The notes below the pieces were generated by a model, which worked only from the letters and a program-made list of their open reading frames with translations, was not told the DNA's origin and searched no databases. Position numbers and translations under genes: made by a program. Positions 1 through 64,000 of a stretch of DNA of 64,000 nucleotides are shown piece after piece. Source of the DNA: Heterodontus francisci (lineage: Eukaryota); assembly GCF_036365525.1 (NCBI RefSeq), contig NC_090378.1, positions 54,324,280 to 54,388,279 of the forward strand, read 5' to 3'. Numbering within the stretch: position 1 is the first letter of the stretch; every line of letters begins with the position of its first letter.

Positions 1-342
1 GAGATACAGCACTGAAACAGGCCCTTCGGCCCACCGAGTCTGTGCCGAACATCAACCACCCATTTATACTAATCCTACACTAATCCCATATTCCTACCAA
101 ACATCCCCACCTGTCCCTATATTTCCCTACCACCTACCTATACTAGTGACAATTTATAATGGCCAATTTACCTATCAACCTGCAAGTCTTTTTGGCTTGT
201 GGGAGGAAACCGGAGCACCCGGAGAAAACCCACGCAGACACAGGGAGAACTTGCAAACTCCACACAGGCAGTACCCAGAATCGAACCCGGGTCCCTGGAG
301 CTGTGAGGCTGCGGTGCTAACCACTGCGCCACTGTGCCGCCC
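1..342 (-). mobile_element. HE1-like tRNA-derived SINE (3' tail cut by window edge)
   Basis: Reverse complement begins GGGCGGCACAGTGGCGCAGTGGTTAGC (A box) ... GGTTCGATTC (B box). Near-identical to copies at 26855, 40555 and 54598. Has a CR1-type 3' tail. Confidence 0.9.
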
Positions 343-1639
343 TTAATTTAATACGTCATGCACTTTAACCGATTTCCCAATGACCGCTCTTCCTCTTAGT
401 GCGCAGCCGCTGCATATAAAATACAATAGCTATAATCCTAAAATCCATCTAAAAATACTGGTATTCAGTTTTTGTCATATTTTGAATATTGCACATTTGC
501 AATGATAGTGACTAGATGCGAGAAACGAGCGCATTTGTACAGCGCACGGTGTTTCACCAAAGTGAAAACCTGCTCGAATTAGTTGAAATTAATTTGCTTC
601 ATTTATTCCACATCATTTTTATTTTTAAAAATCCGCGATTTAGATATGCTGGCTGTACTTCACGCCATCTAGTATAAAGCTTCTGCTATATATGGCAATC
701 TGATTGTTTTCTGAGGGTATAATTTTTGCTTTAGAATCCTTGGACTGAATTTTACCGACCCCTCGACGCCACGGGTCATGGCACGGGGGCCAGTAAAGTC
801 CTACGAGGAGAGGCCTGCCTCGACCCGCAACGTCAAGAAGGGCCCGCCGCAAATTACCGGCGGTGGGGGGACCTTGATGCGCTCACCCCCCCCCCCACCC
901 GCCGCATGGCGGCACCCCAATTACAATATGTTAAACTGTACTTACCGCCGCAGATTATGCATCCCGCTGTCTCTCCATTGACACTTGCTGATTTTTCGCT
1001 GAACGGACGGCCGTCACGTGCCATCCAGTTCACAATTTGAAAAGCTGGCGGGTCCACAGAGGCAGGTTTCACGGCAGATGATAAGTTCCTTTTCAGGGGT
1101 CCCACTCTGCATACTGGAAAAGAGGAGTGGGGGGTGGGTGGGAAACACAGGGATCTCACTCTGTATTCATAAAGGGAGGAGGGAGGGAGGATACACAGGG
1201 GTCTCACTCTGCATTTTTAAAGGGAGGAGGGCAGGGATTACTGGAGAGAAAGCTCTGCTGGCATGAAGGGAGGTCTGTGTACCCTGCCTCCATTAACAGT
1301 GTACATTCTGTGTTTGTTAGTGTTTGTGAAAGAGCAATGGCACACTAGGCACCCTGTGTATGAGGAGGGTGCCAAAAAGGGAAGGAACATTAAGGTCATA
1401 TGGATAGTTGGGGCAATCGATTCAGCTGATAGGATCTTGATGTGGTCATGCTGTGGCACTGTGAGTGTTGGCCAAGATGGGCAATGCCATGGTACGCCAC
1501 ATAGTTGATCCAGGAAAGCAGCTGATGTACCCACCAACACCAATCCCTGCCCTGTTGGGAACCTTAGAATACATGAAGGGTTCAGCTTTATTTATCACAT
1601 GGAAATAGGTATGGCTCAATCTACATTATGTGATCCTCT

Positions 1640-2560
1640 GCTCGTGAGGATCCGTATGCACCAGAGGCAATATCAACAGGCAGGTGTGATCCACGTAGAG
1701 GCAGCAGAAGGGGAGCTCGCCATTCCGGTTGCCATGCATTTACAGGCCCCACATGACATGCCATTGGATGTCAGAGCACCAGTGTCAGAGGCAATTGCGC
1801 ATGTAGAGAGGGTGGTGACGCATCTCTGTGCCCTGCTCAAGAATAACCTGCAGCCCATTGTCTCCGGTGGACATCCCATGCCTTTGTTCCTCATAGTGGC
1901 AGCCGTTCTCAAGCCTGACACCTCTGCAGCTTTTCAGAGGCCCACCAGAGACCTTTGTGGGGTCACACAGTCAGCAGTGCATTACTGCATCAGGGAGGTC
2001 ACCAACGCCCTGCACCGGAGGGCCAGTGAGTATGTCCACTTCAGGACAGACTCTCACAGCCAGGCCCAGAGGGTCATTGGTTCTGGCACCATTGCCGGAG
2101 AACCATAGGTTGTCATGTTCATAGACTGCACTCATGTGGCCATCAGGCCTACTGCCAGACTACCACCTGCCGACGTTACCATTAAAGGAGCGCTCTCAAT
2201 CTAGGTGATGCTGGTACGTGATCACCGCAGATGCTTGCTGCGAATGTGTGACCTCTTCTCAGGCAGTAGCCATGACACCTGGGTCTTGCGCCAGTCCCGG
2301 CTGCCACCACTGTTCACTGAACTGGCTCAGATGGTTGGGTGGCTTCTTGGAGATAAGGGCTATCCTTTACTGACAGGGCTCCCGACACCACTGCTGCAGA
2401 GGAGAGATACAACACCAGCCACTGAGCTACATGAGCCACCATTGAGCAGGAGATCAGCATGCTGAAAGAGTACCTCCAATGCCTGGATGGATAGGGTGAT
2501 GCCCTGTACTACGGGCCGAAAAGGCCGGCTCCTTTCTTTGCTGCTCTGCACAACTATGCA
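1640..2560 (+). pseudogene. Harbinger (HARBI1-like) DDE transposase pseudogene
   Basis: Broken frames give ...DLCGVTQSAVHYCIREVTNAL..., IDCTHVAIR, GSSHDTWVLRQS and GWLLGDKGYPL, which match Harbinger IDCTH, GSxHD and LLGDxGYPL motifs. Stops and frameshifts are present. Confidence 0.88.
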
Positions 2561-2619
2561 CCCAATAGGGACCAGGCCTGGCATGATGAGGAGACACAAC
2601 AGGATTCCTCCTCAGACTA

Positions 2620-2703
2620 AAATGGGTGGTTGTTGGTCGGCACAGACTCGGTGGGCCGAAGGGCCTGTTTCAGTGCTGTATCTCTCTATTACTCTATGAC
2701 TCT
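2620..2703 (+). mobile_element. HE1/CR1 3'-tail fragment
   Basis: GCACAGACTCGGTGGGCCGAAGGGCCTGTTTCAGTGCTGTAT followed by a (ACTCTATG)-like tail. Confidence 0.7.
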
Positions 2704-3554
2704 ACGAGGACGCTGAGGACCTACAACATGAAAGATGCATGGGAGGGCAGATGGCACCCAGGCTCTGCATGCAGGGCTAGCAGTGAGCTAGGGATGTACA
2801 GCAGTGGCTTATCAGACAAAGGCTCTCTGCTCCATAGAAACCGACATGAGCTCTGCAAGCCACTCATCATCCTCGCTCACCTGCTGTGCAGCAGTCCACA
2901 TCTGCAGCATCCTTGTGTAAACCATTAGAGGCAGCAGCTGACTGAGCCGATGTCCATGTCACTGCATCTGTGGAGACACTCATGAGTAATGATGGCATGC
3001 CAATTTCGTGTCCATGTTGCTACCATCCCTTTTATTCCATGAGCGATAACTTTGCTCACAGGTCTGTTGTGTGGCACCATATCAAAACGCCTGTTGGAAG
3101 TCCATGTACACCACATCAACAGCATTGCCCTGATCAACACTCTCTGTTACCTCTTCAAATAACTCTCATTACATCCTTTCTCCAGTGCCAAAAGCAAAAT
3201 AAAAGCATTTAAATTATTTTTCCTCGATGAAAATTGTGCTCTCCTCACTGTTCATTTTCTGATTGTTAGAAGTTTCCAGACATGAATGAACAGCAACTGG
3301 AGTGTGTTGCTGGGATTCGTTAGTCTGAGCTCAACCAAGGTCATTCTCTTGAAGTTCCTCTTCAATGTGCCTTGCTGCCGTTTCCAGCACTGTCCCACTT
3401 TTTCTGGGGCCACTCTAATGCCCGAGTTCTTGGTGTTGCTCCACTGGCAGCTGCTGTTTTGTTGCTAGTGATACCGCTTGCCAATCTGATTCACACACAC
3501 AGGCAGACAGACAATCCCCCACTCTCCTGGAGCCATGCAGCTCTATGAAACATT

Positions 3555-4221
3555 GGGCCGGATTTTACCAGCCCTTTGGGGAAGAACTGGGAGGCAGAGG
3601 TGTGCCCTTAAAATGGTGAGGCAAGGCGGGGTGTGGAGTGCCCGTGGTCTTCCCGCCCCCATGCCATTTTGCCAGCAGTGGGGAAGATGGAGGATGGCGC
3701 TCCTGCCCAGAGGCCAATTGAGTCACTGAAGTGGCCAATTAAGGACCTCTTTCTGCCACCGCTGGCATTTTACTAGGGGCGGGTGGATTCTCTGCCAGGT
3801 GAACTCTGGTGGCATCCCTCAGGTTTGGGGGGGATTCCCCCGGGCGGCAATGGCTGCCCCTGTGGCAATGGCACTTCCTGCCCTCACCAACCACACCTCC
3901 TCCCTTGCTGGGACCTGCCTGACCCCACTTACCTTGTTGGGAGGACAGCATCCTTCCATGGTGTCCTTTTCATCCAGGTACAGTCCCAGAAGTGGCTACC
4001 ACTCCTGGTGGCACTGTTGAAACTGCTGGCTCTCCAATTGGCTGGCAGCTCCTGGGGGGTGGGTGGCCGTCCTTCAAAGGAACATCAGCCCCAAAGTCAA
4101 CTAATTAGCCACCAGATCCCTGTAAATTGCAGCTCAGGGACCTACAAATGGCCAAGGCGGGGTTACCCCTGGCTTTTCAGCCTGTCATTGGGAACCCCAC
4201 TGCGAGCATAAAATTCAGCCC
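3555..4221. mobile_element. GC-rich Harbinger-type MITE
   Basis: TIRs GGGCCGGATTTT / AAAATTCAGCCC. 3-bp TSD ATT/ATT. Inserted in a PLE-derived repeat remnant (3547-4345). Confidence 0.8.
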
Positions 4222-5553
4222 ATTAATTGTTTCTCTCTCCACAGATACTGCCAGACCTGAAATTTTATTTTCACATTTCACATCTGCAGTATTTTGCTTT
4301 TATATTCATGCAATATTTGGACACACATTTTTACAGTACCTGCTGTTAAAAATGTGGCTGAAGAAGCATTTAAGAATTTTGAACATAACCACTGTCTGCA
4401 GAATTGAGGAGAAACTGTCCAACAAGATGTCAATTTATTTTACAACCAGTTTAAACTGAAACTAATTGACCCTAATAATGAGAAAACAATCAGGTGTAGA
4501 GTTTCAATAATTTTATGAACTGTATCCTCTTTTTATTTGTTCATGGGATGTGAGCGTCGCTGGTAAGGCCAACATTAATTGCCCATCCCTAATTGCCCTT
4601 GAGAAGGTGGTGGTGAGCTGCCTTCTTGAACCGCTGCAGTCCATTTGGGGTAAGTATACCCACAGTGCTGGTAGGGAGGGAGTTCCAGGATTTTGACCCA
4701 GTGACAGTGAAGGAGTGGCGATATAGTTCCAAGTGTGACTTGGAGGGGAACTTGCAGGTGGTAGCGTTCCCGCGCATCTGCTGCCCATTTTCTTCTAGGT
4801 AGTGGACATCGTGAGTTTGGAAGGTGCTGTCAAAGGAGCCTCGGCAAGTTGTGGCAGCGCATCTTGTAGATTGAACACACTGCATCGACTGTGCACCTGT
4901 GATGGAGGGAGTGAATGTTTAAGGTGATGGATGGAGTGCCTATTAAGTGGGCTGTTTTGTTCTGGATGGTGTTGAGCTTCTAGTGTTGTTGGAGCTGCCA
5001 TCATCCAAGCAAGAAGAGAGTGTTCCATCACACTCCTGGCTTGTGTCTTGCAAATGGTGGACAGGCTTTGGGGAGTCAGGAGATGAGTTGCTCGCCACAG
5101 CATTCCCAGCCTCTGACCTGCTCTTGTAGCTACAGTATTTACATGGCTGTCCAGTTAATTTTCTGGTCAATTGCAACTACCATGATGTTGATGATGGAGG
5201 ATTCAGCAATGGTAATGCCGTTGGTAATGGTCAAGGGGAGATGGTTAGATTCTCTCTTATTGGAGATGGTCATTCCCTGGCACTTAATGTGGTGCACATG
5301 TTACTTGTCACTCATCAGCCCAAGCTTGAATGTTGTCCAGGTTTTGTTGCATGCGGATACAGTCTGCTTCAGTATCGGAGTACTTGGGAACGATACTGAA
5401 CACTGCAATCTTCAAACATCCCCACTTCTGACCTTATATTGAATGGAAGGTCATTGATGAAGCAGCTGAAGATGGTTGGGCCTTGGACACTAATTGAGGA
5501 TCTCCTGCAGCAATGCCCTGGACTGAAATGATTGGCCTCCAACAACCACAATG

Positions 5554-5590
5554 AGTTCTGATGAAATGTCACAAACCTGAAACATTAACT
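5554..5590 (+). ncRNA. Minimal type-I hammerhead ribozyme motif (helix II degraded)
   Basis: AGTT-CTGATGA-A-ATGTCACAAACCT-GAAA-CA-TT-AACT. Catalytic core and helix I (AGTT/AACT) are intact. Confidence 0.55.
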
Positions 5591-5856
5591 GTTTCTCTAT
5601 CCACAAATGTTGCTAGTCCTGAGTATTTTCAGCATTTTGTTTTTTGTAGCTTTCCAATATCCACAGTATTTTGCTTTTGTATTAGTGTTCAATTAACTGC
5701 CACTTCTGTTCCAGGAATGCCCAGCTTGAAGAAGTTCTGCTCTTCTCTCCAAGGGGATTTCCGTTTGTCTCTTCTTCCTTGTTCACCATCATTCTTTTCT
5801 ACTTCCCATCTCGTCTTTGATCCAGTTTGGATGAAAGGTCACAGACCTGAAGCATT

Positions 5857-6630
5857 GAGCTGGATTTTATGGAGCCAGCGGGGGTCCTGATGCCAGGCCC
5901 AAAAGGCAAGGCAAACCCCCACCTTGGCCCATTGGAGCACCACCGCCCCCTCACCCCACCACCTCCCCCAGCTCTATTTAACAGCGCTCAGGCAATTAAC
6001 TGCCTGGCGCAGGGATCCCGCCTCCAAGAGCTACCAGCCAATCTGAGGGCTGGCTGTTCAGTAGTATTGGCAGCGCCACTATAAGCAGTAGCACTGCTGG
6101 TACTTCACGAGGCCCGGGACCAGGACCAGTGCAGGAGCCCTGTACCCCAGGTAAATGTGGCGGGGTCGCCGGACCCGTCTGGCAGGCCTTGACGAGGCTG
6201 GGGGGGGGGGTGGGGAGGTGGAGGGTGATTGTTAAGGATGGGGGGGCGGGGGGGAAATTGGGTATTAGGGAGGGGTGGCCTTTGTCACCAGGGGTCCTCT
6301 GCAGGGCACAGATTGCTCACGGAGGGTCTCTTCCTGTAAGCCCACAGGGTGGCCGCCTTGTTTTATTGTTTGGCCTCCACATGTGGGGGGGTCCCACCAG
6401 CTGCTGGTAAAATACCAGCGACAGCAGGAAGAGCTCCTTAAATGGCTATTAATTGGCCATTTATGGGTCTAAATTGGCCTCTGGGCAGGAATTCCGTCTT
6501 TGGCCTTTCCCACACCTGACAAAATTGCATGATGGGAAGGCAATGGGCACTCCACCCACTGCCTTCCATCGGTATTTTATGAGCCCCCTACCTCCCAGCC
6601 CATCTCCCAGGGGCCCATAAAATTCAGCCT
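5857..6630. mobile_element. GC-rich Harbinger-type MITE
   Basis: TIRs GAGCTGGATTTT / AAAATTCAGCCT. TSD ATT/GTT. Internally opposite in orientation to 3555-4221. Confidence 0.8.
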
Positions 6631-7581
6631 GTTAACACTGTTTCTCTCTGCACATATGCTCTCAGACCTATTGAGTATTTGCACCATTTTCTGTTTTTAT
6701 TAACCACTACCATCTTTCTTTATGCCAGATGCAACGAAAATCAGAGGAAAATTTTCCCCCCTCATTCCTATCGAGTTCAATTTTGCTAGCAGTCCTTGAT
6801 GCCACACTCAGTCAAATGCTGCCTTGATGTCAAGGGCAGTCACTTTCACCTCATCTCTGGAATGTATTTATTTTTAATCCATGTTTGGACCAAGGCTGTA
6901 ATGAGACTCGAGCTAATTGTCCAAACTGAGCAGCGATGACCAGGTTATTGTTGAGTAAATGCCAGTTGATAGCACAATAACACAATCACTTTGCTGATGA
7001 TTGAGAGTATACTGATGGGGTGGTAATTGGCTGGATTAAGTTTGTCCTGCTTTTTGTGGACAGGACTTAACTGGGTAATTGTCGTGTGGATGCCAGCATT
7101 GTCACTGTACTGGAACATCTTAGCTACGGGCAGTTAATTCTGGAGCACAAGTCTTCAGTTGTGCTGTTGTCAGGGCCCATAGCCTTTTCTGTATCCAGTG
7201 CCTTCAGCTGTTTCTTGATATAACGCAGAGTGAATTGAATTGGCTGAACACGGACATCTGAAATAGTGGGGACCTCAGGCGGAGGCTGAGATGGATCATT
7301 CATTTAATTGTCCACCATTGCACCATTCAAGACTGGATGTGGCAGGACTGCAGAGCTTTGATCTGATCCGTAGTTTGTGGGATTGCCTAGCTCTGTCTAT
7401 CACATGCTGCCTCCACTGTTTAGCATGCATATAGTCCTGTGTTGTAGCTTCACCAGGTTGACATTTCATTTTTAGGTATGCCTAATGCTGCTCCTTGTAT
7501 GCTCTCCTGCATTCCTCACTGAACCAGAGTCGATCCCTTGGCTTGATGGTAATGGTAAAGTGAGGGATTATGTTGGGCCAT

Positions 7582-7845
7582 GAGACACTGTTTATTGGCC
7601 AGGAATGAACGGTGACATCGAAAAGTTAGTGAGAATGTGTGAGGTATGCCAGAGCCACCAGCCACAACAATGTAAAGTACATCTACACCCTCACGAGATT
7701 CCATCAGTCCCTTGGTCCAAAATCTCCACTGATCTGTTTTTCATGAATGGAGATGCCTTTATCTCAGTCACCAATAATTTCTCCAAATTTTCAGTTGTCA
7801 GGAAGGTAAAAAATACTTCAAATGTGGTTGTTGCAGACACATTGT
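7582..7845 (+). mobile_element. Gypsy integrase fragment, inverted relative to the adjacent Gypsy body
   Basis: YWPGMNGDIEKLVRMCEVCQSHQP...PWSKISTDLF...NFSKF. Homologous to ~34110-34345. Confidence 0.85.
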
Positions 7846-8441
7846 CTACATCTCTGGAGATCTTCTTTGTCTTGTGGGGTAGGCATATGCCTTACATCTT
7901 CGACTTTGCCTGAGTCAGGACAGATTCCACAACCTGAATAGATGGAGCCAAAGAAACTGATCTGACTTACATTCACCTGGCACTTCTTGCTGTTAAAAAT
8001 GAGCCCTTCGGGACAAGCTACCACCATCAGTGAGTGAAGATTTCAATCATGCTCTTAAACTGCAATATCATCGGCAATGCATATACATCCAGGTATGCTT
8101 TCCATGATCCTGTCCATATGCTGTTGGAACTAATCTTAACTGACAGATAAGCCAAAGGGTATTCTCTGGAAGCAATATCGTCCAAAATGATTTTCTGAAG
8201 GTGGTGACTTCCTGAGGTTCTTTAGATGGGTGCACTGACCAATATCCATGTTTAGCATCCAACTTGGAGAAGAATTTGACTCCTGTGAACTTGGGATTCA
8301 ATTCCTCTTGTGTTGGAATTTTGTGAAGGCATCTCTTTAGGGAGAGGTTTAGATGCCTTGGATCTAGACATATCCTGATTGCTCCATCCTTCTTCAGTAC
8401 GCACATGATTGAGCTATACCAGTCAATGCGATGGTGCACAC

Positions 8442-8715
8442 AAGTGGCGAGTCGAAGAGACTTAGCAGTTGGCAGGAAAAAAGACAGAAGCGCAAGGAGA
8501 CAGCCAACTGCGAAACAGCCCTGACAACCAATTTTATCTGCAGCACCTGTGGAAAAGTCTGTCACTCTAGTATTGGCCTTTATAGCCACTCCAGGCGCTG
8601 CTCCACAAACCACTGACCACCTCCAGGTGCTTACCCATTGTCTCCCGAGACGAGGAGGAAGAGGAAGAAGTGGAAGAGGAAGAGGAAGAGGAGAAGGAGG
8701 AGGAAGAAGTAGAAA
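8442..8715 (+). mobile_element. RTE LINE 3' fragment inserted in Gypsy RT
   Basis: FICSTCGKVCHSSIGLYSHSRRC zinc-finger end and a GAA/GAG-rich tail. Matches 30358-30590. Confidence 0.85.
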
Positions 8716-9104
8716 TGACAAATGATGCCATTGTGATTCCATGTCATCCAACGCACGCTTAAGCTTTTCTTGTAATCTGCACGCTACACTTTCTGGGATG
8801 GTTGATTGATGGAATTGCATTCTCTGAGGTGCAGTACGTCATCGTCTTTGAAATCTCTTATGGCGTCAAACCTGTCTGGGTATATTTGGCTTTAGGTCAT
8901 GGATTGATTCCATGTGGGTACCCTTGGTCTCTTCTGCTGTAATGGGATCTTGGTGACCTCGTGGATAGTCACAATGTTGAGGTCCTTACACGCTGGTAGT
9001 CCTGCCACTGCTGGTCCATTCGTGTCTACCAGGTAAAATATTTGTGGTTTCCATGCTGACTTGCTATAGCTGCATTGCATTGTTAGTGTGACACTGCATG
9101 GGAT

Positions 9105-9336
9105 TGTTAGAGAAATTTCCAAGCCTGTTTGTGAAGAAGACACTAATACCAGGATGCTTTGGTGGAGATGTTTATTGCTTGCCACAGAGCTTACTTCTGC
9201 TCTCCAAACAACACCCACCAGCCAGTGGTGGCTGGCTCTTCTTTATATATACATAATTGAATACAATTGACTAATTAACACCCAACACCTGCTCACCCTA
9301 TTATCTTGAATGAGCATTCATTAACAGACCCTAACA
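9105..9336 (-). mobile_element. Solo LTR of a different LTR family
   Basis: Inverted termini TGTTAG...CTAACA. Perfect 5-bp TSD GGGAT (9100-9104 and 9337-9341). TATA and AATAAA on the minus strand. Confidence 0.85.
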
Positions 9337-9532
9337 GGGATGGGTGACCCATTATATGTAGTTAACTTTGCAGTTGTCAGTTTTATCATTAATTTCCAAT
9401 GACCCGGTAAATATTCTTCTGGATTTGGACTGGTAGTATATTTGCACTAGCTCCAGTGTCAATCTTAATCCTGGGTGTGTGTTTGCCAACTGTCTTAAGG
9501 CACCTGACGTTAATAGTAGCAAAAGCTTCCAG

Positions 9533-10710
9533 TTTTTTTTAATTCATTCATGGGATATGGGCGCCACTGGCCAGGCCAGCATTTATTGCCCATACCTAAT
9601 TGCCCTTGAGAAGGTGGTGGTGAGCTGCCTTCTTGAACCGCTACAGTCCATGTGGGATAGGTACACCCACAGTGCTGTTAGGAGGGGAATTCCAGGATTT
9701 TGACCCAGCAACAGTGAAGGAACGGCGATATAGTTCCAAGTCAGGATGGTGTGTGACTTGGAGGGGAACTGCAGGTGGTGGTGTTCCCATGCTGCCCTTG
9801 TCCCTCTAGTTGATAGGGGTCGCGGGTTTGGAAGGTGCTGCCTAAGGAGAGTCTTGGTGCATTGCTGCAGTGCATCTTGTAGATGGTACACACTGCTGCC
9901 ACTGTGCGTCGGTGGTGGAGGGAGTGAATCTTTAAGGTGGTGGATAGGGTGCCAATCAAGTAGGCTGCTTTGTCCTGGATAGTGTTGAGCTTCTTGAGTG
10001 TTGTTGGAGCTGCACCCATCCAGGCAAGTGGAGAGTATTCCATCGCATTCCTGACTTGTGCCTTATAGATGGTGGACAGGCTTTGGGGAGTCAGGAGTTG
10101 AGTTACTCGCCACAGGATTCCTAACCGCTGACCTGCTCTAGTAGCCACGGTATTTATCTGGCTACTACAGTTCATTTTCTGGTCAATGGTAGCCCCTAGG
10201 ATGTTGATAGTGGGGGATTCAGCGATGGTAATGCCATTGAATGTCAAGGGGAGATGGTTAGATTCTCTCTTGTTGGAGATGGTCATTGCCTGGCACTTGT
10301 GTGCGCGAATGTTACTTGCCACTTATCAGCCCAAGCCTGGATATTGTCCAAGTCTTTCTGCATTTTTACACGGATTGCTTCAGTATCTGAGAAGCTGCCA
10401 ATGGTGCTGAACATTGTGCAATCATCAGCGAACATCCCCACTTCTGACCTTATGATTGAAGGAAGGTCATTGATGAAGCAGCTGAAGATGGTTGGGCCTA
10501 GGACACTACCCTGAGGAACTCCTGAAGTGATGTCCTGGAGCTGAGATGATTGACCTCCAACAACCACAACCATCTTCCTTTGCACTAGGTATGACTCCAA
10601 GCAGCGGAGAGTTTTCTCCCTGATTCCCATTGACTTCAGTTTTGCTCGGGTTCCTTGATGCCATACTCAGTCAAATGCTGCCTTGATGTCAAGGGCAGTC
10701 ACTCTCACCT
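9533..10710 (-). mobile_element. CR1/L2-group LINE (family 2), 5'-truncated, inside Gypsy copy 1
   Basis: LDIKAAFD, GVPQGSVLGP and MFADDCT RT motifs. Confidence 0.9.
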
Positions 10711-12639
10711 TGACTTCATCCACACAATGTGTCAGGTTCACAATGTGAAACAGCTGCTCATCATCTGGCTGAGAATCGCTCCATTCTGAGTCTTGTCTCG
10801 GGTCTATTTCGCAGTGGTCTTTGTGTATCCGCTTGTATTTATGGAGGTCTCTAGCGCTCTCTTTGCTGCAACTGCCCATTGCTGCACCTGCCTTCTGTTT
10901 GTTTGTGTCCTATTGTGACTTCTGGCTGTGTCTTTGGGGCCAGATTTCTTGCATAGGTGGGCGTATTATCTTTTGCACTGCAAGCTTCGCACAGGTCTTG
11001 AAATGCAGGACAAAGCTTTGCAGTGAGTAGGACAAATCACATTTACCACACAGTTTGCTTGCTTTTTATGACTTGGTTATCGTGCCAATACTATCGGCTG
11101 CTCCTAGTGCTTGCCGATGCTGTTGTCCCCATGTTGTCTACAATGGCTTCGTATTTCCTGCCATCTTCTAGTAGCGCATCAATGCTATGACCTTCCTTTT
11201 TCCCCAAGAGATCCTTTTGAAATGCTTCAATGGGTGTTGAGACAATCACTGACTCCATTATTTGATCCGACAGCTCAGCTTCTGAAAAATCGCTTTTGTT
11301 GCCCTTACTACAGCATCAAATGATGAACTAATCTATTGATTCCTGTGGCTGCTGCCTGTAGGACATCAATTCCAGGCAGCGAATTCTAAAATTCCCTCTT
11401 ACCCAAAGGTGATATTCTAGCACTTTCCATATCTTTGTGGGATCTTTCTGGTTCACTTCAGATAAGGCAGAGGTATTGATTCTGTGTAATCCCTCATTTC
11501 CAACTGTTGATAGTATTTTTACAGCCTGTTGCTGTGGTTCTGTAAACATGTGGTCTGTGAAACATAACTGCATTCTTTGGTTAAAAAGTTTGAACTCGGA
11601 TAGGATATCAGTGGCCTTCCAGTTCATGCTGGGAAATTTGATATCCATCTTTCTGCTGTTCTTTTGCTTTCTGCTCTATATTTAACTTTGTTCAGCTCTG
11701 AGTGTGTCTTCAGTACTGTATTTATTATGACATTTCTATTTGTGGTTTGAAATTGGTTTTAAAACTTGTTCCATTCACTCTGCATTGTTTCACCTTTATG
11801 AAAATCTTGGTTATTTAGACTAGCTGCTTGGATGGAGAGGAGCAGGTGTTTGATATTGTTCTGTGTTTATTTTGCTTTCAGAACTTAAGCCTGTCTGTTT
11901 ACTCAGCTGTTCAGTAGGCAGTTCAATTGCTTTGTTTGCTAGATTTGTTTATGTTATTCACGGTGGAGTGATTTCATTTTTTTTAGCTATGGCTGCGTGA
12001 ATGGGGAATCTTCTTCACCCTTGAGTTGTTTAATGATTTTTTAAAAACTTTGTCTATGTGAATGGAGAGTCTGCAGTGTTCGAAGGTTTCCCGCACTTTT
12101 GCTCTAAGACGCCTCCTGTAATGGCGCCGAACCTGATCAGCCCGAGAGAGGTAATGCGTTTTCCCCATTTCTTTTCACAGAGCCTTTTTTAAAAAATCAG
12201 TCTTTTAAGCACTTCAAAGCGCATTTATTTTAAACAAGTATCCCTCGACCGTTAGCACAATGACTCACCCGATCGCAGGAATTTATTTGCAGCCTGTCAT
12301 TCTGAGTTCTGTCTTCTACAGCTCGAGGTACGTTTTTTTTCTTTCCACTGTTTGGGCCAGTAGTTCTTTTGAACTTTGTCTCTTTTGGGCTGTTGGGAGT
12401 GTAGTTTTCAAAGCTGTTTTACCTGTGGTCTTCAATCTCAGATCTTGCGTTTTCACCACAGTTGCCGCCATGTAATAAGTTCTTTATGCTGTCTTATGCA
12501 AATTAAATGAGATAGTACAGAGTCCAGTTCATTGAAGATCTCTAGCAGGTTTATTAACAGCTAAACCAGTATTTACAATGCAGAGCAAATTATTTATAGA
12601 ATCTTTTTCGGGGTGTTCCAGTTGCAGAGTGCCCCTGGC

Positions 12640-13015
12640 ATGTTCTATTTTAACTCTTCGCTTTTTTCCCTTTAAGAAATTCCCTTTTTTTAGAGGAGCT
12701 GCTTGGATGAAGTTTAACAGGTGCTTGACAGTCTCTGTTTATTTTGCTTTCAGCACTTCAGCTTGTATGTTTACACAGCTGTTCAATAGGCAGTTCAAGG
12801 TTTCCCCTTTGCATTTTTTTTGCTAGTTTATTTATGTTCTTCACGCTTGACTGGTTTACTGATTTTTTTCCGCTTGAATGCGTTAATGGAGTTTCCACAC
12901 ATTTTTTTTACTATCGGACTTAGTTTTTTTTAGTTTGCGCACTTTTCAGGGTTTTCCCCTTTTTTTCTCTGGTTCACATGAAGCCTTTAGAAAATGAATT
13001 TTGTTTTAAAACTCT
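12640..13015 (-). mobile_element. Second, more diverged Gypsy leader fragment
   Basis: Aligns by eye to 11790-12230 (e.g. GCTGCTTGGATG...TTTATTTTGCTTTCAG...CAGCTGTTCA). Confidence 0.65.
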
Positions 13016-14310
13016 TCAAGGGCTGGTATGGCAAGACAAATGAGTATTTTAATTCAAATTTGAATTAGTGCTGTATGAAAGGGGCTGAGGAGGAGCGTTT
13101 TCCATGGGATCATGGGCAGGCATCACATTTTCCAGCTGCATGGGACACATGGGTGCCCACAATGTGCCATTAGTGGTACATGCATCTGCTGGACTCATGC
13201 AAATGAGGTGTCCTGCCACTGTCCATACAAGCTCTGGGATCACACTGAATACTTTGGGGCCCCTTACTTTCTTGATTCCATTGGCCCTTTGGGATTTCAT
13301 TAACCTTGTTCTAACATTATGAATAGGATTATATTGGTAATAACCACCATTTCGTAAGTTTTTCTAGAAAGAACATATTTTCAATGTAAGCACCCTGACC
13401 TTGGTGGGATAAAGTTCCAGAACAGATTTTGCATTGTTGTGCTTGGTGTCCTTAATCCTTCAATGTCACTAAGAAGTATTGAACTCAAAAGTGATAGAAA
13501 ACTATGTATGCAAAGGCCATGAATAATATACCATATTGCTTGTCAGATTTCATTATTGTTCTATTAAATATTGGTTAGGTATTAACATTGGCACTAATAA
13601 TTTATTGGTGTTATTTTAACTGCGACCTAATGTTTCTTTCTCAGGACAAAATTGCATCTTTTATAGGAAATTGTCTTCTCGCTTTCTTTTTTTGCAAGGA
13701 CATATAGATTTCATAGCATTGTCGTGTAGAGCTTGTGTTTTAATTCAGTCAATGAGGAAAAACATAATATTGTTTCGTCCCAATTTTCTGGACCCATGTG
13801 TCAAATAATGCATTTTACAGCAGCTCTATATGCACAGGTAATATACTTACATCAATATCCATACCTTGAGCAACCATTACATCAGTACATGGGAAACACA
13901 GCTTTAAAGATACAAAATTGTCGACCAGCACTACATCACTTGTCGTTCGTAAAGGAGTTAACTTTTGGCAAGGCCTTTCTTCTGGTGATGCCTGGTCTGG
14001 AACCAAGTCGGCACATTTCATTAAAGGTTTGTTTGATATTCTGGAAAAAATTCCAAGGTGCAATTGCATTCTTTTCCAGTGATAGATCCAGGGCACAGTA
14101 AAGACCCACTAGTATGTGAAGTGTCTCATTATTGGAAGAGTGGAATTAAAACAATAAACCACTTTTGTTAAAGTCTAGTTTACTTTTTTAAATAAAATGA
14201 ACATGAATACCAGTTTAATATTAAATAATATTTAATTTTATTAAATAATAACTGCAAATACACTAATAACAGATCTAAAATATAAACAGAAAAGCTGGAA
14301 ATATTCAGCA

Positions 14311-14963
14311 TGTCCTGGGAGGGGCGTAAAATTAGGTGGGATGGCGGGGGTGCTGTGTTCGTTGCCTACCTTCCTCTGCTGATATTTTACCAGCAGTGGG
14401 GGAGGTGGTGGGCAACCCGTATGCCTTTAGGCCAATTGAGGCCCTTAATTGGCCAATTAATGGCCACTTACAGATCTCTTCCTGCCAGTGGATGGGCACT
14501 GCCACCTGAGGAGGCTGCCCAATAAAACCAGGTGGCCTCCTTGCAGGCTTGGGTGGGGCCCTGCTGATCGGGCTCTCTGTGCCCCAAGGAGGACTCTTCC
14601 AGTGGCCTGGGCTGGCGATCAGACCCCCAGCCCCTTGCTGGGGCCTGGATGATTGACCCCGGTGAGCCCCAACCCCACTTATCTCCTACTGCAGCCTCCA
14701 TCACTGACTGGGTCCGGGGCCTGCTGCAGTCCCAGCAGTGGCCACCGCTCCCATTGGCGTTGCTGGGATTGAAGAGCTGCCAGTCCTCTGACTGGCTGGC
14801 AGCTCTTGGAGGCAGGACATCCTGCCTCAGAGCAGTGGAAGCCACATCCTCAGGCAATTAATTGCGCAAAATAACATCATGGCTTCCAGGGCCAGTGGAG
14901 GCGGGCTCGCCCCAACTTTCCAGCCGGTGGGTGGGGCCACCACCTCCTTGTTAAATCCCAGCC
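14311..14963. mobile_element. GC-rich Harbinger-type MITE (left end deleted)
   Basis: Shares the GGCCAATTGAGGCCCTTAATTGGCCAATTAA block with 3555-4221. Right TIR-like end is TTAAATCCCAGCC. Confidence 0.72.
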
Positions 14964-14996
14964 AACATTTCAGGTTGATGACCTTTCATCAGCACT
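14964..14996 (-). ncRNA. Minimal hammerhead motif, disrupted by a MITE at the cleavage site
   Basis: Minus strand reads CTGATGA-A-AGGTCATCAACCT-GAAA-TG-TT, followed directly by the MITE TIR. Confidence 0.55.
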
Positions 14997-15254
14997 GGAA
15001 GAAGTTAGAGATGTAACAGGTTTTAAGCAAGTACAGAGACACAGAAAGGGTGGAGGGGAGGAAAGAACATAAGGGAAGGTCTGTGATAGGGTGGAAGGCA
15101 GAAGAGATTAAATGACAAAAGGGATGAAGGTGCAAGGCAAAATGAGACAGAGTGGGACAAATAAACAAACTGAAGATGGGTCTAGAAGAGGTGTAAATTG
15201 CAATAGTAGAATCATTATCAATAGCTGTTATCGGAAAAAATGGGAGTGGTGGTT

Positions 15255-15603
15255 ATAGTCATAGAGAGATACAGCACCGAAACAAGCCCTTTGACCCACC
15301 AAGTCTGTGCTGACTACCAACCACCCATTTATACTAATCCTACATTAACCCCATATTTCCTAAAACATCCCCACAATTCTCCTACCTACACTAGGGGCAA
15401 TTTACAATGGCCAATTTACTGATCAACCTGCAAGTCTTTGGCTGTGGAAGGAAGCCAGAGCACCCCACAGAAACCCACGCGGTCACAGGGAGAACTTGCA
15501 AACTCCGCACAGGCAGGACCCAGAACTGACTCTGGGTCGCTGGAGCTGTGAGGCTGTGGTGCTAGCCACTGCGCCACTGTGCCACTGTGCCACTGTGCCA
15601 CCC
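15255..15603 (-). mobile_element. HE1-like SINE (diverged)
   Basis: Homologous to 1-342. Has a GCCACTGT tandem expansion at its 5' end. Confidence 0.88.
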
Positions 15604-17039
15604 TATGATCTACCCGTTATGATCTGAAAGTGTTGGATTCAGTGTTGAGTCTGGAAGGCTGTAAAGTGCCTAATCAAAAGATGAGGTGTTCCTCGAGCTT
15701 CCATTAAGCTTCATTAGAACACTGTAGGAGACAAGGGCCAGAGAGGTCAGTGTGGGGGTGGGGCAGAGAATTAAAATGACAGGTGACCAGAAGCTTATGG
15801 TCACGCTTGCGGACTAAACAGCAGTGTTCTGCAAAGCAATCACCCAATCTATGTTTGATCTCCCCAATGTTGAGAAGACAACATCCTGAAAAGCAAGTAC
15901 AGTATATGAAATTGAAAGAGGTACAAGCAAGTCACTGATTCACTTGGAAGGAGTTTTTGGGCCCTGGTGGTGGGAAGAGAGGAGGTAAAAGGGGAGGTGT
16001 TGCATCTCCTGTTCTTGCACGGGAAGACACTATGGGAAAGGGAGGGGGTTTTGGGTGATGATAAGTGGACCAGGGTGTCGTGGAGGGAATGGTTCCATCG
16101 GAATGCTGAAAGGGGAGGGAAGGGGAAGATGCATTTGGTAAGGGCAACATGCTGGATGTGGCCACTGCTGATGATCCATTGAATGTGGAGGCTGGTGGGA
16201 TGTAAAGATGAGAAACTCTATTGTGGTTCTGGGCGTCGGCCGGGGAAGGGGTGAAAGCAGAAATGCGGAAAATGGGATGGACACTGTCGGGGACCCTGTC
16301 AACCACAGTGGAGGGAATCTTTGGTTAAGAAAAAGGAAGGCATCCTAAATAGAATGAAAGTCGTGATTATACAGTGAAATGTCTAGAACATTAAAATGTC
16401 TATGCATGTAACATCAGTTGGCATGCTGTACAGTTTCTACTTTAGAAAGCAGGTGGTCAATTATTTCATGCAACCAGTCCTTCCAACCTCGTGTTTCAAG
16501 TGTACATGTTTATACAAGTCCAAGACTCTGTCCAGACATGTAAGCATCATTACAGTCATTTGGCATCTTGTCACCAGTATACTCGAGCATGTAATTATCT
16601 CCTTATGAAGACCTAGTGTATTTAGCTCTCTCTATCTAGGTCTTTGAGAATCAAAGAAAAAATTCCTACCCAGATCTAACTCTCATTAATGAGAAGATTT
16701 GTTTGTTCTCACCTTCCTGACCCATGTCACATTTTTAAATGGCCTTTGTGTACAGCACTTCTCATCATATTAGTTTAATTCATATGGCAATTAATCTGTT
16801 CAGCTGTGAAAGAAATTTACAGCATGCAGTGAGTAGCTTTGTTTCCATCAGGGATAATATTATGATGGCCTTGTTTATGTGGCACTCTGATATACAATAA
16901 AACTGCCACCAATGACTGTGGTCAATTATTGAAAATTTAAGGACATGTTACTAGTAATGAGAGTGAACAACATAGTTAACCTTTTGATTCCTGTTTAGTG
17001 GGAAATGTTTTTTGCAATTGATGCAAAACAAATCACACT

Positions 17040-17556
17040 GGGCTAAATTCTATAAACCTGCCGGCGAAATCAGCGACCGGCGAAATAAATAGCGGCCCAC
17101 ACACGCCAAAGAGAAGTCGCAATTCGAAGCGTGGCAGCTTATTTAAATGGCCGGGGCATGCGCCACTCCCCTCTCCCAATCATGTGGAGGGAGCAGAATG
17201 TCCGTCCCTGGCAATGGCGTCAGCTGCCTATGCACAGGCGCTGACACCATTTGTAAAGGGCTGATAGCTCTACCGGCAAATTTAACTATTTAAAGAAAGT
17301 TTAAATGAAATTAAATAAATCCATCTCTTTTGCCCCTCTCCTGTCCCCCAAAAACAATTAAATTAATTATTTTCCCTTCCCCCCAAAAGATTTACCTTTA
17401 CCATCTGACCTTCCCCCCCGACCCCGCCATCTGCACAAACTTTAAACTATAACCCTTCCCACCATCTCCTACACCCATGATCCCGCTCCCCCCACCCCGC
17501 ACTGAGAAACATATCTCCTCCCCCCTCCCCAACAGTGTTGTGCCTCATTTCCCCGG
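17040..17556. mobile_element. Partial Harbinger-type MITE
   Basis: Starts GGGCTAAATT. Internal blocks resemble 17892-18420. No second TIR. Confidence 0.6.
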
Positions 17557-17891
17557 AAGAAATGACATTATATTTCTGATTATGTCTTTACTTCTGCAGA
17601 ATCCTGAGGCTTAGCTTAATGAGATACCCTAATTTGGTTCTTGTTGATAGTGCAGGCTTTAGAATTCAGTTTGTATTGATTTATCAGGAGAAAGTCTGGT
17701 GCCAGGCTATTGAGTAGTTTTAATCATCTTACATCGATCACAAATGTTATAAACATAATTGACTTAGGCCAGTACATTGTTCAAAAAAGCAGCTGAGATG
17801 TTTTACCGGAAATAATGTTGTTTAGCTGTACGGTATATATTTTTGTTCCATCCACAAGTGCATCGCCAAGCTCTCTGTCACTGGACACATC

Positions 17892-18711
17892 GGGCTGGAT
17901 TTTTCAAGCTCACTGGCAATCTCGGCGATGAGCTTCAAGAACGGCGCGTCGCATGCGCAAGATGTGCACCGCGGAGCTACCAGGATATTTAGCACGGCAG
18001 ATCATATAAATGGAGGGGGCAGAACGACTGCCCCCGCTCCATCCCTGGCAACAGCGTCTGGTGGCACCGTGCAGGCTCTGGAACCATTTTTAAAGGGCTT
18101 TAGGCCCTTCGGACTCAAAAAAATTTTAAAGTCGCAGAATCTTGACAAATAAAGTTAGACATTTATTTACATTTTCAATCCCCTCTCCCACACTCCCAAT
18201 GACTAATCAATTCATTAATTACCCTTTCCCCCCCAAAAAAACTTTTATTCCGATCCTGACCTCTCCCCCCCGCGAGATTTATTAACTTTAACCCTCAACC
18301 CCTTCCCAACATCTGCTCAACCAATTGGAAGAGTTTTCCCCGCTCTCCCCCCCACCGCCCTAAAAATTTCACTCCTCCCTCCTCCTTCCTCCCCACCAGT
18401 GTTTTGCCTCGGATCGCCGAATGGAGATCCGAAGGCGCGGGAGTTCCAGCAACCTGTCGGAATATCGGACCCGAACGGCTGTCATTGCAAGGTAAATTAT
18501 TATTCATTAATTACAATTTATTTTAATATTTAAATTAAGTCTCCGTCGCCATGCGGCAGGTGGGCTGCCACAAGGCCTTGCTGCCGCCAGTAAAATAGAG
18601 CGAGGCCTTCCCAGCATCGAGGCCCATGGTGGGCCTCTCCTGGAGATATTTTCTGGGCCCCCCCCCCACCGCCACGACCCCCGATGTCGGGGGGCTGGTA
18701 AAATCCAGTCC
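17892..18711. mobile_element. Harbinger-type MITE
   Basis: TIRs GGGCTGGATTTT / AAAATCCAGTCC. TSD ATC/ATC. Inverted relative of 49245-50025. Confidence 0.85.
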
Positions 18712-19004
18712 ATCATTTCCCCATCCCACTCCCATTCTAACCTCTGTGTTATTGGCCATTTACACTGTTTCAGTGAAGCTCAATGTAAGCTAAGGAGCAG
18801 CCATTTAACCTTAATATTAACTTTAATAATTTCAGATATAAACTATAGCTCCCACTTTGTTTTGGCAGGATAATTAATTGCAAGATAATCATGGTGAGGA
18901 TGGCTATGTCGCCCAACCTAATCTGTCCATTCAAAAAGGTCCTAATATCCACCCATTATAGTATCCAATCCTTATCCAATAGCTATCTGTCCTAAAATTA
19001 CCTT

Positions 19005-19485
19005 TAATTAATTTGAAGATGTGTTTAGGACTAAAAGGGTTAAGTTATGATGACAGATTACATAGAAGAGGCTCGTATTCCATCTAGTATAGAAGATTAA
19101 GGGGTGATCTAATTGAGGTGTTTAAAAAATGTTATAGGATAAGGTAATTAGAAAGAGATAATTTCCTCTAGTGGGTAGATTAGAACAAAGGAGCATAAAC
19201 TTAAAATTAGAGCTGGACCATTCAGGGGTGATGTCGGGAAGCACTTCTTCACACATAGGGTAGGGAAAATCTGGAACTCTTTCCCAAAAAGCTGTTGAGG
19301 CTAGGCCAATTGAAAATTTCAAAACTGAGATTGACAAGTTTTTGTTAGGTAAGGGTATTAAAGAGATATGGAACCAAGACAGGTAATCAGAGTTAAGATA
19401 AAGATTAGTCACAATCTAATTGAATGACAGCAGAACAGGCTTGAGGGGCTGAATGACCAACTTAGTTCCTATGCTACTATGTTCC
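19005..19485 (+). mobile_element. CR1 LINE 3' fragment
   Basis: RRLRGDLIEVFK...RSINLKL..FFTHRV-like remnant plus a CR1 3' tail. Confidence 0.8.
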
Positions 19486-19554
19486 TGTGTCTCCTAGGTG
19501 TACTCCTGCAACTTAATTTAAAGAAATGTTCTAGTTGACTTTTTCAATAAACTT

Positions 19555-20270
19555 AAGAATTGTATATAGCCTTCTTTCTAGACTAAAAAGCTGAAGTCTC
19601 TCCAGTCCTTCCTTCAAACTCAAAAATTTTTGTGCTGAAGATCAGCCTCATGGTTTATCTCTGCACTGTCTCCAGTACTTGTTTCTTGGCAATTGGAATT
19701 GGATGCATTATTTAAGGTGTGATTTGACTAAAGAACTATAGTTTGATCAGTACCTCCTCTGAGATATCCTCTTGTTTTGTTTATGTAGTTCAAATTTTGT
19801 TAGTTTTGTTGAATACTGCTCTCCGTTGATTAGATATGTTTGGCGTCAAGTTTACGACCGCTAGATCTCCTTCAACCTTATTCTTAGCTATTACAACATA
19901 ATTGATGGAGTATGCATGTTGTCCTTTTTTTTCTTATGTCTAAATTTGTTTGAATTAAATTAGATCTGCCATTGTTCTTTAGCCTTACATATTTTGCCCA
20001 ATTCCTTCTGTAATTTCTCACTGCCTCTTTTGATTTTGCCTCCACATTCTAATTTGGTATCATTTACAAATTTAACTGCTTTGCAATGAATTTTTGAATC
20101 TAGCTCATTGATGTAAATTAGCAATAGTAGTGATCCCAGTACCAAGTCGTGAGGGACCCCACTCAGTATTTCCTCCCTATTTTAACATAACTACGCTAAT
20201 GAACGTTCATTGTTTCCTACCTTTCAACCATTTTAAAAAATCTATTTCCATGGTTTATCCTGAATCCGCA
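19555..20270 (-). mobile_element. Old CR1 RT fragment
   Basis: VLGSLLLLIYINELDS...VKFVNDTKL. Confidence 0.7.
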
Positions 20271-20289
20271 AAGCGTTAATTAATAGCTT

Positions 20290-21721
20290 CATGTGAAAAG
20301 CCTAACTCTACACTAGCCTTTAAGGCACATGCAGAGCCAGTATCAGAGCTGGTGGCTACAAGTATTAGATCAAACCACAATGCTTCTTCATCAGTGCTGC
20401 GCTGTTGCTGTCTCTCTTCCTCGTGGGTGTGCTGTGATTGAGCAGACAACAGTTCATGCATCTTAGTGCAAGAAATCACAGAGGGAAGTTTGGGGTGAGG
20501 GAAGTTGGGGGTGGGTAGGATGAAAAACAAGAGGTCCGTGGTCACACCATCTGCAGCTTGCTTATCTAGATAGCAGGATGAGGGTGTGCCGGGAGTTGAG
20601 AAGGGGCATAAGGCAGTAAAATACCGTCATCCTCAGCAACTCCATAATGCAGGGAACTATCTGTTCTGTAGGGCTCAGGAGATGCAGGTGTTCTTGTCCC
20701 CCACAGGTTCTGCTCTGCTTCTTCCTGATATGAACCAGCTTGTTCTGCAAGAGAGTGGGAAGAATATCAGTGATTATGTCGCACTGTGTTTGGGTGATGT
20801 GCCTGCCATAGCTGAATAGCTGGTGGTATATGAATGTTATATCTAGAAAGCCAGTTGGTGAGGGATAGAACTAGAACCAATCTTTACACATTTTTATATT
20901 TATTTAAAGAGTTGTACAGTACAAGCATGCACCTCCTAACCCAATAACCACAGTTTCACTCTGTGTCTACTTATAGGAATTTAAGTGAATCACCAATTAA
21001 TGCCCACCACCTGCATACAATTAAACACAATTAATATACAATCAACAGCAGAGGTAGTGAGAGGTGGGTGTGAGGCTGGCAGCATTGAATGTTTTTGAGG
21101 CTGAGGAGGAGCATCTGGACATTAGGCATGAGACCTGAGTGCTAGGGGCTGCTGATGGTGAGTGATGGATGTGTGTACATTGAGAGGCTGGCAGTGCAGT
21201 GGTACAAGGTGTCCTGTGAAGATGAATTCATTAACCTTGACCTCCCTTGTCACCAACTCCCATTCCCTTCTGAGCATGGTGCTTAAGGGCCTCCTGGCCC
21301 CCCCATGGAAACATAGCCACTCTCTTACTGTCTGCCTCCACCCCCGTAAGGCTTCTAGCACTGTATCTGTGAATCTGAGAGCCCATTCTCTACCTTGATA
21401 CTTCATTTTCCTTCTTTAGAATTGCAGAAATAGCATTCAGCAACAGCTTCCCGTGATTCAGTGCAGCTTTCCTTTAAAATAGACAGATTGTCTTTAAGAA
21501 GATTAAGCTGTCTGTACCATGTGCTCTCTGCAAATGTAGCTCAGCCCTCTGCTAGCGCTCAGGCAGTCAGCAGTACGGGCTCTGCTCAGACCAACTCTAC
21601 AATCATTTAAATGGAAAAGCAGCACAAAATCTGCTACTACCTAGCTCCACAGCAACAGGTGTGGGCAGGTCATGAATCGCAATCCCCGTGCCCAAGCAAC
21701 ACCTGGACCAATTTCTAGCCC
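20290..21721 (-). pseudogene. Harbinger Myb/SANT partner gene remnant with TIR end
   Basis: MKYQGREWALRFTDTVLEAL..RRPLSTMLRREWELVTREV, a second block NKLVHIRKKQSRTCGGQEHLHLLSPTEQ and a third ..DLILVATSSDTGS. TIR-like AATTTCTAGCCC at ~21710-21721. Confidence 0.7.
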
Positions 21722-21739
21722 GATGTGTCTCTAGTTGCC

Positions 21740-22335
21740 TGTTTCTGTTTTGTCACCTTTTTTCTACATGTCATCACTTTACTCTGTTTCCTAGAACCTC
21801 TCCAGTATCTATTGAAACCCTCATAATTATCAATGGAGCCTTCCCTCATCTCTGACTGTTGTGGCACTGAAAGGGTTTTTTGCTGTTAGGCCTAGCTTCA
21901 ACTCCTGTACATCTTTAAGGTCCCACTTTGACCATATGATGACTCTTTTAACATGTTCTTGCCTTACTTTGTATTTGTCTCAGTGAGCCTCTTTTCCTTT
22001 TTTCTTGTAGGAATTGTACAGACTTCTTTTGCTTTATCTCATTTGTAATTTGTTTAGTACTCAAATTTTGATTCACATTTGCTTGTTGGTTTTGGGAGTG
22101 CCTTTATCCTGCAGGCTCAGCATTACACCTTTAAAAGAGTTCCAATTGTTTCCTACTAAATCATTGTTGAACAAGCTTCCCCAATTTATTTGTTTTGGTT
22201 GTTCACTTATTTCATTGAATTTAGCCCTTTTGGTCTTGAGCATTTCTGACTTCCATTTCTGTCCTTCCATGTTTTGTATATGTTATGAGTCACTAACAAA
22301 TACCAATGAAGACTTATGGATTCCTAAACAGATAC
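21740..22335 (-). mobile_element. Old CR1 ORF2 fragment
   Basis: RAKFNEISEQPKQINWGSLF..NWNSFKGVMLSLQDK..PK, resembling the CR1 EN-RT linker. Confidence 0.55.
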
Positions 22336-23351
22336 GCTGATTATTAACGACCTTGGCCCAGTGTAATTGGAGTGATATCAGGCCGAAAATACCACCCTGT
22401 CTAAGCTGGTGCTGTGGCTGCTGCCATTTTGAATCAGTTCTGGAGATGGGTAGCCAGAGTTTCCTGTTTCCGACGGGAGGCCACTTGTAATATGCAATTT
22501 TAGGTCCTTGGAATGACAAACACAGCTCCAATGTATGACCCATAAATACTAAAAATTATATGGATCAGATATTTCAATCCTAAACTATCACATGGTTTGG
22601 ACAAATCAGGAGGCCACCACAAAAAATTTGGTTTGGACACAGGGATTGATTTTTCAGACATTGCTATCACATTTGTACCAGTTCAGTAGGTGTAACATTG
22701 TGGGAAAAGGGGCATAAACATGTACTTTTGTGTTTGTGTATGATTCACATTCCAGTGGTTGAACAGGAAGCTTCCACCTGAAATTGGCTTAAATGTATAA
22801 ATCATATGATAATGACACAAAAATGATGTAGTAATGTCATGTGTATCACATTGTACCCTTTACACTGCACACCCAACGCTTTTAATGGCTGCCTATATAA
22901 ATGAGCACTCACAGTTGCTAGGTGATAAACAAATCCATTTATTTACTTTTGCCTCAGTTTTTGGCTTCTTAATATTTGTCTTTTTCTGCAGAGATCCAGG
23001 CTCTGATTTTTAAAAGGAGAGCCGGAATGGTGCAAGCAAACCCCAAAGTAGACTGAGCTCCCAGGGAATCTGGGGACGTAGAAGCCCTGCAGATCTTAAC
23101 AGCAGGGTCTCATATAAATAAATGCTCCCTCGAACCTACTATTTGGCTGGCAGGTGGGAATGAGAATTTTGCAGCAAGAGACAGCCATGGGAATGGTTCT
23201 CAGCAGTCAGTAGCAGGAGCAGCCTGGAAGTGCTTGGGAGGGGTGGGCAGTTCTGCTACTATCAGGATAGTCTATGGTTTAAATGAAGCCCAGTGGTTAA
23301 AATCACCTAAGACCTCCTGCTGCCACAGGTAGGCAGAAAATTAACTTGCAC

Positions 23352-25762
23352 CATAAGAACATAAGAATTAGGAGCAGGAGGAGGCAATTCAACCCCTCGA
23401 GCCTGCTCTGTCATTCAATACGATCATGGCTAATCTCATCTCGGCCTCAACTCCATTTTCCTGCCTATTCTCCATAACCCTTCAACCCATAACTAATTAA
23501 AAATCTGTCTCTCTCCTCCTTAAATTTACTCAATGTCCCAGCATCCACCGCACACTGGGGTAGTGAATTCCACAGACTCACAACCCTTTGAGCGAAGTAA
23601 TTTCTCCTCATCTCTGTTTTAAATCTGCTACCCCTTATTCTAAAAGTATGACCGCTCGTTCTAGATCGACCCACCAGAGGAAATATCGTCTCTACATCTA
23701 CTTTGTCAATCCCCTTAATCATCTTATATACCTCAATTAGATCTCCTCTGATTCTTCTAAACTCCAGAGAGTAAAGGCCTAAACTGCTCAATCTCTCTTC
23801 ATAAGACAAGCCTCTCATCTCTGGAATCAATCTAGTGAACCTCCTCTGAACTGCCTCCAATGCAACTACATCCCTCCTCAAGTAAGGGGACCGAAAACTG
23901 TACGCAATACTCCAGGTGCGGTTTCACTAATGCCTTGTTCAGTTGCAGCAACACTTCCATACTTTCATACTCTATTCCTTTAGCAATAAATGCCAAAATT
24001 CCATTTGCCTTCCTTATTACCTGTTGCACCTGCATACTAGTTTTCTGCGATTCATGCACAAGGACACCCAAATCCCTCTGCACCGAAGCACTCTGAAGTT
24101 TCTCTCCATTTAGATAATAATTTGCCTTTCCATTCTTTCGACCAAAATGGATAACCTCATAGTTATCCACGTTAAACTACATCAGCCAAATGTTTGCCCA
24201 TTCACCTAACCTATCCATATCCATTTGTAAATTTCTTATTTCTTTATTGCAACTTACTATCCCACCTATTTTAGTGTCATCTGCAAATTTGGCTATAGTA
24301 CCTTCTATCCCTGCATCCAAGTCATTAATATAGATTGTAAATAGTTGGGGCCCGAGGACCGAACCCTGTGGCACACCACTGGTTACATCTTGCCAACCAG
24401 AAAAGGACCCATTTATCCCGACTCTGTTTTCTGTTGGTTAGCCAATCCTCTAACCAAGCTAATAAATTATCCCTAACCCCATGTGATCTTACCTTGTGTA
24501 TTAACCTTTTGTGTGGCACCTTATCAAATGCCTTCTGCAAGTTCAGATATACTACATCTACAGGATCCCCATTATCCACTTTGCTTGTTACATCTTCGAA
24601 GAACTCCTGCAAATTAGTCAAACACGATTTACCCTTCATATTGCGTTTTGACTTTCTAAATGTCCTGTTATTACTTCCTTAATAATGGATTCTAACAATT
24701 TCCCAATAACAGATGTTAAACTAACTGGTCTGTAGTTTCCTACTTTCTGCCTCTCTCCCTTTTTGAATAAGGGTGTTATATTAGCATTTTTCCAATCCAC
24801 TGGAACCTTCCTGCATCCAGGGAATTTTGGAATATTATAACCAATGTATCCACTATCTCCGCTGCCACTTCCTTTAAGACCTTAGGATGTAGGCCATCAG
24901 GCCCTGGGGACTTGTCTGCCTTCAATCCCAATAGTTTGCTCAGCACTTTTTCCCTCGTGATGATGATTGTTTTAAGATCCTCCCTTTCTGTAACCTCTGC
25001 ATTTCCTGTTACTATTGGGATGGTACTAATGTCCTCCACCGTGAAAACTGAGGAAAAGTATTGATTTAGTGTCTCCGCCATTTCTGTGTTCCCCACTATT
25101 AACTCCCAGTCACATCCTCCAAGGGACCAACATTCACTTTAGCTACCCTCTTCCCTTTTATATACTTATGGAAGCTTTTGCTATCCATTTTTATATGTTG
25201 CACTGGTGTTCTTTCATAATTTACCTTTGCTCTTTTTATTATTTTTTTAGTAACCTTTTGTTGATCTTTAAAATTTTCCCAATCTTCCAGCCTACCACTG
25301 GCTTTTGCAATATGGTATGCCTTAGTTTTTGTCTTTATGTTATCCTTAACCTCCTTGCTTAGCCATGGATGTTTTTTCCACCTCTTACAATCTTTCTTCC
25401 TCTCTGGAATATATTTTAGTTGGGAGGAATTGAATATCTGCCACTGCTCATCAACTGTCCTACCTTATAGTCTTCCTGCCCAGTCCACCAGGGCCAAATC
25501 TGTCCTCATGCCTATGTAATTACCTTTGTTTAACTCCAGAACACGAGTTTCGCGCCCTCAAACTGAATTTGAAATTCTAGCATGCTATGATCACTCTTCC
25601 CTGGAGGATCCTTAACTATGAGATCATTAATTAATCCCACCTCATTACATAATACCAAATCTAAAATAGCCTCCTCCCTGGTTGGTTCCACAACATATTG
25701 CTCCAAAAAAAATCTTGAATACATTCAATGAACTCTCCCTTGAGGTTGCTCTTGCCAATTTG
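23352..25762 (-). mobile_element. CR1 LINE ORF2 (late EN to RT to 3' tail), decayed
   Basis: KSPGPDGLHP, KSCLTNL, QKAFDKVPH, PQGSVLGP, KFADDTK and HLEYCVQF motifs. (TTCTTATG)n tail. Confidence 0.93.
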
Positions 25763-26394
25763 ATATCATTCGAAAGTTACGTTAAACTATTTTGTATATA
25801 AGTGTTCCATGTCTAAATGTAAAAGTGCATCATACATCTGTTATTTAAGCTAGATTTTTTACATTGTATGCAGTATTTCATTTTAAATAGAACAAAAAAG
25901 AGTATCATATATAAGATTTGAAATGTTGCAGCAGAGAAGCAAAGAAAGAAGCTAAGAATTAAAGATAGAGGAATAAATACTAATGTCATTTGCAAACTGG
26001 AAAGCTGTTTTATTTTGCAGCTAAAAAGTAACTCTTGTTGGCTCAGTGGTAAGGGGAATTTTCCAGCTCTATGTTGAACACTATATTTGATAGATTTCAA
26101 TTTCAAGGCAACTTAAGTTTACAATCAGTGTACCTTGGCACCTTGGCACAGCTAAAATATTTTAAATCTCTTGCTGCATGACTTTTCTTTGAAGGACAGA
26201 TTCCCATGGGTCTGAATGGTCTCCTCGTAGTGAATTTTAATCCAAAGCAAGGTCAATTCTTGTCTGAAAAAAGTGCAACAACTTTCTAGATTTGTCAACA
26301 ATCTCAGGAAAGATCTGATATCAGAAATGTGTACAGTGATAAGAGCCCATTTTTACAATATTTTGAAAATATCACATTTTTCTGTTCCTTCTAG

Positions 26395-26509
26395 GTTTTA
26401 TTGATTTTCTTGTCAGTCAGCACTCAGTTGCCAAGGCTCTACGGGATGTTCTGGTGTTTAAAATAGTACCTATGCTCAATCCTGATGGAGTATTTTTAGG
26501 TAACTATAG
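26395..26509 (+). CDS. AGBL4: Internal coding exon of cytosolic carboxypeptidase 6 (ATP/GTP-binding protein-like 4), M14 catalytic domain
   Basis: Acceptor ttttctgttccttctAG and donor AG|GTGAGT. 115 bp, phase 1 to phase 2. Encodes (G)FIDFLVSQHSVAKALRDVLVFKIVPMLNPDGVFLGNY(R). Has the CCP motif FKIxPMLNPDGV and the IDFLVSQH / LGNYR residues I recall for AGBL4. Confidence 0.9.
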
Positions 26510-26854
26510 GTGAGTAAACTCATTAAATTGGATATTTTAAACATAACACTTCTCATTTTAACATATTTCTGATAAGTTTCTGTGTTTGAAGTTGAAAAAA
26601 TATGTATATTTTAGGGAACATTCACATTCCTATTTGTGCAAAGCTGAAACTACTCCACATTGGCCCTCATCTTGGAGTGTAAATCAGCTACCAAGGACCA
26701 AAGTGACTCTGAAGAGAAGTAGAGCGATACTATTTCCTTCAGGCAGTCTCATTCAGCTTGTTTCAGGTGTCAGGTCAAACTCTGACTCCAGGGCTGCATT
26801 TACTCTGTGATGCTAATGTTAGTGCAAAGGCAAACTAATTTGCAGTGACACAGT

Positions 26855-27218
26855 GGGCGGTACAGTGGTGCAATGGTTAGCACCGCAGCCTCACAGCTCC
26901 AGCGACCCGGGTTCAATTCTGGGTACTGCCTGTATGGAGTTTGCAAGTTCTCCCTGTGTCTGCGTGGGTTTCCTCCGGGTGCTCCGGTTTCCTCCCACAT
27001 GCCAAAGACTTGCTGGTTGATAGGTTAATTGGCCATTATAAATTGCCCCTAGTATAGGTAGGTGGTAGGGAAATATAGGGACAGGTGGGGATGTGGTAGG
27101 AATATGGAATTACTGTAGGATTAGTACAAATGGGTGGTTGATGGTTGGCACAGACTCGGTGGGCTGAAGGGCCTGTTTCAGTGCTGTATCTCTAAAACTA
27201 AAAAACTAAAACTAAAAT
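26855..27218 (+). mobile_element. HE1-like SINE
   Basis: tRNA-like head, conserved core, CR1-like tail and (AAACTA)n end. Confidence 0.92.
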
Positions 27219-27354
27219 AGGTGTGGTGTGAATGAACCCTAGATGTATGGCTTTCACTTTTAACCCTTCAAATACTTATTTCGAAATCATTAATCACAAA
27301 TGTACTGTTAAAAAGTAATCCAATACTAAAAGCAACATAAAACAACTTCTGAAT

Positions 27355-27470
27355 GGTTAATAAAAACAGGAAATGCTGGAAATATTCACCAGATCAAGCA
27401 GCGTCTGTGGAGAGCGAAACAGAGTTAACGTTTTATGTTGATGATCTTTTTGTCAGTTCTGGATGAGCAA
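27355..27470 (-). repeat. PLE-derived short repeat with degenerate hammerhead
   Basis: AAATGCTGGAAATATTCACCAG...GAAACAGAGTTAACGTTT matches the arms of 52826-53057. The HHR core is mutated. Confidence 0.65.
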
Positions 27471-28138
27471 GAACTGACAGCTTTAAATATTCAGCTGCAT
27501 CATATCCTTCTTGGTTTTGAATAGCATTTATTATAAAATTAATATCGTAGCTATATGATTTTATCTTGCTTTGTTTCTGCTCAATCTTTCATGCATGAGA
27601 AGCCCATATTCAGTGACTAACATTACAAATAATTTTCAAGAATAGTTTAGTGTCTGGATTGGTTTGCCATTAGCTACTGTTGACAAGGTTGCATTTGATT
27701 GTAGCCTGCAGTTGACTGGTCATGAGATTAGCCTATGACTGGTGGATATTTCTCATTGTTCGTCATAATTGTTAGCAGGTATCTTGAATTCCATGTCATT
27801 GACACAAATGATCAGGTAATGCCACAGCCATTTGTTGGGTTTAAATCTGGAGACTGACCAGACAGTTTAAGTACACTGATGTATCAGTTCTTTTGGATCT
27901 TCTCCACCAGCAGTACGGTATGCTTGATGTCAGTGTCATGTTATAATATGAAATTGTTCCCCAAAGAGGATTGTGTGGTTCTGGTAAATGTGCTAGCGTT
28001 TGTCTGTAAAGTGGATAAATGAACATATGGGGGCTTGATGGTAATAAATACTGGGTACAATCACAAGGCCATAAAGAAAAAGAAGGTTCATTTTGAATTT
28101 AATGCTGTACCCGAATTCAATGAATCTTTGCACATCTT

Positions 28139-28801
28139 GGGCTGAATTTTGTGCCCGTGGTGGGGGTCTCAACATTGGACCAGAAAGCCAAGGGCTTTTT
28201 TCAGCACTCAAGCAATTAACGGCCTGGTATCGAGGCTCCCGTCCCTTTAAAAGACAGGAGCCTGCCTCCAAGAGTGCCAGACAATCAGCTCTTCAGTCTC
28301 AGCGGCACCACCGGGAGTGGTGGCCATTGCCAGGACTGTAGCAGGCCCGGACCAACCAGCATGGAGGAGGTCCCAGAATCAAGATAAGCTTATGAGGCTT
28401 CCGGCATCAGTTAGGCAGGCCCCAGCGGTGGTGGGGGCGGGTATGGGAGAGGGCGTTGGTTGTGAGGGAAAGGGGGGTTCTTCCCGAGGGGACAGCCCTT
28501 GCCACTGGAGGGTGCCCGAACAGGACGGCTCCCCCCGAGCCTGCAGGGATGCTGCCCCATATGGTGAAGGACTGCCCCACTGCTGGTAAAATACCAGCGG
28601 CAGCAGGAAGAGGCCCTTAAGTGACCCTTATACAGTCACTTAAGGGTCTCACTTGGCCTCTGGTGGGAAGGTCATCCTTGACCTTGCCCACTCTTGGTAA
28701 AATTCCATGGCATCGGGAAGGTGACAGACTCTCTAACCCTGCCTTCCTTTGCCATTTTATGCCTACCAGCCCATCCCTAGAGCACTGGTAAAATCCAACC
28801 C
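28139..28801. mobile_element. Harbinger-type MITE
   Basis: TIRs GGGCTGAATTTT / AAAATCCAACCC. TSD approximately CTT. Internal similarity to 5857-6630 and 62959-63659. Confidence 0.8.
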
Positions 28802-29113
28802 CCTTCTCTTATCAACTTAACTGTTAGAGTTTGTAGCATTTAGATACAACTTCCACTGATTACCAGACTTCCCAGACACACCTCATGCAGCTTTTGTCTC
28901 ACAGCCTGGACATTGATCTTAGTTATCCTAAGTACGAGTATATAGTCATGTGACTACAAGCCATAGTCACTCTGCAACTGTAACACCCAGATGAAGGTTC
29001 TGTAAATGGTTGGCTCTGTACTGTATTTAATAGTTTAGCTGTTAATAAATCTGATTGAGATCTTCATCAAACTGGACTCCACGCATCTCATTTATGGTGC
29101 ATTAGACAACATA

Positions 29114-30587
29114 GCAAATTAGGCATAGTGTGGCTTTCGAGCAGAGATATCCACCATTGACATGCCGTTCTCCCTTCGCCAGGTACAGGAGAAATTCCAT
29201 AAACAACAGATACCCCTCTACGTTGCTTTCATAGATCTCACAAAAGCCTTTGAACTCGTCAGCAGACGTGGTCTCTTCAGACGACTGGCAAAGATCGGAT
29301 GTCCACCGAAGCTACTAAGTATCATCACCTCATTCCATGACAATATGAAAGGCACAATTCAGCATAGTGGTGCCTCATCAGACCCCTTTCCAATCCTGAG
29401 TTGCGTGAAACAGGGCTGTGTTCTCGCACCTACACTGTTTGGGATCTTCTTCTCCCTGCTGCTCTCACATACATTCAAGTCTTCAGAAGAAGGAATTTTC
29501 CTCCACAGAAGATCAGATGGCAAGTTGTTCAACCTTGCCCGTCTAAGAGCGAAGACCAAAGTACGGAAGGTCCTCATCAGGGAACTCCTGTTTGCTGACG
29601 ATGCTGCATTAACATCCCACACAGAAGGGTGTCTGCAGAGACTCATCGACAGGATTGCAGCTGCCTGCAATGAATTTGGCCTAACCATCAGCCTCAAGAA
29701 AACGAACATCATGGGACAGGATGTCAGAAATGCTCCATCCATCAATATCGGCGACCACGCTCTGGAAGTGGTTCAAGAGTTCACCTACCTAGGCTCAACT
29801 ATCACCAGTAACCTGTCTCTCGATGCAGAAATCAACAAGCCCATGGGAAAGGCGTCCGCTGCTATGTCCAGACTGGCCAAGAGAGTCTGGGAAAATGGTG
29901 CACTGGCACAGAACACAAAAGTCCGTGTGTATCAAGCCTGTGTCGTCAGTACCTTGCTCTATGGCAGCGATGCCTGGACAATGTATGTCAGCCAAGAGTG
30001 ACGTCTCAATTCATTCCATCTTCGCTGCCTCCGGAGAATCCTTGGCATCAGGTGTCAGGACCGTATCTCCAACACAGAAGTCCTCGAGCGGCCAATATCC
30101 CCACAATATACAACCTACTGAGCCAGCGGCGCTTGAGATGGCTTGGCCATGTGAGCCGCATGGAAGATGGCTGGATCCCCAAGGACACATTGTACAGCGA
30201 GCTTGTCACTGGTATCAGACCCACCGGCCGTCCATGTCTCCGCTTTAAAGACATCTGCAAATGTGACATGAAGTCCTGTGACATTGATCACAAGTCGTGG
30301 GAGTCAGTTGCCAGTGATCGCCAGAGCTGGCGGACAGCCATAAAGGCGGGGCTAAAGAGTGGCGAGTCAAAGAGACTTAGCTGTTGGCAGGAAAAAAGCC
30401 AGAAGTGCAAGGGGAGAGCCAACTGTGTAACAGCCCTGACAACCAATTTTATCTGCAGCATCTGTGGAAGAGTCTGTGCACTCTAGAATTGGCCTTTATA
30501 GCCACTCCAGGCGTTGCTTCACAAACCACTGACCACCTCTCGGCGCTTACCCATTGTCTCTTGAGACAAGGAGGCCAAAGAAGAAGA
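29114..30587 (+). mobile_element. RTE-clade LINE, 5'-truncated, inserted in the Gypsy 5' LTR
   Basis: 279-aa ORF with FIDLTKAF, VKQGCVLAPTLF and LLFADDAAL. C-terminal zinc finger and (GAA)n tail. 10-bp TSD AGACAACATA (29104-29113 and 30588-30597). Confidence 0.93.
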
Positions 30588-33500
30588 AGACAACATAAAG
30601 AACTCATTACATGGTGGCTGCTGTGGTGAAAAGACAAAGTCTAAGTTGAAGACCATGGGTAAAACAGCTGTTAAAACAACCCATCCTACAGCCAAAAGAG
30701 AGAAAATTCCACAGAAATACTGGCCCAAATAGTGGAAAGAAAAAAGAACTTACCTCCAGCTGTAGAAGACCGAGCTCAGAACGACAGGCTGCCAATAAAT
30801 TCCTGTGATCAGGTGAGTCATTGTACTGATGGTTGAGGAATCCCCGTTTTTAATAAAAGCTTTGCAGTGCTTAAAAAGTTGTATTTTTTTTCAAAGGCTC
30901 CATTAAAACAAAAAAGGGGAAGACCCTATTTCTCTCCCAGGCTGATTGAGGTTGGTGCCATTACAGGAGGAGTCCGATAGCAAAAAGCACGGGAATCCTC
31001 TGAACACTGCAGTCTCCACTCACACAGCCAAAGTTTTTAAAAAATTAAATCACTCAAGCATGAAGAAGAGTCTCTATTCACACAGCCACAGCTTAAAAAA
31101 ATTAAACCACTCAAGCATGACGAACATAAACAAACTCTGGCAAAAAAAAAGCAATTGAACTGCCTATTGAGCAGCTGTGTAAACAGACAAGTTTAAGTGC
31201 CGGAAGCAAAATTAACACAGAACACTATCAAACACCTGCTGCTCTCCATCCAAGCAGCTAGTCTAAATAGCAGAGAATTTCTGAAAAGGGAAACCGCACA
31301 GAGTGAATAGAACAAAGTTAAATAAAGAGCAGAAAGCAAAAGAACAGCGGAAAAAATGGATATCAAATTTCCCAGCATAAACTGGAAGGCCATTTTTATC
31401 CTATCCGAGTTCCAACCTTTTAAACAAAGAATGCCGTTATGCTTCACAGACCAAGCGGTTGTAGAACCAGAGAAGCAGGCTGTGAAAATACTGATAGCAG
31501 TTGGAAATGGGAGGTTACACATAATCAATACCTCTGGCTTATCTGAAGAGAACCAGAAAGATACTGCAAAGATATGGAAAGTAGTAGGAGACAAACTCCG
31601 ATTAAGAGTGAATTTTAGAATTCACCACCTGGAATTGATGTCCTACAGGCAACAGCGACAGGAATCAATATATCAGTTCATCAGTAAGGGCAATGAATGT
31701 GAATTTTCAGAAAATGAGCTGGCGGTGTGACTAATGGAGCTGGTGATTGTCTCAACACTCATTGAATCATTTCAGAAAGACCATGTGGAAAAGAGAAATG
31801 TCACAACATTGATGTGCTGCTAGAAGATGGCAGGAAATACGAAGCCATTGTAGCCGGACAACAACATCTGCAAGCACTAGGTGCAGCCAACAGTTTTGGC
31901 ACGACAGCCAGGTCAAAAAGAGAAAGCAAGCTCTGTGGTAAGTGTGGTTAGTCCCACTCACGGCAAAGATGTCCTGCATTTCAAGACCTGTGCAAGACGT
32001 GTGGTGCAAAAGGACACTGGGCCCACTTGTGCGAGAAATCTGGCTCTAAAGACGCAGCCAGAAGTCACAGTAGAACACAAGCAAACAGAAGACAGGCACT
32101 GCAACAGAAAACAGCAGGAAGGAGACCTCCGTAAACGCAAGCCGATACACGTAGTCCACAGTGAAACAGACCTGAGACAAAATTCAGAGAGAAGTGATTA
32201 TCAGCCAGAAGATGAGCAGGCATTTCACATTGTGAACTTGACACATTGTGTTGATGAAGCCAAACGACTGGAAGCTTTTGGTATTATTAACATCATGTGC
32301 CGAAAGAAAGTGGGAAAACAGACACTGAGGGTTAAGATTGACACCGGAGCTAGTGCAAGTATCCAACTAGTCCGAATCCTTAAGGATATGTACTGGGGAA
32401 ATTAATGATACAACCAACAACTGCAAAGTTATCTGCATGCAATGGGTCATCCATCTCATGCAGTGGCATACTAAGAATGCAATGCAGCTATGGCAAGTTA
32501 GCATTGAAACCACAAATATTTTACCTTGTAGACACAAACGGACCAACAGTGGCAGGACTACCAGTGTGTAAGGACCTCAACATCGTGACTATCTACGAGG
32601 TCACCAAGGTACCCATTACAGCAGAAGAGACCAAGGGTACCCACATTGAGTCAGTCCACGACCTGCAACAAAGGTACCCAGACAGATTTAACACCAAAGG
32701 AGATTTCAAAGGCAATGCCGTTCTGCACCTCAGAGAGAATGCAATTCTGTCAATCAACTCTCAAGTTCACAGGAGCCAAATTCTTCTCCAAGTTGAATGC
32801 TAAACATGGATATTGGTCGGTACACCTAGCTAAGGAATCCCAGCAAGTCACCACCTTCAGAACACCATTTGTAAAATACTGCTTCCAAAGACTACCCTTC
32901 GGCTTATCTGTCAGTCAAGATTTGTTTCAGCAACATATGGACAGAATTATAGAAAACGTGCCTGGATGTATATGCATTGCCGATGATATAATGGGTAAAA
33001 CCAAAGAAAAGCTTGATGGACATCTTCATTCACTGATGGCAGTAGCTCATCGCGAAGGGCTAATTTTTAACAGCAAGAAGTACCAGGTGAATGTAAGTCA
33101 GATCAATTTCTTTGGCTCCATCTATTCAGGTTGCAGAATCCTTCCTGGCCCAGACAAAGTCAAAGATGTAAGGCATATGCCTACCCCACAAGACAAGGAA
33201 GATCTACAGAGATGTCTTGGATTTTTCAACTTCCTGGCACCATACATTCCAATTTTTTCTGACAAAGCACCATCACTGAGCGAGCTCTTAAAGAAAGTCG
33301 TACCATTTGTATGGCAGGATGACCATCAGCAAATGTTTGAGTCTCTCAAACAAGCATCTTCAGCAGTACCCTGCAGTACACAATCCAAGGAAGAAGGTTG
33401 ACACCTCACAGAAAGGGCAAGGAGCGTGCATCCTGCAGGATGGCAAACCAATTGCATTTGGGTCCAAATGTTTATCTTCAGCACAATCCAATTGCTCAAA

Positions 33501-35233
33501 CATAGAGCGTGAAACACTTGCTGTGGTGTTTGGGATCACCAGGTTCCACACCTACCTGTTCGGTAAGCAGATCACTGTGAAAACCGACCACAAACCACTG
33601 GAGATGATCTGGTGCAAATCATTGACAAGCGCACCACCTCGACTACAGCGACTCTTAGTGAAAGTACAAGGGTATGACTTCGGCGTCTGCTATAAACCGG
33701 GTACCAAAATGGTCATCTCAGATACGCTGAGCAGATTGCCACACCCGAGCAAGAATAAAGAAGTTCCACTGGATCTGCAAATAGACAGCCTGGACATCGA
33801 GGTGGAAGATGTGCTCAAAATCAATTTATTGCATTTTGGTCAGCACAAATGTGACCAACTACAATCAGAAACAGCCAATGACCCACAACTGAAGACACTG
33901 CGGAGGGTCATCCTAGAAGGTTCACCTGATATGGTAAAAGAGATATCAGAAACCCTCAGATACTTTTGCCCTGATAGAGATGAACTCGGTATCTTGAGAG
34001 GCATCATTTTCAAGGGAAAACAAGTGATTGTGCCCAAAGGTCTCCGATAGGACATCTTGGCACAACTTCACCAAGGCCATATGGGCTTAGATCGAACAAG
34101 TCGACTGGCACGAGACACTGTTTTATTGGCCAGGGATCAACAGTGACATCGAAAGGTCGATGAGGATGTGCGAGATATGCCAGAGCCACCAGCCACAACA
34201 ATGCAAACAACCTCTACACCCTCCCTTAGTCCAAAATCGCCACTGATCTATTTACTGTGAATGGAGACGACTTTATCTTAGTCACCGATTATTTTTCCAA
34301 ATTTCCAATTGTCAGACAGATAAAAGACACTTCAGACACATTAAGTGCCATATTCAGTCTATTCGGTGCACCTGAAGAAATCATTTCTGACAATGGGCCA
34401 CAGTATACGGGCAAACCTTTCAGGGATATGTGTTTCAAATGGGGCGTAAACCATGTGACGTCCTCACCACATTACCTTAGACCTAATGGTCTTGCTGAGC
34501 AAATGGTTTGCACAGTCAAATCACCTTGTCCTGAAGTGTAGGACAACAAAACAAGATTTTCGTGTTGCCATGCTCCACCTTAGAGCTACACCTTTGGAAA
34601 AGGGCTTACAGTCGCCAGCAGAAATCATGTTTCGCAGACAAGTGCAAAGGACTCTACCAAGCCATCATCTGTCCAAATTCTTCGAGATGCAGGAGACACT
34701 ACTCAAAAAACAAGGGAGAATGAAGATTGTGCATGCAGGGATGGAACGACCTCAGCTACACGTAGGACAACAGGTCAAGGCCATACACCCCACAATGAGA
34801 GCATGGTTACCCACAGAAGTATTTAAAGTATGCAGGGAGCCTAGGCCTTACAAGATTGCAACATCTAAAGGAGCAGTGTTGAGAAGGAACTGAAGCGAAC
34901 TAAGAGAAGTGTGCAACACTCCAGTCACACACAGCAGACTCGAAAGAGCACACTCCGACGATGAGGGTGTGATGTAACAACAGGACAACAACCAACACAT
35001 TGACAACATGCCTGCAAACTAAAAACAGCCAAGAGTGAAATCCACATCCCCAGAGGGATATGCCATAACCAGATCTGGAACAGTTGTCAAACCACCAAAA
35101 CAAGACATGGACTCTCAAGCTTCCATACTATTAAACTTTATAATCTATATCCCGTATAACTAATTTTGATATCTAATTTTATGTGTTTTTTACCTGTAGC
35201 ATATGAGACATATCTTTGAAAGAAAGGCGATGT

Positions 35234-37297
35234 TTTTTTTAAATTCATTCATGGGATGTGGGCATCGCTGGCCAGACCAGCATTTATTGCCCATCCCTAA
35301 TTGCCCTTGAGAAGGTGGTGGTGAGCTGCCTTCTTGAACTGCTGCAGTCCATATAGGATAGGTACACCCACAGTGCTGTTCGGAAGAGAGTTCCAGGATA
35401 TTGACCCAGCGACAGTGAAGGAACGGCGATATAGTTCCAAGTCAGGATGGTGTGTGACCTGGAGGGGAACGTGCAGGTGGTGGTGTTCCCATGCATTTGC
35501 TGCCCTTGTCCTTCTAGTTGGTAGAGGTCGCGGGTTTGGAAGGTGCTGTTTAAGGAGCCTTGGTGCGTTGCTGCAGTGCATCTTGTAGATGGTACACACT
35601 GCTGCCATTGTGCGTCGGTGGTGGAGGGAGTGAATGTTTGTTGATGGGGTGCCAATCAAGCAGGCTGCTTTGTCCTGGATGGTGTCGAGCTTCTTGAGTG
35701 TTGTTGGAGCTGCTCCCATCCAGGCAAGTGGAGAGTATTCCATCACACTCCTGACTTGTGCCTTGTAGATGGTGGACAGGCTTTGGGGAGTCAGGAGGTG
35801 AGTTACTCGCCGCAGGATTCCTAGCCTCTGACCTGCTCTTGTAGCCACGGTATTTATGTGGCTACTCCAGTTCAGTTTCTGGTCAATAGTAGCCCCTAGG
35901 ATGTTGATAGTGGAGGATTCAGCAATGGTAATGCCATTGAATGTCAAGGGGAGATGGTTAGATTCTCTCTTGTTGGAGATGGTCATTGCCTGGCATTTGT
36001 GTGGCGCAAATGTTACTTGCCACTTATCAGCCCAAGTCTGGATATTGTCCAAATCTTTCTGCCTTTCGACATGGACTGCTTCAGTATCTGAGGAGTCACT
36101 AATGGTGCTGAACATTGTGCAATCATCAGCGAACATCCCCACTTCTGACCTTATGATTGAAGGAAGGTCATTGATGAAGCAGCTGAAGGTGGTTGGGCCT
36201 AGGACACTACCCTGAGGAACTCCTGCAGTGATGCCCTGGAGCTCAGATGATTGACCCCCAACAACCACAACCATCTTCCTTTGTGCTAGGTATGACTCCA
36301 ACCAGCGAAGGGTTTTCCCCATGATTCCCATTGACCTCAGTTTTGCTAGGGCTCCTTGATGCCATACTCGGTCAAATGCTGCCTTGATGTCAAGAGCAGT
36401 TACTCTCACCTTACCTAGAGTTCAGCTGTCTTGTCCATGTTTGAACCAAGGCTGTAATGAGGTCAGGAGCTGAGTGGCCCTGGCGGAACCCAAACTGAGA
36501 GTCACTGAGCAGGTTATTGCTAAGCAAGTGCCGCTTGATGGCACTGTTGATGACATCTTCCTTCACTTTACTGATGATTGAGAGTAGGCTGATGGGGCGG
36601 CAATTGGCCGGGTTGGATTTGTCCTGCTTTTTGTGTACAGGACATACCTGGGCAATTTTCCACATTGCGGGGTAGATGCCAGTGTTATAGCTGTACTGGA
36701 ACAGCTTGGCTTGGGGCACGGCAAGTTCTGGAGCACAGGTCTTCAGTACTATTGCCGGAATATTGTCAGGGCCCATAGCCTTTGCAGTATCCAGTGCCTT
36801 CAGTCATTTCTTGATATCACGCAGAGTGAATCAAATTGGCTGAAGTCTGGCATCTGTGATGCTGGGGACTTCAGAAAGAGGCCGAGATAGATCATCTACT
36901 TGGCACTTCTGGCTGAAGATTGTTGCAAATACTTCATCCTTATCTTTTGCACTGATGTGCTGGGCTCTTCCATCATTGAGGATGGGGATATTTGTGGAGC
37001 CACCTGCTCCAGTTAGTTGTTTAATTGTCCACCACCATTCATGACTGGATATGGCAGGACTGCAGAGCTTAGATCTGATCCATTGGTTATGGGATCGCTT
37101 AGCTCTGTCTATCGCATGTTGATTACGCAGTTTGGCACGCAGATAGTCCTGTGTTGAAGCTTCACCAGGTTGACACATCATTTTGAGGTATGCCTGGTGC
37201 TACTCCTGGCTTGCTCTCCTGCACTCTTCATTGAACCAGGGTTGGTCTCCTGGCTTAATGGTAATGGTAGAGTGGGGGATATGCCGGGCCACGAGGT
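35234..37297 (-). mobile_element. CR1/L2-group LINE (family 2), 5'-truncated, inserted at the start of the Gypsy 3' LTR
   Basis: 370-aa open RT ORF (35297-36409) plus upstream GPDNIP...RPISLLS...QFGFRQGHS. Confidence 0.93.
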
Positions 37298-37824
37298 ATG
37301 ATTGCCTTTAAGAGTGATGTGCTTTTAAGATCTCAGTATGCCAATGAGTTAAGTACCAGTATATAGTCATGTGACTAAAAGCCATAGTCACTCTGCAACT
37401 GTAACACCCAGATGAAGGTTCTGTAAATAGTTTGCTCTGTACTGTATCTAATAGCTTAGCTGTTACTAAACCTGTTTGAGATCTTCAGCAAACTGGACTC
37501 CACACAGCTCATTTATGTTGCATCAGACAACATAAAGAACTCATTACAAACTACTTTCAGTTGCTCATTGATTTCTGCTGGCTGCACCTGAGTTAGTAGA
37601 AGTGTTTGGTAATATATACTGCTATTGAAAGTTGTAGAAGTCTACCCAGAGTGGTGTGGTATGTGGTGGAACCCTTGGTCTCACTGTAAGGATTCTGCTC
37701 AGACAATTGCTCCCAGACATGGGTGCAGTAGTTTCTATTCCCCTTGGCCTGCAACTTGGCAGGCAGAATTAACAGAGGCAACACAGAGGAGGACAAACTG
37801 CTCGAAGAGGGAGGTGGAGGTAGG

Positions 37825-39325
37825 GCCTCTGACACAAATTTTCAAATCCTCTCTGGCCACAGGAGAGGTACCAGAGGATTGGAGGACAGCGAATGTGGTA
37901 CCATTATTTAAGAAGGGTAGCAGGGATAAACCAGGTAATTACAGGCTGGTGAGTCTAACATCAGTGGTAGGGAAAATATTGGAAAAAGTTCTGAGGGACA
38001 GGATTAATCTCCACCTGGAGAGGCAGGGATTAATCAGGGATAGTCAGCATGGCTTTGTCAGGAGGAGATCGTGTCTGACTAACTTGATTGTATTTTTTGA
38101 GGCGGTGACGAAATGTGTAGATGAGGGTAAAGCAGTTGATGTAGTCTATATGGACTTCAGTAAGGCTTTTGATAAGGTCCCGCATGGAAGATTGGTTAAG
38201 AAGGTAAGAGCCCGTGGGATCCAGGGCAATTTGGCAAATTGGATCCAAAATTGGCTTAGTGCCAGGAGGCAGAGGGTGATGGTCAAGGGTTGTTTTTGCG
38301 AGTGGAAGCCTGTGACCAATGATATACCACAGGGTTCGGTGCTGGGACCCTTGCTGTTTGTAGTGTACATGAATGATTTAGACGTGAATATAGGAGGTAT
38401 GATCAGTAAGTTCGCAGATGACATGAAAGTTGGTGGTGTCGTCAATAGTGAGGAGGAAAGCCTTAGATTACAGGACAATATCGATGGGCTGGTAAGATGG
38501 GCGGAGCTGTGGCAAATAGAATTTAATCCTGAGAAGTGTGAGGTGATACATTTTGGGAGGACTAACAAGGTAAGGGAATATACAATGAATGGTTGGACCC
38601 AAGGAAGTACAGAGGGTCAGGGGGACCTTGGTGTACTTGTCCATAGATCACTGAAGGCAGCAGCACAGGTAGATAAGGTGGTTAGGAAAGCATGTGGATA
38701 CTTGCCTTTATTAGCCGAGGCATAGAATATAAGAGCAAGGAGGTTATGACGGAGCTGTATAAAACGCTAGTTAGGCCACAGCTGGAGTACTGTGTACAGT
38801 TTTGGGCACCACACAATAGGAAGGATGTGATTGCACTGGAGAGGGTGCAGAGGAGATTCACCAGGATGTTCCCTAGGCTGGAGTATTTCAGCTATGAAGA
38901 GAGACTGAAAAGGCTGGGGTTGTTTTCCTTAGAGCAGAGAAGGCTGAGGGGAGATATGATTGAGGAATACAAAAATATGAGGGGCATTGATAGGTGAGAT
39001 AGGAAGAAACTTTTTCCCTTGGTGGAGGGGTTAATAACCAGGGGGCATAGATTTAAGGTAAGGTGCAGGAGGTTTAGAGGGGATCTGAGGAAAAAAAAAT
39101 TCTCCCACAGGGTGGTTGGAATTTGGAACGCACTACCTGAAGAGGTGGTAGAGGCAGGAACCCTCACAACATTTAAGAAGTATTTAGATGAGCACTTGAA
39201 ATGCCATAGCATACAAGGCTACAGGCCAAGTGCTGGAAAATAGGATTAGAATAGTTAGGTGCTTGATGGCCGGCACAGACACGCTGGGCCAAAGGGCCTG
39301 TTTCTGTGCTGTATAACTCTATGAC
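37825..39325 (+). mobile_element. CR1 LINE (HER1-like) RT and 3' tail
   Basis: VPEDWRTANVVPLFKKG, DFSKAFDKVPH and KFADD. The 3' tail GGGCCAAAGGGCCTGTTTCTGTGCTGTA is shared with the SINEs. Confidence 0.93.
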
Positions 39326-42300
39326 ACGTGCAAATTGGCATAGGGCAGATAAGATTAGAGAAATTAATGCGTGGCTCAAAGGCTGGTGTGGTAGAAGTGG
39401 GTTCTGGTTTGTGGAGCATTGGCACCAATACTGGGGAAAGTGGTGGTTGTACCGTAGGGATGGTCTACACCTGATCTGTGCAGGAGCCGTTGTTCTAGCG
39501 AGCCGCATAACTAGGGAAGTAGAGAGTAGAATAGTGGGGGAAAGGGATCAAACTTGGGAAGGTATGGTAAATCAAGGAGTAGAGAGAAGGAAAGAGAGAA
39601 ACGTAATAATATGGGAAATGATAAACAGACTGTGACAGGAAGGGACAGAGTGTATAAATCTAAGAGTAAATCAACAGATAAGGCTAGAGGTTACAAAAAT
39701 AATAAAAGGACACAACTCAAGACTCAGTATCTGAATGCACGTAGCATTCAAATTAAACAGATGAACTGAGTGCGCAAATAGAAATAAATAATTATGATCT
39801 GATAGCCATTACAGAGACATGACTGCAGGATGACATGGATTGGGACCTGAATATTGAAGGCTACATGGCATTTAGGAAGGACAGGAAGCTAGGAACAGGT
39901 GGAGGGGTAACTCTGTTAATTAATGATGGCATTAGCACAATAGAGTGGGATGACTTAAGTTCAGGAGACAAGGATGTAGAAATAGTTTGGGTAGAGATGA
40001 GAAATCATACAAGCAAGAAGTCACTTGTGGGAGTGGTGTACAGACCACCTAACATTAACCACTCTGTAGGATAGGATATAAAGGAAGAAATAATGGCAGC
40101 TTGTCAGAAAGGTACAGCAATAATTATGGGGGATTTTAACCTCCATCTCGACTCGAAGAATCAGATGGGCAAAGGTAGCCTAGATGAGTATATAAAATGT
40201 TTTCATGATAATTTCTTGGAACAATACATTCTGGAGCCAACCAGAGAGCAGACTTTACTAGACCTGGTATTGTGCAATGAGATAGGATTAATTAATGACC
40301 TCAACGACCCCTAGGTAGCAGCGATCATAATATGATTGAATTTTACATTCAGTTTGAGGGACAGAAGAGTGGGTCCAAGACTAGTATTTTAAACTTAAAC
40401 AAGGGCAATTATGAGGGCATTAAAGCAGAGCTAGCTAAAGTGAACTGGCAAATTAGATTAAGGGATAGGTCAATAGAGATGCAGTGGCAGACATTTAACG
40501 GGATATTTCAGAATACATAGAATAGATACATTTCAATGAGAAATGTTGAGAAATGGGGCGGCACAGTGGCGCAGTGGTTAGCACTGCAGCCTCACAGCTC
40601 CAGCGACCCGGGTTCAATTCTGGGTACTGCCTGTGTGGAGTTTGCAAGTTCTCCCTGTGTCTGCGTGGGTTTCCTCCGGGTGCTCCGGTTTCCTCCCACA
40701 GCCAAAAGACTTGCAGGTTGATAGGTAAATTGGCCATTATAAATTGCCCCTAGTATAGGTAGGTGGTAGGGGAATACAGGGACAGATGAGGATGTGGTAG
40801 GAATATGGGATTAGTGTAGGATTAGTATAAATGGGTGGTTAATGGTCGGCACAGACTCGGTGGGCCGAAGGGCCTGTTTCAGTGCTGTATCTCTAAATCA
40901 AAATCAAATCAAAAATTCCAATGGTGGAACCCGCCATCCGTGGTTAACTAAAACAGTTAAAGATAGTATCAAACTTAAAAAGCATATATTTGCACAATGA
41001 TGGGAGGCAGGTCAGCAGATTGGCAGAATATAAAAAACAGCAAAGAATGACTAAAAGATTGATAAGGAAGGTAAAATTAGAGTACGAGAGAAAGCTATCT
41101 AGAAATATAAAGACAGATAGTAAGAGTTTCTTTCGATATTTAAAAAAGGAGTTAACAAAGTGACCATTGGTCTTATAGAAAGTGGGTCTGGGGAATTAAT
41201 AATGGATAATAAGGAAATGGCAGATGAATTGAACAGATATTTTGCATCGGTCTTCACTATTGAAGATACAAGTAACATTCCAATAATAGCTGTAAGTCAG
41301 GAAATTGAAGGGAGGGAGGAACTCAAGAAAATTACAATCACCAGGGAAGTGGTGCTGAACAAATTGTTGGAGCTGGGGGCTGACAAGTCCCCGGGTCCTT
41401 ATGGACTTCATCCTAGGGTGTTGAAAGAAGTGGCTGGTGAGATAGTTGATGCGTTAGTTTTAATTTTCCAAAATTCCCTAGATTTGGAGAAGGTTCCATT
41501 AGATTGGAAAATAGCAAATGTAACTGTTTTATTCAAAAAAGTAGGGAGACTGAAAGCAGGAAACTACAGGCCAGTTAGCTTAACATCTGTCCTAGGGAAA
41601 ATGTTTGAAGCTATTATTAAAGACGTTTTAGCAGGGCATTTGGAAAAATTCAAGGTAATCAGGCAGAGTCAACATGGCTTTGTGAAAGGGAAATCATGTT
41701 TAACCAATTTATTAGAGTTCTTTGTGGGAGTTACATGTGCTGTGGATAAAGGGGAACTGGTGGATATATTGCACTTAGATTTCCAGAAGGCATTTGATAA
41801 GGTGCCAAATCAAAGGTTATTGCAGAAAATAAAAGCTCATGGTGTAGGGGGTAACATATTGGCATGGATAGAAGATTGGCTAGTTAACAGAAAACAGAGA
41901 GTGGGCATAAATGGGTCATTTTCTGGTTGGCAAGATGTAACAAGTGGTGTGCCACAGGGATCAGTGCTGGGGCCTTTTATATAAATGATTTAGATGAAGG
42001 GACCGAAGGTATGGTTGCTAAATTTGCTGATGACACAAAGATAGGTAGGAAAGTAACTTGTGAAGAGGACATATGGGGGCTACAAAGGGATATAGATAGG
42101 TTAAGTGAGTGGGCAAAGACCTGACAAATGGAGTATAATGTGGGAAAATGTGAAATTGTCCACTTTGGCAGGAAGAATAAAAAAGAAGCATATTATTTAA
42201 ATGGTGAGAGATTGCAGAGCTCTGAGATGCAGAGGGTTCTGGGTGTCCTAGTGCATGAATCGCAAAAGGTTAGTATGCAGGTACAGCACGTAATTAGGAA

Positions 42301-42950
42301 ACCTAATAGAATGTTATTCTTTATCGCAAGGGGAATTGAATACAAAAGTAGGGAGGTTATGCTTCAGCTATACAGGGCATTGGTGAGACCATATCTGGAG
42401 TACTGTATACAGTACTGGTCTCCTTATTTAAGGAAGGATGTAAATATGTTGGAGGCAGTACAGAGAAGGTTTACTGGACTAATACCTGGAATAGGCGAGC
42501 TGTCTTACAAGGAAAGATTGGTCAGGCTGGGCTTGTATTCGCTGAAATTTAGAAGAGTAAGAGGCGACTTGATTGAAACATATAAGATCCTGAGGGGTCT
42601 TGACCGGGACGGATGTGGGAAGGATGTTTCCCCTTGTGGGAGAATATAGAACTAGGGGTCACTGTTTAAAAATAAGAGATCACCCATTTAAGACAGAGCT
42701 GAGGAGAATTTTTTTTTCTCAGAGGGTCGTGTATCTTTGGAATTCACTTCCTCAAAAGGCGGTGGAAGCAGAATCTTTTAATATTTTTAAGGCAGAGGTA
42801 GATAGATTCTTGATAAGCAAGGAGGTGAAAGGTTATGGGGGGGTAGGTGGAAATGTGGAGTAATCAATTCAACCATGAACTTATTGAATGGTGGAGCAGG
42901 CTTGAAGGGCCGTTGGCCTACTCCTGCCCCTAATTCATGTGTTCGTATGT
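39326..42950 (+). mobile_element. CR1 LINE with ORF1 esterase end, APE endonuclease, RT and 3' tail (decayed)
   Basis: INAWLKGWC..RDGLHL (SGNH/GDSL-type ORF1), YLNARSI, IMGDFN and complete RT motifs. Contains a SINE. Confidence 0.93.
40555..40912 (+). mobile_element. HE1-like SINE inside CR1
   Basis: Near-identical to the other copies. (AAATC)n tail. Confidence 0.92.
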
Positions 42951-45130
42951 TCTTCTCACGCTTTCTGCCTCCATATGCAAATCCCCTTTCTGGTCCCTAA
43001 TCAGCCCCACTCCTCTTTTTACCACTCTTTTACTACCTATATGCCTATAGAATACTTTTGGATTGCCTTTTAGGTTGGCTAACAGTCTCTTCTCATACTC
43101 TGCCTTTGATGCTCTTATTTCTTTATTCAGTTCCCGTCTGAACTTTCTATATTTAGCCTGGTTCTGACTTGTATTATCAACCTGACATCTGTTATATGCA
43201 TCCTTTCTCTTCTTCATCTTACTCTCTCTCCCTTTCACCATCCAGGGAGCTCCGGTTTTGTTTTTCCTACCTTTCTCCCTCTTGGGAATGTACCTTGACT
43301 GTACCCAAACTATCGCTGCTTTAAAGGCTTTTAAAATTCACTTTTGCCTGCCAATCTTTGATTCTAATGTACCTGGGCCATTTCTGTTCTCAAGCCATTG
43401 AAATTGGTCCTCCCCAATTAATTATTTTTACTCTGGATTTCTCCTTGTACTTTTCCATAGCTTACCTAAACCTTATGATTTTATGATCACTGTCCCCTAA
43501 ATGTTCCCCAACTGACACTTGATCCACCTCATTCCCCAAAATCATATCCAGCAATGCTTCCTTCCTCCTTGGATCAGAAACATACTGATCTAGAAAAGTC
43601 TTCTGAACACATTTTAGAAACTCTTCCCTGTCTCTGCCCTTTACACTATTACTATCCCAGTCTATATTAGGATAATTAAAGTCCCCCATTATAACTGCTC
43701 TATCATATTTGCACTTCTCTGTAATTTCTTTGCCAATTTGTTACTCTATATTTTCCCACAAGTTGGTGGCCTCTGGAATACACCCAGTTGTTAATAGTAC
43801 CTCCATTGTTTCTTAGCTCTAACCAAATAGGTTCTGTCATTGACCCCTCTAGGACAGCCTTTCCCTCCAGCACTGTGATATTTTCCTTCAAACTGCCACC
43901 CTTCCTCCTTTCTTTCCTTCCCTATATTTCCCGAACAGCTTATATCCAGGAATAGTTCGTATCCAGTCCTTTCCTTTTTGAGTCATGTTTCTGTTATCAT
44001 CATGACATCATATTCCCATGTGGCTACCTGTACCTGCAGCTCACCAGCTTTATTTACCACACTCTGTTCATTCACATACATGCACAGTAAACCCAATTTA
44101 GGCCTTATTGCATTTCCTCTTACCCTGACTCCACCTAATACCTTATTATTTCTTACTCTAGTGCTATCTGTTTCTGCCAATTCTTTGTGTACCTTATTTT
44201 TCCTCTCTAATGTCACCTCTTGGTTACTATCCCACTGCCAAGATAGATTAGCACGAGCGAACCTGCACCAGAAGTGCTGTAACCTGTAAGGCTACGGACC
44301 AGGTGCTGGAAGGGATTAGATTGGGCGGCTAAATTTTTCAGCCATGCAGATACGATGGGCTGAATGGCCTCCTTCTTTGCTGTCACTTTTCTAAGATTCT
44401 ATGGCTCTATGGTTCAAACTGCCCCGCAAGGACATGGGTCCCAGCTCTGTTCAGGTGCAACCTGTCCAGCCTGTACAGGTCCCATCTCTCCCAGAATTGT
44501 TCCCAATGTCCCATGAATCTAAAGCCCTCCCTCATGCACCATCTCTTCAGCCACACATTCATCTGCTCTATCCTCTTATTTCTCTGCACATTAGCACGTG
44601 GCACCAGGAGTAATCTGGAAATTACTACTTTTGAGGTCCTGCTTGCTAGTTTCTTTCCTCACTCCCTAAAATCTACCTGCAGGACCTCATCCTCTTTCTA
44701 CTTATGTTGTTGGTACCGATATAGACCATCACCCTCCCCCCTCAGATTGCTCTGCTGCCACTCAGTGACATCCCTGACCCGGCACCAGGGAGGGAATTTA
44801 CCATCCTGGATTCAGGTCTGTGGCTGCAGAAAGGTTTGTTTGTTCCCTTAACTATAGAATCCCCTATCACTATTGTATTCCCAATCTTCTTTCTGCCCTC
44901 TGTACAGCTGAGCCAGTCATAGTTTCATGGACGTAGCTCTGGCTGCACCCCCTAGCAGAACCATCACTCTTACCTACTGGTTGGAGAGCCAGATGCACTC
45001 AGCGGACTCCTGCATTACTTGCATGGTCTTCCACAGCTGTCTGGTGGTCACCCATTCCCTCTCAAGATGCATCCTGGAGTTCCCACATGGAGCAGGATGT
45101 GCACTCCATGGGTCTGAGATGCACTGCCAT
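42951..45130 (-). mobile_element. CR1 LINE 5' part (ORF1 esterase and endonuclease), decayed
   Basis: MNVWLKRWC..LDRLHLNRAG, CMYVNEQSVVNKAGEL..ITET and MGDFNYPNIDW. A separate CR1 3' tail on + lies at ~44288-44410. Confidence 0.85.
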
Positions 45131-45324
45131 GCCTCTATTTATTGGACTATTAACTGATTTAATAGAAATAAACTTAAGACTTACATAAATAAAGACTCAC
45201 CAGTTTCTCACCAATCAGTTGCTTCCCTTGTGCAGACTTCATTTTATTTTATAGGGAATTAACTTCAATGTTTTTACTTACCTCTTATCTAAACACTTAA
45301 GATTTTAATTTTCTGAAAAATTCA

Positions 45325-45720
45325 GTAAACATGGAAACATGGCCTCTGTCTTGCTGTCGACCTCCATGACTAAGGCCTCATCTGTGACCCTGGGCTCATG
45401 CTTTCTGCCCTGGTGCTCCACTGTTTTGTTTCTTCTTTCACCCAATTGCAATACTGGCAGTCAGCAGCAGCTTCCTTTCTGCCAGTGTATCTCCCCTTTA
45501 AGAGGGACAGACTACCTTTAAGAGCTGGAGGTTAGCTGGAATGAATACGTTAACTTCACAAGCTGCTAGGCTCCCTATTGAACGTGCAGCCAGCAGCACT
45601 GGTCACACTCGGTTGCACACTGCGATCACGGAAATGAGGAGGCAGCATGAAGTTTGTGTGTTGCCTGCCTCAGTGGGGCCAGACACCAGCAAGTTGCGAA
45701 TCGCAACCCCCTCACCTGAT
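45325..45720 (-). mobile_element. Harbinger Myb/SANT gene 5' fragment
   Basis: Minus strand gives VEHQGRKHEPRVTDEALVMEVDSKTEAMFP, similar to the N-termini at 21406 and 62053. The upstream region resembles 21430-21700. Confidence 0.55.
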
Positions 45721-48700
45721 AATAGTGAGGATGCAGATCAATCTTTAGCCCAAAATCTTAGAAATGAAAAAATATTTCACTTCCTTCCTTCTCCAAGTCA
45801 AGTAAAGACTGAAATTCACCCACAGGAAAGACAAATTGTAAATATTGTTTCCATCTGGGTTACAACCTTGGAGAGCTAAATTCTCCTCCCATTAGTTCGT
45901 TAGCAGCAGTGTGGGGAATTGCCTGCCAAAGTGAATCTAGTGTTAACCCAATCCAGTTCCATCCTTGGGGCCTTCACTTGCTATGGAGGGTGGGTCTTGA
46001 GCAGCAATATTATTCTTATTAAGTTTACTGCTGCTGTGATGGCGGGAAATTCAGTTCTGGTACAGTCTTTAAAAGCTTCAGTGAGCTCAAGATATATGCA
46101 TTCCTTTCCTGAGCAGCAGGGAGAACAATAGTAATGTAAGCAGCAATATCAACATCACTGAACGGGTGGCAAAAGCCGTGAGAGTCCAAGAATCTCAAAT
46201 GGCTCTCAGGAAGTTATACCAGCTAAAGTGGGGTGGAGGGGTGGGAGGGGGCGGGGGGGAGTGTGGGGGGGGGGGAGGAAGGCAGATAGCTGGGCACTGA
46301 GGGCAGAGAGTTTAATAAGAAGGTGGAGAGAGTGCTAAGGGGATTTGACAGAGGCAATCAGTGCATTCTGCACTATCTCAAAGAACTGCCACACAGTAAA
46401 TGAAGTGGTTTGATGATTTGACATTGACAATCCAACATACTTATGTGAAAGATATTCATTTATTGTGAATTTTTTGGATGGATGGATGACTCATCTGCAT
46501 CCCCAGTAAAATTGGGCTGTATAATAAAGAGGGCACGATTGCATCAGATGCAGTTTGCCCCAAATTTTGATCCTTCTGCACGTGATCCATTTGCTTTGCA
46601 CTCTGTCACTCCCATCCAGGAATTTCAGGCCCATTTAAATGATCCATCATGCTTAGAAGAAGAAGCAGAGGACCAAGAGGGATTTAGGAAGGCTAGCTGC
46701 ATGAGAGGTGCTCTGTCATTACTCACAGGGGCATCTTGTACAAAATAACCCAATCACAGGATATATCATGCTATCATTGATATTGTGTGAAAGAAGGTAG
46801 CCAGCATACTCTAATTGGCTGCCAACAGCATATTTGCAGCAATTATCCAGCCTACCTGTCAATGACTGGAATACTCTCTTCACAGGGCATGAGCACATAA
46901 AACCTGTTACTGATCATTTAGGTCTATATAGCACCCATACTGGAAAATCTAGGCTTGTTGTGATTTGGTTATAGTTCTAGCATGTACAATAGTATACTAT
47001 AGTAACATGTTATTTGACAGTAATTTAAGGTGAAAATATACATTGAGACAGCTTGATTTGGTAATACAATCAGGTTAGGTAACTAGGTCTGCTTTCCCTG
47101 TTTGGAAATGAGTTTTGCTAATTATCACCTAAGTTACTAACTGGAGTAATAGTGGGACATTTAGTTAAAATGAGAGATAGAGTTGGCTTTCCTTGCTGTA
47201 GGCTAATTAATGAGTAGCTGTGATCATCAAGAAATCCATGATTCAAACTGTCCTACTCTTCTGGCTGAGTGTGGCTACAGATGCCAGACAACTCTTTATA
47301 AAAAGTAGAAGGGAATATGCTTGTCTTTTCTGTATTATTGAGATGCCAAGAAATGAATTATCATCTATATAAATGTAAAAAAATGTAAAACCAGCCCTTT
47401 ATACCAAATCAAATTTTAGAAGTCATCGGTGCAAAAACAGGAAACACTTATTTTTTGTTGAATTTACTGAGTACTTGACACTTTTACTAAAAGTGTGTAA
47501 ATTTTGTGTGTGCTCAGGCATCACTGTTGACATTAATTTAAAACAGTTGACAAATATCACGAGATAATTTTACTCAGTAGGGCCTGAGTTTAGAAGATAA
47601 AATTGCTATTTGTGTAATACATCAGGATTGACAGATGATGATTTCTAAAAATGCAGTAGCACTAATTATTTTAGTGGTATACGATGCAGTACTAAACTAT
47701 CTGACATTTGAAAAAAAATTCTGCCACAAAAAAAATAAATTTCTGCAATGTCATTCATTGCCATATAGGTTTTTAGCTTTCCAATACTCGAGAAAAATCC
47801 ACATTCAAATGGTCCTTTGAGTGCGGCCAGCACAGTTCTATCCAATTCCAGCCATTCTGCAGATGTCTTCATAAGAATATTAATTGGGTCACCTTCATGG
47901 TGGCAAAACAAAAGCAATGTGCCATGGCTTCCCATGTTTCACGGCAAAAGAGCATACTCTCTAAGGCACAGACCCTTATCTCCAACATGGCAGAGATCTT
48001 GTATCTTTTGTTAACCTACATTTTTTAATCTTTTTTATGTATGTGAAGATGAGGAAATAAGGGGCATATTGTTGCCTTTGAAATGTCAGCACCATTGTGT
48101 GGTCATTCATCCCTAATGATTTGACACTGCAATGGTGGCAGGTGCAAAAAACAACTGTAAATTAAGGTTACATCATTAAAAAAACAATACAATAAAGCAC
48201 ACTTAATTACACAGGCAAGATGTTGTGGAGCCAGATATTTTGGCAAACAAAGCAGGAGCAGTGACAGCCAGAGACACTCCGGAAGAGAGCAGTGGGTATG
48301 TGAATGGCCAGCAACTCTTTTGGAGTGGGGCTTGAATTTTGAAGAGGACAGGAGTGGGAACAGAAGAAGTCAGAGAGGCTCCTTTGGGAGAGAATCATGA
48401 ACCAGAGTGTCTGTAGAGACTTCTTTATTTTCATTAAAAATGAATCATGCAAGATGCTGTAGAACTGGCTTCTCGGCAAACTGAATAAGAATGGGATAAG
48501 GTACTAGCCAGAGAAATTCCCCTAGGGAGGAATGTGATCAGGGTTAGCCACATAATTGTTCATTTAATTCAAGTCAATTTTCAATTCAGTACTGTATTGA
48601 AAGACAACCCAAAAATGTTTTACAAACACAAATAGTAAAAAAATGTAGTCAAAGGAAGGGTGGGGCATTCTGTTTTTACATGTAAACTATTATTTCCCAT

Positions 48701-49244
48701 GTATGCCAACACCGAGCATTAATGACTACTGGGTCCTGAAGAGATATATGTATGCATTCATGTCCCAATGTGCATGACTGACATACAAGGTTCCTTCCTG
48801 GTAGTGTGCATTTATAAAATCACCCCAGAAGTCCCAAGCTAATTGAAAGCTGTTAACTGTTGATTACTAATGTGCCTTTTTAAAAGTTGAAAAATGTCCT
48901 GGTCTCTGAAAGGTTGCCAAGATAAATGTGATCACATTTTGGTGTATTTTCTAACTTTGGGTTCCAATGCATCTCAGAAATATTTCACTGCTTCCTTGGT
49001 TGAACATCAAAGATGAGGAATGCACAGCACATTTGCACCTATTCACCTATTTTTCAACTGCCTGTGTTTCGCTACTTCACTTTTTATTATTGCAGTGTGA
49101 ATGCATTTACCCTATGGCAAGTGATAAGCATCAAACATGCAGGGCAACACAATAAACTGCATGCTAATTGCAAACTCGCATTAGTAGATGGTCAGTGTCC
49201 TTAGTGATTTCATAATGGTCCCTGTTCCAGCCAGCAGAGATAAA

Positions 49245-50025
49245 AGGCTGGATTTTACCGGCCCCCCGACATCGGGGGTCGTGGCGGGAGGGCCTGGAAA
49301 ATACCTCCAGCAGAGGCCCACCACGGGCCTCATGCCAGGAAGGCCCCGCCCCATTTTACCAGTGGCGGCGTGGCCTTGTAGCGGCCCCCCACCCTGCCGC
49401 TCGGCGACAGAAACTTCATTAAATATTTACATCTATTTGAATTAATGAATAAATACTCACCTTGTCGCGACGGTCATCCTGCTGCGATATTCCAGCTGGT
49501 TGCCGGAACTCCCACACCTTAACATCTCCGTTTGGAAATCCGAGGCAGAACGCTGGTTGGAAGGGGGGAGCAGCTAATTTTTTAGGGTGGGGGGGTGGTG
49601 GAGAACAGGGAAGACAAAAGTGGAGCGGATGGTGGGAAGGGGTTGAAGGTTGGGTGGGGGGGAAGGTCAGGATCACGAGATTACTTTTTTTGGGGGGGAG
49701 AGGGCAATTAATAAATTGATTAGTCATTGGGGGGGTGGGAGAAGGGATTGAAACTTTGAACTTTCTTTCCCCTAAACCTTTAAAAATTTAAATGATTCAG
49801 AAGGACTTGAAACCCTTTAAAATTGGCTGCAGTGCCTGTGCAGTGGCACCGGACACCATTGCCGGGGACAAAGTGCCCGTCCGCTCTGCATCATTGGGGG
49901 CAGGCAACCGCCCCAGCCATGTAAATGAGCCGCACCACCAAATATCGCGGCGGCTCCATGGTGCACATCTTGCAAGTGCACTGCACCGTGTTTGAACTTG
50001 GTGGTGAGCTGTAAAAATTCAGCCC
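49245..50025. mobile_element. Harbinger-type MITE
   Basis: TIRs AGGCTGGATTTT / AAAATTCAGCCC. TSD AAA/AAA. Confidence 0.85.
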
Positions 50026-51029
50026 AAAGTCTTCAACCAACTCTATTTTGATATGCTGAGATGAGAGATTACTTAGTTTTTTTTAAAACTGTAATTGACA
50101 ATATTCTGAAGCAGTGTTTAATTTTACAATCTAAATGTTGAAATTCCAGCAGAAATCAACAATTGAAATAAATTCTTCACAATCTATCTAATTCTATGTA
50201 TTGGCTGCACCGCTCCCAACCAAATATTATGCTCGCCAATACATCCCAGTTATTTTTCCAACGATCTGAAGTGTAAATTCTGCAGTGGAGGATCGGGAAA
50301 CACAACGGTCTAATTTACGGTGTTCGCTGCCATTGCAGCAATTTCTGGGCCAATGTGATTCAGAGGTGTATTAGTCAGAATTTTAAAATGTTTCTTTAAT
50401 TTCCATAATTGATATATTTGCTTGTGGATCACAAAGAAAACCTGAAGACTATTCCGGCAATTTGCAATCTAATGAGTTTTTTTTAAAGAAAATCTCATCG
50501 TGTTACAAATTTCCAAACTAAAAAGATTCTGCTTTTCAATGCAAACAAGTGATTTAAAGTAATTGGACATGCAAAATGGTTTAGTTCACTGTGCTTACAA
50601 TCTTGTGATATCACTCTTTAAATGTATGTAAAATTGTACATCAATGTCCTTGTTTGCACAAGGTTTGTCAGCTGTCTTTTTATTTTTACTTCAAATGCCA
50701 TTGCAATTGCATTAAGCTTGAGTACACTTTGGCAAAGACAAAAAAAATCCTTCCATACCCCAGTGACTTGGCCCATTAAATCTCAGAATCTTACTTCCAT
50801 TCATGGGGGTTCCAAATGGCGACATACTTTCCAGGCAGGAGCTCACCTTGCATATATAATTTGGAGCCAAATCAGAGTTGTGGCAGAAGAGCCATGCACA
50901 GTATATCAGATGGAAGTCCAGATGTGTGCCAAATATGCATGGCAATACCCATTTCAGAAATTTTAACCATAATGTGCAAATTGATTCAGTTTCTGGCACT
51001 AGTAGCAAGAAAAGGAAGCCCTCCTTCCC

Positions 51030-51685
51030 ATACACGGAGGTGGGGGGGGGGCAAGCAAAATAGCAGGGAGCACCATTCCCAATGTTGCCCAGGCCCCCTG
51101 CTATTTTGTCCAGGGCGGGGAACACCGAGAACGGCCTTCCCACACCAGGCCAATTAATGGCCACTTAAGGGCCTCTTCTCACCTCCACCTCAATTTTTCA
51201 GGGAGGTTAAGGGGCCTGCCACTACCGGGATAAGCCACCAGGTAAAACCTGGAGGCCTTCTTGAAGGGTCAGGAGGGGATGCCTCCCTTGGGGGCAATTC
51301 AGGGCCCCAGGAGGTTTCCCCCCCAACAGTGATTGTGCCCCCCACCACAGGAAGACACACCCCACCATCACCAATAACCCCCCCACCCCCACACCTCACT
51401 GAAGCCTGCCTCACTGGTGCCGGCAATCCCGACCCAACTCACCTGTCCTCAGGACTCCTTCTTCGGTGGTGCAGGGCCTCCTGCAGTACCGGCAGTGGCC
51501 ACTGCACCCAGTGGTGCGGCCAGTACTACAGAGCTGCTGAAAGGGACGACGTCCCTGATGGCGGGCAGTTAATTGGATGCCCACTGTGGAATGGTTTTTG
51601 GGGTCTTTTGGAGGGCAGAGGCGAGGTCTTGCTCCACCTTCCAGCCCACTACTGGGGACCCCAGCGCAAGAATAAAATACAGCCT
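51030..51685. mobile_element. Harbinger-type MITE (left end eroded)
   Basis: GGCCAATTAATGGCCACTTAAGGGCCTC block. Right TIR AAAATACAGCCT. Confidence 0.7.
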
Positions 51686-51834
51686 GAAGTATCTGAGATA
51701 TCTGACAGTTGGAGCAAATATTGTTTTGCCTTTACCTGAGACTTGAAATGAGCCAAGCATTCTCCAAGATGATACAATAAGTCCCTTTTCGGACACCACA
51801 GCATACCTCAATAAAGATTGATAAAAGAGAAAGA

Positions 51835-52235
51835 CATGTACCCCCTTCACCAATGTACAGTGGCAGCAGTGTGAAACATATATAGGATGCACTGCAGCTC
51901 CTCACCTTGCCACCTTCAACAGCACCTTTCAAACTTGCAACATCTTCCACTTGGAAGGACAAGGGCAGCAGATGCATGGGAACACCACCACCTGCAAGTT
52001 CCCCTCCAAGCCACACACCATTCTAACTTGGAACTATATCACCATTCCTTCACTGTTGCTGGATCAAAATCCTGGAACTCTCTCCCTAACAGCACTGTTG
52101 GTGTACCTACACCAGATGGACTGCAGCAGTTCAAGAAGGCAGTTCACCACCACCTTCTCAAGAGTAATAAGGGATGGGCAACCAATTTTCACCTTCCCAG
52201 CGATGCCCTCATCGCATGAAATGAATCAAACAACT
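51835..52235 (+). mobile_element. CR1/L2-group LINE (family 2) 3' fragment
   Basis: RTRAADAWEHHHLQ..SFTVAGSKSWNSLP..FKKAVHHHLLK. Confidence 0.88.
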
Positions 52236-52444
52236 ACAAAATAGTGACCCAACCCAATAGAACACTTTGCAAGGTATGAGAGCTTCTGATTGACATTGTA
52301 GCTGCTGATTTTCTGATATGACATCACATAATATGAGATGAGGGGATTACAATTTTAAAAAATTCAAACTGTTGTCTGACAGGAGAAGGGCACCTTCACC
52401 AGAAAAAATCCTGTTACTAACTTGTCTATAACTGAATAATATAT

Positions 52445-53660
52445 ATATAAATGACTTAGATGAAGGGACCGAAGGTATGGTTGCTAAATTTGCTGATGAC
52501 ACAAAGATAGGTAGGAAAGTAACTTGTGACGAGGACATAAGGGGACTACAAAGGTATATAGGTAGGTTGAGTGAGTGGGAAAAGACCTGGCAAATGGAAT
52601 ACAATGTGGGAAAGTGGGAAATTGTCCACTTTGGCAGGAAGAATAAAAAAGAAGCATATTATCTAAATGGTGAGAGATTGCAGAGCTCTGAGATGCAGAG
52701 GGATCTGGGTGTCCTAGTGCATGAATCGCAAAAGGTTAGTATGCAGGTACAGCATGCAATTAGGAAAGCTAATAGAATGTCATTGTTTATCACGAGAGGA
52801 ACTGAATACAAAAGTAGGGAGTTATAAAAGCAAAATACTGCAGATGCTGGAAATCTGAAATAAAAACAAGAAATGCTGGAAATACTCAGCAGGTCTGGCA
52901 GCATCTGGAGAGAGATACAGAATTAACGTTTCAGGTCAGTGTCCCTTCTGATGACCCAGGTCTGATGAAGGGTCAGTGACCTGAAATATTAACTCTGCTT
53001 CTCGCTCCACAGATGCTGCCAGACTTGCTGAGTATTTCCAGCATTTCTTGTTTTTATAAAAGTAGGGAGATTGTACTTCAGCTATACAGGGCATTAGTGA
53101 GACAACATCTGGAGTAATGTGTACAGTAGTGGCCTCCTTATTTAAGGAAGGATGTAAATGCATTGGAGGCAGTACAGAGAAGGTTTACTAGATTAATACC
53201 TGGAATGGGCGGGCTGTCTTACAAGGAAAGATTGGACAGGCTATGCTTGTATCAGCTGGAAAGTAGAAGGGTAAGAGGCGACTTGATTGAAACATATAAG
53301 GTCCTGAGGGGTCTTGACAGGGTGGATGTGGAAACGATTTTTCCCCTTGTGGGCGAATCTAGAACTAGGGGTCACAGTTTAAAACTAAGGGATCGCCCAT
53401 TTAAGACAGAAATGAGGAGAAATTTTTTCTCTTAGAGGTTTGTGAGTCTTTGGAATTCTCTTCCTCAAAAGGCGGTGGAAGCAGAGTTTTTGAATGTTTT
53501 TAAGGCAGAGGTCAATAGATTGTTGATAAGCAACGAGGTGGAAGGTTATCGGGGGTAGGTGGGAATGTGGAGTAATCAGTTCAGCCATGAACTTATTGAA
53601 TGGCGGAGCGCACTCAAAGGACTGAGTGGCCTAGTCCTGCTCCTAATTCGTATGTTCGAA
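52445..53660 (+). mobile_element. CR1 LINE 3' part, same subfamily as 39326-42950
   Basis: Near-identical to 41980-42950. Split by the insertion at 52826-53057. Confidence 0.92.
52826..53057. mobile_element. Palindromic Penelope-derived short element with hammerhead motif
   Basis: ~88-bp inverted arms. ~16-bp TSD AAAAGTAGGGAG(TTAT/ATTGT). HHR core at 52962-52990 (+). Confidence 0.8.
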
Positions 53661-54129
53661 TGTTGGTATATTGCTGGAAAATATGTATGCCATACAAGAT
53701 GGGGATGGTTAGCAGGCAAATAAATCATCAGACAATGTTAGGTCTAATTATTCATAAGTTAAAGGTTGGGGTGCCGGCCTTGTCTTATAAACCATTGCTC
53801 CCCTATCAAGTATCCTACATAACACATTTTTGATATATAAGTGAAGAGAAATAAGAAGTAAGCATTTCAGTTTGAGCGAATGCTCAATTGTGGTGCCAGC
53901 TGTGCTGTACAGCAGTATTTCCGTGGAATGCTGTTTCGTGGTTCAGTGGCATGTAGCTGAGTTACTTAGCCTCATTTGTTGAGAGCAAGCATGGTGAAGC
54001 ATAATAAACATGAAAATGTTTTCAGCTTCTTGAAGAAGTAGAAGTTGTTATTGGTAAAATGGATTATAGCTTTAATAAAACTTGTCATGAGATAAGGGTC
54101 TAAAGTGCTCCTATAATACAGGTGCAGTA

Positions 54130-54380
54130 CAGTCATTACCCATATGGTTGTCCTTAGCTACACAGATCAGGAACGTCCTGTGTCGAACCATGGAATGTGT
54201 TGTTAACTGGCTTTATTGAGGTAACATATTGGTGCTGCAGTTGACTGTCTTATTCTTGAACTTGGACTCAAAGGGAAAAGCTGCCAGGGTTTTGACTGCC
54301 GATTGCTTTCTTGAATGGAAAACATATTCTTATGGATGTCCAGTGTGTAAAGGATCAAGCTTGGTTAGTATAACCTCTTA
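54130..54380 (+). repeat. Possible ancient SINE remnant
   Basis: Degenerate CACAGATCAGGAACGTCCTGTGTCGAACC head and GGGAAAAGCTGCCAGGGTT block, reminiscent of an old shark SINE. Recalled, not aligned. Confidence 0.35.
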
Positions 54381-54505
54381 CAGAAAGAAGCTATGAGTCA
54401 ATCTGGGACGCAGAAATACCTGGAGTGACAGAGGCAGAAGAGTTTGTGGAGTAATAACAAAGGCCAGAGCAGTGGAGTATAATGGATTTTGAACTGTTCG
54501 AGGGA

Positions 54506-54542
54506 AGTTCTGATGAAAGGTCATTGACCTGAAATGTTAACT
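54506..54542 (+). ncRNA. Minimal type-I hammerhead ribozyme motif (best-preserved copy) in a PLE-derived repeat (~54400-54600)
   Basis: AGTT-CTGATGA-A-AGGTC(ATT)GACCT-GAAA-TG-TT-AACT. Helix I AGTT/AACT, helix II AGGTC/GACCT, GUU cleavage triplet. Confidence 0.7.
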
Positions 54543-54597
54543 CTGTTTCTCTCTGCACAGATGCTGCCTGACCTGCCAAGTATTTCCAGTATTTTAT

Positions 54598-55216
54598 CTG
54601 TTTGATTTGATTTCGAGATACAGCACTGAAACAGGCCCATCGGCCCACCGAGTCTGTGCTGACCATTAACCACCCATTTATACTAATCCTACACTAATTA
54701 TGGTGGGCAGCCATAAAGGCGGGGCTAAAGTGTGGCGAGTCGAAGAGACTTAGTAGTTGGCAGGAAAAAAGACAGAGGCGCAAGGGGAGAGCCAACTGTG
54801 TAACAGCCCCGACAAACAAATTTCTCTGCAGCACCTGTGGAAGAGCCTGTCACTCTAGAATTGGCCTTTATAGCCACTCCAGGCGCTGCTTCACAAACCA
54901 CTGACCACCTCCAGGCGCTTATCCATTGTCTCTCGAGATAAGGAGGCCAAAGAGAGAGAGAGAGAGACACTAATCCCATATTCCTACCATATCCTCACCT
55001 GTCCCTATATTCCCCTACCTATACTAGGGGCAATTTATAATGGCCAATTTACCTATCAACCTACAAGTCTTTTGGCTGTGGGAGGAAACCGGAGCACCCG
55101 GAGGAAACCCACGCAGACACAGGGAGAACTTGCAAACTCCACACAGGCAGTACCCAGAATTGAACCCGGGTCGCTGGAGCTGTGAGGCTGCGGTGCTAAC
55201 CACAGCGCCACTGTGT
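54598..55216 (-). mobile_element. HE1-like SINE split by an RTE fragment
   Basis: The SINE halves (54598-54698 and 54967-55216) join in register. Confidence 0.9.
54699..54966 (+). mobile_element. RTE LINE 3' fragment
   Basis: Matches 30330-30590. (GA)n tail. 8-bp TSD ACACTAAT (54691-54698 and 54967-54974). Confidence 0.9.
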
Positions 55217-57504
55217 TATATTAGAGTGGGGAGCTAGTTGGTTCTGAAGCAACAGCCTTTTCATAATAAAGCATGTTTAGTTGCAAGCAAAAAGGCGGTA
55301 GCATTTAGAAAAGTTTAGAGAAAGAAGAAAGTCAAGGCATTGGAGAGCATTCAGGACATTTACTAGAATGGTTCAAGCAGGGATAGGCACAACGTGTTGC
55401 ACCACAGACATTTGACAAAATTATTGGTTTAGCCATGGACATGGGGGCAATTAATTATATAAAGTGTTTAGCCAATCTAATGACATCAAAGCACAGTCCG
55501 ATTTAAAACATATTTATCCCTAAAAATAAAGTAGCTAAGCATATAAACATCAGTGGAGAGCAGCATAACTGTATTAGCTAGCTGGCAAACAAAACAGTAT
55601 GTAATGCCAATGCGAATTACTTTTGTTGACAGAATAGAGCTAGCTACACCATGTCACAGGGAGGTAGATGAACCTTATTGTGATGACTACTGTGGATTCA
55701 CACTGTGTCAAGAGTGCAAATTCATCCGATAAACCATGAAACTTAAGGAGAGGATTGTTATTGTGGTTATTGAGGCGAGGCGGTAGAAAAATCAGCAACA
55801 GGGAGATGGACCATTTCTCACACTGCTGTTGTCACAGGACAATTTAACCCATGATGGTCAAGGTTTGTGCAACTTCTCCACCTGCTTGTAATATGTATCT
55901 GAAGACAGGGTGGCCCAGAAAAGGGCAGTGATCTCCAAATCAGGAGAATTTTATAGGATGGAGTAGATAGCACTTCAGAAGAATCATGTAAAACAGACAA
56001 GCAGATTGGGACAGGAAAGGACAGAGAGATTAACAGTAGGTAGCCAAGACTAGTTTATAACCTTGATAGGCTGATAAACTAGGTCTTGGATTCTAAAATA
56101 CTCAAACAACAGCATCTCTCATGGAAAAAAAATGTCATTTATTCAGCAGAGCTAATGATAAAATTAGATAAACATGATTACAAATAAAGCGTGCCCTTCA
56201 GTTCCTCCAATAAAGTGATTCTGTTAAATTCAGTTTTGTCTATATCTTGGTCTATCAGTGCCGAATCTGATTCAGTTCTGACAAGATAATTATTAACAAA
56301 AAGATTTTCTTCAAAAGTTGAGTGGTTGTTACTGCATGTATTATTCAGTTACAAAAATGTTTAGTCACTATCTGTAATATAGTACTGCAGGCTAACAAAT
56401 TTATGTCCAAGAAAAATCTCTTCCCTGTTAACAAAGGTGCCCTTTTAACATAATGTAATTATATGATGCAACTTTCAAATGACATTGGCCACTCAGGTTA
56501 TCTGCCCTCAAACTAGATAGTAAATGATGCACATTGCAGTTACTGATCTTTGACATACTTATAAAACTGGACCTTTAATCCAATTCGCAGCAAAACAAAA
56601 ATCAGTTAATGACTGTTTCTGACATGGTCAATGAAACATAATACATTTTTACTATGTCTTCCCCAACATTTTTTAAAACTGCAAATGCAGCATCGATTTT
56701 GTTAAGGAATCATAGACAGTTCATCATAGATAGTTCATCATAGATAGAAGTTTATTAAAGCTATCCATTACATTGTATTTACAAACTATTGTATATGGGT
56801 CAGCAACATTCTGTTTTTGCCAGTGTTACTCAACCCCATTACACCATACTCTTGTATTTATGAGAAACATAGAATGCTGACTTCTTGAGATTACTTGGAT
56901 TTTCTTGCCTGTTTTCCCCTCAGTGCAAGTTCTGGAACAATGTGATTCCAAATCGATAACAGCAGAATTGCAACATTTATACAAAAGTAAAAGTCCAGCA
57001 ACTTTCAACATGTCACTGAGCTTGTGTCCTAAGTGAACATAATGCATGCCAGAGCATAAAAATCGAGACATTCCCGGAATAACATTTTCCATTTTAAAAT
57101 GTGTTTACATAACACAAGTCTTTAAACTTGTATTCTAAAATAACCTAGCTGCTAGGTTAACACAAGGTTAAAGGCTTGGAGTAAGGGTGTCCAACCTTTT
57201 CGCCTGGGGCCGCATTACATTTTTGTCTTGCATAGGGGGCCGGAGATACAATTTTGGAAAGTTATAGGCATGAAAAATTTATCTTAATATTAATCTCAAC
57301 AACAACAAATGTGCATTTTTGTGCAGAAGCTTTAAGTGAAAAGACTAATTTATTGACTTACTTTCTTGTCACTATGTTGAACATTGATTCAGTGAGATGC
57401 TTGGCAATTTTTTTGCTGGCACAAGTAGTCAATGCCTGCCCGCACACTTCTTGTAGTGATGCAAAGTATTCCAGATAGATATCCATACGTCAGGAGTGAT
57501 CTTG

Positions 57505-57885
57505 ATCACTCTCTCTCCCTTCTCTCTCTCTCTGTCCGGTTCTCTCATCCTTCCTCTTTGTGTTCCCCCATTCTGTGTTGGTGGCCCTCTCTCTGTGTTG
57601 TTCCCTGTTCTCTGTGTCATCCCACTCTGTATTGTCCTCTGCTCTCTCTGTTTTGTTCCCTTCCCCTGTTTCGTCCCCCCCCCCCCGCCCATGTCATCTC
57701 CCCCTGTGTTGCCACCATTCTCTCCCTCCCCTCTTTTTCTGCCATGTCTCTCTCTCTCTCTACCTTCTTTCTCTTTGCCCTCTCTCTCTTCCTCTTTCTC
57801 TTTGCTGCCCCCCTCTTCCCCCTCTCTCACTCTCTCTGTCCCGCCTCTCTCTCTGCCCCCTTCACTCTCTCTGTCCCCCCTTTCT
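57505..57885. repeat. CT-rich low-complexity tract (continues at 58628-58762)
   Basis: Polypyrimidine (CT)n/(CTGT) runs. Confidence 0.9.
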
Positions 57886-58627
57886 CGTTCATGGGATGTG
57901 GGCATCGCTGGCTAGGCTGGTATTTATTGCCCATCCCTAATTGCCCTTGAGAAGGAGGTGGTGAGCTGCCTTCCTGAACCGCTGCAGTCCTTGGGGTGTA
58001 GATACATCCACAGTGTTGTTCGGAAGGGATTTTCAGGATTTTGACCCAGCGACAGTGAAGAAACGGCAATATAGTTCCAAGTCAGGATGGTATGTGGCTT
58101 GGAGGGGAACTTGCAGGTGATGGTGTTCCCATGCATCTGAGGTCCTTGTCCTTCCAGGAAGTAGAGGTCGCGGGTTTGGAAGGTGCTGTGAAGGAGTCTT
58201 GGTGAGTTACTGCAGTGCATCTTGAATATGGGAAGTGAATGTTGAAAATGATGCATGGGGTGACAATCAAGCAGGATGCTTTATCCTGGATGGTGTTGAG
58301 CTTCTTGAACGTTGTTGGAGCGGCACCCATCCAGGCAAGTGGAGAGTATTCCGTCATACTCCTGACTTGCGCCTTGTAGATGGTGGACAGGCAATGAGGA
58401 GTCAGGAGGTGAGTTAGTTGCGACAGAATTCACAGCCTCTGACCTGCTCTTGTAGCCACAGTATTTTTGTGGCTGGTCCAGTTGAGTTTCTGGTCAATGG
58501 TCACCCCAGGATGTTGATAGTGGGGGATTCAGCGATGGTAATGCCATTGAACATCAAGGGGAGATGCTTAGCTTCTCTTTTGTTTGAGATGGTCTTTGCC
58601 TGGCATTTGTGTGGCACAAATGTTACT
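57885..58627 (-). mobile_element. CR1/L2-group LINE (family 2) 3' fragment
   Basis: EYSPLAWMGAAPTTFKKLNTIQDKA, with the same 3' end as 35234. Confidence 0.9.
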
Positions 58628-59134
58628 TCTCTCTCTCTCTCTGTATCCTCTCTCTCTGTCTGCCTCTCTCTCTCTCTCTGCCCCCCCCTTCCCCCTCTCT
58701 CCTTCTCTCTGTCCCCTCTCTCTTTCTTTCATTGCCCCCCTGCCCCTCTTTCTCTCTCTCTGGCATTTGCTGAGAGCTGGAACAACAGTTTCCAAACTTC
58801 GGACAGCTCCGTCGCTTTCCCCAGGCTTTTTAAAAAAATTGGAACCTGCCGGAAAACCACAATGTGTTCGAAGTTTGGAAACTGCTGTTCCTGCTCACAG
58901 CACCTGTCAGCTGTGTATATGGAAAGGAGTGTTAATGAGCATGAAATAAAGATCTGAGCTTAGGGAAATTACAATTCAGCTGTGAAACTCTCAGTTGCAA
59001 TTTTTTTAAAAGCCGATCTGGTCAGAAAGAAGATGTCAATGGGAAATTTCTCATTCCTGAAATTACCTGTTATGGATCTCAAAATATTTTACCACAGACA
59101 CTGGTGTCCGTGTACGGATACATTACCGACCCCT

Positions 59135-59525
59135 GGGTACAAGAGATGGGGTCTTCAGTTATCTGAAGAAGGTTAAGAGGAGATTTGATAGATGTGTTTA
59201 GCATCATGAATAGTAAAAAGGGTCAGTAACCAGAGGATACAGGTTTATGGTGATTGGCAATAGAACCAGTGGCAATAGGAGGAAACATTTCTTTACATAG
59301 CGAGTTGTTGTGATCTGAAATACACTGCCTGAAAGGATGGTGGAAGCAGATCCAATAGTAACATTTAAATGAGAATTGGATAAATCCTTGAAGGAAAAAA
59401 AATACAGGGCTGTGGGGAAAGAGCAGGTTTAGTGGGATTAATTAGATAGGTCTACCAAAGGGCCAGCGCAAGAACAGTGGGTCAAATGACCTCCTTCTGT
59501 GCTGTATCATTCTATGATTCTATGC
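59135..59525 (+). mobile_element. Old CR1 3' fragment
   Basis: RRLRGDLIDVF..TRGYRF..FFT.RVV and an (ATTCTATG)n tail. Confidence 0.75.
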
Positions 59526-59949
59526 AATCTGTAGCCAGCATGACTGCCAGAGACCAAAACAGTAGTCATGAACTTCCATGGAACTGTTTGCACTCTGGCC
59601 ACATAACTTTACCAGAAGTGCAGAACAAATCCATTTTACCTGTGTAAAGAGGGTTTCCACCATGGGGAAGCTCCAAGGTAACTTCTAGCCAGCTTTTTTT
59701 CTGAGTTGAGAGACCTATGCTAACTGGTGTCGCGTGAATCAGAAAGTTGATCTGAGCTCAGTGAATACCAGGAACTGCCCATCAGGGTGGAGGAAGCTAT
59801 GGCTGGCATAGTCAAAGAAGTCCAGGGTCAGAAACAGAAAAGATTAGATTTGGGATATGAGGAAGTTGTAGTGAGTCTGTATGGAGGTCAGAGAAGCGTC
59901 CATGGTCTGAGGAGATCAGAGAAAAATCAAAGTTGTACAAGGAGGTTGA

Positions 59950-60200
59950 AGAAGAACAACAATAAGAACTTGCATTTATGCAGTGCCTTTAATGTCGTAA
60001 TACATCCCAAGGAACTTCACAGGAGTGTTACCAAACAAATTTGACACCAAGCCACATAAAGAGGCATTAGGACAGATGACCAGAAACTTGGTCATAGAGG
60101 TAGGTTTTAAGGAGCACCTTATAGGAGGAGAGAGAGAGGTAGAGAGGCAGAGAAGTTTAGGGAGGGAATTCCAGACCAGAGGGCCTAGGTGGCTGAAAGG
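59950..60200 (-). mobile_element. L2-type LINE 3' end (an older piece lies at ~60445-60850)
   Basis: AACTTGCATTTAT..GCCTTTAA..CCCAAGG..CTTCACAGG..GGGAGGGAATTCCAGA pattern, typical of L2 3' ends in reverse. Confidence 0.6.
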
Positions 60201-61785
60201 ACCATTTCAGCTGAAGGAGATTGGAGGAGGTCTGTGGTATTTGAGACTTATACTCTGAATTGAATTTTTTTCACATTCATCTCAAATGCTGAAACTCAGT
60301 CAAATGTCTTCCACTTTATTGTGGCACATCACTTCCACTTTACTGCGGCACATTGCACCTCTGGATTCTCAGTCAAATTATTTTCTGTGAATCAACATAG
60401 GAGAGACATTGAAAGGAATCTGTAGAACTGTGCCCAGAGGCAGCACCACATACATTTCCAAAGCACAGCTGAAGTAGAAAAAATTCTCAGAGCAAGGTGG
60501 AAGGAACAAATATTTGGAATCATAGTATACAGTGAAAAAGGAAAACAGATGCTCAGGGTGGCTGGGGGTGGGGGGTGGGGGGGGTGGGCGTGGGGAGTGG
60601 GAGGATGTGGGGGAGGTGCAGGGGTGCTGTGGAAGCACAAGTGAGAGAAAGCTTTTAAACAGGCTTTTGAAAGTTGGGAGGAAATTGCCAAAATTAAGAG
60701 ATTCAGGGAGAGAGTTCAGGGGATTGTGATGTTTGAAAACAGAGGTCAACAGAATAATATTGTTTTGGGGAACTGGAGAATGCATGCAGAGGCAAGAGAT
60801 AGAGAAGATTGTAGATGTCTGTAGGGATTTTAAATTGATACAGATAATGATCCAGATTTTGCAGTCATTTGAGAATGAATGGTGTTCGCCTTTCGTTACA
60901 CTTACATTTTTCCACAGAATTTCTGTGGGATTTTGCACTGTGACTTGCAGTTATTAGGGAACTGAAACAATGGACGCCTCTACAGTGGATCTCCAACTCG
61001 TGTGAAGGGAGCAACCAATGGTGTGTCCTTAACTAATCAGATTGAAGAATTCTTACTGAACCATGCAGAGTCCAAACCAGGAAGTTAATAGTTAATCCAA
61101 TGCCAAATCATGTACAGAAAGTGAAATACAGAGAGTGGGATAAAAGAGACAGAAAGAACAAATGATTTTTTTTTATTGTTTTAAAATCTCCAACCATAAA
61201 TAAAATCTGAAGGAATGAAATTCCACACTTTTAAAAGTACATTTTCAGTGTCAGTGTGGTTGTTTGGCAGTAATTAAGATTTAACACACTGTTAAGAATT
61301 CACCTACACTTGAATGGACAAGCCCTAACTTTTTCTGGCATGTTTCATTAGTAGCTAGTGAGTAAGTACCGCAAATTTATACCCTTCCATTTATTTGAAT
61401 GCCGTATCTCTCAGTGAGGTATTATTTTAGCAAAGCTTCTGGAGGAGCAGGGCAACTCAGACAGCAACTTCCTGATTTCCGAGTTTAACTGGGCATATGT
61501 GGATACCTTCAATTGCTGTCTATTGTACTGCTGAATAATGGTGAGCACTGATATTTCTACTGCAAAATCCTGCCCTTTATATCAAATTACTGTGGTTAGT
61601 GATACATGGGAAGGATAGGAGTGCTCCACTTTGTGCAGGAAGGATACAGGTTCTGTAGACAAGTTGTACATTTTGGAGAGGAGGTGCAGGGAGGTTGACA
61701 AAGATAATATTAGAGAAGTAAATCCAACAGATGATAAACGAATGGATTAGATTCTCAGCAGCAGAGGTAACGTGGAAATTCATAT

Positions 61786-64000
61786 GGGGCTGAATTTGAT
61801 AACCCCGATGGGATCGCGATGCACAAATGAACCTGAGGCTGTTTACTGCAACTTGGTGCTGCCTGGTGTTTTCCATGATTGCAGCGTCCAGCCAGTGCTA
61901 ATTCCACTGTTGACTGACTGAATGCCTGAGCAGGGGTCCAATATCGCACCATTTAAAGCTAGGCTGCACCTCTTGAAGGGGTGGTGTATTGTGGCTGGAG
62001 CAGGTACTAGGACACCTTTGTGAGCTGAACCTGACCTTGGACAAATGGAAGAATGGCACGACATGGGAGAGTGTGGGCTCCAAGGTTTTCCAATGCTGCA
62101 TTGGCAGTCTTGGTGAAGGTGGTGCAAAGGAGGAGACCTGTCCTGTATCTGCAGGGGGCCAAGAGGCCCTTCAGACACATGCTCAGAAGGCAGTGTGAGC
62201 TGATAGCCATAGTGGTCAATGCCAGCAGTCAAGCCCCGAGGACCTAGATGCAGTGCCGCAAGAAGTTCAATGACCTCACACTAGTGATCAAAGTCAGTGA
62301 ATGCATCTTCAAATGCCATATTCTGCCAACTGCACCACTAGCCTCAACCACTGCTCAATTCACCACAGCATCAACGATCTGTATTAATTAGGACATATAC
62401 CTGACATTCATATGCTACATCCCAGCCTCACACACTTAGTGCTGCTAGAAGCCTCATGACCACATCTCACAGCTTGCACACATGATTAAACCATGACAGC
62501 CACATCAGCCAAACTGCATGATGCTCACTGATTTCGTTTGGGACAAGGTGACAGATAATTGGAGGCAGCAGGAGCTAACCAAAAAGAGGCAGGCATGCCT
62601 GTGTATCCTGACCTCCAAGAAGGAGACGGTGTTCATCATTATTGGGATGCCCATTGTTGAGGCCGTGGACAGCTGAGGCTCTGCAATCATCCAAGGTGTC
62701 AGTATCCTCATACCTAATCCTCCTCCTCACATCCAGCTTCCCTCTCATCCCACACTCTCTTCTGATTTACAAACTGCAGATGATATAAGTATGCACCTCT
62801 TACTTTTTCACCAAACCACATCAAAGCCTTATCCTTGGGCCTTTCTCCTTTCAGATACCCAAGAAGTGGAATTAACCAGGCAACCAGCATACAGTGATGA
62901 AGACACACCACAGTCACTTGATATCACACGCAGCCACCAGCTTAGATACTGACACTGGGGGCTGGATTTTGTGTAGGAAGAGGGGCTCCCAGTGCTGAGC
63001 CGAAAAGACGAGGATCACCGGCTCAGCCTTTTCGTGCTCCCCCTGGAGCGATCCTCTGTTGCTTTTTGTCTTAGTGTCCTGCACCAGGATCCCCATCCCT
63101 TTAAAGATGCCAATCTTGCCACCAAGAGCTGTTGGCAAATCACAGGGCCGGCAGCTCAGCAGTATCAGCAGTGCAACCGGGAGAATGGCCACTCCTGGTA
63201 TTGCCGAGGCCTTGGACCCAGGCCCAGTGCTGGAACCCTGGCCCCAAGGTGTGAGGCGGGATCGCTGGGGCCAGTCCAGGAGGCCCTAATGAGGGGGGTT
63301 GGGATGTAGTCCTAAAGCTCAGGGGAAGGGGTATCCTGAGGTGCATTGTTGCCTGGACAGGGCCTTCCATGGGCCACAGATTGCCCACGGAGGAGGGACC
63401 CCCCCCGCAAGTCCACAGGAAGGGCGCCCCATTTTACAAGGCGCCCTCCCTGTGTGGTGGAGGCTCCCCTGCAGCTGGTTAAAAGCCAGCAGCAGTGGGA
63501 AGAGGCCCTTACGTGATCATCGGGCCTCAATTTGCCTCTGGGCATGAAGGCCATTGTCAGCCTATCCCGCCCAGAGGCAAGATCGCTTGGCGACTGGCCT
63601 TCCGTCCCCTGCCACCCCAGCTCCGATCTGACCTCAGGGAGGCCCATAAAATCCAGCCCTGTGTGTAATTTAGTAGATCGCACTGAGGCAGGATCAACAC
63701 GTGGTGAAACATCAGGCATGAGTGTCCTGCAGACAGGGCGGGGGCAAGGATAGAGCAAGTGCCAATTTGCCAGAGGGTGAGGTTGCACATGAGTTCTGCT
63801 GCAGAGAGCTCAGCTGAGCCCTTCGATGGGGCAAAGTACAGTAGGAGGCTGATGGGTATGCACAACAAAATGTTTGGTGCGTTGGGAAGCCTTCCAGAAG
63901 CCTGCGGTCAATGTCAAGGAGCACAGAGGTCTCTGACACCAACTTGATACAGGGCTTTGCGCAGACCTTGGTGCTCAACCCTTTAAGCAGGGATGTTGTG
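61786..64000 (+). pseudogene. Harbinger element end with a multi-exon Myb/SANT DNA-binding partner pseudogene
   Basis: TIR-like GGGGCTGAATTT. Block 1 MARHGRVWAPRFSNAALAVLV..RRQCELIAIVVNA..PRT*MQCRKKFNDL (62053-62295). Block 2 DKVTDNWRQQELT..LCILT (~62542). Block 3 follows tttcAG at ~62855, is split by a MITE and continues to the window end. Confidence 0.78.
62959..63659. mobile_element. Harbinger-type MITE nested in the Myb/SANT pseudogene
   Basis: Perfect TIRs GGGCTGGATTTT / AAAATCCAGCCC. Flanks TGG/TGT. Confidence 0.85.

Follow-up and report, generated by a model that had tools for sequence, protein, structure and literature searches.

Three PIF/Harbinger MITEs (M1-M3) in a 64-kb stretch of shark DNA (Heterodontus francisci; hereafter the window) have inserted at the RTT triplet of a minimal hammerhead repeat derived from Penelope, and this repeated, likely independent insertion at the hammerhead GTT probably results from a transposase preference for the palindromic target GANAY-NNN-RTNTC. 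M1 (3555..4221, plus strand, 667 bp) is flanked by the target site duplication (TSD) ATT/ATT (3552-3554 and 4222-4224), M2 (5857..6630, minus strand, 774 bp) by ATT/GTT (5854-5856 and 6631-6633), and M3 (14319..14963, plus strand) has its terminal repeat at 14963/14964, where on the minus strand it directly adjoins GAAAT-GTT. A deletion near 14312-14318 took the far end of M3 and about 30 nt of the host repeat tail, which resumes after it. The M3 junction is readable one base either way, as GTT followed by GGCTGGG or as TGT followed by TGGCTGGG. An earlier, sequence-only reading had placed three Harbinger MITEs at one hammerhead nucleotide, and this is confirmed, including the limits and TSDs of M1 and M2 and the position of the M3 junction. 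Relative to the hammerhead, M1 is opposite to M2, as also claimed, and M3 has the orientation of M2. The count of about nine MITEs in the window is corrected to 12 Harbinger-type insertions; if insertion were uniform, three of 12 falling on eight set nucleotides would have p~4e-10. Decay of a CpG in an ancestral CGTT could account for the flanking forms ATT, GTT and TGTT; in whole-genome contigs, T>C at 54535 and G>A at 54536 are frequent variants.

The window contains eight copies of the hammerhead repeat, three filled and five empty. The host of M1 (3546..4300, plus strand) shows only TGAAAC and ATT to the left, and the repeat tail (4225-~4300) to the right; with neither a CTGATGA box nor a stem II left, there is no intact ribozyme at M1 to inactivate. 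The host of M2 (5824..6710, plus strand) has a decayed hammerhead 5' half (5824-5856) and a tail (6634-6710). The host of M3, on the minus strand, contains a 5' half with the CTGATGA box, stem II, GAAA and GTT (14964..14998) and the resumed tail (14273..14318). The empty copies are a decayed one at 5554..5690 (plus strand), one with broken core boxes at 27354..27449 (minus strand), one that lost the CTGATGA box at 52823..52948 (minus strand), which is head-to-head with a copy at 52952..53060 (plus strand), and one with a complete minimal-hammerhead motif at 54506..54600 (plus strand, triplet GTT at 54536-54538), which was the bait for the whole-genome read and contig test. Only the last of these five keeps all minimal type I features: the CUGANGA and GAAA boxes, a stem I of 4 bp, a stem II of 5 bp, U-G at 15.2-16.2 and the GUU triplet. 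The fold z-score of the hammerhead is -1.05, which is not significant. A search of Rfam gave no hammerhead match (five unrelated matches at E<=5), so the ribozyme assignment is based on motif and pairing and not on a curated model.

The claim that the repeats derive from Penelope holds for at least the M3 host, through profile matches and homologues. Upstream of the M3 hammerhead lies a decayed C-terminal GIY-YIG endonuclease frame (15620..15964, minus strand) of a Penelope-like element, which is 5'-truncated near 16340 and has its 3' region split by an unrelated repeat (~15254-15600). A direct Pfam scan and a word-index protein search of this frame were blank; its atlas profile matches show GIY-YIG on 13-22% of members. 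Its homologues number 91, and among the 10 scanned five list GIY-YIG (two above cut-off), two of which also list RVT_1 (one above cut-off). Reverse transcriptase is seen only in homologues of the frame.

The Harbinger identity that had been proposed stands, as transposase and Myb remnants sit behind the MITE terminal repeat. The common terminal repeat is found at 742, at the start of a decayed autonomous-type element (742..2590, plus strand) with a DDE_Tnp_4 remnant at 1878-2590 (PF13359 at 1878-2399, 26.9 bits, Pfam cut-off 24.8), which shares 52% identity with a 'putative nuclease HARBI1' from a shark. The same repeat is at 61787, in front of a Myb/SANT remnant (61787..62301, plus strand; PF13873 at 62050-62301, 27.7 bits, cut-off 21.7). 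Neither element shows a far end, and the two genes are on separate decayed copies, with no single intact element. From the shared ends, the MITEs may be mobilised in trans by the transposase and Myb proteins. Nine of the 12 insertions in the window are outside the hammerhead repeat. These include three MITEs of the M1-M3 family: 28139..28801 (minus strand, TSD CTT/CCT), 62959..63659 (minus strand, GACAC-TGG-GTGTA) and 51000..51685 (plus strand, with one recognisable end and an approximate left limit). A second family includes 17892..18711 (plus strand), with the common terminal repeat and a perfect target, GACAC-ATC-ATTTC, and 49245..50025 (minus strand, GAGAT-AAA-GTCTT). The six two-ended elements have 3-bp TSDs, three exact (ATT, ATC and AAA) and three with one mismatch. 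A TWA-type TSD is common in PIF/Harbinger and typical of its plant members, although it is not required; TTA or TAA is present in none of these six.

The palindromic target was derived from the non-hammerhead insertions in the window, and the consensus is built from only 13 decayed ends: AY is beside the TSD in 11 of 13 (p 8e-9) and ANAY in nine of 13 (p 1e-10), a value reached by none of 20000 random end sets. G is the most frequent letter at -5 (seven of 13 ends), A is at -2 in 11 of 13, and the spacers seen across the window are free (ATT, GTT, ATC, AAA, TGG and CTT). When ends are chosen by an objective rule, at most one mismatch to the terminal repeat, ANAY is found in 8/11, and with one end per element in 6/9. 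The terminal-repeat pattern gave 32 hits, of which 14 were dropped by eye as not being element ends; the target result holds with them in, ANAY being present in 9/27 with all non-hammerhead hits kept and in 0/14 of the dropped hits. An extended target preference like that of zebrafish Harbinger3_DR, expected from the sequence alone, is therefore borne out. The overlapping palindromes AACGTT/GTTAAC, offered as the cause of the repeated hits at one position, are absent from all four complete non-hammerhead sites. The hammerhead core GAAAC-GTT-AACTC matches the target at seven of eight positions, and the mismatch, in the right half-site, is at the best-conserved one (A at -2). By matrix score the hammerhead site ranks among the highest 0.15-0.18% of positions in the window; its predicted enrichment is 70-108-fold and its expected occupancy 1.0-1.5% (bootstrap upper bound 4-9%).

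The hotspot extends beyond the window. In run X1, the best-matching run, 276 whole-genome contigs leave the empty repeat copy at the hammerhead triplet (before 54537), and the consensus of their loose ends runs into the MITE terminal repeat, although by a rough estimate perhaps only 116-177 of them carry it. Among the X1 rows listed, this junction is the sole interior 5' loose end. Roughly 2-9% of hammerhead loci are filled genome-wide, depending on the denominator, a point estimate 2-6 times that of the matrix. In the window, matched non-hammerhead 7/8 sites are filled in two of 71 cases (95% CI 0.3-9.8%), a comparison that is partly circular, and perfect-match ones in one of seven. The hammerhead occupancy of 3/8, in a window chosen for showing the pattern, is above that of the matched sites (Fisher p=0.006) and above what the matrix predicts (5e-5 to 2e-4 for P(>=3 of 8)). 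The genome-wide range overlaps that of the matched sites in the window and leaves room for some residual excess. The junction is not among the six rows listed for run X6 or for run X7; at the X1 ratio (276/1502) about 198 contigs are expected in X6 and about 187 in X7, below the smallest counts that reach the listing (378 and 298), so this absence is uninformative either way; 528 rows lie outside the listing. In run X24 a tandem form of the repeat dominates the junction position. Only 8-9% of the words occur in the 16 runs from organisms B and C, and pattern scans of metagenome contigs and viral contigs gave no match.

M1-M3 are 60-65% identical to each other in pairs, and the nearest relative of M1 is a non-hammerhead copy (66.8%). 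Independent insertions are favoured because of this low identity and because both orientations occur, in agreement with the earlier preference for independence over one amplified composite. A composite, in which Penelope retrotransposition or segmental duplication later multiplied a single MITE-in-hammerhead insertion or a small number of them, is improbable. It is consistent with the shared orientation of M2 and M3 and with the tree test, which retains a single M1-M3 clade (p-AU 0.092) in a tree with no supported branch, but the opposite orientation of M1 requires at least two events, the best tree needs three changes of the hammerhead label, and the MITEs diverge by 35-40%, well above the 11-26% of the host tails (74-89% identical to each other). 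The X1 loose ends bear on both sides: the natural flank of the repeat in X1 shows no more agreement than they do (0.45 in each case), so their consensus alone does not prove many independent insertions and cannot tell many events from few, yet it resembles both MITE ends, weakly, sharing up to 11/17 letters with each.

A partial specialisation like that of Pokey, in which some Harbinger subfamilies would, beyond the generic consensus, be tuned or directed to the Penelope hammerhead as a safe harbour both conserved and renewable, is unlikely, although the least so of the alternatives. The excess in the window and the genome-wide estimate above the matrix point estimate speak for it, as does the origin of all three hammerhead insertions from one of two MITE families, with three of its six copies there; moreover, the left half-site is the catalytic core and would therefore be kept constant by selection on the host element. 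On the other side, 9/12 insertions are elsewhere, the observed range lies within the bootstrap range of expected occupancy, the window was picked because it shows the pattern, and Harbinger3_DR, in the excerpts available, also uses an ANAC half-site, so the preference is likely older than the hammerhead repeat. It is equally doubtful that a cartilaginous-fish Harbinger lineage is partly specialised on the Penelope hammerhead core, several-fold above its generic target, and disables a competitor's terminal repeats. If occupancy does exceed that of matched sites, this would be a rare instance in which a DNA transposon evolves in the direction of targeting a different mobile element, with the ribozyme of the latter as a conserved, self-renewing landing pad. 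Much less probable is a break-assisted capture, in which insertions are drawn to breaks that the Penelope endonuclease makes by nicking its own pLTR close to the triplet. An Anolis Penelope protein does cut AT-rich DNA in vitro with a 5'-ATT-3' preference near the ORF-pLTR junction (PMC11167929); however, terminal repeats that are intact and bounded by exact 3-bp duplications are the signature of integration by a transposase, the original triplet was probably GTT, and the target consensus already explains the position. The one-base ambiguity of M3 and the M1 left flank of only 6 nt leave chance or misread junctions barely conceivable, against the p-value under uniform insertion and the X1 junction described above, by which this reading was already refuted.

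The hotspot at the hammerhead triplet is most likely due to a motif that matches the ordinary transposon target and not to dedicated pursuit. The transposase/Myb complex would read both half-sites and cut with a 3-nt stagger across the spacer, which in the hammerhead repeat would correspond to ribozyme positions 16.2-16.1-17, because GAAA plus C15.2 makes a perfect left half-site and the stem-I 3' strand makes 4/5 of the right one. Through the abundance of hammerhead copies, a modest preference for each site would build up to a sharp hotspot at one nucleotide, with breakage of the ribozyme motif as a probable by-product. Dedicated targeting or inactivation is not supported: the insertions elsewhere are at sites of the same consensus, most repeat copies survive as short, decayed pieces, and only a few per cent of copies carry an insertion. 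From the earlier interpretation, then, Harbinger, Penelope (for the M3 host), independence, the hotspot and the extended target are kept, and ribozyme targeting, the palindromes and inactivation are not.

The shark case adds a further example to a known phenomenon, the nesting hotspot set by target preference, with recurrence at one position, either orientation and a motif also present in unrelated targets. The excerpts of Levy, Schwartz and Ast (PMC2836564) describe such single-nucleotide hotspots, including MER1/hAT in MIR3 in both orientations, and their use to infer target motifs; they concern human Alu, hAT, ERV1 and MaLR, and include no Harbinger, Penelope or ribozyme site. Zebrafish Harbinger3_DR/Harbinger3N_DR belong to the same two-gene superfamily (DDE transposase and Myb-like protein), with a 3-bp TSD and a palindromic target (PMC3016246, PMC2836001); in the part of the review consulted, this target is AAACAC-CWG-GTCTTT, with ANAC half-sites around the 3-bp spacer (PMC3016246), and extended targets appear as a superfamily trait of PIF/Harbinger (PMC2836001, in part). 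The likeness is in target and genes: Harbinger3_DR has a CWG spacer, whereas the shark elements show a free one, with G commonest at -5, and the match of the target to a high-copy ribozyme repeat is a feature of the shark window. Pokey (piggyBac-type, Daphnia 28S rDNA) also favours one multicopy site and inserts elsewhere too, according to PMC3706591 and PMC8869645, but it is of another superfamily and its target is a host rRNA gene, not a mobile element. The Dada superfamily contains DNA transposons that occupy a fixed position in multicopy sequences coding for RNA and differs in strict target specificity, 6-7 bp TSDs and another transposase class; the shark Harbingers have 3-bp TSDs and, with 9/12 insertions off the repeat, are not strictly targeted in this way. 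A description of the hotspot was not found in the literature searched, with Repbase reports and most subscription papers outside its scope.

For a vertebrate Harbinger, GANAY-NNN-RTNTC supplies a target rule in which the 3-bp spacer is free. Since each minimal hammerhead ending in GAAAY is a perfect half-site, Penelope-rich genomes with such Harbingers should show the hotspot, at a strength predicted to scale with the match of the stem-I strand to the target. Shared MITE insertions at the hammerhead site would be homoplasy-prone markers, and repeat libraries may wrongly assemble MITE-hammerhead composites.

The shark repeat resembles the Penelope minimal hammerheads in the parts examined of Cervera and De la Pena (PMC4209133), which are type I without helix III and with a short helix I, an unpaired base before helix II and a palindromic 15.2-16.2, and are mostly single dispersed copies from truncated elements with some opposite-strand pairs; these parts do not name sharks or describe a transposon hotspot. 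The shark family differs from them in the conserved G10.1-C11.1 pair, the position of which is A-U in the copy at 54506. In run X24 the tandem form begins anew at TTAAC, at most two bases from the predicted cut (1031 reads), which may hint, indirectly, at self-cleavage after the triplet.

The window contains eight copies of the Penelope-derived minimal hammerhead repeat (the host repeat): five are empty and three are filled by a MITE at the RTT triplet of the hammerhead. M1 (3555-4221) is flanked by the duplicated triplet ATT/ATT and M2 (5857-6630) by ATT/GTT, and the terminal repeats of both follow the pattern GGGCTGRATTTT; only TGAAAC of the hammerhead is found to the left of M1. M3 shows one terminal repeat, at 14963/14964 on the minus strand, directly after GAAAT-GTT, with a junction position ambiguous by one base; its far end and about 30 nt of host tail are deleted, and the host tail resumes beyond. 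The duplicated triplets of M1 and M2 and the terminal repeat of M3 abutting GAAAT-GTT confirm the three insertions at this triplet noticed in a sequence-only reading. The same reading put the MITEs of the window at about nine, and we count 12 Harbinger-type insertions, from 18 ends retained among 32 terminal-repeat pattern hits. Behind the shared terminal repeat, the element at 742 carries the decayed remains of a DDE_Tnp_4 transposase and that at 61787 those of a Myb/SANT domain, both above the Pfam cut-off; in a protein search the transposase remnant matched a single protein, from a shark, at 52% identity. These shared ends, together with the 3-bp duplications, assign the MITEs to PIF/Harbinger, and we infer their mobilisation in trans by the Harbinger proteins. 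A further terminal repeat, at 61575, faces the other way from the element at 61787, in which the MITE 62959-63659 is apparently nested. A second MITE family, with two copies about 72% identical (17892-18711 and 49245-50025), has the M1-M3 terminal repeat and the same target consensus, and the ends at 742 and 17040 are similar to it.

The best host-repeat copy fits a minimal type I hammerhead, a ribozyme predicted from its motifs: it has CUGAUGA and GAAA, stems I and II of 4 and 5 bp, U-G and the triplet GUU. Hammerheads cut less efficiently after GUU than after GUC. The usual G10.1-C11.1 pair is absent, an Rfam search did not detect this hammerhead, and only one of the five empty copies keeps all its features. 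Homologues of a decayed frame upstream of the M3 hammerhead carry GIY-YIG, and two of the 10 scanned have RVT_1 as well, which identifies the M3 host as the 3'-terminal part of a truncated Penelope-like element (14960-16340, minus strand; the decayed frame, then the hammerhead with M3), whose 3' region is interrupted by another repeat at about 15254-15600. In all four sequencing runs compared (X1, X6, X7 and X24), the sequence most often present upstream of the repeat is similar to that upstream of this host. Minimal hammerheads of Penelope elements are already known (PMC4209133; PMC6155905; bioRxiv 10.64898/2026.07.22.740005), and supplements of the last may list a chondrichthyan family of the host repeat. 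Two hammerhead repeats lie head-to-head on opposite strands at 52823-53060, within a LINE-like region. The copies at 27354 and 6700 end identically in TGTTTTTATTAACCA, the tail-to-TTAAC junction of a tandem form. In X24 (bait 54537-54589) this tandem repeat restarts at TTAAC (551 and 480 reads, 227 starts), at most two bases from the predicted cleavage site, as expected of a retrozyme-like tandem; among the positions listed for X1, X6 and X7, their contigs do not show it.

The hotspot is real and general in the Heterodontus francisci genome. The four runs were compared with the empty copy at 54485-54600, to which 35411 contigs of X1, the best-matching run and possibly of the same source as the window, were aligned, 8494 of them only partly. 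In 276 X1 contigs the alignment breaks off before 54537, and the consensus of these loose ends finishes with the terminal repeat followed by A, which begins ATT; no other of the six positions listed is an interior 5' one, and the natural boundaries account for 1502, 638 and 601 contigs. Roughly, from a consensus agreement of 0.45, at least 116-177 of the 276 contigs carry the terminal repeat. The resulting occupancy is 1.6-9.1% of repeat loci with three denominators, 0.4-0.8% counting all aligned fragments, and some 90-490-fold above uniform insertion, all rough values because contigs are not loci and GTT-retaining junctions would fall outside the positions listed. The junction position is dominated by the tandem form in X24, and among the positions listed for X6 and X7 the junction does not appear.

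Outside the hammerhead, 13 Harbinger ends, read outward from the duplication, show a pyrimidine at -1 in 12, A at -2 in 11, A at -4 in 10 and G at -5 in seven. ANAY is found at nine of them (p 1e-10), at 8/11 ends with an objective cut, at 6/9 when each element contributes a single end, and in none of 14 dropped pattern hits, which gives the target GANAY-NNN-RTNTC with a free spacer. The hammerhead GAAAC-GTT-AACTC has a perfect left half-site and a right half-site of 4/5, and ranks in the top 0.15-0.18% of positions with a matrix built from the non-hammerhead ends. A coincidence between this preference and a high-copy hammerhead repeat would produce the hotspot, and is its most likely cause; consensus and copy number most likely suffice in place of the dedicated targeting of the ribozyme site proposed earlier. 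Zebrafish Harbinger3_DR has the extended target AAACAC-CWG-GTCTTT (PMC3016246), and such targets are described as general in the superfamily (PMC2836001). There may be an extra preference for the hammerhead beyond the generic consensus, since its occupancy in the window (3/8) exceeds that of matched sites (p=0.006), genome-wide and matrix point estimates differ 2-6-fold, its mismatch falls on the best-conserved target position, and the comparison behind coincidence is partly circular. The genome-wide estimate nevertheless overlaps both the matrix range (1.0-1.5% expected; bootstrap upper bounds 4-9%) and that of matched non-hammerhead sites (filled in 2/71 with one mismatch and 1/7 perfect).

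Many independent insertion events are likely, and a MITE-in-hammerhead amplified afterwards is unlikely. The MITE tree has no supported branch and does not reject M1-M3 as one clade (p-AU 0.092). It needs three changes of hammerhead label, and M1 has the reverse orientation of M2 and M3 within the host repeat, which demands at least two events. M1-M3 are also only 60-65% identical, no closer than to non-hammerhead copies (M1 against the copy at 28139, 66.8%), against 74-89% for the host tails.

A MITE at the triplet would disrupt the predicted motif of the copy it occupies. Most host-repeat copies, however, have decayed to short fragments, and only a few per cent carry an insertion; hammerhead catalytic mutants of Anolis Penelope are described as without effect on insertion in vitro (PMC11167929). 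Neither a defensive role nor the suggested inactivation of another mobile element as a matter of consequence is supported. A literature search that did not reach Repbase reports found no Harbinger hotspot at a hammerhead, and this one is probably unreported. Hotspots of a single nucleotide at which one element enters another are on record, among them cases of DNA transposons inserted in both orientations (PMC2836564), as are DNA transposons aimed at multicopy sequences, Pokey and Dada (PMC3706591; PMC8869645). As those systems are described there, the hotspot works in a way loosely like Pokey, but fails the strict target-specificity test of Dada.

The window is otherwise repeat-rich animal DNA. 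Gypsy-like gag/pol features (reverse transcriptase, RNase H and integrase) are seen by eye in fragments at 31200-34900 and 7560-8840, and LINE-like reverse transcriptase fragments at 4530-5550, 9537-10670, 29129-30486, 35297-36421, 37613-38725 and 41124-42649.

Follow-up and report, generated by a model that had tools for sequence, protein, structure and literature searches.

The insertion at 5552-6701 of the window (the whole stretch of Heterodontus francisci DNA that was analysed, 64,000 nucleotides in length) is probably a single, internally shortened copy of a shark Penelope-like element (PLE), and does not appear to belong to a family that spreads as circular ribozyme RNAs. The repeat that carries its hammerhead ribozyme (HHR) is the pseudo-LTR (pLTR) of a PLE. 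In the layout that we consider probable, a 5′ pLTR, a leader and the first 35 codons of a reading frame are fused directly to a 3′ pLTR, the whole lying within a LINE and being split by a non-coding DNA transposon (MITE). The parts of the locus, numbered from the first letter of the window, are as follows.

4540-5551, minus strand (the RT-coding strand): left part of the host LINE, 82% identity to 35248-36270 and 9547-10569.
5544-5551, plus strand: left copy of the target-site duplication, AACCACAA, 8 bp.
5554-5590, plus strand: HHR1, read as a hammerhead of minimal type I, opening the 5′ pLTR, with its cut predicted after 5586.
5587-5648, plus strand: 3′ part of pLTR copy 1, with 47-50 of 59-62 aligned bases identical to five other window copies.
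5649-5685, plus strand: extension of about 37 nt after the pLTR end, also at the inverted copy 52823-52858 and at about 4287-4306.
5686-5716, plus strand: leader, likely PLE 5′ UTR, multi-copy, contiguous with extension and frame in other contigs.
5717-5821, plus strand: 35 opening codons of a conserved frame that begins with the ATG at 5717, probably a PLE ORF N-terminus; the homology stops at 5821.
5822-5856 and 6634-6701, plus strand: pLTR copy 2, with the MITE between its two parts.
5822-5856 (repeat part 5824-5856), plus strand: HHR2, with which the 3′ pLTR begins; its core has four changes.
5857-6630, no strand given: MITE, 774 bp, likely Harbinger-type, with terminal inverted repeats and a 3-bp duplication.
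6634-6701, plus strand: remaining 3′ part of pLTR copy 2, ending where copies of the family usually do, with the same end as the copies at 27359 and 53057.
6702-6709, plus strand: right copy of the target-site duplication, AACCACTA, 7/8 identical to the left copy.
6702-7550, minus strand: right part of the host LINE, 74-83% identity to 36263-37262.

In one paralogue of the host LINE, the frame at 35300-36421 matched reverse transcriptase in a Pfam search (PF00078, E 7e-25). The 8-mer AACCACAA is present as a single copy in two uninterrupted paralogues of the host (10562-10569 and 36263-36270), and therefore 5544-5551 and 6702-6709 are a true target duplication. Apart from the MITE, the PLE-derived part comprises about 370 nt: pLTR copy 1 (5554-5648), the extension of about 37 nt, 135 nt more, and pLTR copy 2. 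There is no ORF for RT and EN between the pLTRs, and the distance from the extension to HHR2 is just 135 nt; thus, the unit is not an autonomous PLE.

The strongest direct repeat within 4500-8000 is a 33-nt pair, 5554-5586 and 5824-5856, in which 28 of 33 bases are identical and the spacing is exactly 270 nt. Judged by sequence, both HHRs are read as minimal type I hammerheads of the PLE kind (PMC4209133). HHR1, which is preceded by two extra bases (5552-5553), has an intact core (CTGATGA at 5558-5564 and GAAAC at 5579-5583), with G16.2 being A and helix II retaining 3 of 5 pairs; HHR2 has an intact helix II and is altered at C3, U4, A15.1 and G16.2. The folding energy of HHR1 is just -2.2 kcal/mol, and that of a better-kept sister copy (54504-54544; helices I and II) is -7.3 kcal/mol. 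The helix II loop ACA is common to HHR1 and HHR2 and absent from four other aligned window copies. An Rfam search of 4000-8500 gave no match up to E 5; as minimal HHRs lie outside the Rfam models, this is no evidence against the two HHRs. The pLTRs of the unit are identical at 76 of 95 aligned bases, a divergence of about 20%, much as in the LINE paralogues, which makes the locus an old one; with both ribozymes decayed, it is predicted to be inert. The first-pass annotation, made from the sequence alone, had described a LINE split by an insertion between target duplications, an HHR core at 5558, a second, degraded core in direct repeat with cut sites 270 nt apart, and a link to PLE machinery. 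All four descriptions stand: the first through the two paralogues with a single 8-mer, the second through the intact core (albeit with G16.2 and helix II damaged), the third through the 28/33 identity at a spacing of 270, and the last through the target duplication and the two PLE-type minimal HHRs.

In the window, there are eight pLTR pieces, and two further structures show the family in other settings.

14280-16340, minus strand: 3′ remnant of an autonomous PLE, with a cysteine linker, a GIY-YIG-like stretch, a 3′ UTR and the same HHR at 14996-14964, split by a MITE.
52823-53057, no strand given: an inverted pLTR together with a direct one, a form typical of PLE insertions; the target duplication is 12 bp.

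In the remnant, the same pLTR terminates a longer element, behind its 3′ UTR. The cysteine linker is one that we take to resemble a Neptune-like linker. The GIY-YIG-like stretch scored 0.94 in the ESM Atlas to clusters with PF01541 in 13-22% of their members and had no match in Pfam; the call of a GIY-YIG endonuclease is a lead only. The unit itself has direct pLTRs with a minimal type I HHR, by which derivatives of EN+ PLEs are recognised.

The region 5500-6760 served as the target for mapping four sequencing runs at 80% likeness, namely the raw capture reads of organism A and its contigs, a putative RNA run of the same organism (X22), and about half of one run of organism C. X22 is merely guessed to be RNA and was not counted as evidence of expression; among the runs listed, there was no RNA sequencing run carrying the sequence. 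Upstream of 5554, 1512 loose ends of raw reads agree with the 3′ UTR of the remnant (14993-15030), and therefore the PLE 3′ UTR precedes the hammerhead in most copies. In addition, 1709 reads pass from 6701 into the extension sequence of 5649-5685, and one opposite-strand joint in the sequencing data is a further sign of the inverted pLTR form. The extension is consistent with the PLE “tail” of 30-40 bp described by Craig et al. 2021 (10.1101/2021.04.23.441226), and extension on one end only has been described for PLEs (10.1101/2021.04.23.441226; PMC8969392). The left ends of the pLTRs lie 0-3 nt before helix I in five of six readable copies (5554, 5822, about 52956, 54506 and about 27460), the sixth being still joined to its 3′ UTR; left out of this tally are an inverted piece (52948) and one whose start lies near GAAAC (3549). 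Such starts fit a recurrent stop point.

The MITE, which the first-pass annotation did not include, fills two thirds of the insertion interval and parts HHR2 from its own tail (6634-6701). Copies related to it are present at several window positions, and a frame at 1509-2105, with no match in Pfam, presumably resembles a Harbinger transposase. In 147 raw DNA reads (106 + 41, with joints from 5851 to 6630/6631) the MITE is skipped and the hammerhead is joined to the tail; therefore, the MITE is a later insertion. It has the terminal inverted repeats, the 3-bp duplication (ATT at 5854-5856, GTT at 6631-6633) and the palindromic target preference by which PIF/Harbinger MITEs are recognised. For the 12 ends that lie outside pLTRs, the stretch before the duplicated triplet agrees with G-A-n-A-Y at 40 of 48 positions, a score reached in 0 of 100000 random sets, an optimistic figure given that the motif was read from the same data. 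In common with PIF/Harbinger elements there are short terminal inverted repeats from GGG, the 3-bp duplication and a palindromic target with A at -4 and -2 and pyrimidine at -1, a preference resembling the target consensus of zebrafish Harbinger3_DR quoted in PMC3016246; in contrast to them, the MITE has no fixed central triplet and no tool-linked transposase.

Three of the 11 such elements in the window (3555-4221, 5857-6630 and 14963) lie on the triplet before an HHR cut site, and at least two of the three are independent because they face opposite ways. At 3555, the left flank keeps just the GAAAC box; the terminus at 14963 is atypical. The GAAAC box with helix I of the hammerhead matches 6-7 of 8 MITE target positions. 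Against random placement, three landings of 11 have a P of 3e-10, whereas among sites scoring 7/8 the P is about 0.08; this is unremarkable, so a special mechanism by which the MITE targets the HHR is unneeded. Contigs of both organisms span 5858 with 16-26 letters on each side, which suggests that there are more such MITE-HHR loci. Our literature search found no paper on MITEs repeatedly landing on a hammerhead cut site.

The spacer between the HHRs was said by the first-pass annotation to hold no recognisable coding sequence, which is contradicted by its 35 codons. A search of 1.84 billion proteins with the spacer peptide gave three matches at E up to 0.001. The peptide matches XP_067869940 (Heterodontus francisci, horn shark) with 76% identity over 38 aa (E 1.9e-9) and an unnamed Logan protein with 55% (E 1.9e-4); the horn shark match is also in keeping with an elasmobranch host. 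Both share the Val-Phe-Asp that ends at 5821 and then continue in frame with similar residues, at the point where the unit turns into HHR2. The match with the best E, a wasp repeat protein (P0001), had no matched stretch and was dropped as an artefact of summed repeats. The length of the frame alone proves nothing, as an ATG frame of 35 codons occurred in 104 of 1000 shuffles. Longer relatives of the frame were not found in the protein searches; the retained relatives P0002 and P0003 had no match in Pfam, and residues 72-148 of P0002 had no usable match in the ESM Atlas. None of the searches linked the peptide to an RT or GIY-YIG domain. Its position immediately downstream of the 5′ pLTR, and a presumed resemblance, suggest that the frame is the N-terminus of a PLE ORF.

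The spacer had also been thought open to being single-copy or simply the 3′ UTR of an autonomous PLE. It is multi-copy, and it is not the 3′ UTR of the PLE in the window, against which its score is 75 versus 72 +/- 5 for shuffled sequence (138 of 500 shuffles as high); it is most likely the 5′ end of a PLE. There is no second copy of the spacer elsewhere in the window, and the searches for related loci found none in metagenomes, viral contigs or phages; one genome-contig match (L001) was a lone stretch of 23-26 nt and was rejected as chance. The multiplicity is seen in the reads. Raw-read depth is about 2400 at HHR1, falls from 1300 to 400 along 5672-5800, is 4700 at the tail and is 5-11 in the MITE interior (6274-6359), with only 12 of 13826 mapped reads being at least 99% alike. 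Although capture makes the depth uneven, the copies of the spacer must number at least in the hundreds. No 270-nt tandem array is present in the window.

The joint of spacer and HHR2 was not seen elsewhere among the listed contigs. All 12 spacer pieces from other loci among the longest 24 of 19873 end at 5762-5822, and three plus-strand contigs ending at 5821/5822 continue with 264, 382 and 199 unlike letters. In three runs, the family letter is present in 57, 30, 22, 16 and 9 contigs at 5788, 5794, 5802, 5808 and 5815, respectively, and all of these contigs finish by about 5823. The greatest distances from these positions to the end of the aligned part are 35, 29, 21, 15 and 8 among the rows listed for X1; those in X22 and X14 are equal to them or smaller by one, so that every series leads to 5822-5823 (this way of reading distances was checked on record 14, which has a depth of 70.5, ends at 5821 and fits the row for 5815). 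For the 90 contigs with the family letter at 5829, an end of the aligned part is never more than 16 letters away. Thus, spacer and HHR do not occur together in any contig with family letters, and the joint 5821/5822 is in no other contig among the listed rows of three runs and two organisms at 80% likeness, a scope within which contigs drop rare forms, copies less than 80% alike are missed, and a rare or older family would escape. With the joint absent from the other listed contigs and the other spacer copies ending at 5821/5822, the first-pass view of the unit as a copy of a non-autonomous ribozyme retroelement family is left unsupported.

A low-copy family of that kind, derived from the 5′ end of a PLE, in which a 270-nt HHR-to-HHR RNA would be cut, circularised and reverse-transcribed by the PLE enzyme, is in our judgement quite improbable. 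A 270-nt circle copied from the usual 3′ priming boundary, once round and as far as helix I, would give the exact 1.4-unit structure; the loop variant is common to both HHRs; and a mean retrozyme length of 363 bp has been reported for one chondrichthyan (10.64898/2026.07.22.740005). However, a circle predicts more copies of the joint, and there are none among the listed contigs; no 270-nt go-back is among the listed joints, just as no such tandem lies in the window; the 270-mer has no stable fold and is no more structured than shuffles (z +0.93); and the HHRs are of the minimal PLE type and not of the canonical type of classic retrozymes. Joints such as those from 5856 to 5619 and from 6701 to 5651 were set aside as evidence of circles, as any ordinary pLTR maps likewise. 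An RNA test at GTT^AAC was likewise rejected as a discriminator: every uninterrupted pLTR reads through that sequence.

The shortened-copy reading can be put as a sequence of steps. The PLE reverse transcriptase would prime at the usual 3′ boundary (6701), copy tail and hammerhead, stall at the foot of helix I (5822) and jump template to codon 35 of a PLE RNA; copying would then continue through leader, tail and hammerhead to a second stop at the same helix I foot (5554). Later, a likely Harbinger-type MITE would land on the triplet before the second cut site, and both ribozymes would decay afterwards. Both copies in the unit start at the foot of helix I and share the ACA loop, and hence one reverse-transcription event is proposed, which the shared loop fits. 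No clear microhomology was seen at the 5821/5822 joint.

Insertion of a full-length PLE followed by DNA-level deletion of about 3 kb of its interior would yield an identical layout, with an ORF start between two pLTRs and a single target duplication, and PLE internal deletions have been reported, such as 2.8 kb in Chlamys-3_cRei (10.1101/2021.04.23.441226). We regard it as unlikely, given that the right breakpoint coincides with the start of four other window pLTR copies, where a random deletion would rarely end. Very unlikely is a pair of adjacent insertions, in which a solo pLTR would have followed a 5′ fragment of a PLE and the duplication would be shared by chance or through repeated use of a nick: solo pLTRs are frequent in the window, and insertion of PLEs within or beside copies already present has been described (PMC6765202), but one 8-bp duplication frames the whole unit, there is none around the second copy alone, and the ACA loop is common to both HHRs.

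As a side lead, 143 raw reads with 70 starts go back 68 nt, from 6699 to 6632, and either side has more than 1000 loose ends. The position of the joint can be shifted over 5 letters, and in one register the repeat runs exactly from the cut site to the 3′ boundary. Thus, a 68-nt tandem repeat appears to start at the HHR cut site; it may be an ordinary satellite from one duplication. A bolder reading, to which we give little credence, is that of a retrozyme caught at birth: a single jump of the reverse transcriptase from hammerhead foot to PLE ORF would have made an HHR-270-HHR unit capable of being cut and circularised, with the cut site both bounding a 68-nt tandem unit (telomerase-like copying) and drawing Harbinger MITEs that disable the ribozyme. 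If true, this would be a route to retrozymes other than tandem duplication.

For the shortened copy of a PLE, the import is modest. Shortened PLE copies with two pLTRs are expected, and the unit is a real but ordinary fossil; the cut-site MITEs and the 68-nt repeat are of more interest than the unit itself. It does carry a caution: an arrangement of HHR, spacer and HHR can be a collapsed PLE, and the test of a family is the new joint only, not the cut site. The side observations touch on an open question, namely whether cleavage by PLE hammerheads occurs in vivo and in what way reverse transcription of PLEs begins and ends. A 5′ stop common to several copies at helix I, and a tandem unit with the cut site as its limit, would be traces of the PLE cycle left in the genome, testable in any shark assembly.

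Among known systems, canonical HHRs have been tied to retrozymes and minimal HHRs to PLEs (Cervera and de la Peña 2020, PMC7229834), and dimer cleavage of minimal PLE HHRs has been described [PMC4209133; see the review PMC6765202, citing Lunse et al.]. The first-pass annotation knew of no such family in cartilaginous fish; non-LTR retrozymes had in fact been reported there, in one sampled chondrichthyan with a mean consensus of 363 bp, by Li, Clavereau and Pollet 2026 (10.64898/2026.07.22.740005), who derive retrozymes from pLTRs and whose supplementary tables may list relatives of this pLTR family. Our literature search found no paper on this shark PLE, which is probably already in Repbase and Dfam. 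Li, Clavereau and Pollet ask of a retrozyme at least two consecutive tandem units and complete HHRs folding below -5 kcal/mol; here there is no array, HHR2 has four core changes, and HHR1 folds at -2.2 against the cut-off of -5 kcal/mol. Non-LTR retrozymes should also lack coding sequence, be repeated as a unit and have a target duplication of more than 4 bp: the unit keeps the 35-codon remnant, its parts are repeated with the joint 5821/5822 not in other contigs among the listed rows, and its duplication is 8 bp. Thus, with animal non-LTR retrozymes (PMC7229834; 10.64898/2026.07.22.740005) it shares a direct HHR pair a few hundred bases apart, the duplication of more than 4 bp and an origin from pLTRs; it differs in comprising about 1.4 units with no tandem array, in its ORF remnant and in its minimal, damaged HHRs. 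From PLEs, as they are described in 10.1101/2021.04.23.441226, it differs in keeping just 35 codons between the pLTRs and in the helix II closing pair 10.1-11.1, which is A-U or G-U here and usually G-C. With them it shares a type I HHR of the minimal form, palindromic at 15.2-16.2 and with one additional base following A9, the direct pLTRs with an extension of 30-40 nt on one copy, frequent 5′ truncation, the target duplication and, in its sister copy at 52823-53057, the inverted pLTR.

The palindromic target of one MITE family, likely of Harbinger type, is matched by the GAAAC box of the hammerhead ribozyme in pseudo-LTRs (pLTRs) of Penelope-like elements (PLEs); because the box fits this target, insertion of the MITE splits the ribozyme. 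In the window, three of the 11 MITEs of this family occupy the three bases preceding the hammerhead cut site in pLTR copies. These and the other features are as follows.

3555–4221, MITE on the pre-cut-site triplet of a pLTR copy
5857–6630, MITE on the pre-cut-site triplet of a pLTR copy
14963–14380, MITE on the pre-cut-site triplet of a pLTR copy
14280–16340, decayed 3′ remnant, on the minus strand, of an autonomous PLE
52823–53057, inverted and direct pLTR pair within a LINE, with a 12-bp target duplication
31326–34900, 8068–9242 and 11328–11675, Gypsy-like LTR retrotransposon fragments
1509–2108, stop-free frame of 199 codons

The decayed autonomous PLE holds a MITE in its pLTR, and its 3′ UTR is interrupted by another repeat (about 15330–15620). 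At the inversion point of the pLTR pair, there is a partial additional hammerhead box (CTGATGA). Five pLTR copies have a common 5′ truncation point, 0–3 nt ahead of hammerhead helix I (starts at 5554, 5822, 52956, 54506 and 27460).

The 199-codon frame, which had no match in Pfam, is presumed to resemble a Harbinger transposase fragment; a MITE-like terminus lies at 742. The Gypsy-like fragments contain what we take to be gag-, protease-, reverse transcriptase- and integrase-like frames, and the rest of the window is mostly LINE fragments.

Capture reads from organism A aligned to 6632–6704 contain a tandem repeat with a 68-nt unit (143 joint reads, 70 starts), which is absent from the window itself. 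In one register, this unit begins at the cut site, ends at the 3′ boundary of the PLE and does not include the hammerhead.

The horn shark protein P0002 (XP_067869940), which matches a 35-codon frame at 5717–5821, is a gene model annotated as "uncharacterized"; its residues 72–148 appear to be the same N-terminal repeat-derived frame, taken in between unrelated parts.
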